The notes under the pieces were generated by a model that saw only the letters and a program-made list of their open reading frames with translations, had not been told where the DNA came from and searched no databases. From Hydrurus foetidus (taxonomy: Eukaryota): a stretch of 64,000 bases of DNA. The stretch is from NCBI GenBank assembly GCA_900617105.1, contig UYFQ01000609.1, forward strand, positions 1 to 64,000. Direction: 5' to 3'. Of this stretch, positions 1 to 64,000 are shown piece by piece (positions within the stretch are counted from its first letter, which is position 1; each line of letters begins with the position of its first letter). The translations under genes and the position numbers were made by a program.

Positions 1-2693
1 AAGGGATTGGGAATGTTCTAAAAATAGAACAGCCGTTCGTCTCCAATCAGTTCGAAAAGAACGAGAGATCAAACGTGCCATCGATGAGATGTTGAACTCG
101 GGAGTCATCGAGGAATCGAATGCGGTTTATTATAGCCATCCTGTCATAGTACAGAGAACAGCTGACTTGTTCAGATTTTGCATTGACTACCGAAATCTGA
201 ACAAATGCACACAGGCTTCCAGCTGGCCGCTTCCGAACATTCGAGCTCTTTTGAGAGAATCGGCCATCAACAGCCAGTCATATTCGGAGTTATGGATTTA
301 ACTTCTGGTTACCATCAGGCACCTATGGATCAAGGATCCAAGGTCCTGACTGCGTTCATTTGTTATTGCGGTGTATACCAATTCACCAGACTCCCCTTCG
401 GTCCTCGGAGAGCCCCCTCTTACTTCCAAGAGATGATGGCGACTATTGTCCTTAATGGACTCATCTACATTTCTTGTGAGATGTACTTAGACGATTGTAT
501 CGTTTTTGCACGAGGCCAGGACGAGTTCCTGGAGAGACTAGAACGAGTCTTTCGACGTTTTCGCTGTTTTGGTTTACTGCTTAAAGCAAAGAAATGTAGA
601 TTTGGGATGTCTCAGATCGATTATGTTGGCAGACAGATCTCTTCTCAGGGCATATCAATGTCAAAAGAGAAGATTGAATCTGTCCTAAATTTCCCAAAAC
701 CCATGACACTTACTTCTTTACGAAGTCTGTTGGGCTTGGCGAATTACTTCAGGAATTTTGTTCCTTTTCATTCCGACATCGTTGCACCCCTTCAGAGGAT
801 GATTGACCCTAAAGGGAGGAAAAAGTCAGCCCTTCAGTGGACTACGGAAGCAGATAAGGCTTTTGTTCTCATAAGACAAGCCATATCCCGCTGTCCGCTG
901 CTACACTTCTTAGACGAAGTGTCACCCATCGAGTTATACACCGATGCCTCTGACTACGGAGTAGGTGGAGTATTATTCCAAGTAACTAATTCTGTCAAGA
1001 ATCCAATCTCATTTGTGAGTAAGTCGCTTAGCGCAACACAAGTTAAATGGTCTACCATTCAAAAGGAGGCCTATGCAATATATTTTTGCTGTAAACAACT
1101 TGACTCTCTTATAAGAGATAGAAAATTTATCATCCATACTGATCATAAGAACTTAACCTTCTTAGGTCAAGATCCATCAGCAATGGTAAATAGATGGTCG
1201 ATGGCTCTCCAAGAGCTAGACTACACTGTGTCCTATATAAGTGGACCCAAGAACTTCATTGCCGATGCACTGTCTCGGTTATGTCCTAACTTAACACAGT
1301 TGGTGATTCTTGACCCACCTACTAGAGTGGAGGAAATTGATGTTCATATATCAGCTCTACATGAAGTTGCACCTGTTACCGAGTTACAACTCGAAGCTAT
1401 AGAGATGTGCCATAATGCCATGGTGGGACATGGAGGCATTGCTCGTACCCTCGATAAACTGTCAAGTATAGATGAGGAATGGCTCGACATGACATCCCAT
1501 GTTAGAGACTTCATCCGCAATTGCGCATGTTGCCAAAAAATGAGTGTGATCAAAATCCCTGTTCACATTCATAAATACACAACGTCTACTTATAGACCGT
1601 TTGACACAGTCAACATCGACTATATTGGTCCGTATCCGGATAATGGATATGTTTTGGTAATGATTTGTTCATTCACAAGATGGACTGAGCTTTACTGGTG
1701 TGTTAACAACACTGCACAATGTGCATGTGAATGCCTTCTACAATTCTTCGGTAGATTTGGTGCACCAAGCATGATCCGATCGGATCGTGGATCTCATTTC
1801 ATGAATGAAATCATACGTGAGTTCTTACTCCGTACAGGGACCCCCACAACTTAACCTTGGCATACTCAAAGCAGGAGAATGCTATAGTGGAAAGAGTTAA
1901 TAAGGAAGTTAATCGACACTTACGTGCTTTTACATTCCACTCTACAAATCTCGAAGCCTACAGGCTTTGCCTGCCTTTCGTGCAGAGAATTATCAACAGT
2001 TCCGTACATTCAAGTACGGGAGCTTCACCAGCTAGCTTGCTGTTTGGAAACCAACTAAACCTTGATAGAGGTATTCTTGTTAGGTTTCCAGATCAAACTC
2101 AAGTTCCGACTCGTTCGTCGAAGGTGATTGCAGACATGCTGCTCATCCAAACGCAACTCAACGATTTAGCGATAAATAAGTTGAAGACAACAGATATTAA
2201 CCGTGTAGCCGTTAATACAGAACCTAGAACTATTTTTCCAATAGGTTCGTACGTTCTCACTCTCAACCCTAGAGGTGCTGAGACTAGATTGCACAGTATG
2301 TGGCTGGGCCCATTTCTTGTTGTAAGCTATGATAAAAGTGAATACACTATTAAAAATCTTATCACGAAGAAAAATCGTGATGTTCATGCAAGTCAGTTGA
2401 AACCGTTTAGGTTCAACCCAACTTCCCAATCACCGACTGACACAGCTCGTCGCGACTACATGGAATTTTTTATTGAAGAGATCGTTTCCCACGTTGGAAA
2501 TAAAAAGAAACCTTCTACAATGAAATTTTATGTTAAATGGTTGAACTACGATTCAAACCATAATTCATGGGAACCATGGAAGTCCATGCGCGCCACAGAT
2601 CAACTTCATACGTATCTGCGCAATAACAACATGTTGCACGTTATTCCAAAAGAATTTCGAAATATGACTCCCAATACAAGGGAAGAACCGTGA
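1..2693 (+). pseudogene. Gypsy pol (RT, RNase H, integrase, chromodomain) with two apparent 1-nt frameshifts
   Basis: RT motifs FCIDYRNLN, DLTSGYHQ, LPFG and YLDD; RNase H TDAS...KEAYA...TDH...ADALSR; integrase H..H/CxxC, IDYIGP, SDRGSHF and ENAIVERVN; chromodomain IEEIVSH...FYVKWLNY..SWEP. Frame breaks at ~250 (T run) and ~1845 (C run) look like homopolymer deletions. Confidence 0.9.
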
Positions 2694-2912
2694 ATGATAT
2701 CTTTTGAAGATTACTCCTAAATATTTTTTTACCTCAATTACTTGAGTTTTTTTTTACGGAGGTTAGTCAGTACAAATCTGACATAATCATTCACGAGTAC
2801 ACACACTCGACACACAACCCCCCCTTCTTTTTTCTTTCTTTTCACATATTGTATTGTGTTTTATACATATTTCTGAAAGAAAATAAAAAATGTCATCTAA
2901 TTTTTGGAAATG

Positions 2913-3057
2913 TTGCCCTTCATTATGAAGCGCTAGTTTAGTTACTCTTCCTTCTGAAGCGTTAGTTTAGATCATAAAAATCATTTCTAAAAAAATCATT
3001 TTCACTCTTCCTTAAGAAGCGTTAGTTTACTTGCCCTTCCTAAAAGCGCTAGCCTAC
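2913..3057 (+). repeat. four imperfect ~29-30 bp repeats in the Gypsy 3' UTR
   Basis: TTGCCCTTCATTATGAAGCGCTAGTTTAG / TTACTCTTCCTTCTGAAGCGTTAGTTTAG / TTCACTCTTCCTTAAGAAGCGTTAGTTTAC / TTGCCCTTCCTAAAAGCGCTAGCCTAC. Confidence 0.75.
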
Positions 3058-3109
3058 TTTATTCATTCTCAAAATTGATTTCAATTTTAGTTAAAATAAG
3101 TGGGGGTAG

Positions 3110-3296
3110 TGTAGCCGTCTGGGGCCCTCGGGACCTTGGACCCCATTCCGTCTGTTTGGGTTCATACCCAAACACACTGTAGACTTCTAGGTAGACTCCT
3201 AGCACCCTAGTAGGATGTTTCCCTGCTCATATATAGTTCAACAACCCCTTGTAAGCCTAACCCAACACCTCCTAGCCCTCTAGCCTAGTTCCTTCA
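3110..3296 (+). repeat. 3' LTR of the Gypsy element (~187 bp)
   Basis: Starts TGTAG directly after the PPT, contains ATATATA at ~3229 and ends CTTCA at 3296, where Copia-derived coding sequence resumes. The end point is inferred because the second LTR is not in the window. Confidence 0.65.
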
Positions 3297-6152
3297 GGGC
3301 CACACTCACCGCTATCGTACTGCTGATCCCGGTAGTCACCCCCGTTTTCAACCGGTTCACCCCCACTGTCCGGTCTCTCGTCTATCGCTTCCTGATCCTC
3401 ATCTCCGTCTAGCGGTAATATGGATGGGTCTACACCGTCGTTCACCGTAGGCTCGATCGTGTCTGGTAGATCCCCCCTAGAGTCTCCGTCCTGTTTGTAC
3501 GACAACGGTCGCTCGTACAGCTCACCTCTACCTTTCACACGCCCGTCTGCTAGCGCAAGTTCGTTAAGCCTCTTGATTACCGATTCTGGCATCGGTAATA
3601 TTCTAAATTGGTCCCTATTCACCAGTCGTCCAGCACTCAGAGAGAGCATTCTCACGGACCCTGTACGGTTGCCAAGCGGGAGCATCACCACGCAGTCTTC
3701 TGTGCGACTCCCTAGTCCTGCATCTGTGTTTGGTACGGTACACTGCGCGTAGTCGCCAAACGAACAACGAAAATCTCGCTTACCATCTGGCTTCCTTCCT
3801 ATAAACGCCTCGCGGGGACTTGGGCCGTATCCCCGTTAACCGGCCGGTTCGTAGTTCAGCCTGGATATACAGTACAGTACACAAAGCTGCTATACCCACG
3901 GTCGACAGATTGAACGGCAGGTGGTACGCTACGTGAGCCCGTACCCTTTCTTTAATAATCTTATTCTTCTCTCGATTCTAGCCACGTGACCCCCAGCTCC
4001 GCTCACGTCGACTTCAACTCCGAGTTTTCCCAACTCGTCGACAAGGCTGGTGACCGCCCCCTCTCCGTCGCTCATGATGATGGACGTCCGAAAGTTTTGA
4101 GACGCGAGGACACCGAGGAAATGGTTGATGCCGATCTTGACTTGCCCTGCTGTCCTCGCCGACTTCTTTAGATCAGCTGTGTTAAGACTGTATGCGATAG
4201 TTAGTCCTAACGGAGTAGCCACCCCAACTAGAATAGCTAATTTCTCTATAAACATAATGTCAATCGATAACACCTGATCCCGTTGTAAGATTTTTGTGCT
4301 CACGGTTATATCGGGGACGGCTGTAGCTCTCTTCGTTGTTTTACCCTTCAGCGATGCGATGTCCTTCCCCCATATCGCGTCTGCGATCTGGAAGTCTCTT
4401 GCTGTCACGTCAAAGTTGCTCCCGCTATTGACGATTGACATCGCCTGTTCTACCGTCGGGAATCCCATTCTGGCCAGTAGCTCGCGGGCACGCCTGCCCT
4501 GCTCTATTTCGCGTTTTGTAAATGCCTTTAAATTCTCGACTACTGTCGTGACAAGTGCGCTCCCGCACTCCATTTCTCTCCAATCACAGGAATAGAATCT
4601 TCCCTCGCTCCCAACGACACGCTTTCTTCCGAAGCGATAGATCCTCGTGCTTCCCTTCGGCTGGAGAGTGAAGCAGTCGCTCAGGTGGTCGTACCGAATC
4701 GACGCCCCTGAGTCGACTTGGGAAGCAAATGACAGAATATTTGCTGAGGCTGAACCGCTGTAGTACACCGTCCCAAATTCGCCGAACTCTCCTTCCCGAT
4801 CGACTGACACTCCCGCTCCCTGTTGAATTCCGCTCACTTTTATTGTTCTCTCGGACTTTCTAACGTCGGTAAGCAAATCAGGATTGCTGAATATATTTAG
4901 TGACGCCTCGTTGTCTAGTAGCACGTCAAATCGCGAGAAGCAGCACACTTCGTCTGCAGCCACAAGTGCTACTCCCCACTCGCTCGATTCACCTTCGTAC
5001 TCCTCGTCCGACTCCCCGTCGTGACGTGGACTTTTTCCGATGACGATTTCTTTTGTGGGCAATCCCTCGCGTAGTGCCCTTTAGTTTCACACTTGTAACA
5101 CTCCACATCCGCTATTGATTTCTTACTGCCCCCTCCGGCTTTCCCCGCTTTCTTCTCGGCCGGGTCCTTGGTCATAGTGACATGTGCACCTTCGGCAACG
5201 TACGCCGCGTTCGCACCCGCAGGTGTCAGAGTGGGTGTATGGACGGGCACTCGGTCATTCCACTCTGACGAGATGTGGAATGCTAGGGCGAGCGTGGTGG
5301 GGAACGCACCCGGTTTCCGCCGTAGCGCGTCGTGCTTCATATCGTCCAACATGACCTTGTACCGACGGGTGTCGAGTTTCCCTAGGAAGTCCAATGCTCG
5401 CTTTGACTCCGACACTGCGGCGATCCCCACGGCTGCGTTCGCTGTTACCTGTTCATCAAATCTGTTCTTGAAGGTGACGATATGTTCCCTCTCACCTTGC
5501 CTCATTGACCCGTACTTACTCTCCTGTTCGTGTTGATTGTACTCTTGCAGTGACTCGTCTCCACCGTACATGTGTGTGAGGTGGGTTCTCCTGATGAGTG
5601 TCCACAGCAGGACACAGTCCAGCGTAAGGTAAGCAGTCTGAACTCCTCTTCCTCCTTGACCCTACTCTGTTAGTCCATCGACATACGCTTCCACATCATG
5701 GGGTACATTGTACGTTCGTTCTCACGTTGCGTTTTGACATCTCTCTTCCTCTGAATATAATCATCCTCCTTAAACTTCGCTCTCGAGCGTTCCGACGCTT
5801 TTCGTCTTCTCTCGTTTCTCGCCAGTCTGGCGGCGATACGAGCAGGTTTCGCAGCAGCGTACGCTACGGCCTCTGGGTCAGGTGCTGGCTGTGGTTGATC
5901 GTCGCCCCCGTCGTCGTCGTCCTCATCCGAGCTGGAGCTCTCCGACGACGAATCCGCAGGGTAATCCCTGTATGAAATTCTCGGGAGCTCATATCTCACG
6001 TTGGTGGAGAAGAACATGCCCACTATCCCGTATAGCTCGGTTACTACCGTCTGCATGTGTTCTCTCCATCTTATGATGTTGTTGTGTTTGCCGTATTGAA
6101 GCGTACACTCCTCTGTACTTTTGAAAGCTTCTGCAACGCGTTTGGGAGGCAT
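3297..6152 (-). pseudogene. Copia copy 1 gag-pol (gag, zinc knuckle, protease, integrase), multiply frameshifted
   Basis: ATG at 6152. ORF pieces 5670-6173, 4969-5571, 3929-5062 and 3272-3691 align in order with copy 2 gag-pol. Confidence 0.85.
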
Positions 6153-6176
6153 TGGAATGCCTGCTCCAGTCAATTA

Positions 6177-6508
6177 TGTTGACGGATCTTTGGTTCAGCC
6201 GACACGTACGAGGGTGAGTGTACAGCGGTTGAAGAACGCTCGGTCAAGGCTCGTGAAATAAGCTTTGGGTTGTCAGTAATCACTTGTTAATTGACTGTGC
6301 TTCATCCCTGCTGAAGTCCCCGAGTCCCTTTCAACGCAACAACAAAAGACATCCTACACTACTTCTTGAAGTACCGAGCCGAAGCACGGGTCCACACATC
6401 GTCGTCACGCATGCACGCACACACACACACACACACTAATCCGTACGTCCGTACGAATGCATAAGTACACAGATTGTGTTCGTGTCATAAACTAAGATAT
6501 CTCCAACA
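6177..6508 (-). repeat. 5' LTR of Copia copy 1 (332 bp)
   Basis: Minus strand runs TGTTGGAGATATC...CGTCAACA. Homologous to the copy 2 LTR, including the (GT)n tract and GACTCGGGG..CTTCAGCAG.GATGAAGCACAGTC. Confidence 0.88.
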
Positions 6509-6516
6509 GTACCTAC

Positions 6517-6589
6517 TGTTGGATATATCTGAGTTCATGACACGAACACATTATGTGTACTTATGCATTCGTACAGCGGCGTACGGATT

Positions 6590-6623
<34 letters not shown>

Positions 6624-6853
6624 TGTGTGCGTTACAAGGATGTATGGACCTGAAAAGTTTCTGTACTTCAAGTGTAGTGTAGAGTTTGAATTTACCATCG
6701 CATTAAAACTGACTCGGGGCTTCAGCAGAGATGAAGCACAGTCGAATTAACAAGTGTTTATCGATACTCTAAATCCCATTTCACGAGTCTTGGCAAGTGA
6801 GCCAGTGTTCCGAAGGTCCACGTTCCTCCCTGGAATCGAAAGGTTCTCCAACA
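6517..6853 (+). repeat. 5' LTR of Copia copy 2 (337 bp)
   Basis: By eye, identical to 11768-12100 except (GT)14 versus (GT)12. Confidence 0.96.
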
Positions 6854-6865
6854 TAATTCGACTGT
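6854..6865 (+). promoter_or_regulatory. non-tRNA primer-binding site complementary to LTR 6738-6749 (candidate self-priming PBS)
   Basis: TAATTCGACTGT is the exact reverse complement of ACAGTCGAATTA in the LTR. There is no TGG to match a tRNA CCA end. Confidence 0.7.
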
Positions 6866-6877
6866 CGAGGCATTGAT

Positions 6878-9800
6878 ATGCCACCTAAACGCGCCGTTGA
6901 AGCTGTGAGAAGCACAGAGGAATGCATCCTACAAATCGGCAAATATAACAACATCATCAAATGGCGCGAGAGTATGCAAACGATAGTCACCGAGCTATAT
7001 GGCATAGTCGGGATGTTCTTCACTACGGATGTGAGATATGAACTCCCGCGCACCGCGATCAAATATCCTGATGCATCGGCATCGGAAGAATCAACATCCG
7101 AATCGGATGATGAAGGCGAGGCCGCTAGACCGCTAGTACCGCCTGAAGTACGTGCCGCGCACGCGGCGGGCAAAGCAGCGAGAGACGCGGCAAGAGAAAC
7201 CCGAAACGAGCGGCGCCGAAAAAGCAATGATAGATCGAGAGCAAAATATAAAGAGGAGGATTACCTCCAGAGAAAACGCGACCTCAAAGCTCAGAAGGAG
7301 CATGAGCGCACCATCTTCCCTATGATGTGGAAGCGCATGTCGACGGACTCACAGAGTCGTGTCAAGGAAGAAGACGGGTATCGTACAGCCTACCTCACAC
7401 TGGACTGTGTCTTACTATGGACGCTCATCAGAAGAACACACCTCACCCACATGTTCGGCGATACGGACCCTATGAAGGAAATCAACCAGCACGAACAGGA
7501 GAGTAAGTACGGGATGATGAGACAGGGGGAAAGGGAACTGATCACAACCTTCAAAGCCAGATTTGACGAGCAGGTCCTAGCGAATGATGCAGTTGGAGTG
7601 GCCAGGATCACAGACACCCTTCGTGCACTTGACTTCATCGGGAAGCTCGACCCGAAGCGATACAGACGCATGATGACAGAGATGAGGAACGACGCACTCC
7701 GACAGAAACCGGATGCTTACCCCAAGACACTCGCCGCGGCGTTCAGGATCTCATCCCAGTGGCGGAGCAACGGCAGTTCAGCGATGGTACCCACACCCCC
7801 AGGGGCATCGGCATTCGTCACGGAGGAAGTCCACGTCACCGCATAGAAGGACACGGAGAAGCGAGCCGGGAAGACCGGAGGGGTCAGGAAGAAGTCACTA
7901 ACCGACGTCGACTGCTATGCCTGCGATGGAAAGGGACACTATGCGAGGAATTGCCCCAACAAGAAACCGTCATCAGAAAAAGTCCACGTATCGAAGGCTG
8001 AACCTGACAGTGACGATGAGAGTGAGAGAGATGATTGGGGAGTTGCACTTGTGACAGCGAGCGAAGTCTGTCTGTTCTCACAGTACGACGTCCTACTCGA
8101 CAATGAAGCGTCTCTAAACATATTCAGCAATAAAGACTTACTCACTGGGATCAGACAAGCTGAGAAGACAATTAAAGTGAGCGGAATACAATCTGGAGAA
8201 GGAGTCACCGTGGATCGCGAAGGCGAGTTCGGAGAGTTCGGAACTGTTTTCTACAGTGAAGACGCATCAGCTAACATTCTATCATTCGCCTCTCAGGTAG
8301 ATGCTGGAGCGAACGTTAGATACGACTACGTGAGCGACTGCTTCACCTTACGTCCTAAGGGGAGCAACAACGTCTATCGATTCGGGAGAAAAACAGTTCC
8401 CGGTAGTGAAGGAAGATTTTACTCTTGCGATTGGAGAAACGTCGAAGCCGAGTCAGCGATGGTTGCCACGGTGGAGCAGAACTCACGAGCATTCACGAGG
8501 CGCGAGATAGACAGAGCGAGATCGGCTCGCGAGCTCATGGCTAGGATGGGGTTTCCATCGGTAGCAATGGCGATGTCGATAGTCAACACTGGAAGCAACT
8601 TCGACATATCAGCGAGAGACTTCCGAGTCGCAGAATCAATTTGGGGCAGAGACATGGCATCGATAAAGGGGAAATCGACCAAGCGAGCTACTATGGCTGC
8701 AGATATATCAATCAAAGCTAAAATCGTCCAGAAGGATCAGGTGCTCTCTATCGACATTATGTTTATAGACAAAATCGCTATACTAATCGGCGTGGCTACT
8801 CCACTAGGGCTAACTATAGCATATAGCCTCAACAATGTGGTGCTCAAGAAGTCCAGCAGAGCAGCGGAGCATGTGAGGAAGGGAATCGCTCACTTCCTTG
8901 GTGTGCTTGGATCACAAGGCTTCAAGACATCCGTGATCATGAGTGACGGCGAGGGCGCAGTAGTCACACTTGTGGATGAGCTTGGGAAATTGGGAGTGGA
9001 CATTGACATCAGCGGAGCAGGTGGTCACGTAGCGAGAATTGAAAGGAGAATTCGAGTCATCAAGGAAAGACTGAGAGCTCACGTATCGTACCACCTGCCT
9101 TTTACATTATCGAGCGTGGGTGTTGTTATGTGCGTACTGTACGTAGTGTCGAGACTGAACTACGAGCCGTACGGTGAGAGAGAATACGGACCGAGTCCTA
9201 GAGAAGCATTCATTGGTAGAAAGCCTGATGGCAAAAGAGACTTTAGATGTGCGTTTGGAGATTACGTGCAGTGTACAGTACCTAATACAGATTCAACTCT
9301 AAAACCACGCACAGAAGACTGTGCCGTTATGCTTCCAGTTGGAAACCGTACGGGAACAGTGAGAATGCTGTCACTAGCGACAGGGAAGCTAGTCAATCGT
9401 GATCAATTTACTATACTACCGATGCCGGAGTCAGTGATTAAGAGAATGAATGCACTAGCGCTAGCAGACGGTAGGGTGAAGGGCAAGAGTGACCTCGAGA
9501 AATCTAACAGCGCATACGACCGCATCAGCGACAACTCAGACGACCTACCTGAGACCATGGAAACGATGATCAACGAGGGTGTAGACTCGTCAAGTGACTT
9601 GCTGGACGCAAACTACAATCCTGAGCTGACATACGAAGAGTCAGTCAAGCAAGCGGATGTAGCTCAACAAGATGAACAGCCCGCAGAAGAGACTGTATAC
9701 GTGGAAGATATGATACCAACAGCGATACCTGCAGCCAGAGTGCGTGCGGAACCAAGAGTAGATGACATCGAGGACATGATGAACATCTTCAGGGAACTGG

Positions 9801-11702
9801 CAGTAGGAGCACCTCAAACTGCATCACACGAAGTAGCCGATGAGCAGGGGGTACCGGAAGATTACGGAGAGAACGGTGCAGTAGATACGGGTGTACTCGA
9901 GGAATCAGTCGTCCCAGCTGCGACACCACCTACATACGCAGCGTACGGACACAGGGTGGTGTCCAGAGTGGATCTTATGGACATGTTTAGATCAGACAAG
10001 CACAGTATGGCAATGCTGACACGAAACTACGACTCAGCAGGAGGTGACTGGGGGGAGTTCGTACTTAATATATCAGTAAACGACGCATTGAGAACGAGAG
10101 GCAAAGATGCCGAGACCGTAATACAGAAAGAACTGAGTCAGATGATTGGGAAGAAGGTACAGACGCCGGTAGACATACGAGGATTATCGTACGAAGAGAA
10201 GCGTTGGATCATTCGATCGAGCATGTTTCTAAAAGAGAAGTTCCTAGCAAGTGGAGAGTTTGAGAAGCTGAAGGCTAGACTAGTAGCGGGTGGTGACCAA
10301 CAGGACAAGACACTATATGATGACCTATCAGCACCAACTGTAGGGACCAGCTCGGTGTTCACCCTGCTGTGCATCGCGGCACACGAGGGACGGAAAGTCG
10401 CCGTGATCGACATTAGTGGGGCATATTTAAATGGGGACATGAATACAGGACTCACAGTGCATATGGACTAGACAAGAACATGACAGGTATGATGGTGAAG
10501 CTGTCACCAGGTTATGCGAAATACACGGATGCGCGTGGGTGCGTGGTGGTACGGTTGGATAAGGCCCTATACGGATGCGTAGAGTCAGCAGCCCTATGGT
10601 ACGAGAACCTCAGAGAGAGCATGAAGAAACTCGGGTATACTCCAAACCTGATAGACATATGCGTGTTCAACAAGACGGGCGAAAAAGGAGTGCAGTGTAC
10701 AATCGCAGTACATATGGACGATTCAATGATCACTAGCACTGACTCAGATATGATAGAGTTGGCCTGATAGAGCAGGCCTGACTCGTAGCAGGCCTGATCG
10801 AGAGATATGGGGACATCGTCCGCAAGGACGGACCGACAGTCAACTACCTGGGGATGGTATTCGACTTGACCGCGAGAGGTGTTGCTCGGGTGACTATGAC
10901 TGGGTATGTCAACGACATGCTAAGGGAAGTGGGGACATGCAAGGGTGCACGCACTCCCGCCACTGACGGGCTGTTCGACGTCAGACCCGATGCACTTACG
11001 GTGAGCGAAGGACTGAGGGTGATGTTTCACCGGCATGTAGCGAAGATGCTATATCTAGCAAAGCGTGCTAGACCAGACTGCCTGACTGCAGTTGCTTTCC
11101 TCGCCACAAGGGTCACGAAATGCACAGTGGACGACCTAGCCAAGCTAGATCGTCTCATGAGATACGTGTGGGCGACGAGAGATAGAGGTATAGTGTTCGC
11201 TCCTGGTGAGAAGGGGATCGTGGTAAGCGTGCTGATCGACGCAGCGTATGGAGTGCACGCGGATGGGAGGTCACACACGGGAAGCTGCATTGTGATTGGT
11301 GATAGCGGAGCAGTGCATTGTAAGTCTGCGAAGCAGCAGATCGTCACAAAGTCGAGTACGGAAGCGGAGCTAGTAGCACTGTCAGACTCAGCGAATCAGG
11401 CGTTACACCTGAGGAATTTCATCATAGCCCAAGGACACCCGTGCGAGCCTGTGACCATCCACCAAGACAACATGTCTTGCATGGCCCTCATCGACCGAGG
11501 GCGGTCCGCGGCGGAGCGTACGAGGCACATCTCTATCAAATACTTCTGGTTGAAAGAGAGGGTGGATACAGGGGAAGCTAGGGTGAAGCACCTAGGTACG
11601 AAGAACATGTATGCCAACATGTTGACAAAGCCGCTCCAAGGAGCTCAGTTCAAGGAAGAAAGAAAGGGGGTCACTGGGTGGCCGGATAACGAGTTAGCTT
11701 AG
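6878..11702 (+). pseudogene. Copia copy 2 gag-pol polyprotein with in-frame TAG (7844-7846), frameshift (~10465) and short duplication/frameshift (~10760-10800)
   Basis: Zinc knuckle CYACDGKGHYARNC; protease LLDNEAS; integrase SIDIMF..SDGEG..ERRIR; RT KARLVAGG, DISGAYL, LDKALYG and HMDD; RNase H DAAYG..SHTG..SSTEAE..QDN..ANMLTKPL. Confidence 0.92.
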
Positions 11703-11767
11703 ATTATTATTTCATAGCGAATGCTTGATAGACAAACTGCGTGCAAATGAGTTGTGACATGAGGGTG

Positions 11768-26200: not shown

Positions 26201-29200
26201 CTGCTCTCACCTCCGTGCTGATGAAGTGTAGGGGTGAGGGTGGAGGGTGGAGGGTGGAGGGGTGGGTGTAAATGGAGGAGAGGTAGGAGAAAGTTAAGTA
26301 GCACACACTGGTCCAAGAAGAAGCTGTCTTTGAGTTTACTTCGCTTCCTTTCCTTTCTCTTCTCACGTTTCCTCCCTTCTCACTCTACTCTAACACCTCT
26401 TTTCTGTCGACAGTTCAACCAACGGGCAATCCCTCCTTCACCACTTCATCTTCTCTCCCCATAAACTTCACTCCCTCACTCCCTCCCTCCCTCCCTCTTA
26501 CCCTCCCTCCCTCCCTCTCCCTCTCTCCTTCTCCCTCCCTCCCTCCCTTTCATTCTTCCTTCATCTTACACTCACTACTTCCTTTTTACCCTCCTTCCCC
26601 TCTTTTCCGCTCCTTTCCTCCCTCTCTCCCTCATTTTATCCCCTCTCACTCATTCACTGTGATGACCTCATGATGACTGCTAGCTGCACTCACCTTCTCA
26701 TTCGGAGCACATCAAAAAACTCCTGGTCGCTTATTGTCAACTCTATTCTCTTTTCCATCTGTGATCTCCTATTAAAATGATATGACGCATGTCGAGGATA
26801 CAGCGTTAGATGGAGTCATACATGAAAGACGGAATGTCACATTTTGTGAGATAATGACCTTTGGTTTATCAGCAGGAGTCCTTCGTCTTCTTCTTTCTGA
26901 GCGTCTTTTCTCTTCCTGTACTCACTCATGCGCTTCATCATAAGGGTCTCATCTTCTACGTCTGATGCGATTATCACGGATATGATCGAAATTCAGTGAT
27001 TATTGTTGGTGAAATATTTCAGCTCAAGGAAATTGATGGATTGTCGCGGAGAGCCCTACTGTTCGGTATTACTGTGGGGAAAAAGACGTACCAGATTCAT
27101 AGTCAGACTCGTCTCTGACACCGTCCTCTTCCTCTCCTTCCCCCTCCCCTTCTCCTTCTCCTGCACCGTAACCTTCCCCATCGAAACCTGATGCACTTCT
27201 TTTCCCTGCCCTACTCCCGCTCCTACTCCTACTCCCACTCCCACTTCTCTTGAATGTCAGTGTTGATGCGCTGCTCTTTCTCTTGTGGACACTAGGAGAG
27301 AGCGCCTGTGTCTGTCTCTGTGTCTGTGTGCCTTCTAGTAAAGAAGGGGGAGGGGTAGAGCCCGATTTGAGATCGAAACTTGGACTGGAATTGCCCACTC
27401 CCATCACTTGATTGTTTGTGTGTCCGTGTGCACCGATCAGAGGAAGTGGAATCTGCATATCCAAGATCGAAGATCAGTCATTGATTGTGATAATAATTGG
27501 TGTTAGGGGTCGATCTCGTGTAGGGGTGATTCGTTGAAAAGAGGACCAATCAGAATGATTAGAAGAGGTGACAGAATCAAAGAATTGTGTGGAAAATAGT
27601 AAAGGTTGCTAATCAGAATACGGATTCAGATTATGAATGACGTACGAGGCATCTGAGAGCAGAATGAAGTAGATTTTTTTTAAGAACAATTAATCATTTA
27701 AAAGATTATCGAGAAACTCGAAGTACGAAAAACGAATACGAAAAAACAGTAGAAATCACGTATTCTGACCGTGGCACTTGGATCTGCCCCTAGGGATGAC
27801 TTGTGCCTATTAGGAGAGTGCGCGCGAGAATGTGTGGTGGAGTGGATGCGACTGTTGGCATTGCTGTGTGGGGGGATGGTGGGGATTGTGGGCAGTCTGG
27901 CTCTGCGGAAGTTGTCTTCAATAGACTGGATGACGGTTGATGAGGTGTAGAGAATTAGGAATGAGATCACATGCTGTGCTGTGAAACAGTCCAATTAAAC
28001 AGTGCATTGGGAAGAGTATTCTAGATCACTACACAAACCATAGCATGAGAGAGTGCTGTACGTCCGATAAATTGTAATCCACACACAGAACAGCTACAAA
28101 TGCTATTGAATCAAAAAGAGAGACCCTCTCAAATCACTTCGCTTAACACTCCAAACACTTCAATCTGATACAGACAGAGACAAGAGGGCACGCAGATGAA
28201 CAGTACAATTGCTGTCAAACTCTTCACAGAAGGTCTACTTAGTTGCAAGTTCATTTCTGACCTTTAATTTCATGTCTGCTTTTTCTTTCAAAGAGGTGTC
28301 CAACGCGTCTTGCACCCAGTAATAGGAAAATATATTTTGTTTTTTTATCTTTCTCACAACTAGTCCTAGAGATGTTAATTTCGTTCCTGTGAAAATCCCG
28401 GATAGACCGATTACGAAAGATCTGATAGAAGGTTTTAAGGAGAGAGGTAGTGGTTGTTAATATGATAGTGATTTGTTTGTGATCGCAGCGATAGTGATGA
28501 TGAAAGTGGTGATATGATATGAAGCATTGTCGTGTAAGTTACCCTGCGTAAGTAATTAACATATCAAGACAGCAGAATAGAAAATTTTTGAGTTTTTTTA
28601 AAGCGTGAAGAACAGCTAAATTGGATTCATAAAAATGCTAGTGGCATAATGCGTTGTGTGGTACCTCAGCATCGCGGGTGATACTGACTCCTCTTGGAGT
28701 ATCACAGACTGGGAGGGACCGGGCAGCTCGAAATCCTGTTAAACAAGGGACACAGAGGAAGGTGCGAGGTAGAGAGAGGTGCGAGGGGTGTGAGGTGAGT
28801 TGATAGGAGGATATCTGACAAAAATGAGATAATATACAGGATAAGATTAAATGAGTCGGCATGAGTCGTCGTAACGCAACACGATGGGAAAAGGTATCAT
28901 CACACATAAAATAACACGTCACTAAACAAACATCCCTCGCCCCCTTTCCTCCATCGCTAACCTGACTGGCAGACATGGTAACATCCAGGCTGGATGTGAT
29001 TGCTCCCAACGAGAGCTTGATGCCCACCCAATTCCCCACACCTCCGAAATGAAGTTTGATACGTACGGCAAGTACAGTGCCCCCTATTTTCAAAGGCAAA
29101 TAATATCAAGTAAAAGAAGAACTAAATGTAAAAGCTGAGCGATAGTCCTGTAAAATGATTTAAGATGTTAAAGAAGAATTTGCGATCCAGAAGACTGCAT

Positions 29201-32200
29201 GGGTGATGTATACACTTATATGGTGACGTGGTGACACGGTGATAAACTGTGATTCCTCTCCTACCTTTGTACAAGTATTCCAATCCGATCATGAAGTCTT
29301 CCTTAGGAATCATCACTTCGTGCATGGTGAGAGCCCCTCCGTTCCACTGACCCCTCTTGGCCGACTCGATGCCTGGTGAGGAGCAATGAAGATATGGGTG
29401 GGTGAGAGGAGGGAGGGTAACAGGGTAAGAAGGGAGGGAGGACTGTGTGAGCTAATGGAGATGGGTAAGGGTATAGCTGAGAAAATCGAGGGCTTCCGGC
29501 GTATAGAAAAAAGAAGTGAAATTAACTGAAGTGTCTGAATATCGGAGTGCTCATCTGCCCACTCTAATGAGACTGAAATCAGCTGTCAATCAGATCATCT
29601 ATTAAGTTTGATACATCACTGTTTTAATTATTAACACCAGCACCTAATGGCAGGCAGGTGAACGGACAGACAGATACCTTGATAGACTAACTGTGTGTCT
29701 ACATGTATCTGTGTTTGTCACTTGGCTTGACTGTTTGTGTGTCCGCCAGTGCATGTGCGTCTGCCTGACTGATTAATCGACTGGTGTACTAACCTTCGGT
29801 GCCATCAGCGGACCATATTAATTGCCAGCCAACTAGACCCACATTATCCAGGAAGTTGAACCGTATCTTGTACAGTTTGTATCCCCCCGATATCTGAGTG
29901 GGCGGTACGGCGTAAACTGAGCCAGCCGATCTCTGCTTACGACCTGCACAGATACAATAGGAGTAAAGAAAGGTAGTTGGAGAAATGGAGAAATTGATGG
30001 AGGGAGGAAAGTAACGATGTTCTAAGACAAGAAGAGAAATAATGAAAAATATTCAATAATGAAAATTTGAATATTGCACAAATGCATGAGCAGATATAAT
30101 TACTCCTCTTACCATCTTCGCCAAGATCATCATGAGCATCCCTCCCTCTTGACACAGCACCGTTCTTTACCCCAGGGTCGCATACACAGGTCCCCTGTGA
30201 GTTTAGCATGATAGCTGGGATGTATTTGTCGCGCACACGAGGGTCAGGAGCAGGTATGTCGATGAAATCCTGGGAACCTGTGAGAGTCAAAAGGGATTTG
30301 ATAAGTTGAAGTTTAAGGGGTCAACGTTTTAAGAGGAGATTGTTGAGTTGAAAAAAGGAAGAGGACAGCGGCGTTTAGAATGCAATAAGTAATTGTGTAG
30401 AGTAATGTTGTTCTGAATAGCATAGCATAGGAGAGGATAAGATAGCATAGGAGAGGATAAGATAGGATAAGATAGGAGAGGATATTCAAGTGTTTTGGAA
30501 TATGCGTCATTGAGGAAGGCATGTCAAGTGAGAAGAGCATAGTAAGAAATGTTAGATAAGAGACTGCCATGGTAACGGCGAGAAGGAAAAAGCAATAGGA
30601 GAGACAATAAGATGAAAAGAGAAAAAATAGCCAACGAGACAGAAGTAGCGAGAGAAAAATGAAAAAAACATAATGGTGGCTGTAATAGAGAAGGAGAGAG
30701 GGAACGATTAATAGCATTGCGCGACAGAAAAGGGATGATCGAACTTCGTACCTCTGGCGTAGAATGACTCCGAGATGACTCTCTGCTCCACCGTAAGTCT
30801 CTTCGCTGTCCTCACCCTCAGAACACTTTTAAAGAGCCTGAAGCTCATGGCGTTCCTCGCTTCTCTTCTTATCTCCGACAAGAACTTTCTATTGTATTTC
30901 GTGATACAATACACCAATCCTCTTCGATTGACAGCGAAGTATCTCTTGGACACTTGGCTTATATCAGCGCACACACGTACGAGAGGAAAGCAATCTCTGT
31001 GATGCGTACGCACTGATTCTTTTATCTCATTTGCTGGTAGATTTGTTTTAATGCTTAAAAAGCATTTTTGCAGCAATTTTAGACGGTACTGCTTGGCGAG
31101 GAGAGAGCTCATTTGTGCGAACACTTTTTGGTCTTGTACGAATACGGTCCATCTCAAAAACAGCGCTGGGATAGGGGGAAATAAGACAAAGCGAGATTGA
31201 ATTTATCTGAACACTTCTTTGGAAGGAATGAATATGAGCAGCATTTGTATTGGCAATTGAATTCGTATTTAAGAAATATTTGTATTCATATTTTTAAGTG
31301 TATTGAGTTGTTGATGTTAATGCCATTGGTATTGATATCGCAGATGTATTTTCGATTATTTCGGTAATATAGATGATATTTCTATTTATTTAGATGGTAA
31401 TAATATAATTAGCTTCTTCCTAATTGTAGTTGCATGCTTCTTGGTGGTATTGTTGGTCACCTTCAACAGTGACGATAGCGTCCTTGAGCCTCGTACTATT
31501 TACACACACAACCCTCTGAAACTGTCTGTCCTGCAGGTACTCATTGAAATAGTTGTACTTCCTTCTCCTCTCTTTCAACTCGTCTATGACCCCAGTGGAG
31601 CTGTCTAGAGGCTCCCTTTCTAGCAATTTCAACCACCGGTTAAAGATGGACCATTGAACTCTCTTAGCGCGATATACGTGTGCGTTGTTCTCGAGATATT
31701 TCAAACGCTGTATGTAAGAGTACAGAGAAGTTGAAACTGCTGTGAGAGGGGAATAAGTAATGGATGTATATCAATGTCAGTAGAGCTTATCAAGATACTT
31801 ATTATCGTATAGTACAACTAGATATTCAGACTTTCCTTACTTCATATTTATGTTTAAAAAATACTTCTGCTTTACCTTACAGAGTCTTATCCAGTTGGCT
31901 AGTTTCTTGCGGTTGCACATGGACTGCGATCTCTTCATGTACATGGCCATGCGAATAGTCCTGTGATGAGACGTAATTGTGAAAGGTTACATTCATGGAT
32001 GTAATTGAGTTACAGACTATCGAGAAGAGTACAGGAGTAAAAAGTGGAAACGGAAAAAATAAAATATGAAAAGGTGAGGCGGAGTAGAATTGAATAATAA
32101 TAAGGAAGGGATTTAAAGTAGAGTAAGAGTTTTGAAAAAGAGCCATATATGACGGATAATGTTCATCAGGAAAGATATGAGAAGAATTATGATGAACGAG

Positions 32201-35200
32201 TTTCACATACGTACTGGAGAAAGATCGACTCAGTCGTGCAGCAAGTGAGAGATTGATCGACACACGATACTATGCTATGAGTTGAGGTGTACCTGAAGAA
32301 TGTTCTAGTTTCTTCTTTGATGATAGAGGACAGCACTTCTTGGTATACCCGTGTAAGAGCACTCAGTAGTACCTTTAAAAAATGAAAAGATGAGCAAAGA
32401 AGAGAAATGGAAATTAAAAAGAATCAAAAACGAGTGAAAGAAAAGGAGAAGAAAATAAGAATTATAGGAGCGTAAGTACACATGTGAAATAAATTATAAG
32501 CCGTTAATTAGAGTGACGATAAAGATGATGGAAAAACAGCTTATTTGATACGGAAGATGGTAGAGGATAAAAAGACTTGACTAAAATACATAGCTATTGT
32601 ACATGAAGTGAAAATGTGAATAGAGGATAGTTGGGTAGTTTTTTGTACGTACGTCAGCGGCTTCTTTTTTGAAATCTTTCACGTACAACTCTTCTTGCTG
32701 GATCGCAATATCGGTTAAAGAGCCTGTGGAAGGTAGCCGGTCATAGGTCAATTCGGGGAGGGAGGGAGGGTAAGAGGGAGGGAGAGAGGAGGAAGGAAGA
32801 AAGGTGGGTGAGAGGGAAGTTGAAGAGGGCGAGTGCACGAGTAGAGAAATAGGTAGTTTTCAAGATGGGATTACATCATGAAAGAGAGTGAGATGGACCA
32901 GATAGAAAGCGCTGTATAGAGTAGATGGTAGATGGTGAGCGGCTCATTATGAAAGGCGTCCTGGAAGGCCCTATCAAAACGCTCCTCTTATCAAGGGAAA
33001 GCTGCTTACATGCGCCTCCAATTGTCAACTAAAACACATCCGTAATGACAGATCCAAGATTACATCAGTGCTTCGGAAAGACTCAATCATATTCAATTAG
33101 CACATACGCACTCATTCAAAATACTACAGGTGACGTACTTTCGAATTTGAAAACTTGTTGTAACATGTCCGCATGTCTGACTCCATCCTCCGAATTCTTG
33201 TTAGCGATCAGGTCAGATACACGAGATGCCCTAACGATGGTGAGAGAAGAAGAAGGAGAAGAAGAAGAAGAAGAAGAAGAAGAAAAAAAAGAAGAAGAGA
33301 AAGAAGAAGAAGGGATGAGATGAGATGTGGAGGATATAAACAGAGGTCGTGAGAGGAAGGAATGGAATGGAGCAGTATACCACTAAGCAATTTCGGAGAA
33401 TTAGATGGAAAACGAGTTTAAAAGATGGGGAAAACTTATTTCCTGCTGCGTCGAAATCAGTTAGAAAAAACAGAAAGCATTCCACTCTGATATCAGCTAG
33501 TTAAGTGATGCGATTCGAACTAGATTTTCGTGATGTAATTCAATCGAGCATTACCTCACTCCTGTCAGAGTAGATGAGACGAGACAAGACAAAATAACAT
33601 AAAATGCTATGTAATATCTTCCGCTGTACATCACGTACACACATAGCCGTGTCTACCGTGTACCTAACGGCTTGTGTCTTCATGGATGAGCAGAGAGCCA
33701 TAAGCTTGATGGCCGTTGTCTCTACGGTCACTCTGTCTTCGCTGTCCCATCGGAACAGGTTCATGCCGGGGCCGGATGGGAGTTCATCAGGATCAAAACT
33801 ACTGAGAGGAGAAGAGAGATTGAGAGATGAGAGGAGAAAAGGAGAAAAGTTCATCAGAATCAAGGCTACTGTGAGGGTTGAGAGACGGGAGAAGTAATCA
33901 GAGGAGAGGAGAGGAGAGAAGAGAGGAGAGGAGAGGAAAGGAAAGGAAAGGAAAGGAAAAAAGAAAGGAGAAAAAAAAGAAAAAAGGAGAGAAATGAAGA
34001 GGAAAGAAAAGATGTGGGTAGAAGAGAAGATGGAGTTAAGATGAAGAGATTTAAGGTAAGGTTCGAGAGTTAGTGAAAAGTGTGGTAAGATCTTTGTCGT
34101 TACCCAGAGCAGAAATCGGAGAAGAGAATAGGGAACTCGATGGGAGAATTAGTGACTGCAAATAATGTAATTTCATTTTATTTTGTGGTATGTTTTGAGA
34201 TGTGATACGACATACGTCATACGCAATCATGCATTACGACACATATGGAGGGAGAAAGCAATACAGTACAGCATACCCCGCTTCTTCACTGACACTCCTT
34301 CTCCTCCCAGTCACAGGCTGCGCTTTCAGCTGTTCATAGTCCGCCTTGCTCTTCGCTCTCTGTGCTTCTGACGTCAGAGACTGGTCGTCATTAGTGTACT
34401 CACTGGTCTGTTCCCTCAACTGCTGATACGCTGCACTCCTCCTCGCTATCTTAAATCGTCTGTTCCGTCTGACTATGTGGGCAAGTATCTCCGCTTGGCC
34501 ATATTGTGTACTGCCTGATCCGGTACTTCCGTTAGAGCCGGCTAGAGCGTTGACACTTGCGGCAACTGTCTCGTCTGACATGGTATAATGTAGGGGGATG
34601 AGACACCACACTGCACTGTACCACACCATGTCGCACCGTACTATATAATACTGCATCACACTATGTCGTATCATGCTGCACTATGCAATGCCATGCAATA
34701 CTATGATATTTCATTTCATATCATATTATACAATTTTATATTACGCGGCAATACGATCTACACCTTCGTAAAGGCCACAATAAAATCATTAAATTTGGTG
34801 CAATTTACCTTTAATGACTATCCACTCCTTCCACGCTTCAATCACATCCTCTGTAATTTGACAGAGACAAAAGATTAAAAAAAGTCAGTCAGTGAAAAGT
34901 CAGAGAAAAGAAAAAAAGTACAATGATTGTCTCCGTAGTGATGAGGGTTCATTATACTTACTTTGTATTTTGTGTCTGTGTTGCTTTCTAGACAGTCTGG
35001 CTTTTTTCCGAAATGACGCGTAGACTCTCCAGTTGTTAAACGCTCTTGGACCGAATAAAATAAATCTGAAATAGCAGCAAATGTATGTATGAAAATTTTG
35101 TGACTGACGAGTAGGTGTTGCGTAAAGTGACAGTTTATCGGTATTAATATGATGTAATATGAATAATTGATGACGAAATCTCCTCTGATTCGTGTACAAT

Positions 35201-38200
35201 GAAGGGTGTATTGTTCCGCAAGAAATCCTATTGACTGCCAATTAAAAAAATAAATAAAATAAAATAAAAACAAAAAGAAAAATGAAAACAAAAATAAAAA
35301 TAACTGAAATCCTAGAAGTCAAAGAATCATTAAAAATGACGGATGAGCACATAATATCTCATCCTACCTAATCATGAACTCAACTGCAGCGCACGACTCC
35401 CACATAGCCATCTTAACCGCCATGACATTTATCTTAGAAATTGTGCGATTGTCTGCAGTGGTAGAGATGGTCTTCATCACCAGTGCAGAGCTGAGGAGTA
35501 GCGGTGAAAGACCTGTGTGTGTAAAGAATGGGAGTGGAGTGGAGCGGGAATGGGGTGGAGGTGATTAGAGCCAGGGAAGGTAAGGGGATGGGAAATTGAC
35601 ATGACAGGGGGTGAGGCCAGAAGAGATGAAGTAGCATGCGTTAGTAGACGTGCACATTTGACTTGAGTAGAGTAGAGTAGGAGAGGAGGGAGTGTTGAGA
35701 TAAGATGGGTCAGGGCTCATGAACAGTAATAGTTCAACAGTTTGCACTCTCGAGCATCTGACATACGTTTGATGAAAGAAGGAAATTGCGGTCTCAAGGC
35801 AATGAAGAGATACCGTAGAGTTTTACTGGCACGCGCTAACCTAGAGTGTTGTCGTATGCGATTTGAATCCTGTCAGGCACGTCCTCTCCGACCTCATCGT
35901 CATCGCTATCGATGCCTGCCAAGAGTAAGATGGAAGGGAGGGTAGATTACAGAGGATGATATGAGATCAGATCAGAGAAGACACAATAAGAAGAGTTAAG
36001 AGGTATGATAGGAGCGAAATATGAGCCTGAGGAAATAGTGTAAATAAGATGAATAAATTGCAGTACACGGAGATGTACCGGCGTGAGAATAATCGTACGG
36101 CAGGCACAATCGTATTTGAAACAACATCGCTTACGACACCGAGAATAACCACTTCCTTTGACAATGCAGCACAAAATAAAACAAAATACGAACCTTCCCC
36201 CAAAGGGACGACATTCTTCCACACAAAGCGGACCTTGGACCTGCTGTTCAGCATCGCAACGGCTAACATAGAGCTGGCGGTAACGCTCACTGATGAAGCC
36301 CTCCTGTTCGCTAGGATGGCAATGGAGTTCTGCAGGGGATACAATGTGTATTGTTGTGTCGTGTTAAGAGGTGCAGGAAATAGATAACGTTAGGGAGGGC
36401 GTAGGGGACATGTTGTATTGTGATGTGATGTGTAGTGTTGTGTTAGTACGTGCAATAAGTTAGTACGTGCAATAAGTTAGTAGATATGTTATATGAGATA
36501 TTGCCCTGTGTGGGATATGTAGTCAAATTGAATTGAATTGAATTGAATTGAATTAAACTGAGCTGGCATGAGAAAAGGACATTTTACATGCACATTAAAG
36601 CAATTAAATCGGACTCTGTGACAGAAAATAAAAAGTATTATGCTATGATGTTCAATATAGCATCATACGATATGGGACAGTTTATCATGCTACAGAGGAG
36701 GAGAGCAGAGGAGATCGACCACACTAATATTGACAACGAAGAACAAGGAAGGTAAAGTGACGAAGTAACTCATACACCTTCTTCCCCACAGAAGGTGATC
36801 TGGCCTTCCTTCCTGTGAGCAGAACACCGTTCCTAGAGGTACCCCTCCGACCCGTTTCACCCCCCAATACCCCCACCCCTGGGGTACCATTTTCTTGGAG
36901 TATGAGCGATCCTGCATCTGTGCGACTCGATCCTATGAGTGAAGCGAACAGGAGTGAAGCGGAAGAAGTGGAGGGGGACAGGCTTGTTAGTGAGAGTGGA
37001 TTGAAGAGAGGTCGAGGAAGTTTGAGTAGGAACGTAATGAGAGATTGCACTTCTCCACATCATGTAATGGAGTCGTATAGCACTCTATTCATCACACTCG
37101 TCTATCTGGCCGCATCAAAAAAATACCGCGTTACATTAATAGATGACGCAGCGCTACTGCCAGTGCAAGGCAATAAATGCTATGCATAGATGTTGCCGTT
37201 GAACACAGCATAGACTGTAGACTGTACCTGGTAGAGTGTCTGAGTCCGAAGCAGATCCGTGGGAACTATCATCAATAGAATGCCTCCTCCCTCTCTCTGT
37301 CTCCTTCTCCTTCTCCTTGTCTTTATCCCTCTCCCTACCTCTTTTTTTCTCTTTGCCGCTCTCTTTCTCTTTCTCTTTCGCTTTGTCAGCTCTCTTTCTC
37401 GCACCTTCATCTGCGTCAGTATTTTTGATAATATCCGACTTTGCACTCCTCCCTGTCCCCGAATCTTTCTCCCTCTCCTTTTCTTTCTCCTTATCTTTTT
37501 CTTCTTTTTTCCCTTTTGTCCTATTCCTTTTAACCTGGTGAGTGTGGCATTTGTAGAGTGCCAATTATTGTGCAGCACTTCTGAAATAGGATGAGAGAGA
37601 CATGAGGGAAACTTGTACCTGATAATTCAAAGCAGCAACAGCAGTCAAGAGGGACGAATTGAAAAGTAGTGATAGATCTGATCGATTAGATGCTACTGTA
37701 TATTACCATTCTAAACTGTGCTATGTGCTATGCCGCACAGCTCTTTGTAGTAACTCAATGCATCATACTGTCTCTACCTCCCTCCCTCCCTCTTACCCTC
37801 TTACCCTCTTACCCTCCCTCCCTCTCTGACTCACCGGTATGGGATCTCTTGCCGACAGCTCAACCGCTTCGGTGTCTGGTGCACTACTAAAGAAGAAGAT
37901 ATTCGAAAAAGCGTAAGTCACAAGTGTTTCGAAGGGGCGCAATGTCATCGCTGCTTGAATATAGACTATTACCCAGCACAATACAGAAGGATGGGAAGAA
38001 CTGAATTTCATTTTCACGAATTTGCTTCAGATTTCGTTTCTACCTGGGAGTACTTGTCATTCGAATTTGAAGATTTTCCATGAATTTTCTTTTTTTCTTC
38101 ATCACGACTGTTTTATTCAAAAAAGGATAAAAAGAACGGGGTGAAAAACAATGAGCATTTTTTGAAATAAATACAATACGTGTAAAACATTACGTACAAA

Positions 38201-41200
38201 CGCTGTTCAACATATCTGCTCAAAGCGACATTGTCAGTCATCTTTCTCACCGGATATGAAGGGTCGGAAAGTGCTGTGTGGGGCAAAGGCCTGTCGGAAC
38301 GCGCACGTACTTCCCTGCAAGCGAGTACGCATCTGAAAGTAGTACGGACATGCGACATTGATGTATGATCGTGAGTGAAGGTATTGGTTATCCTCCTCCG
38401 ACTGACGTTGACAAGAGGATGTCTGATGGTGCCACTCATGCACTACCATGTCCAGGCAGCAGTATTCATAACAGAATAGCGTAGTATACTGCAGCACTAC
38501 ATAAGAGTGTGTAGTGTAGAATAATCTTGTGTTTCATGTCACAGAATTAAAAAGAATTGTATAGAACAGTGAGTTACAACGCGCACTAACACGGCATAGC
38601 TTCGTGATACACAACATAACACAACACAACACAACACAACACAACACAACACAACACAACACAACACAACACCGCACTACATAACACAACATAACATAAC
38701 ACGGTATTATAGAATTCAAATTAAAGCAGCACATATCAGGATTTTATTGAAGTGTATTTGACGAAAATTCATTGAGAATCGTTGTTCTCAGCGGCCATTT
38801 TTGCGGACAAAAAATGATATTCATGTTCAGTTGCGAATTCGACAATACCTTTTTTCTGTAGAATGAATACATCCTCCATATTTGGAAGGGAGAGTTAAGC
38901 TGCGCAAACACGATCTTCCGTCTCTGAATGCAGGGGAGAGGATGGTGGATCGAAAGAATGAGAAATGGAAGAGACGAGCGGTTAGTCGGTCAAACGCATA
39001 CACATCTGTGTGTGTGTGTGTGTGTGTGTATGTGTGTGTTGATGCCGTGTCAAATCATTTTGACACTCAGCACATTAGGTACGTGAATTGCTTTACTCAA
39101 CACAGTGCAGTACAGGCACAGTGCAATGCAACGACATAGCATGGCATGGTGAAATTCGAATTCAGACAGAGTGCAAAGCAGATCAATACAACATAACGTG
39201 ATACATGATGCAGCACATCACATCAAAGTGCAGCGCTACAAAGCATTGTATAGTGCAAGACAGTAAAGTGTAGCGCTACGAATCATCGTGCATTATAGCA
39301 TAGCGTAGCATATAGTGGTGCTCCTTAGAGTGTACCGCACGTACATACAAACAGACGGACATACATACGTATTACAACCGCAGAATAAAATGTCCTCTTC
39401 AAGGGAGGTTTGATGAACTTAGGCGAGGGGAGTACAATCATTCGAGCTCGAAAGGGTAGAAATTTCGATTCTGGAGGAGTTTCGGAAGCGACAGGAAACC
39501 ATCAAATGGAGCCTGGGATTCGACACCTTCCGCGTGGGAAAAAAAAATGAAAAATGGGGAATGCTCCCCACCCCCCACAGAGAAGATTTCAAATCCCAGC
39601 TCCGTTTGACGGTTTTCTGTCGTTTCCAAAATATTTGGGCACCTCCTCTGAATTCATTTTGGGCATCGGACCTGACATGTTAAAGTGCGGTCGTGACACG
39701 TACTAACCATAGTGATTCCCTTGAGGGTCCATCTGTGCCTGATGCCTCTCCTCTGCCAGGACCAGTATACCAGCCATTTGAAGCTCCTCTTCACCTCTTC
39801 CGACATTCTCCCCTACAGCAATGGATAAAGATAAAGATAAAGAGAAATAGGAAGGTAAGACAGGATAGGAACAAAAGGTGACGAATTGTAGTCTGATGAA
39901 TTCATAGGAAGAACTGTGCCTCTCCTTCGAGATCTATACAAGCAGTATCGAGATAGCGGACGATTGATTGCTCACCTTAACAGTAAGAAATGAAAGAAAA
40001 AGAAGTGAGGTAAATGTTGGCTAGTACTAGCAATTAAAATTACATCCAATTTAAAGAGCAGTGCAATTTTTTATGTCGGATCACCTTGTGGAATTTCACG
40101 GCAATTCGGTGGAGCGATCTTTCTCTAAGAGCATAAGTTTTCCATGCTCTGATTTGATTTAAATGCAAGATTCCAAACAGCAGAATTGATTCAATAGACA
40201 TTTAGTCGAATTATATTTGATGCAATAGTAGTAAAAAGAGATGTATGTCGCACATTTTAGATGATCACAACGAACGTTTCTAATACGGATAAAAAATATA
40301 AGACAATCAGATTGAAAAGTATCGATTTGAAGAGTTGATTAAAGAGCAGAAGGACAATGTACACAATGCACCCATTTAATTGGCACCTGAAAACTGTCAT
40401 TGTGAGATAAGTTGGAAGCACTGCTTTGACAAGGAATTTTATTTTCTGTTTCGATTTTGCTTTCCGATCTGATGGGAATGCAATGCAATGCAATTAGAGA
40501 GGGTTGGAGAACAAATAGGAGTAGGAGGATGGAGGAAAATAAGAAGTGAAGGTATGAGGGAGTGAGTGAGTGAGTGAGGGAGGGAGGGGATGATGTGGAG
40601 CAAGAGGAAGAGAAGGAGAAAGGGAGAGAGATAGGGATGTCGAAAGAAAGGATAGAAAAGAGGAAGGAAGCGAGGGATTTTCAATTCAGTTGGTTATATG
40701 TGAGAATCAAATTCGAGATATACTGAGTGACAGCTTTATTATACATATCATGCGATATCATGTCGTATTAGGAGGTTGAGGGGAAGTGAATTAGGGTGCA
40801 GTGGCGTGCTTACTAGTATATCTCCTCCATACATAAAAAGGCCAGTTGCACAGCCTGAACATCTCCCTCCTCATGATCGCTCTCTTGGTGTAGCGCCTCC
40901 AAGCTGCCACCTTTCTCCGACAGAACAATCGAGTGTCAAGCAATTTTCTTGTACGAATTTTCCAAGACTGGAATATCGATTTCCGTATAATGCTTTCAAT
41001 CAATTTCCATTTTCGTTTCGCTTCACGGTATTTCCAGCCACGCATAAAACCACGGATAATCGCTTGTAACCGTGTTGCTGCGTATGACTGTGAAAGTAAC
41101 AAGTGCAATCTTTAGAAAACGGAGTGAGGGGGTCCGATTTTCAGTTTGAATTTTTTAGTGCTTTATTAATAGGATATTCTGGTAAACAGTTTACTTCAAT

Positions 41201-44200
41201 CATCTAAAATTGAATTTCATGAGTGTTACACTGCGGAGTGTCGAGCCCTCTTGTACATCACAATAAATTTCAACGATGACTTTTCAGTCTTCAAGTTTCT
41301 CTCCATTGTCAATTTAGCACTGATAACTGCAAAAAGAAGGTTTTTCATTGGGACACTTCACTTTACAACTAATGTAATATAATGTCTTGGAGACTGATCT
41401 GTTTAATTCCATTTCGTCGAATTCAACTTACTCATAATCGAGAAAAGTTAATTTAATTCAAGATTAATTAATGTACCTGTAAATAGTGCACGACCTCTTT
41501 GAAGGACAATCCGATGAGACCCCTCCCATATGACACTGAGTGGTGACATTGACGGGGACAGGAATGAAGAGAGTGATAAGGGCAGTGAGAGGGAATGTGA
41601 CAGAGAGTGATAGAGATACAGTGAATTGAGTGATAGACGGAATTGTCGTCAGAATAAACTGCATCGCATGACATACCGTCAATATGCTACTACGTCCATC
41701 AGGTCAAGGTAACTGACACCAGCACACTACGCACCGAACAATGCATCGCACAGCATTGTATGACAATCAATCCACGATATTGCACTACACCCCCTCATCA
41801 GTTGGCATACGTGCGTGGCGTAACGTACCTCCTACTCTCAGTAGTTGCAGTACGGACATCCCATCCGTTCCTTCCAGCCGTATCCGGAATCCATCCTATT
41901 TTGTACGGATTCAATATTGCAGAAGATAGCAGCACGAATGTAAATGAGATGAAGTAAGATGAGGAGAAGTGAGATGAATTGAGATAGGATGAGATGGAGT
42001 GAGATCAAGTGGAATAGAAAAGAGAAAGAAGGGCAAAAGGAGAGGAAAAGGGTGAGATCTGATGGAAGTAGGGAAGAGGACAGGAGGAAAGAAGTAACAG
42101 AAGAAAAAGTAGAATAAAATCGAAAACAAAAAACTTCAAGGGAATGAGTAGGATCAAGGGAGTGAGTGACATAGAGAACAGTAGTGCGTGCGTGTGAATA
42201 ATAAGTACGTATCTCATCAAAAAGAGTCGTGTCATAAAATGAAGTCGTGTCATAAAATTTTGGATGAAGGGGACTACATTAGTAATTGCTATGATGAATA
42301 ATCGATGAGAAGGTCTAATTACGCTGACATACGCGGTAGGTAACTTGTCGATTCAAGCATCAATCAACCAACAAAATTGACAAGAATCAGGGAGATGTAA
42401 CAATTCAGACTCTGCAACCGCTCTTCAGGTATACGGAGATTAGGACGTACCGGAAATAATATCGTACTGCGAACTTCAACTTCAACTTCAACAGGATCGG
42501 GGAATGGTAGAGTGCTGAACTGGGAGAGAGGGAGGGATATGGGATCCAATCCAGACACTGATCGACGGATGCTGCAGATGATGAGAAGGGGTGACGAGAG
42601 TGCATTGCTGTCAGTCAGAAAACTGCATTCTGAAGAACAGCCATCACAATTGTCGATTATAACATGACGGTGATTACAATAGTGTCAAAAAAATTTGTTC
42701 ACTTAATTTTGTAATTGTTCACTTAATTTTGTGAAAGCTGAGTATGATGAACATGAACAAAGCCTCGACATCAATTTCTAATATCTACATCCTCTTTATT
42801 CAATAAGCAACCATCCCGCCATATTGTACAGACACACTTACACCACACAAACGCGTACGCACCTAGGCCTATCGAATAAAAAGGACCGTCTGGACGGTTT
42901 AACCCCCGAGAATGACGATTGTTTCCTGATGGCTTTTATGCCACTAAAGCCCGCTGCCGATTCTTTTTGCACTTCAAGTATCTTGGCGAATTTTATCCGG
43001 AGATAAACGGGGAAGGAATTGATCCCTAAAGGGGGTGCATGATAAATAGTGTTTTTCAAAGGACTTTCCTCATGGAACTGATAGCTATCTGTTAAATTAG
43101 TCGATTGCTTTATGTAGATATCAGTCGTACAGATAGGGTCACAAGCGAAGCATGAGGTATCAAGTCATGCACAACACATTAAACACTAAGCGAAGGAGTT
43201 GCTGCGACTCTTTTATTGCTTTATCCGACTATACTCAATTTGAAACGGAATCATCTTGACAGATCACGATAGCGCTTACGTTATTTGGTGTTAATCTTAT
43301 CTTATCTTGTCTTATCTTATCTTATCTTATCTTACTTATCTGATCTGATCTGATCTCATCTCATCTCATCTCATCTCATGTTATCTTATCTCATCTTATC
43401 TTATCTTATCTTATCTCATCTTATCTTATCTTATCTTATCTTATCTTATCTTATCTTATCTTATCTTATCTTATCTCTATCTCATGTTATCTTATCTTAT
43501 CTTATCTTATCTCATCTTATCTTATCTTATCTTATCTTATCATATCTCATCTCATGTTATCTTATCTCATCTTATTTTATCTTATCTTATCTTACTTATC
43601 TTATCTTATCTTATCTTACTTATCTTATCTTATCTTATCTTGTCTTATCTTATCTTATCGCATGTCATCTTATCTTATCTCATGTTATCTCATCTCATTT
43701 CATCTCATCTCATTCTTTATTTTACACTATACACTCAAAGTTCTATCAAAATCGTATCAAAATTGTATACGTACGTTCACCAACCTATGAAATCAATTTG
43801 TTCTGGAAGAAGTGTAACGTCTCTCGGCTTCATCGCTTTCTCGTAAGAAGCCTTGCAGTACTCAATGACTTGTACCAGACTTCTGTGCTTAACACTGTGT
43901 TGAAACATAAATAAGAATTAACAAGATGTAGCACTGTTGAAGGGATATTGAATAAGTGCTGATAAGATGTATGAAGTCATATCATATACATAATATCCAT
44001 CAATACTGCATCGAATAATGCTAATAAGACATGTTTGAAATCATGCAGTTTCAAAGAGGTTCATCTGATGGCGCTTCCATTATATTTGCTGCTGATTAGG
44101 AAAGTACTTCTAACTTGCAGTAATCATTGTCGATCATTAAAATCACTCTAAAACGCAGATTGTGTAAGTATCAAGGCACTGACGTAGCATTTGAAGAGAG

Positions 44201-44311
44201 GAATAAATCGTGCGCAATGATACTTTCAATCGAAAATAAAAAATAACCAATGGAACAACTTTTACAGCACAACACCCCCCCTCCAATACAAATAGACAAA
44301 AAGTACAGAAA

Positions 44312-44364
<53 letters not shown>

Positions 44365-45245
44365 ATTAATCAATTGACTAGTAATACAAGTAGAATATAT
44401 ATAATCCACTTCAAAACGTCAAATTAACGCACCTAGAAAAGGCTCCTTTCACTGGCTGTAAATCCCTCATCGCTAGTTCAAACAAAGCAGAAGCATTTTG
44501 TCCCTTTAATTTGTTGGAATTTAAGAGGTCCAAGATCTTTTTTTCTTCCTCCAAATATCCTGAGAGACAATTGGCACGATCTGCTGCTAGGTGCAGCATT
44601 TCTTTTGCCGCCTGTAAGTACGTACGTGTTCGTATTTTTGTTTGTAAGTGCGTGTGTTGTTCATGTGCGATGTGCGTCTGTGTATTCATATGGCGTGTGT
44701 GTGTGTGTGTGTGTGTGTGTTCATAAGTATGTCTGTGACATGATGTGTGTTTGCATATCTGAGTAGTGAAACGGCTACAAAAGGTAGGATAGACTCAAGT
44801 GTCGATTCTGACATCATCGTACCATTCTTCAACCTCGAAAACACACAGCTTTCCTACAGTGCTTACGTACGCACGTACCTCCCTTGGATCTATAGGAAAC
44901 ACAGCGTTTTTCAATTTCTCTAGAGTGACGTACTTCTCATCTCTGGAATCTTCGACATTATTTAGTTCTTCAGTCAGCTCTGTATCGTGTACAAGTGTGC
45001 AGCCTGGAGAGGAGGAGAGACATACTCTGATTGCAGCTATTCTCAGAGATACGTCAGCATCTTCCTCTGTGTACTGAAGCCTCCTAATGGAGTGTATTTG
45101 ATGAAAGGGTAGATGGTAGTCAACTTTGTCAGAGTAGAGAAAGAGAGGGAGACAGAGAGGGAACCAGATAGAGAGACAGAGAAAGAGGGAATAAGAATGA
45201 GAGAGAGAGAGAGAGAGAATGAGGAAGAGAGAGGGACAGAAAGAA

Positions 45246-45322
<77 letters not shown>

Positions 45323-47299
45323 TGTCGAGCACCCTTGTGTGAGTCAAAGCATGAATAAATCTTAGAAATTCTGAACTTGTAATCAGTAGATGCACTTGTG
45401 GAAGAGACAAAGTACAGGGCTACACACCCTAACCAACAGAAATTACCAGCAAGAGAAAGCACAAAATTTTGCCTTTTTGTCTGAGGAAAAAAAATGCACT
45501 AGAATAAAACAGATTACAAAATATGATGCACTGGAAAAATTGATGCCTGAAAGATTTCATATTAGGCTTGGGAACATTTTTTCTTACTTGAATAAATCCC
45601 ATATTTCAGTGTGTGTTACTCGGACATCAGAAGAGCACAGAAATCCTGTCAACTCCGCCAATTCCATGCAAAGTCCTACGGGCGCAAGAGACGTCATTGG
45701 TCTGGAATCTGGATCCAAGGTCTGCGATGCATTTGCCTTTTTCTGTTCGTTTTTTAGTAGAGCATTCCTCCTGTTCGTTGCTCTGTTGAACTGTACGGTA
45801 CGGTAATGGGGAAAATGTCAATAATGTGATACTGTTGCAATGGCTAGAAAAAATCGTTTATCTTTCGTTCCTACATTTGTAGAAGCGATTCGTACTTTTG
45901 ATGTGCTTTAGAATAAATAATAATTCAAGAAAATAGTTCTCCATAACTCAAAAAAAGAATGGTAAAAACATTTCCGCGAACAATATGGCAACACGATACG
46001 ATACGATACGATACGATATGATACGATACAATACGACACAGCACAGCACACGACAGCACATCGTACACATAGCACACGACAGCACAGCACACCACACAGC
46101 ACACGACAGCACAGCACACCACACAGCACAAGACAGCACAGCAAAACTCGACAAAGCACACTGAACCTGATGTTCTAGAAAGCTCCAAGCCACCATTATC
46201 TTCCGGTAAGTGTTACCGCACAAGAATCGACTTAATTCATCCAACTTCTTCACTGCTTCTCTCTGCGGTAACTGTGTATTGATATCTACACCGACCCTGC
46301 TATCAGAGCTGACAGCACTTAGAGCGTTTTCTCTTGTTAGGAAAGGTGCGTACTCTTCTGTAGTGATGTACGTAGCTGTTCTGGGACGCAGTGGCGCATC
46401 TGATAGGAACATGTAGGAACAGAACAGTCATATTTGTTAGTCATTTTTAGAGGGCACAGTCATAACTTCTAAATGGGCTAAGAAAGACTCGCAATCTTGC
46501 GCACACCACGGAACAATTTGGTTTGTCGCCACATAAACATGTCCCAATACTCACAATACTATTCGGCCTATCTAGCACACGCTCACTACCGTATGAAATA
46601 AAATATAATATAATATTCGCATGCGTATCAGTAACAAAGGGACAGCATCAAACCTTACCAGCATCAGTCTCCGGATATTCTTCTTCTGAATCTTGCTCGG
46701 AATCTTCCGCAGAATCGCAATTGTCAGCACTATATTGAGGATCAATTTTTCGCAACTTTGACCGCACAGCTAGACTTCGAGAATACTGAGTATTCTCCTC
46801 GCGATTTATCATTGTAAGGGATGGATTTTCGTTCGACCAGAATGGTCCTTTAGGTAAATTATCGTCCACTGTTATATAGAAGAGTCATAAAATGATTGAT
46901 ATTTTAATGATAGGAAGACTTGTGAAGGCAGAACATCAAAATAACATATCGGAATTAAAAAAAAATTGGACTGTGTGATTGGGATTTGTTTTCACTCATT
47001 TTGTGCAGCTTGATAAACTCTCAAAAGATGATTCAGATTGCCCACAAGGAACAAGTTAAAGCCACTGTCAGAAGCCTACTGAAGCGCTTACCGTGTACAT
47101 AACTCTCATTCAATTTCCCTTCCTCACTTGACACCGTGGAGTCAGTTACAATCGAATCTATCGGTAAATTTGATTCTACGGCGGTTGAAGGCGCTAATTT
47201 AGAGTCATCTACAATGTCCTGTAGTGCCTTTTCTAGCATGATAAGCTCATTGAAAGCTTTCTCATTATCCAGGTGAACAAGTTCTAGAGAATTCTTCAT
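23213..47299 (-). CDS. very large multi-exon locus (one gene or possibly 2-3): coiled-coil/low-complexity protein with IQ motif, Sfi1-like W-repeats and a jacalin-like beta domain
   Basis: About 40 minus-strand exon-like segments with GT-AG borders, separated by microsatellite-rich introns. ATG at 47299. IQ-like AATRLQAIIRGFMRGWKY (~41080); repeated F/V..W[RK] motifs (40800-41000, ~40145, ~38880, ~31640, ~31150); beta-rich GLVGWQLIW / IGLEYLY / FVIGLSGIFTGTKLTSLGLV (28350-29940). Exon joins not fully verified. Confidence 0.45.
25707..26000. repeat. compound pentanucleotide microsatellite (GATAC)n-(AATAC)n-(ATCAC)n, intronic
   Basis: Directly visible; source of the spurious ITSHH/IQYNT ORFs. 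Confidence 0.95.
38611..38700. repeat. (AACAC)n/(AACAT)n pentanucleotide microsatellite
   Basis: Directly visible. Confidence 0.9.
43296..43712. repeat. degenerate (TCTTA)n/(TCTCA)n pentanucleotide microsatellite
   Basis: Directly visible; source of the LILSY ORFs. Confidence 0.93.
45199..45318. repeat. (AG)n microsatellite
   Basis: Directly visible. Confidence 0.9.
45993..46142. repeat. compound (GATAC)n-(AGCAC)n microsatellite
   Basis: Directly visible. Confidence 0.85.
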
Positions 47300-47692
47300 T
47301 TCTTATCCGAGTTTCAGTTGACTGAAGAGAGGCAATTTGTCATTTCTCAACTAGCTCGAAATGTCTTTAGTACCCCATTAGACAGGATTGTGTAAAAGAT
47401 TACATCGAACGGAGTTGGACGTGCTAGAACCTATTTTGGACACAATTTCTGAAGAATTGACTTCTTACGCGCACATGTTGACAACAAGATCGCAATGCGC
47501 AGATTGGCCTATCGTTTGCTCTCAAGGCAGCTAGAGCTCTCTTGAGAATGATGCTCTTGTAAAGCTTGCTTTCAGTTTCCCTGAATAACATCTAGCAGAG
47601 CAGCCTAGCACGTAAATATAGCACACACACACACACACACGTCACACACGTTACATTTCCCACTTCGATCGCACGTACAAATGTACTGCTAG

Positions 47693-47870
47693 CCAAATAC
47701 CAAATACCAAATACCAAATACCAAATACCAAATACCAAATACCAAATACCAAATACCAAATACCAAATACCAAATACCAAATACCAAATACCAAATACCA
47801 AATACCAAATACCAAATACCAAATACCAAATACCAAATACCAAATACCAAATACCAAATACCAAATACCA
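47693..47870. repeat. perfect heptamer array (CCAAATA)~25
   Basis: 178 bp of uninterrupted CCAAATA units. Confidence 0.97.
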
Positions 47871-47911
47871 TCAGAATTTGGCGACTACAAACGACAGAAG
47901 AGAATACCTTA

Positions 47912-48132
47912 GGCCGCTCCTTATGCGCACCGGTTTTCGGCAAAGTTGGAATCGGTTTTCAATTAAATTTCCGACCGACCCAAGGTTTTCCGATTTTTTC
48001 GATTTCCGACAGCGTTTCGATCGGATTTTTGGACGATTTTCCGACCGAAACGCTGTCGGAAATCGAAAATTGGAAATTTAATTGAAAACCGATTCCGACT
48101 TTGCCGAAAACCGGCGCGCATGAGGAGCGGCC
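47912..48132. mobile_element. MITE, PIF/Harbinger (Tourist)-like, 221 bp
   Basis: ~60-bp terminal inverted repeats GGCCGCTCCT..ATGCGC.CCGGTTTTCGGCAAAG..GGAATCGGTTTTCAATTAAATTTCC; TTA on both flanks (47909-47911, 48133-48135); a second internal inverted repeat at ~48000-48065; no coding capacity. Confidence 0.85.
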
Positions 48133-48500
48133 TTATGTATTTGCACAGTATAATATTGTTATGGTCCGAAGAAAGTGGCCATCTTGCAGCTGATGGGTCT
48201 TTCCAATCAAGGCATTCAACGGGGTTGCGTATTGGCTGCAAGCCTCCTTGGAATCCATTTCGCGCTGTCTGGCGTAATGAATCACTACAGTAGCCAGTCA
48301 ACGAATAGAGTTAGTGGTAGCGACGCTACGGAAGTCGATGTAAAAACAATTAAGTCGCAGTCATCCAGATCCAGCCACGGTACAAAGTGGACTGAAAAAT
48401 AGATGCTGATCAGGAACTAAATCATCATTCTGATCTCGATTCTTTGATCCGCTAAGTGAACTGGAACTGGTGAGTTCGGTGACCAACTGTGACCATCAGC

Positions 48501-50464
48501 ATGCCTGAAACGAACGAGCTCGGCGTAAAATTGGGGCTATTTTTTGGCTATGGATATTACTCTCTTTTGAGGAAATCATTTTCTGTCGCTGTGCCCTTCA
48601 TGAGGACCTCGTTAGGTCTTAGCAAAACGGATGTTGGCAATATTGCAACAAGCTTTTCCGTAGCTTACGGTTTGAGTAAGTTCCTAGGCGGAGTTGGAAG
48701 TGATTACTTTCCACCTGATGCGCTATTCGCGGTCGGTCTATTTCTCGCTGGGCTTTCTAATTTCGTATTTTCCATGTCAACAAACATGACCTCTTTATGC
48801 GTTATGTGGTTTCTAAACGGAATGGTACAAGGTATGATTTTAATCACAGAAGTCCAATGCAACCCGCCTTTCAAAGGGTGGGCGATTGCAATTAATAAGA
48901 TACTGAATAGATGGAAACGCAAGTAAATCCTCATCTTAGTTAATTTTACTCAGGACTTGGTTGGCCTGCATTATCTCAAATAGTAACGAATAATGTGCAT
49001 CCATCGCGGGCTGGAACCACCTGGTCAATACTCATCAGTGTAAGAGTACCTTTAGCGCAATTGAATTCTATACAACATGCAAGCTATTTACCTAAGGACA
49101 TGTTGGTGGATTAAATGATTTCACTTTTCAAGTGATCCACTATGAATATTTAGGGAGGTAATCTAGGCTACTTACTCGGTCCGTTCTTACTATTACCGCT
49201 TACAAAATTCGGATGGAAGGTATGGTCGAGATTGAAGTTGTGAGCAATGAGAATTCCTTCATAATGACCCTGCTCCTTTTCCTTCACAATTTCCGTTTTC
49301 CAATATACGAAAATAGATGCCTTTTCGTATCTGTGGAACAATAGGAATGCTACTATCCTGCCTCGTTTACTTAGTGCTATCTGCATGCAGTCATAACGGT
49401 GGCCGTGGAATCATCAGTACGGAGTCGTCTCTAGGAAAAAAAGATAATACGAAAAGAGAAAAGACTGACTCTACAGAGACCAGTGATCCCATTATCAAGA
49501 ACGGAAGCTCTCCGAATTCTGTGAATGTTGTATTGGAACGAGTACTGCGAGATAATGAGAAATTGAATGAAAAGAACAATTTTAGAGTAGATGTGAAAAA
49601 AGATTCAAAATCTCGTGCCCTTTTGAAGTGCACCAGATCTGTCAACCTGTGGCTCTTGATGATAGTAGGAGGGCTAACAACATTCGTGCTGAAAAGCATG
49701 GCCGATTGGACAGGGCTCTTCTTGATCGAATACTGTGGACTCAGTATATCTTACTCAACAGAACTGATGATTTGGAATGAGATAGGGGGCATGGTGGGAA
49801 CATTGCTGTGTGGGGTACTATCAGACTTCCTAGGGGGTAGGAAGTACCTGACATTATCCATATTCGTAGCTATTTGCGTTCCAGCTATAGCATTCTTTCC
49901 TACCAATGCCGCATTGCAGAACGCTTCTTCAACAACGGAAAACTTCTTAGGCTTTGGCGCATTGTATAACGTCATACTTCAAGATGGAATATCAACAAAA
50001 TTTACAATTCTCTTGATAAGTGAGACTCGATTGCTTTACCGAGCTCTCTTGGAGAAATTTTCCGGTTCTTTAGGATTATCGAGAATTTGTTTATTTTTCA
50101 TGGGATTTGGTATTAATGGACCTAAAACTCTTTTGGGCGTAATGGTACGTGATCTTGTTCCTCGGGAAGTTTCTGGCACAATCGGGGGAATATTTGGTCT
50201 AGTAGGTCAGCTTGGCGCATCAGCATCAGGAGTCGGTGAGTCGTACTTCTCGTATACGTACAGTCGTTGTATTCCCAATATTCATACTCTAACGCCTTCG
50301 ATTGTATTTTGTTAGGCTTAGGATTCGTACTTGAAGTCTATGGGTGGCAGACATTCATGAGTTTTCTGTTCTACGGAATCATAGCAATGGCCGTATGCCT
50401 CATCGTGCCAGTAGTGACGTTGAATTCTTCCCATGAAAAAACGTTTAAGACAAAGGATGATTAG
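48501..50464 (+). CDS. MFS organophosphate:Pi antiporter (UhpC/GlpT/SLC37-like sugar-phosphate transporter), 5 exons (48501-48831, 48954-49039, ~49153-49218, 49317-50235, ~50316-50464)
   Basis: GY..Y.L.RKSFS.A.P..AYG.SKF.GG..SD..W.LNG..QG|LGWP..G..W....S|GGN.G..DW..FL..E.GG..G....G..SD..INGP..G..GG..G..G. Confidence 0.88.
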
Positions 50465-50838
50465 TCAAACTAGCAAGCCTTCATTAAATCAGCCCTAAAG
50501 AGAAACTGACTATTATGGCCTCCTTACAAATGACTTATTTGCTTAAATTAATCGGGTTTCTGTCTGTTGACTGCACAAAATTGTTCTCTGATGTAACCAA
50601 TTCAGTTGTGCTCACAATTAGTCGCACATGAATGTCGCACTGCACATTTGACTACATCATCCATGTAAAGAAGAGATGATATCTAAAAAGAAACTGTAAG
50701 CCTAAATTTACATGGTTGGCCTAAAGGAGATAGGAATAAGTGATCTGGAATGTAAAACTTGTTAATACAATTCCCAGATACGATTGCTCGATGAGGCAGC
50801 TACAACTGATCTAGTTCCTTGCAGTATTGACTCTATAA

Positions 50839-51675
50839 TCACCAGGAGTCGTATAAAGTTTTCGCTCCGAAAGCGTCTCGTTTCATAATTTGCTTCTCCA
50901 TTTTGTAAGGAATTCCATCACGGTTCCCAATTATTTGCTTACCAGCTGCCGTGTATACCCGATCATTGATCCAAAGGGCATTCTTCCAGAGCTTTAATTC
51001 ATCTTTGATTACTAGCTCAAGATCTGGTTTCGTAAGAGAGCATAGTCTACACTCACCATTAACTAATATTCCCTTGTAGGACGATAAAGATTTCGTCCAC
51101 ACGACATCGCAACCTTGTAAGTATTCGAAGTCTGTTTCAATATCAGGAAGCAGCGTGTCCGAGATTTTGTACGATAACCGCTTGAGTTTTTCTTCAGTCT
51201 CAAGAAGTGGCCTATATAATTTCATAATGATGTTTTTCCCGCCGCTTTTTTCATCATTCTTTACAAATTCGTAAAATCGGTAGCGGAAAGTCCTTGAGAT
51301 ATCGTTCTCGAAATAATAGGATGCAATAACGATATTGCCTATGGTGGGATGTTGTTTAATTCTCGCAGAGACATATTCATGGCCACCGTCCTGTGCAGTG
51401 TATTTCCCAGCAGCTGCAGCAGAGGCAGCCTGCTTTCTATTGTCGTAAAGGCCTGTTATCCAGTTCCTACATTCTGCAGTATCAAATAGAGAAAATCAGC
51501 AGTGCTTTAGATCATGAGCGTTACGTATCAAGTACAGAAATATACCTAATGGGCTTCCATATTGAGCGCTTTTGACCCAGTTACTCATTTTCGAGAAAAC
51601 TGACATACTGACAGAAGGAGTTATCGAAAATAAAATCGCGAAAGCGATCAGCATTTTTCTGTCGAATGAAACCAT
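50839..51675 (-). CDS. CpcT/CpeT (T-type bilin lyase) / CRUMPLED LEAF-like protein with N-terminal signal peptide, 2 exons (51675-51546, 51473-50839)
   Basis: Spliced product MVSFDRKMLIAFAILFSITPSVSMSVF..PL|ECRNWITGLYDNRKQA..GGHEYV..FRYRFYEF..YL.GCDV.W..YKG..C..DE..L..LWINDR.Y..G..IIGN..PY follows the CpcT pattern W..G.F.N..QA / PYR.R / L.GC / DRG / WG..PF. Confidence 0.68.
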
Positions 51676-51989
51676 GGCAGTAGATTTTGGGGCGTCCGTA
51701 AATTTGAAAATCGAGTGCAGGAATTATGGTAACTTTTAAAGTTGTTGTCTGTTCCCGACAGCATTCCCAATTCTGATTCTTATAGAGTTGTTGGGTTTCA
51801 GAGAACTTGCCAAGTCCAGAAGACCACGAAGTCACAAAACCACAACCCTCTCTTATCTCCGGCCATGGTGCGGTACATACGCACTGTGGTGTAGTGTAGT
51901 ACGTATGGAGGAGTACGTAACACATAATCCGATACCGTAGTGGCATTCGAGAGGAATGATTTCAAAGGGCCAATTATATTTACCCCCTA

Positions 51990-52081
51990 GGCGGCGGAGT
52001 GCTGTCTAGAATAAGCACGTCATGGTCAAAACCGAAAAGGGGGGGGGATGACGTGCTTATTCTAGACAGCACTCCGCCGCC
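51990..52081. repeat. perfect 34-bp inverted repeat with 24-nt spacer (possible collapsed MITE/foldback element)
   Basis: GGCGGCGGAGTGCTGTCTAGAATAAGCACGTCAT (51990-52023) and its exact reverse complement (52048-52081). Confidence 0.9.
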
Positions 52082-52828
52082 CTGTCGGCTGAATTAGAGT
52101 CTAATTCTCGACAGAAACGCCACGTCTCCCAGCTTTTCTGCGGTGCAGACGACAACATGGCTCACTCTAGATTGTGAGCTAAGTGTTTTAATGGGAACTT
52201 CCGTGAATCTCTGGGTTGTGAGCTACTACTGTAGATAAATAGTGACACTAACACCAGCAAAATGTATGGCTAATAACTCGCTCCTTAATGGCGACTCGAT
52301 TCGTAAAGTAATTTTTTCATGAAAGTTGTTTTAAATCAAACATAATTGACGCAACAAAGTTAAATCTTTTGCTGTAGCCAACCATTCCGACCATCTTTAA
52401 TACTTGCCATGGGGAACACTCCATGTAAGTTATCAGTAAAATTCAACCGATTTTTTGTGAACTTATGCGGGATTTGTAAGCTGATAATACCGGAATAGTA
52501 TTATAGACAGGAATTTTTCGAGATCGGTTGTTGAAATGCAATGCGTACGTACGCACTGAACATTCACTCTAACAGATACCGTGCAACTCAAGATATCGTA
52601 CGGGTACTGGGTCACCAGTCGGTGACCAACACCGTACGGTACGTAGCCGTTTTGCCGTTTTGTGTTTTGTGTCTCAACTCTCAACCCTGCGCATCTCAAC
52701 TGTACGATTCGATTGCGCATCTCATCTCCGATCGATCACAGACAGTTCCATCTTATCGTGAAAGTGTAATACAACAATCGAACATAGCTTGTCAATTGAT
52801 CCCCCAACAGTTAATATAAGCAACTACC

Positions 52829-53515
52829 ATGGCGGGTGAGGACGAGCTGTCTGATGAACAGCTGAAAGCTCTGTACGCTTGGATCGACGCTATACCTCTT
52901 AGTCGACCGAAAAGAAATATAGCGCGGGACTTCAGCGATGGTGTTTTGTTTGCCGAGGTGGTCGCAGCTTACTTCCCGCTTTTAGTAGAGCTGCATAATT
53001 ACACCCCCGCTAACTCTATGAAGCAGAAAGTGTACAATTTTGAGACGTTAAATACTCGTGTACTCAGAAAAATTAATTACTGTATACCTCGACCATCGAT
53101 TGAAGAAATAGTCAATGGCAGACCAGGATCAGTCGAAATTGTTTTAAATGCACTGCAATTTAAGATGGCAAAATACCGAGAGAAAAAGAATTCAACTGAT
53201 TCACCCCCCGACTCTCCAAGTAGATCTCAAATTAGAGATGAAGGTTACGCTAATGTGTCAACATCAAGACCTCCAGTAAAAGCGCCTACTTCAGGTAGCC
53301 GCATTGGAGCCAAGGGTGGTAATGATGTGTCGTCAAGTCAATTTGGTGGGAGAAATAATGTTATGGCGTCAGTGGATGAAGAAATACTAATCGAGAAGGA
53401 GCAGCAGATACGAGAGCTGCAGGAGACTGTCGAAATACTGGAACTCAAAATCGCCAAATTGGAGCAGTTGGTCAGGCTTAAGGATAATAAAATTGGAAAG
53501 CTACTGCAACGGTAG
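52829..53515 (+). CDS. SPEF1: sperm flagellar protein 1 (SPEF1/CLAMP), intronless
   Basis: N-terminal CH domain LYAWIDAIPLSRPKRNIARDFSDG..VELHNY.PANS..QK..N..TLN; C-terminal coiled coil EKEQQI.ELQETVEILELKIAKLEQLVRLKD.KI. Confidence 0.95.
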   Translation: MAGEDELSDEQLKALYAWIDAIPLSRPKRNIARDFSDGVLFAEVVAAYFPLLVELHNYTPANSMKQKVYNFETLNTRVLRKINYCIPRPSIEEIVNGRPGSVEIVLNALQFKMAKYREKKNSTDSPPDSPSRSQIRDEGYANVSTSRPPVKAPTSGSRIGAKGGNDVSSSQFGGRNNVMASVDEEILIEKEQQIRELQETVEILELKIAKLEQLVRLKDNKIGKLLQR

Positions 53516-53861
53516 TGATGAGTTGGTATTCCTTTGGATTGCATTATGGCTCAATGGATATTTTGACAATTTGTTTTCCGTCGCTGTAGTACATCAATAA
53601 ATCTTGCTTGTTATATTTTTGGTTGCGCTCCAAAGAATTAAAATCAGATTCTTAGATATCTAGATATGCATTGCGAGAATGTATCAAGTAAGTAATCGGA
53701 TAGAAAGAAAGTAAGAAAGCGATTTATCATGTTGAAACCTAAAAATGAACACATACTGCAGTTTGACCATATGCAGCTCCAGTTCTGTCTTTTGACATCA
53801 TCACCTCTGCGAACTTGTACATTTTGTCCGTAATGCACAAAACCGGATTGGAGCCGAAGTA

Positions 53862-54211
53862 TCACATACGCAGAAAATGAACATGCCTTTGTCTACGAAA
53901 GTACATTGGCAATTTTTGTGCTTGTATCTGTACAGGTAGGATACTGTTACAAGATCGTATCACGAAATTCCTCAGTGGATTCGGGGTCAACGCAGTAGCT
54001 ACAGAAGTACTGGTGCTGTTACCAGGAGGCTCTGTATATTTTGAGTTCGCGTTTGAGTTGTCAATGCCTGCAAACAAGAATTATAATCCGTGTTCTCATG
54101 ACTCTGAAGAACGTTCTGCGGCAGTACTGACGAAAGTACAGAACTAGTCTGCGTGTGTTGCACTGCCTCCGCTTCCTCCTCGTCATCACTGTCATTGTAG
54201 TGGCGCGCCAT
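53862..54211 (-). CDS. possible short hypothetical protein (structure unresolved)
   Basis: ATG-initiated acidic start MARHYNDSDDEEE and an overlapping second frame, with a possible intervening intron. No recognisable domain. Confidence 0.25.
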
Positions 54212-55250
54212 GTCGAACTCTCAATATATTAGAGGACACTTGAATACACATAAGAAGGTACTTTTAAACACCTTCTGAGATCTCTTGGAAAGAGAATATT
54301 TGGCGATACCGGCTATTTGATTTTTGTGCTGCACTGTACGTCGTTGTTGAACTTACTTCAACTTTTACTATATCTACTGGTGCACCAACGAAAGACAGCA
54401 CCGTATTTTTTTCTCCTTATTCATCATTTTTGTGATTCAGCTTCCTCGATGATGTGCTTTCTAGAGTAAGCTTTGAATGCTGCAGTTTGAATGACCTGGC
54501 TGACACTTTCACTCCAGTGTTTAGCGATCGTTGGGACAGAATAGATCAAATAAACCGGTTTGGAAAACCTTGGGTAGGGAGAGACCAATGACCAGTGACC
54601 AGAAGTGGCTATGGAAACGAGTGTTGGAAGGAGTTGAAGAGCTGTGTGACAGAGAATTTATTTACTGCATTCTATTAATCTAATACTACGAGTGTGTGGC
54701 TTGTCTATACAGCCCATAGATAGCTACATCTATTGAAGCTGCATCGACTCAGTTACATAAAAAGGCGAGTAAATCACATACTTGACCGAAAAGTTGGAAC
54801 AGCTCTCTTAGGAATCATCAGTCCAAATTCGGGTCAGTGTGTGGGAACAAATTTGTAAGAAGATGGAAACGTACTGTGTGAAATATAACGAGGTGAATAC
54901 AATTGATAATCATGCTATGTGACTAATGTTAAGTAATGTCGTTAAGGGTTGGTTATTACCGGGCCGACGATATTTGTTTGAAGAGGGCTGCGTACAGCGT
55001 GAAATACGCAGAGGTGCGTGTACTTGATAATGTTGCTATGTGAATGTGAATCCGTATCGGTCGGTGACTTGGTGATATTGCTTAAAGCAACGTCACATCT
55101 ACTGCGTTAGACTGTATGCCCGTAAGTGCAGGCAATCTAAATATTCCGATCGATCATTGTGAAGGACAGCTACATTGAGTGACTCGCGACAAGTTAACTC
55201 ATGTAATTCATTGCATGTGCGGTACGATTAGTTCTAGCACCATCCTAGCG

Positions 55251-58200
55251 TTATTTGGAATATCCGACGAGAGTAGGCAAGGCTCCCAGCGCCTAAAGTT
55301 GACAGGAAGATCAGTTAAGGTTGACAAGCAAGCTTGTGTGTGTTTTCAAGATTGAGGATGCCGGGAGAGTTCGATAATGTATAGTGTCCAGAATGAAGTC
55401 GCCGAATCGCGTCACATCACATTACATCATATGTTGTAGGCAGTAAGATAGCGCACTTTCAGTAAGTGAAATAATGTGGAAAAAGGCCGAAACGAAACTT
55501 TTGACGGAATGAAGAAGGTAAAAGTACGTCACGCATAATTGCTCACCTCGTTTGCCGATCGGAGCAATGGCGACAGCAGCAGCTGAGGTGCAGCAGTGTA
55601 GAGGAAGCGATGCACATGGTAGAAGAAGTTGGCAGCGATGTGGTTGTGCGCGAATGGAGATGAGATAAACCGTTCACAACAATGAATTCCTCCTTAGTGA
55701 CGATGGTGTACAATCCATCTGCTAGGATGGTCCCTACTGTGGAGACCGTCTCCTCCCCTGTCACCGTCATGACGCAGTCGTTCACTGCCACCTGCGAGGC
55801 GTACTTAAGTGGCAGCGGTGAGGAGGTGCCGCATGCACCTGCTAGAAGGACGTGACTCTTGGTCATTTTGATGTCTCGACCGCTAGTGGTGGTGATGTGG
55901 ATGAATACAGCAGTGACCTTGTTGGCACTGTGAGGCACGAAGACCACTTCAGAGAAAGATATCCTGCCCGCAGCGTCAGCTGATAGCACGCGATCACCAG
56001 CCATGATTTGAGAGATTTGACGGTCCTCACCACATTCCAGTCTGACCGTCTCGGATCCAGCAAAACAATCAGCAGCTGAAGTTCCACTTGACGCTGGCAC
56101 AGCTTTAGGTAGCGGTGTAGCAGAAATTAGTTGAACCTTCACGCCAATTGCCGAGCAGACATTCAAATTGAAATCTAAGGACACTCCAGTCCCAGTACAG
56201 TCCGGTTGAAGGAAAGTGGTCGCTGTGCCAGAAGACTCTGTTGTGATAGACGATCATTGATGATTATGGGATATAACATAAAGTAGGTGAGTAGTAGCGA
56301 TTTAGACCAATTTTGTTTTGAGTTCTTCACCTTTGACAGCTGTAATTGATTTTGTCTCCGTGATGCATGTGTTCAAAGAGGCGTATTCTGCCATGTAGAT
56401 GGGGGCTTGGCAGGTTGGATCAGCATTCCTGTAGAAGCTGTGTTAAAGAGGTGGAAGGAAGTGCAGTGCGGTGGGTTGAGTATTAGTATCTCGTCTTCAT
56501 GATTTTTGCGGTGGCCATATTGACACATACTTTTTCTCTTGATTTTGAGTATGATGGTGCATTGCAGGGTCAACGCAGAACAATAGAATGACATGTCAAT
56601 TCAGAAAGGTAATGTCAGGTGTGCGAGAGAAAGGCGACAAGCTCCGACCTGCGACTGATAATATCCACAACGGAAGTAGGGACTCCAGTGGCACTTAGCG
56701 ATGATAAGGATGACTCAGTACAACTGCTCTTATAGTTGACGAGACTGGTGGGTGTTACCACAGTTTTGCACGTGGAGTCGGAGTAGTACGTAGTTGAGAA
56801 GGTAGAGTCGGTGGCCATGTACGTGACATATTTGCCATCTGGTTCTTTGTCGCAGGAGTGGAGCAGTAGCGCTTTTGCATACACTATAGAGGTGCAAGCC
56901 GCGTCACTGTACCGCGCCTTAACGAAGTAGTGCAGTGACGCGATCGGAGAAGCTGGTGGTACCGCAGAAGGGGCTGATGGAGCGAGTGATGGCTCCGTAG
57001 TAACCGCTGTTGGTGACGAGATCGGAGAAGATGGTGGTACCGCGGAAGGGGCTGATGGAGCGAGTGATGGCTCCGTAGTAACTGCTGTCGGTGATGCGAT
57101 CGGAGATGATGGTGGTAACGCAGAAGGGGCTGATGGAGCGAGTGATGGCTTGGTAGTAATCACTGTCGGTGATGAGATCGGAGAAGATGGTGGTACCGCA
57201 GAAGGGGCTGATGGAGCGAGTGATGGCTTGGTAGTAATCACTGTAGGTGATGAGATCGGAGATGATGGTGGTACCGCGGAAGGGGCTGATGGAGCGAGTG
57301 ATGGCTCCGTAGTAACCGCTGTCGGTGATGCGATCGGAGAAGGTGGCAATGCCATAGATGGTGCTAATGATGGGAAAGAAATTGTTGTACCCGCGACTGT
57401 TTGATACTTTACGCCTCCACTTAAACAAGCACCAATGGTGTAGTTGAAGACATTGTATCTGCCGGTGCAGTTAAACGAGGGACCATCCTTTGAGGAGTAT
57501 ATGTATTTCTTCAGAAAAACAGTCGACCCTAAAATTGAAGGTGAAACAAGTTAGTGACTGATGACTGATGAGACTTGGCATCGATCATGGAATTCGTATC
57601 TGCTTTTGTAGCGAACAGCGGAAACCAGCACGTCATCGTTATTTGCATAGCAACACACCCACGATCATTTTTATCTTTCATTTACTTTCTGGTATGATTG
57701 TCAAGGATATTCACCTGATATTTTAAGCACCGACTTTTCATAGCAAGTGTCGAGTGGAAGATATTCTGTCTTGTACACAGTCGTGGAGCATGTTGCATCC
57801 TTCTTGTTGTAGTAGCTACATGAGATGTGGAGAGGATAGGTGGGTCAGTCACTTACATGCTAGGAACAGTGGCTGCTTTTGTGCCACCCGACAGCATGAA
57901 GTGAGAAGAAGATATGATAGTGAGTGGTCAATGGCTGCGACGATAGTGCAGCGTGGGATTATGAGATGCAGATGTGCGGTGTAGGATAAGAGGATCAGAG
58001 ACGGTGAGAAGACATGGATATGGATATGGAGTTGGTAATGGAAATGGTAGGCTGGCTGACCTGGCCATGACGCACGAAAGACTGATGATGTGCACTGACC
58101 TGATACTCGCCATGGTGAGTGACGAAGGAGGAACACCATTCGAATTGACTGTAATCAGCTAGAAGAAACAGCGAACAGTCCAAAGACATTATGTCACATG

Positions 58201-61200
58201 TGCCCGTGTAGTCTAAGTAGATAGGTCCAAGCGTCGATACCGCGGTCGTGCACAACGAGTCGGAGTATTGTTGAGCGACAGTGGATGCAGTAGCGGTGTA
58301 CTTCACGAAATCACCTACACCTTCCAGGTGATAGTTGCAAGAGTTCAATGGATAAGACACAGCCGATGTAATCGTGGTGCATCTATCATCGCTGTATTGA
58401 GCTCTGACGAAGTATCCGCTCAGTTGCAACGTGAGTGCTGACGAGAAGGCGGTGGGGGCGAGTGACGGGACGAGACTTGCAGTGCCCGGGACAATTTGAT
58501 ACTTCACGCCACCACTGGAGCAAGCATCTATAGTTGCAGTTTTCATCGTGTATTCACCGCTGCAGTCACTAGGGATGCTTGAGTATTGTAGATGCGAGAT
58601 CGTCGATCCTGAAAAAGATTTTTTTTAGTTTTTAGATTTGTTGAACGTAATGTTGCTCGTTACACACTTACACATCTCACACGTGTCAGGTAACTGACAA
58701 GACATAGGAGGCTGCACTCACACACTCACTGATGCATAAGTTGCTGCACTCACACGCGTCCACACACACACTTGCACATAATCATCACTGGTGATTTGTT
58801 CACGACTGTCAGCCACCGTCACATTCTTCTCTATCTTTCGAAATGACTCTCACCTGACAATCTGAGCGTTGACATCGAGGCTGTTTCGCAGGTGTCGAGT
58901 GGTAGATACTCTGTCTTGTACACAGTCGTGGAGCATGTCGCATCCTTCTTGTTGTAGTAGCTATACGAGATGTGGATAGGATAGGTGGGTCAGTCACTTA
59001 CATGCTAGGAACAGTGGCTGCTTTTGTGCCACCCGACAGCATGAAGTGAGAAGAAGATATGGTAGGGAGTGGTATATGGCTGCGACGATAGTGTAGCGTG
59101 GGATTACACTGCACGATGTGATGTAGGATCAAAGAGGATCAGAGACACTGAGAATACATGGATATGGATATGGATATGGAGTTGGTAATGGAAATGGTAG
59201 GCTGGCTGGCCGGCCATGACGCACGAAAGACTGATGGTGGGCACTGACCTGATACTCGCCATGGGAAGTGATGAAGGAGGAACACCATTCGAGTTGACTG
59301 AAATCAGTGTCGTAGCCAAAGAATAGCCAGTGTTGACTGATTTGCATGTGCCCGTGAAGTCGGTGTAGGTAGGTCCAAGTGTAGATACTGCGGTAGTGCA
59401 CGACGCGTCGGAGTATTCCGTTCGAGCGATGGCATATGCAGTGGCGGTGTATTTCACATATCCACTCACCCCTAACGTACTCGTATAATCGTTGCAGGAG
59501 TTCAATGGATAAGACACAGCCGATTTAAATCGGCACATCTAGGTCCTGTATTGAGCTCTGACGAAGTATCCGCTCAGTTGCAACGTGAGTGCCAACGAGA
59601 AGGCGGTGGGGGCGAGTGACGGGACAAAACTTGCAGTGCCCGGGACAATTTGATACTTCACGCCACCACTGGAGCAAGCACCAACGGTGTAAGTTTCACT
59701 TGTGTATTCACCGGTGCAGCAATGTCAAAAGGAGTAAATGTCAATTTCGAGAGAGTCGATCCTGCAAAAATCAAAAACCAAAAAGTAATTAGATACTTCA
59801 AACTTCAAACTGAAATCGTGTCATACATACGTTGAGACACGATCGTAATACAATATTCGAACGTGCAGCCTCACACTTAAACACGCACACATACGCTCCT
59901 CTCGAAACAGACACACACCACGACCCATTAGAACTGAAGAAAAGAATGTCAATTGCATGATACGTAAACAGAAAACTTGTTTGTGACAGAAGACAAAAGG
60001 ACTTCTAGCATGATGCAATGACACACATGTGGGAACAAGTGCTTACCCTCAGTGATGCATTACTTGTTCCACACATATACAGCGTAACACACACACACAC
60101 ACACACTGGGATAACGGAGGAGATAAAGACAAGATACCGCTGTACTTAGACACACAATACCACTCGCAATCACATACACATTCGTCAAAATTGACAAGTA
60201 CTACATATCGATGAGCACACTTGCATTACTGATGATACAATTGCAATACTGATGATAAATTATCCAGGCCTTTCTTTCCATGTGATATCAAATAACGCCT
60301 ACCAGAAACTCTGTACGCCACACGAGAAAAGAATTAGGAGATTCACAACTGTTGAGTGTTTTGTATTCTGTCTTGTACACAGTCGTGGAGCATGTCGCAT
60401 CCTTCTTGTTGTAGTAGCTACACGAGATGTGGAGAGGATAGGTGGGTCAGTCACTTACATGCTAGGAACAGTGGCTGCTTTTGTGCCACCCGACAGCATG
60501 AAGTGAGAAGAAGATATGATAGTGAGTGATCAATGGCTGCGACGATAGTGCAGCGTGGGATTACAGATAAGGCAGATAGTGCGGTGTAGGATAAAGAGGA
60601 TCAGAGACACTGAGAATACATGGATATGAAATTGGTAATGGAATGGTAGGCTGGCTGGCCGGCCATGACGCACGAAAGACTGATGATGAGCACTAACCTG
60701 ATACTCGCCATGGTGAAGTGACGAAGGAGGAATTCCATTCGAGTTGACTGTACAGCGTAGTGTAGAAGCCATACGTGTAAGAGATGAGTCAACGCATGTG
60801 CCGTGTAGTCGAGAAGGTAGGTCCAAGTGTCGATACCGCGGTCATGCACAACGAGTCGGAGTATTCCGTTCGAGCGATGGTGTATGCAGTGGCGGTGTAT
60901 TTCACGTATCCACTCTCCCCTGACTGACTTTCATACTCGTTGCAAGAGTTCAATGGATAAGACACAGCCGATGTAATCGTGGTGCATTTATCGTCGCTGT
61001 ATTGAGCTCTGACGAAGTATCCGCTCAGTTGCAACGTGAGTGCTAACGAGAAGGCAGTGGGGGCGAGTGACGGGACAAGACTTGCACTGCCCGGGACAAT
61101 TTGATACTTCACGCCACCACTGGAGCAAGCACCAAAAGTGTAGGTTTCAATGGTGTACTCCCTGGTGCATAAGAAGTCACGAGGCGAGTACGTCAATTTC

Positions 61201-61680
61201 GACAGAGTCAATCCTGGATAAACCAAAAATCAAAAGTGGTCAGATAATTCAAACATGGATCGCGACATTTGTACATCAAGATGCACAGACATGGAACAGT
61301 CAGTGCTGTACCACTTCCATCATGTGCGACACAATTGCGCTACAATACACAAAGAAGCAGCCTCACGCGCACAGAGGCTCATACGCTTTTCTCGAGACAA
61401 ACACATACTACAACCAATTAGGACAGACGTAAAGAATATCAACCACGTCATTTATTGTGTAGGGGACGGAAGAGAAAACGATTTCTGACAGGATGCAATG
61501 TCTCACATGATCGCACACACGCACGCACTTTCATTGATGCTTCATTCGTTGCACACATACACCGCCAAACACATACATGCACGCACTCTCATTGATGCTT
61601 CATTCGTTGCACACAGATAGACACACAGACAGACAGACACAGACAGACAGACAGACACACACACCGCCAAACACATACAT

Positions 61681-61715
<35 letters not shown>

Positions 61716-64000
61716 AGATAACATACTAGATATGGGAAGAGTCACTCACTCACTCGCTCAGTATAGTAAACACATGCACGCACTCACGCGCTCACTCTCA
61801 GACACACACAATAATCCATTACTCGAAATTGGCATACACGACGTCAAGACAGAAGACAAGAGTACTACATATCGATGACGCACACTTGCATTACTGATGA
61901 TACAATTTAGAATTTAGATGCTAACATACACTCTGGCCTTTCTTTCCATGTGATATCACATAATGCTTACCGGAAGTTCTAAACGTTTCATGATGCAAGG
62001 AATCATCGAAGTAGCAAGTGTTGAGTGGCAGATATTCTGTCTTGTACACAGTCGTGGAGCATGTCGCATCCTCCTTGTTGTGGTAGCTACATGAGATGTG
62101 GATAGGATAGGTGGGTCAGTCACTTACATGCTAGGAGCAGTGGCTGCTTTTGTGCCACCCGACAGCATGAAGTGAGAAGAAGATATGGTAGGGAGTGGTA
62201 TATGGCTGCGACGATAGTGTAGCGTGGGATTACACTGCACGATGTGATGTAGGACCAAAGAGGATCAGAGACACTGAGAATACATGGATATGAAATTGGT
62301 AATGGAAATGGTAGGCTGGCTGGCCGGCCATGACGCACGAAAGACTGATGATGGGCACTGACCTGATACTCGCCATGGGAAGTGATGAAGGAGGAACACC
62401 ATTCGAGTTGACTACAGCTAGTTTCGTCGTTCCGTAGATGTAACCATCATCGCATGTGCCCGTGTAGTCTAAGTAAGTAGATCCAAGCGTCGATACCGCG
62501 GTCATGCACAACGAGTCGGAGTATTCCGTACGAGCGATGGTGTATGGAGTGGCGGTGTATTTCACGTATCGACTCTCCCCTGACTGACTTTCATACTCGT
62601 TGCAAGAGTTCAATGGATAAGACACAGCCGATGTAATCGTGGTGCATTTATCGTCGCTGTATTGAGCTCTGACGAAGTATCCGCTCAGTTGCAACGTGAG
62701 TGCTAACGAGAAGGCAGTGGGGGCGAGTGACGGGACAAGACTTGCAGTGCCCGGAACAATTTGATACTTCACGCCACCACTGGAGCAAGCACCAAAAGTG
62801 TAGGTTTCAATGGTGTACTCCCTGGTGCATAAGAAGTCACGAGGCGAGTACGTCAATTTCGACAGAGTCGATCCTGGATAAACCAAAAATCAAAAGTGGT
62901 CAGATAATTCAAACATGGATCGCGACATTTGTACATCAAGATGCACAGACATGGAACAGTCAGTGCTGTACCACTTCCATCATTTGCGACACGATTGCGC
63001 TACAATACACAAAGAAGCAGCCTCACGCGCACAGAGGCTCATACGCTTTTCTCGAGACAAACATAAACAACAACGTAAGCATAGAACTCGTAGGCGACAG
63101 GAGGCAAAACGATTTCTGACAGGATGCAATGACGCACATGATCGAGCAAATATGCGCGCACTCTCAGTGATGCTTAATTTGTTGCATACATATATCGCAT
63201 CACTTACACACACACACATGCAGAATATGACAGGCAGAATATAGGAGGCTGCACTTTTTCATACACTCACAAATACAAATAATAATCGAGACAGACATAT
63301 GCTACGATACTCATCAAAGGTGACAACCATAGATTGCATTTCTAATGAACATAAACATCTATATAATTGACTTGACAGACCTCCTAACTTTAGCATCGCA
63401 CTTCCATAGCAAGTGTTGAGTGGCAGATATTCTGTCTTGTACACAGTCGTGGAGCATGTCGCATCCTCCTTGTTGTAGTAGCTACATGAGATGTGCATAG
63501 GATAGGTGGGTCAGTCACTTACATGCTAGGAACAGTGGCTGCTTTTGTGCCACCCGACAGCATGAAGTGAGAAGAAGATATGGTAGGGAGTGGTATATGG
63601 CTGCGACGATAGTGTAGCGTGGGATTACACTGCACGATGTGATGTAGGACCAAAGAGGATCAGAGACACTGAGAATACATGGATATGGAGTTGGTAATGG
63701 AAATGGTAGGCTGGCTGGCCGGCCATGACGCACGAAAGACTGATGATGGGCACTGACCTGATACTCGCCATGGGAAGTGACGAAGGAGGAACACCATTCG
63801 AGTTGACTGAAGATATACTAGACGATTTCCTAGTTTCAGAATCACCAACGCATGTGCCCGTGTAGTCTAAGTAAGTAGATCCAAGCGTCGATACCGCGTT
63901 CATGCACAACGAGTCGGAGTACATTGTTGTAGCAATTGCATATGCAGTAGCGGTGTACTTCACGAAATAACCTACACTTTCCGGGTGATAGTTGCAAGAG
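55251..64000 (-). CDS. large Hog-type (Hedgehog/Hint) protein: tandem Cys-rich two-exon modules, mucin-like stalk, C-terminal Hint + SRR-like domain; 5' end beyond window; several apparent frameshifts
   Basis: Exons in transcription order: B5 (>64000-63758), A5 63481-63381, B4 62873-62363, A4 62086-61971, B3 61213-60698, A3 60417-60303, B2 59761-59249, A2 58960-58854, B1 58608-58100, A1 57815-57715, B0 57528-56649, A0 56437-56331, Hint exon 56237-55547, putative last exon 55292-55251. All have GT-AG borders with alternating phase 2/1. Confidence 0.8.
55547..56067 (-). other. Hint (Hedgehog/intein) autoprocessing domain plus sterol-recognition-like tail
   Basis: AD|CFAGSETV.L..G..I..I..GDRVLS..G...FSEVV..H..F..I.T..G..I.MT.SH..A..V..DCV..V..V..G.Y..VT....IVVNG, with catalytic Cys at 56067-56065 and TxxH = TKSH. 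After a 1-nt shift at ~55667 it reads SPFAHNHIAANFFYHVHR. Confidence 0.88.
56940..57350 (-). repeat. 78-bp tandem repeat (~5 copies) encoding a mucin-like P/S/T/A stalk
   Basis: 26-aa unit PPSSPISSPTAVTTEPSLAPSAPSAV. Confidence 0.93.
57715..64000 (-). repeat. tandem array of at least five ~1.1-1.7 kb exonA-intron-exonB cassettes
   Basis: Recurrent anchors, e.g. GTACACAGTCGTGGAGCATG at ~57773, 58918, 60375, 62044 and 63438, and near-identical ~280-bp B-to-A introns. Confidence 0.93.

Follow-up and report, generated by a model that had tools for sequence, protein, structure and literature searches.

Pairing of the primer-binding site with the element's own LTR points to self-primed reverse transcription in a protist Copia clade

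The window, that is the whole 64,000-nt stretch of DNA analyzed here, carries two related Ty1/Copia elements that lie head to head with 8 nt between them (6509-6516). Copy 2 (6517-12100, forward strand) is delimited by paired LTRs and by a 5-bp target-site duplication (TSD), CCTAC, on both flanks. Its 5' LTR (337 nt, TG...CA, 6517..6853, forward strand) is a direct repeat of the 3' LTR (333 nt, 11768..12100, forward strand), the sole difference being 4 nt of a GT repeat, and a purine-rich tract was found just before the 3' LTR. The coding region (6878..11702, forward strand) has the order gag-PR-IN-RT-RH, with a CCHC knuckle in gag and with RVT_2 matches on two pieces located 3' of the integrase-like region. 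The integrase was recognised from D/D/E columns that are conserved in alignments, Pfam rve giving no match. The TG...CA LTRs with a TSD, together with this gene order and a Copia-type RT, place copy 2 in Ty1/Copia. Its coding region is disrupted by an in-frame stop (7844-7846) and by breaks near 10460 and 10770. The LTRs are thus near-identical despite three coding breaks, one of them accompanied by a short duplication in tandem near 10760-10800; copy 2 likely moved in trans, or else the breaks are assembly errors.

Copy 1 lies on the reverse strand and is about 70% identical to copy 2. Its 5' LTR (332 nt, 6177..6508, reverse strand) is about 77% identical to that of copy 2 over 276 nt, and its frameshifted gag-PR-IN region (3300..6152, reverse strand) extends no further than the integrase, where it either ends or was interrupted; no second LTR of copy 1 was detected within the window. 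Beside this end lies an element of Ty3/gypsy type (187-3300) that has a chromodomain as well as RT, RNase H and integrase; its likely 3' LTR (from ~3110) directly adjoins the point where copy 1 ends, and its PBS falls outside the window. This chromovirus-type element may have interrupted copy 1. Copy 2 is inserted in the orientation opposite to copy 1, at a distance of 8 nt from its LTR, and the target sites of the two copies overlap or come close to doing so; this single instance (n=1) hints at an insertion hotspot. Both LTRs include a GT microsatellite in U3 (6403-6445 and 6584-6635), and the GT repeats and inverted LTR starts form a long hairpin, for which the score of a miRNA model was below the gathering level.

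The PBS of each copy was compared to its own LTR. In copy 2, the PBS TAATTCGACTGT (6854-6865, forward strand) abuts the terminal CA of the LTR and is the perfect complement of a 12-nt site within that LTR (6738..6749, forward strand; core 6739-6749), the predicted self-primer at the putative 5' end of the RNA. In copy 1, the PBS TAATTGACTG (6176-6167, reverse strand) directly follows the LTR (6508-6177) and is the perfect complement of a predicted 10-nt self-primer (6297-6288, reverse strand). All 12 and all 10 pairs proposed by the sequence-only reading were recovered at exactly the coordinates it gave, and neither PBS begins with TGG, as it had also noted. Global alignment of LTR plus leader placed the extra G of the copy 2 LTR site and the extra C of its PBS at homologous places, which bears out the mirrored indel described in that reading. 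When the LTRs were dinucleotide-shuffled, a match of the observed length at offset 0 arose in 2 of 5000 shuffles for copy 1 and in none of 5000 for copy 2; with offsets up to 5 allowed, the counts were 5/5000 and 0/5000. Arbitrary window positions reached the observed match length in 21 (copy 1) and 14 (copy 2) of 9072 cases. The copy 2 helix was predicted in all 18 folded fragments, with pair probabilities of 0.69-1.0.

Relatives were collected by protein similarity. The gag search yielded 113 homologues of 36-92% identity from metagenomes or assemblies, and an integrase profile retrieved 4,410 representatives (E≤1e-10, 50% clustering). When a mixed alignment of integrases was used for scanning, 276 matches were confirmed; the best 78 of these, all metagenomic loci with integrases 28-43% identical, were used after closing contigs at a terminal overlap where one existed. 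In thirty of these loci no gag start preceded by upstream DNA could be recognised, and a further three offered less than 95 nt, leaving 45 that were scored. Clustering at 75% DNA identity and a requirement for at least 200 nt of upstream DNA resulted in 34 representatives, including the two window copies, which were chosen by length and not by score. The nearest family (gag 36-92% identical) is without DNA loci among those retrieved, and the covariation described below rests entirely on more distant relatives. No relatives were detected when the gag alignment was searched against metagenome and viral contigs or the integrase against viral and genome contigs, and a 16-letter LTR motif gave 61 matches in viral contigs, none of which was LTR-like beyond 20 nt.

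The covariation of PBS and LTR site that the two copies had suggested was found to extend to related Copia elements: with the window copies excluded, 24 of the 32 families that could be judged have a match of at least 9 nt to their own LTR. In the strict test, the longest perfect match directly after a CA no more than 100 nt from the gag ATG was sought in the element's own upstream DNA. By this approach, matches of at least 9, 10 and 12 nt were detected in 26, 22 and 17 of the 34 representatives, respectively, the CA chosen in three positives being the start of the PBS itself. By contrast, the cross-element control, in which each PBS was matched to the upstream DNA of a different element, reached these lengths in 22, 10 and 3 of 1122 pairs, with the three longest matches all between sister families, and a similar test inside integrase coding DNA reached 9 nt or more in 1 of 1244 cases. 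Of the eight representatives that failed the strict test, six show pairing of 10-16 nt when alterations of the LTR end or long leaders are admitted, with 11, 10, 16 and 10 nt paired behind altered LTR ends (L065, L067, L068 and L077, respectively) and 14 nt behind the long leaders of L131 and L134. The site of L070 is missing from its contig and present in its sister L074, L138 has no recognisable LTR end, and in L076 a direct repeat places the LTR end exactly before the PBS. Elements with pairing occur on all branches sampled in a quick integrase tree that was built with no outgroup or named references and that holds no DNA locus of the window's nearest family.

The boundaries of the pairing were also consistent across the clade. 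In 17 of 25 cases the pairing does not go past the LTR end; it goes one base past it in eight and two bases past it in none, and the LTR site begins at CA in 20 of 26 cases (background 17%) and at YCA in 15 of 26 (background 8%). Predicted primers range from 9 to 16 nt. In L136 the presumed initiator A has 3 further paired nt upstream of it, and among sisters (L133/L136 and L083/L091/L094) the reach of the pairing at the 5' end of the site differs by up to 4 nt, a pattern that PBS copying from RNAs with slightly shifted starts would be expected to produce. As a separate observation, each of the gag homologues P0004, P0005, P0026 and P0027 has been annotated with an upstream extension translated through the PBS; the residues there are compatible with a conserved PBS end and, for P0005, with another 11-nt variant.

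The start of the LTR site was examined as a candidate RNA start. Oomycete genes use an initiator of the form YCAYTYY, and oomycete and mammalian initiators are of CA type with the start usually at A (PMC3599244); the CA or YCA start of the clade sites resembles this oomycete initiator, and the window's own sites begin with GCA and ACA, thus with CA and not with YCA. A GACTCGRGG-like motif (6710..6719, forward strand in copy 2) is present in both copies 28-29 nt upstream of C6739 or its equivalent, and consensus strings from the loose ends of divergent contigs show it at an unchanged spacing; these contigs were among those from six public runs that were aligned to the stretch. These loose ends join the window at 6735-6737 with the motif kept 28 nt upstream (29 in copy 1), while the letters between the motif and the junction differ in the divergent contigs. 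The motif is a possible core-promoter element, and its spacing and the loose-end junctions fit a promoter and an RNA start near 6738-6740. A hairpin at 6719-6737 was considered as an essential part and rejected, as it occurs in both window copies but is absent from the divergent contigs.

The same contigs were informative for the indel. A one-base deletion at the LTR site (6744) was seen in all four runs of one contig comparison, and hence both indel states are common. Among the contigs listed, the three readable types that span both sites each carry both extra bases or neither: two divergent copy-2-like types have all of their gaps in U5 and keep both, and one copy-1-like contig, with 22 substitutions and no gap, has neither. 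One loose end shows a PBS variant that ends after 6864, which would place the start of the conserved pairing at C6739. No substitution fell within the four sites among 40 of 306 rows, with about 1.6 expected, a difference that is not significant; a second substitution table is blank at both sites, but it apparently omits places at stretch ends and provides no evidence of conservation.

Across the clade, the PBS pairs with the element's own LTR, the pairing starts exactly at the LTR end and the two arms covary. Based on this clade-wide, element-specific pairing and the initiator-like CA, we think it likely that a large protist Copia clade with diatom-type Pol primes reverse transcription by the first 10-12 bases of its own RNA instead of by a tRNA. 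In copy 2, the RNA would start at 6738-6740 and its 5' end would fold back to the PBS with some 104 nt of R-U5 in the loop. The RNase H of the element may then cut after A6749, by analogy with Tf1, to free a 3'-OH that RT would extend into U5. During replication of LTR elements, copying of the primer regenerates the PBS. Plus-strand synthesis on a self-primer would likewise remake the PBS and write any change of the LTR site into it, such that the mirrored indel of copy 2 could be the product of a single event.

To our knowledge, self-priming has been demonstrated only in Tf1. In this element, the RNA's initial 11 bases anneal to the PBS and RNase H makes its cut between bases 11 and 12 (PMC7175516), and two accessory duplexes are needed in addition, forming a three-duplex 'pretzel' (PMC10085805). 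Like Tf1 and Tf2 of Schizosaccharomyces pombe (the Tf1/sushi group), the elements described here have a PBS after the CA of the LTR that complements an LTR site at the predicted RNA 5' end over about 11 nt (PMC7175516). Unlike Tf1/sushi elements, which are Ty3/gypsy chromoviruses of RT-RH-IN order, they have Copia order, RVT_2 and no chromodomain, and they fall outside that group. They also differ from Tf1 in the spread of primer length (9-16 nt across the clade) and in that self-priming is read from their sequence. Accessory stems scored above shuffles (p≤0.05) in none of 25 cases on the U5 side and in 1 of 21 on the leader side, a test that short helices would escape. The likeness to Tf1 put forward in the sequence-only reading stands for the PBS complementary to the element's own LTR; full likeness is not supported, no accessory 'pretzel' stems having been detected.

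A structural role of the pairing has to be weighed against self-priming. The helix could close the 5' UTR for packaging, dimerisation or a translation switch, with priming by another molecule such as a processed small RNA or the 5' end of a second packaged RNA; we regard this as unlikely. The lack of detectable stems of the kind required by Tf1 would suit such a role, as would the many clade PBSs that are A/T-rich and partly palindromic and a copy 1 helix that is not always the predicted fold (pair probability ~0.8-0.99 in 4 of 15 folds and ≤0.05 in 11 of 15, fragment ends making a difference). However, the 3' arm has its start exactly at the position of the PBS and goes no further than the LTR end, neither of which pure structure would require; no other PBS is present, and an initiator-like CA opens the 5' arm.

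Priming by a host tRNA or tRNA half, with the LTR match being secondary, appears very improbable. Whole or half tRNAs serve most Copia lineages (PMC6317226), but a TGG start is lacking here, including after an ACA in all 47 scored leaders (0/47). The PBS letters are highly variable across the clade (12 of 25 start with TAAT), and the PBS varies by family yet fits each element's own LTR; a one-base indel in mid-PBS would moreover be incompatible with a single tRNA. A tRNA search of the window detected no tRNA, and Rfam detected no tRNA-like or other family at 6000-7100 at the gathering level. Chance, or a one-off functionless local inverted duplication, is scarcely credible and is largely refuted. 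In its favor, a 10-nt match occurs at 21 of 9072 random window positions; against it stand the fixed position, the mirrored indel and the pairing in 24 of 32 relatives vs 2% of cross pairs.

Self-priming by the RNA 5' end, the reading favored here, had been presented in the sequence-only reading as unexpected for Copia, and this part did not hold: a signature of this kind has already led to a self-priming proposal for Copia, in plant TAR elements (PMC6317226). Neumann et al. 2019 predicted it for 89% of 203 TAR Copia elements, with Houba and Osr-1 cited, by a signature of at least 10 bp whose start lies 0-5 bp beyond the LTR; Fourf is listed under TAR (PMC6317226). The window copies show this signature, with 10 and 12 bp at offset 0 (PMC6317226). 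Unlike plant TAR, they reside in a non-plant host, have no Pfam rve match and have diatom-dominated nearest Atlas clusters, and the clade is likely separate from and independent of plant TAR, as judged from these sequence features. Similar to the diatom CoDi elements (Maumus et al. 2009, PMC2806351), they have a diatom-type integrase and RT-RH, a length of 5-5.6 kb and short TG...CA LTRs, with the diatom-type Pol call resting on Atlas look-alikes of 2-4 taxon records each and not on named CoDi families. Unlike CoDi, their host is probably not a diatom. A freshwater stramenopile resembling chrysophytes is the probable host, on the weak indication that Ochromonadaceae sp. (61%) is the one organism with a name among the top 120 matches of a host gene. 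The accessible main text of the CoDi paper contains no discussion of primer sites (PMC2806351). The fungal GalEa elements (Donnart et al.) are likewise Copia elements without a tRNA PBS and have a Conserved Hairpin Site, no LTR complement being found according to the accessible text (PMC5445492); their pairing partner is downstream of the LTR, whereas here it is in the LTR (PMC5445492).

No published report of self-priming was found for this clade, in a literature that mostly did not cover subscription papers. We consider it an evenly balanced proposition that in this widespread protist Copia clade (>4,000 proteins at 50% clustering) tRNA-free self-priming evolved independently of Tf1/sushi and TAR, in a minimal form with a single helix, no pretzel and a PBS rewritten from the RNA's own 5' end in each cycle. 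Should a large Copia clade indeed self-prime, the trait would have emerged or survived on several branches of LTR elements, with consequences for the view of tRNA priming as the ancestral state, and these elements would be independent of host tRNAs. It would also show whether a Copia RNase H cuts an RNA duplex without the accessory stems of Tf1, for which the natural range of 9-16 nt primers offers ready test cases, and would explain why PBS-based LTR finders can miss such elements.

Distant from the Copia copies, positions 56900-64000 of the window hold four to five tandem repeats of ~0.8-1.4 kb that are 85-93% alike and that encode cysteine-rich, secreted-looking segments, with a Pro/Ser/Thr-rich repeat adjoining. 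Near these repeats is an ORF (55543-56253) that we take to be Hint-like.

Follow-up and report, generated by a model that had tools for sequence, protein, structure and literature searches.

Hog proteins other than Hedgehog occur widely among protists, and their function is still described as unknown (PMC13353863). Examples are the choanoflagellate Hoglet and the Kelch-Hint proteins of the Cyanidiales (PMC9812998, PMC13353863); in these red algae, Kelch, a Thr/Pro/Ala linker and Hint are combined in multi-copy families (PMC9812998). Hint expansions have also been counted in diatoms (PMC12803021). According to PMC2362128, non-Hedgehog Hog proteins of many protists are secreted, their N-terminus is often Cys-rich and evolves faster than the Hog domain, and the motif J Cys is often replaced. 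The text of that paper makes no mention of stramenopiles or heterokonts, and its accessible part mentions none of PF11912, PhoX, lipase or papain as cargo and does not give Pro among the motif J replacements. Engineered D46H Hedgehog is active and accepts more sterols (PMC9163320), and is also active in cells (PMC12054796). Hedgehog processing is reported to depend on C143, and so is cleavage by DTT (PMC12054796). The other described system of concern here is the PF11912 (Bad) family, defined by at least eight Cys with several Y/F-x4-C motifs; a MiAMP1-like beta fold has been proposed for the Bad proteins, and BadA in purified form failed to lyse bacteria on its own (PMC7886984).

The gene described here, which appears to unite these two systems, lies in a window of 64,000 nucleotides of Hydrurus foetidus DNA (the whole stretch that was analysed). 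It occupies the minus strand and is real and expressed. By sequence inspection, its exons form repeated two-exon units with GT..AG introns and end with a stop at 55251. Poly(A) RNA (runs X21 and X22, one sample) confirms the strand, which is opposite to that of a plus-strand neighbour at 52820-53515, and most of the splice joints near the Hint exon. The minus-strand splicing proposed in the first-pass annotation is thus borne out, and the link it assumed between module exons and Hint exon is present in RNA as the joint 56237/56331. The RNA joints were seen separately, and no single long read spans the whole exon chain. Since the 5' end of the gene lies outside the window, the module count is a lower bound and the gene's own N-terminal segment is not visible. 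A tRNA search of the window found none.

In the direction of transcription, exon A1 (63758..64000, minus strand, as are all features below) encodes the first half of module 1 and is cut by the window end. The RNA joint 63481/63758 connects it to B1 (63381..63481), the third sub-repeat of module 1, and the joint 62872/63380 connects B1 to A2 (62363..62873), which is in frame and encodes the end of module 1, a 25-aa P/S/T/A linker and the first half of module 2; the variable segments of B1 and A2 are found in reads. B2 (61971..62086, module 2) was placed from the sequence and is in frame. It is followed by A3 (60698..61213), which completes module 2 and, after a linker, encodes the first half of module 3, with the frame broken as assembled near 60810-60795 and 60712, and by B3 (60303..60417, module 3), one base short in the assembly. 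A4 (59249..59761), laid out like A3 but for modules 3 and 4, is broken near 59718 and is joined at 58960/59249 to B4 (58854..58960, module 4), which is in frame and seen in both the sequence and a short-read contig. B4 and A5 adjoin in the DNA, because one short-read contig covers 58497-58933. A5 (58100..58608), with the same layout for modules 4 and 5, carries a frame break in its variable segment and is joined at 57815/58100 to B5 (57715..57815, module 5, in frame), which in turn is joined to A6 in contigs of X4 and X8. A6 (56649..57528) encodes, in frame, the end of module 5, a stalk and the first half of module 6; the joint 56437/56649 leads to B6 (56331..56437, module 6) and from there to the Hint exon (55547..56237), which holds the last sub-repeat of module 6, a Ser/Ala/Pro linker, the Asp/Cys site, the Hint domain and the first helix of a tail resembling a sterol-recognition region, with a frame shift near 55669 as assembled. 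The last coding exon (55251..55292, joint 55291/55546) adds 13 aa, the end of the second tail helix, and the stop. The 3' UTR reaches about 54800 or lower, and an X4 contig is identical to the locus over 54800-55291.

The folding unit of the array spans about 175-185 aa from an SGYFV motif to GVKYQI and contains 8 Cys. In this register the visible array has at least six modules, the first cut by the window and the last whole, with the stalk between modules 5 and 6. The Cys-rich modules and Y-x-D-x-x-C sub-repeats reported earlier are present, with a corrected count (six, the last being whole rather than half). The reported 26-aa repeat stalk also stands, at a different position: it is mucin-like, extends over 144 aa (56933..57364), and repeat analysis resolved five 26-aa units rich in P/S/A/T. 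Two such units occur in P0096, a database protein that is otherwise nearly identical.

The modules are probably distant members of PF11912 (DUF3430; Dictyostelium Bad/Cfa), the link being transitive, through relatives. Relatives L002, L004, P0131 and P0132 exceed the PF11912 cut-off in Pfam, and against a profile of 27 PF11912-passing relatives, window modules 2 and 6 scored 35.8 and 40.5 bits, where the best total of 400 shuffles was -5.8. Both modules have 8 Cys and Y-x4-C motifs, matching the published description of the family (PMC7886984). Pfam searches with single module exons of the window returned neither PF11912 nor any other family, each module being split over three exons that were queried singly. 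A structural model of the module is all-beta (pLDDT 85.6). Foldseek gave no match at E 0.001 or better, and among 48,161 chains the best Z was 4.6 over 42 residues, so that no solved structure stands out; these negatives do not amount to a new fold. An atlas search with exon A2 gave scores all below 0.9, which serve as leads only. The suggestion that the architecture was undescribed holds in part: the modules probably belong with PF11912, and the plan of ectodomain, Thr/Pro stalk and Hint is known (PMC9812998), but no paper on a PF11912-Hog family was found in the literature searched, including the main text of a Chrysophyceae genomics preprint.

The modules have been recombined among repeats and carry variable loops. 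Of the earlier notion of a diversifying protein, this mosaicism is the part that survives. Positive selection was not detected, dN/dS being 0.41-0.64 in 10 of 10 pairs and none above 1 (two unalignable blocks left out), and switching or somatic variation found no support: the variable segments of B1 and A2 recur letter for letter in the RNA of another study.

The C-terminal domain matches Pfam Hint (PF01079; E 1.9e-22), scoring 80.4 bits where the cut-off is 29.7, and the motifs first noted by eye (AD/CF, TKSH, GLYTIVT, IVVNG and the H..A..F..HR tail) can all be read in the sequence. By alignment, the Hint core (55671..56067) contains C1 at 56065-56067, a His (H46, 55930-55932) at the position of Hedgehog D46, T69 at 55861-55863 and H72 at 55852-55854. 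The best solved-structure match by sequence is 6TYY, the D46H mutant (E 5.8e-09), with His aligned to His; the best fold match of a relative's model is again 6TYY (E 1.6e-12, rmsd 2.1), and 6TYY and 1AT0 rank first. A census of relatives (150 of 151 parsed, 37-100% identity; its L012 row, also in the tree below, is an artefact in which the wrong Cys was taken) found C1, P45, H46, N49, T69 and H72 invariant in 150/150, which speaks for a working active site. The evidence supports a Hedgehog-type Hint with an intact first-step catalytic set (C1, T69, H72), spliced to module exons. Motif J and the tail (55547..55669) complete a Hog domain: VVNG..SPF aligns to VVNS..SCY, with Pro (55655-55657) replacing C143, followed by a conserved Asn-His and an amphipathic helix with H-R at its end. 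Modelled for relative L002, the tail forms two helices (334-350 and 358-374, pLDDT 82-91). A transmembrane tail was ruled out: the 19-residue hydropathy is only 0.78-1.5 in the 13 tails examined, so the tail is taken to be amphipathic and not membrane-spanning.

Position 143 is Pro in 147/150 relatives and Ser in the other three; the -1 residue, Asp in this gene, is Gly in only 9/150; the HWY motif occurs in 0/150. Hedgehog chemistry cannot therefore simply be assumed, as D46 is His, C143 is Pro, -1 is Asp and HWY is absent, four departures that the first-pass annotation overlooked. The Asn-His after motif J is near-invariant (His in 146/150) and lacks a Hedgehog counterpart in the alignment, as do Cys79 and Cys98 of this Hog. 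We found no description of a natural His46 Hog in the literature searched. These residue counts also argue against a Hedgehog protein proper; no HH_signal match was obtained in the window exons or in the complete relatives P0024, P0037 and P0109, and C1 is preceded by module 6 and a linker. A self-splicing intein, which would have a C-terminal Asn followed by Cys, Ser or Thr and a C-extein, was likewise rejected: the C+1 equivalent (C143, PMC12054796) is a Pro after Ser, and the tail is only 50 aa.

The gene belongs to a multigene family in which the same Hog follows quite different proteins. PhoX (L001), a GDSL lipase (P0163) and a papain (P0199) lie above Pfam cut-offs ahead of it, and on a 66-row tree, quick, unrooted and with labels partly assigned by eye, cargo labels changed 20 times against a minimum of 11. 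In RNA reads, too, the same Hint occurs with other sequence immediately ahead of the Cys, as loose ends at 56070 and 56074. Judged from these sequences, the best reading is that the Hog would act as a self-cleaving anchor that is portable between proteins and likely attaches a sterol. Among relatives with this module, the complete ones (P0024, P0037, P0109, P0127) open with a signal-like segment, as does P0084 by eye and by a crude test; the same test finds a signal-like start in 29/35 long relatives, although it flags intron-derived starts and the set of 35 includes sequences that were entered twice. A metagenome scan with a single Hint gave 285 pattern matches, none confirmed, and an alignment-based scan gave 21 loci, which were excluded from the residue evidence because the search patterns demand PH or SPF. 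P0097, P0099 and P0103 were discarded as relatives, being repeat artefacts.

We put at about even the chance that the spliced message yields at least six PF11912-type beta modules, a P/S/T stalk and a Hog that likely cleaves itself at the Asp/Cys site, likely leaving a sterol or similar lipid that tethers the ectodomain to the membrane. A signal peptide upstream of the window would direct the precursor to the ER. C1 would perform the N-S shift, aided by T69 and H72. H46 would replace D46 as general base, as in engineered D46H Hedgehog, and, because C143 is Pro, the nucleophile would attack the C1 thioester directly, with two amphipathic tail helices recruiting the membrane sterol. The tethered array would then face the outside or a food vacuole, where its variable loops may bind or damage microbes, as is thought for Dictyostelium BadA. 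In this protist group the Hog would then play a part comparable to that of a GPI signal, as an anchoring cassette that can be moved from protein to protein. We hold more tentatively, as a possibility short of even, that it constitutes a second lipid-anchoring route beside GPI, in which a His46, C143-less Hog swaps itself for sterol on a phosphatase, a lipase, a protease and Bad-like modules, this gene displaying a recombining microbe-binding array.

One rival reading concerns the acceptor. The Hog may cleave itself and pass the ectodomain to water, releasing it in soluble form, or to hydroxyl or amine groups in the cell coat or the mucilage, fixing it covalently to the matrix. In favour of this, C1, T69 and H72 are invariant while the features of the second Hedgehog step differ (Pro143, no HWY, no Gly at -1) and the further Asn-His and Cys79/Cys98 are present; PMC2362128, moreover, questions whether sterol is transferred in proteins with a different tail and names the tail an adduct recognition region. 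We nevertheless regard a non-sterol acceptor as rather unlikely, since an ionisable residue 46, invariant here, serves only the transfer step in Hedgehog and not DTT cleavage, and since the retained two-helix amphipathic tail suits a membrane lipid. Cleavage itself could also be doubted: C143A and C143D block Hedgehog processing (PMC12054796), this family has Pro there, and the -1 position is unconstrained, so that the Hog might persist as a folded membrane-docking or lipid-binding end, the whole precursor being held by its amphipathic tail. This is improbable given that C1, T69 and H72 are kept in all 150 relatives while neighbouring surface positions vary, and that the linker ahead of C1 is flexible, as at a cleavage site (S/T/P/G/A at a median 75% of positions -14 to -3). 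With the motif J Cys replaced in many protist Hog proteins, the first step is probably independent of it there.

A different objection concerns this copy rather than its chemistry. As assembled, the reading frame is discontinuous, a point absent from the first-pass annotation: 4 of the 11 complete module exons (A3, B3, A4, A5) break frame by length, and the Hint exon is a fifth. An added base appears at 55669 in 5/15 and 8/18 RNA reads and also in contigs, at 60331 (B3) in 4/8 and 8/8 reads and also in contigs, and at 59718-59719 (A4) in reads and contigs; an indel cluster at 58158-58199 (A5) is seen in reads and one contig. No matching row for the A3 breaks occurs among the read differences listed. 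The breaks in three of the five exons lack a counterpart in the reads and are likely assembly errors. The reads are mostly 90-99% alike to the locus and reach 99% or more in only 53/597 and 25/600, so many of them derive from paralogues or another strain. One could argue from the five broken exons, from the added base at 55669 and 59718 in only part of the reads, from the uncorrected A3 and from a summed contig depth indicating many similar copies that the family is active but this copy is decaying, its breaks real and its RNA from paralogues. We consider this quite unlikely. The spliced X4 contig equals the locus over 492 bases (last exon and 3' UTR) and continues into the Hint exon, and the B1 and A2 variable segments are exactly those in RNA. 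Two long stretches (451 and 551 codons) are without stop, dN/dS indicates constraint, and clustered indels in repeats would be expected of a poorly polished consensus.

This compact, highly conserved natural D46H/C143P Hog allows the need for C143 and a branched intermediate in lipid transfer to be tested, and it bears on the identity of the acceptor outside animals. Were the proposed chemistry correct, this Hog would, as far as we could find, be the first described enzyme with D46H by nature. It would then perform Hedgehog cholesterolysis in a single step and serve as a present-day model of the role of the Hog domain before Hedgehog. Sterol on enzymes such as PhoX would point to a general surface-anchoring route overlooked by GPI-centred annotation, and possibly to protein tags that lipidate themselves and tolerate a wider range of sterols. 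With its tandem mosaic array, the gene would extend the social-amoeba PF11912 family to a long tethered form, and the array is a candidate means by which an aquatic protist recognises microbes.

Set against known systems, the domain shares with the Hedgehog autoprocessing domain (Drosophila HhC, 1AT0; D46H, 6TYY) the Hint fold, C1, T69-x-x-H72 and a helical tail after motif J, but differs in its natural His46, Pro143, Asp at -1 and lack of HWY, and no signalling domain is present in the visible part of the gene or in complete relatives. From protist non-Hedgehog Hog proteins it is set apart by an N-terminus made of a long tandem PF11912 array. With Bad proteins (PMC7886984) it has in common a module of about 180 aa, modelled here as all-beta, 8 Cys, Y/F-x4-C repeats, probable secretion and large paralogue families, the homology being distant and traced through relatives; Bad proteins consist of a signal peptide and one domain (BadA, 19.3 kDa), whereas here at least six stand in tandem, stalked and Hog-ended. 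Intron-bounded, shuffled repeats with variable residues in a constant frame are also a reported feature of the LRR-ROCO and NB-ARC-TPR candidate immune receptors of brown algae, which reportedly reshuffle such units among copies; those are signalling receptors with other repeats, while this gene shows no signalling domain and no detected positive selection. The GPI-anchor signal, too, is a removable C-terminal unit exchanged for lipid on many unrelated secreted proteins. In our best reading the Hog would differ from it in relying on Hint self-catalysis, with no transamidase, and in its product, which is likely a sterol ester where GPI anchoring gives a glycolipid amide.

Read from 64000 down to 55251, the minus strand carries a repeated two-exon unit with GT..AG introns, followed by a Hint exon (55547..56237) and a short last coding exon (55251..55292). 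The 5' end of the gene is beyond the window. The Hint exon matched Pfam PF01079 at 80.4 bits against a cut-off of 29.7 (E 1.9e-22). Transcription was followed in two runs with the same species label, X21 and X22 (poly(A) RNA from one sample, about 6% of each read), whose reads cover the exons in the opposite orientation to the neighbouring plus-strand gene (52820-53515). Minus-strand joints were found at 55291/55546 (14 and 8 reads in X21 and X22, respectively), 56237/56331 (19 and 34), 56437/56649 (24 and 23), 57815/58100 (21 and 26), 58960/59249 (23 and 12), 62872/63380 (4 and 4) and 63481/63758 (15 and 11), and contigs of two further runs, X4 and X8, join module exon B5 to A6. These joints and contigs indicate that the module exons are spliced together and onto the Hint exon; among the RNA runs and contigs compared, no single read or contig covered the entire gene. 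The first-pass annotation of repeated Cys-rich module exons leading into a Hint exon was thus confirmed by the layout and the RNA joints, and both the profile match and the linking transcript it had called for were found. RNA coverage on the same strand also extends about 800 bases beyond the stop (54420-55250), which could be either a long 3' UTR or partly a paralogue's contribution.

The rest of the window holds a plus-strand Ty3/gypsy-type retrotransposon pol, split across two frames (187-2693; RT, RNase H and integrase by Pfam), and two related copia-type copies in opposite orientation, one on the minus strand in pieces (3272-6173) and one on the plus strand (6857-11702; RVT_2 and zinc knuckle by Pfam). 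A nuclear CpeT/CpcT bilin-lyase family gene (50839-51495, minus strand) adjoins an MFS transporter gene (49317-50315) and a CH_2 domain gene (52820-53515, plus strand). Long simple-repeat tracts of pentamer and longer units (25641-26271, 43344-43914 and 47596-48085) are typical of introns in this genome.

As assembled, exon length breaks the frame in four of the 11 complete module exons (A3, B3, A4 and A5), and within the Hint exon the frame changes near 55669. Taken at face value, these breaks would describe a decaying gene copy. Reads or contigs carry an extra base at 55669 (5/15 and 8/18 reads in two RNA runs), another at 59718-59719, and several indels at 58158-58199; an extra base at 60331 was present in 4/8 and 8/8 RNA reads, and none of the indels listed matched the A3 break. 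Read identity is mostly 90-99%, reaching at least 99% in only 53/597 and 25/600 reads, and many reads therefore derive from paralogues or another strain. One X4 contig is identical to the window over 54800-55291; where it extends into the Hint exon, it has 16 differences and one gap in 223 bases. Two stretches of 451 and 551 codons are intact and stop-free on translation, and by-eye comparison found the B1 and A2 variable segments unchanged in RNA. The breaks are likely consensus errors, and decay of this copy we consider improbable.

When exon A2 was used as query against cluster representatives, 52 matches were returned, three of them repeat artefacts. Four database relatives (P0024, P0037, P0109 and P0127) are complete and uninterrupted, in the order signal-like start, module, P/S/T linker, module, Hog. 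Their layout sets the module register, from SGY at the start to GVKYQI at the end. The window holds six modules, the first one cut off, with a 144-aa stalk of five 26-aa units between modules 5 and 6, which corrects the earlier description of a stalk-bearing module followed by a half module. A near-identical protein, P0096, has two stalk units. The signal-module-module-Hog frames of P0109 and P0127 run uninterrupted in contigs 11 kb and 38.6 kb long, although introns are present in their relatives; these two are possibly retrocopies.

The Pfam cut-off for PF11912 (28.6) was passed by a few Hog relatives at greater distance from the window gene: two of the 15 scanned from the metagenome loci (L002, 32.1; L004, 36.2) and two of 15 further relatives (P0131, 29.9; P0132, 36.7). 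With a profile built from 27 relatives' module regions, window modules 2 and 6 scored 35.8 and 40.5 bits, the best total in 400 shuffles being -5.8. PF11912 (DUF3430) is the Dictyostelium Bad family, described as having a signal peptide, at least eight Cys and Y/FxxxxC motifs (PMC7886984); modules 2 and 6 have eight Cys each. BadA increased bacteriolysis in extracts, and on its own the purified protein gave no lysis (PMC7886984). Modelling gave the L007 module an all-beta fold (pLDDT 85.6), with no clear match among solved structures. In P0119 and P0120, the same module follows what appears by eye to be the end of a sedolisin (S53) peptidase; on Pfam scan P0120 gave a weak Peptidase_S8 match and P0119 none. 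The window gene could likewise have an enzyme domain at its 5' end, outside the window.

Between repeats, the intron inside the unit diverges by 1.4-9.2%, compared with 6-28% at synonymous sites, and is the lower in nine of ten pairs; dN/dS is 0.41-0.64 over the alignable part, two unalignable blocks being excluded. Most of the variation falls in exon A's first sub-repeat and, in the other three sub-repeats, in the segments downstream of the second Cys; the linker is almost constant. Among repeats 2-5, repeats 2 and 3 group together at 14 of the 15 informative sites in exon A, but at 13 of 16 intron sites the groups are 2 with 4 and 3 with 5. The repeats are therefore mosaics, of the kind expected from gene conversion or unequal exchange. 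The term "diversifying", applied to this protein earlier, holds as mosaicism, but not as demonstrated positive selection, given the dN/dS values, or as demonstrated switching. Loose read ends at 58149, 58889, 59299, 60819 and 60914 coincide with edges of variable segments, so further variants exist. Summed contig depth, which is not a copy number, was about 2275 for a module exon and 770-1150 for Hint versus 100-146 for unique contigs, a hint of some 15-20 copies of the module and of several Hog genes.

Cargoes were surveyed in 21 loci of the alignment-based scan and in further relative matches. Pfam placed PhoX (L001), GDSL lipase (P0163) and papain (P0199) in front of this Hog, and SEA-like domains and Gly-rich linkers were recognized by eye. 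Also by eye, a Cu superoxide dismutase-like domain precedes the Hog in P0073, and a periplasmic binding-protein-like domain in L010 (45-1979), neither part having a Pfam match. L001 (3-2714) is a complete-looking transcript encoding a signal peptide, PhoX alkaline phosphatase and Hog, and of the relatives it is the one best suited to testing whether the Hog acts as an anchor. A crude test found a signal-like start in 29 of the 35 relatives (some duplicate rows) in which 230 or more residues precede C1. A quick 66-row tree needed 20 changes for 12 cargo labels; around the window, a 10-row clade with good support contains both module and Gly-rich cargoes. RNA reads diverge from the reference at 56070 and 56074, immediately ahead of C1, into sequences matching P0009 and P0002 by eye; paralogues with different linkers therefore exist in the same species. 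Such a pattern would be expected of a portable cassette for anchoring or release.

Earlier work describes secreted Hog proteins from many protists, with varied, Cys-rich N-termini and frequent replacement of the motif J Cys, as well as Hoglet (PMC2362128); its main text makes no mention of stramenopiles. Cyanidiales have multi-copy genes combining Kelch, a Thr/Pro/Ala linker and Hint (PMC9812998), their function still called unknown (PMC13353863); diatom Hint expansions have been counted (PMC12803021), and Ectocarpus and chromerids have single mentions of Hint/Hog proteins. Our literature search, which covered few subscription papers, returned no PF11912-Hog proteins, enzyme cargoes on this Hog, or natural His46, although the alignments of PMC2362128 may contain one. 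The architecture, which the first pass did not recognise as a described family, had no PF11912-Hog account in that search, but secreted Cys-rich Hog proteins as such are already described (PMC2362128). We conclude that the gene encodes a Hog protein outside the Hedgehog family, with a mosaic array of PF11912-type modules as its cargo; the first-pass observation stands with corrections, and its interpretation only in part.

By sequence, the best solved-structure match of this Hog is 6TYY, an engineered D46H Hedgehog Hint, with a His opposite His46, and 6TYY also came first in a fold search with the L002 model (E 1.6e-12, rmsd 2.1). C1, P45, H46, N49, T69, H72 and C98 are invariant among 150 relatives (parsed of 151; 37-100% identical to P0002), a set found by shared words and hence biased towards near kin. 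In the model the tail forms two helices, and it is too polar to span a membrane. A near-invariant Asn-His just past motif J (55640-55645, minus strand; His in 146/150) and an invariant Cys79/Cys98 pair are without counterpart in Hedgehog; from sequence, they are a candidate family-specific catalytic residue and a candidate disulfide.

In the Drosophila protein, T326/H329 act in the first step and D303 acts in transfer, and D303H stays active and takes more sterols (reviewed in PMC9163320); C143 is reportedly needed both in mammalian cells and when cleavage is induced by DTT (PMC12054796). Read against these data, the invariant C1/T69/H72, His46 and Pro/Ser143 suggest that the first step looks intact, that the second may use a substitute base proven in D46H Hedgehog, and that the branched-intermediate step cannot proceed in the Hedgehog manner. 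The precursor would be secreted, as its relatives suggest, and undergo an N-S shift at Asp|Cys1, for which C1/T69/H72 argue; by analogy with D46H Hedgehog, a membrane sterol activated by His46 would attack directly, releasing the Hog and leaving the module array tethered. The modules would then bind or damage microbes, the weakest step, suggested by PF11912 and the variable loops. We give this mechanism as a whole an even chance. The same invariant residues would serve a Hog that cleaves with something else, or water, as acceptor, a less likely but serious contender, against which the invariant His46 counts. A Hog without cleavage, to which position 143 might point and C1/T69/H72 do not, is decidedly improbable. 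Self-cleavage with sterol tethering can be probed where this active site departs from that of Hedgehog: among the 150 relatives the HWY motif is absent (0/150), Gly at -1 is rare (9/150), C143 is replaced by Pro (147/150) or Ser (3/150), and D46 by His.
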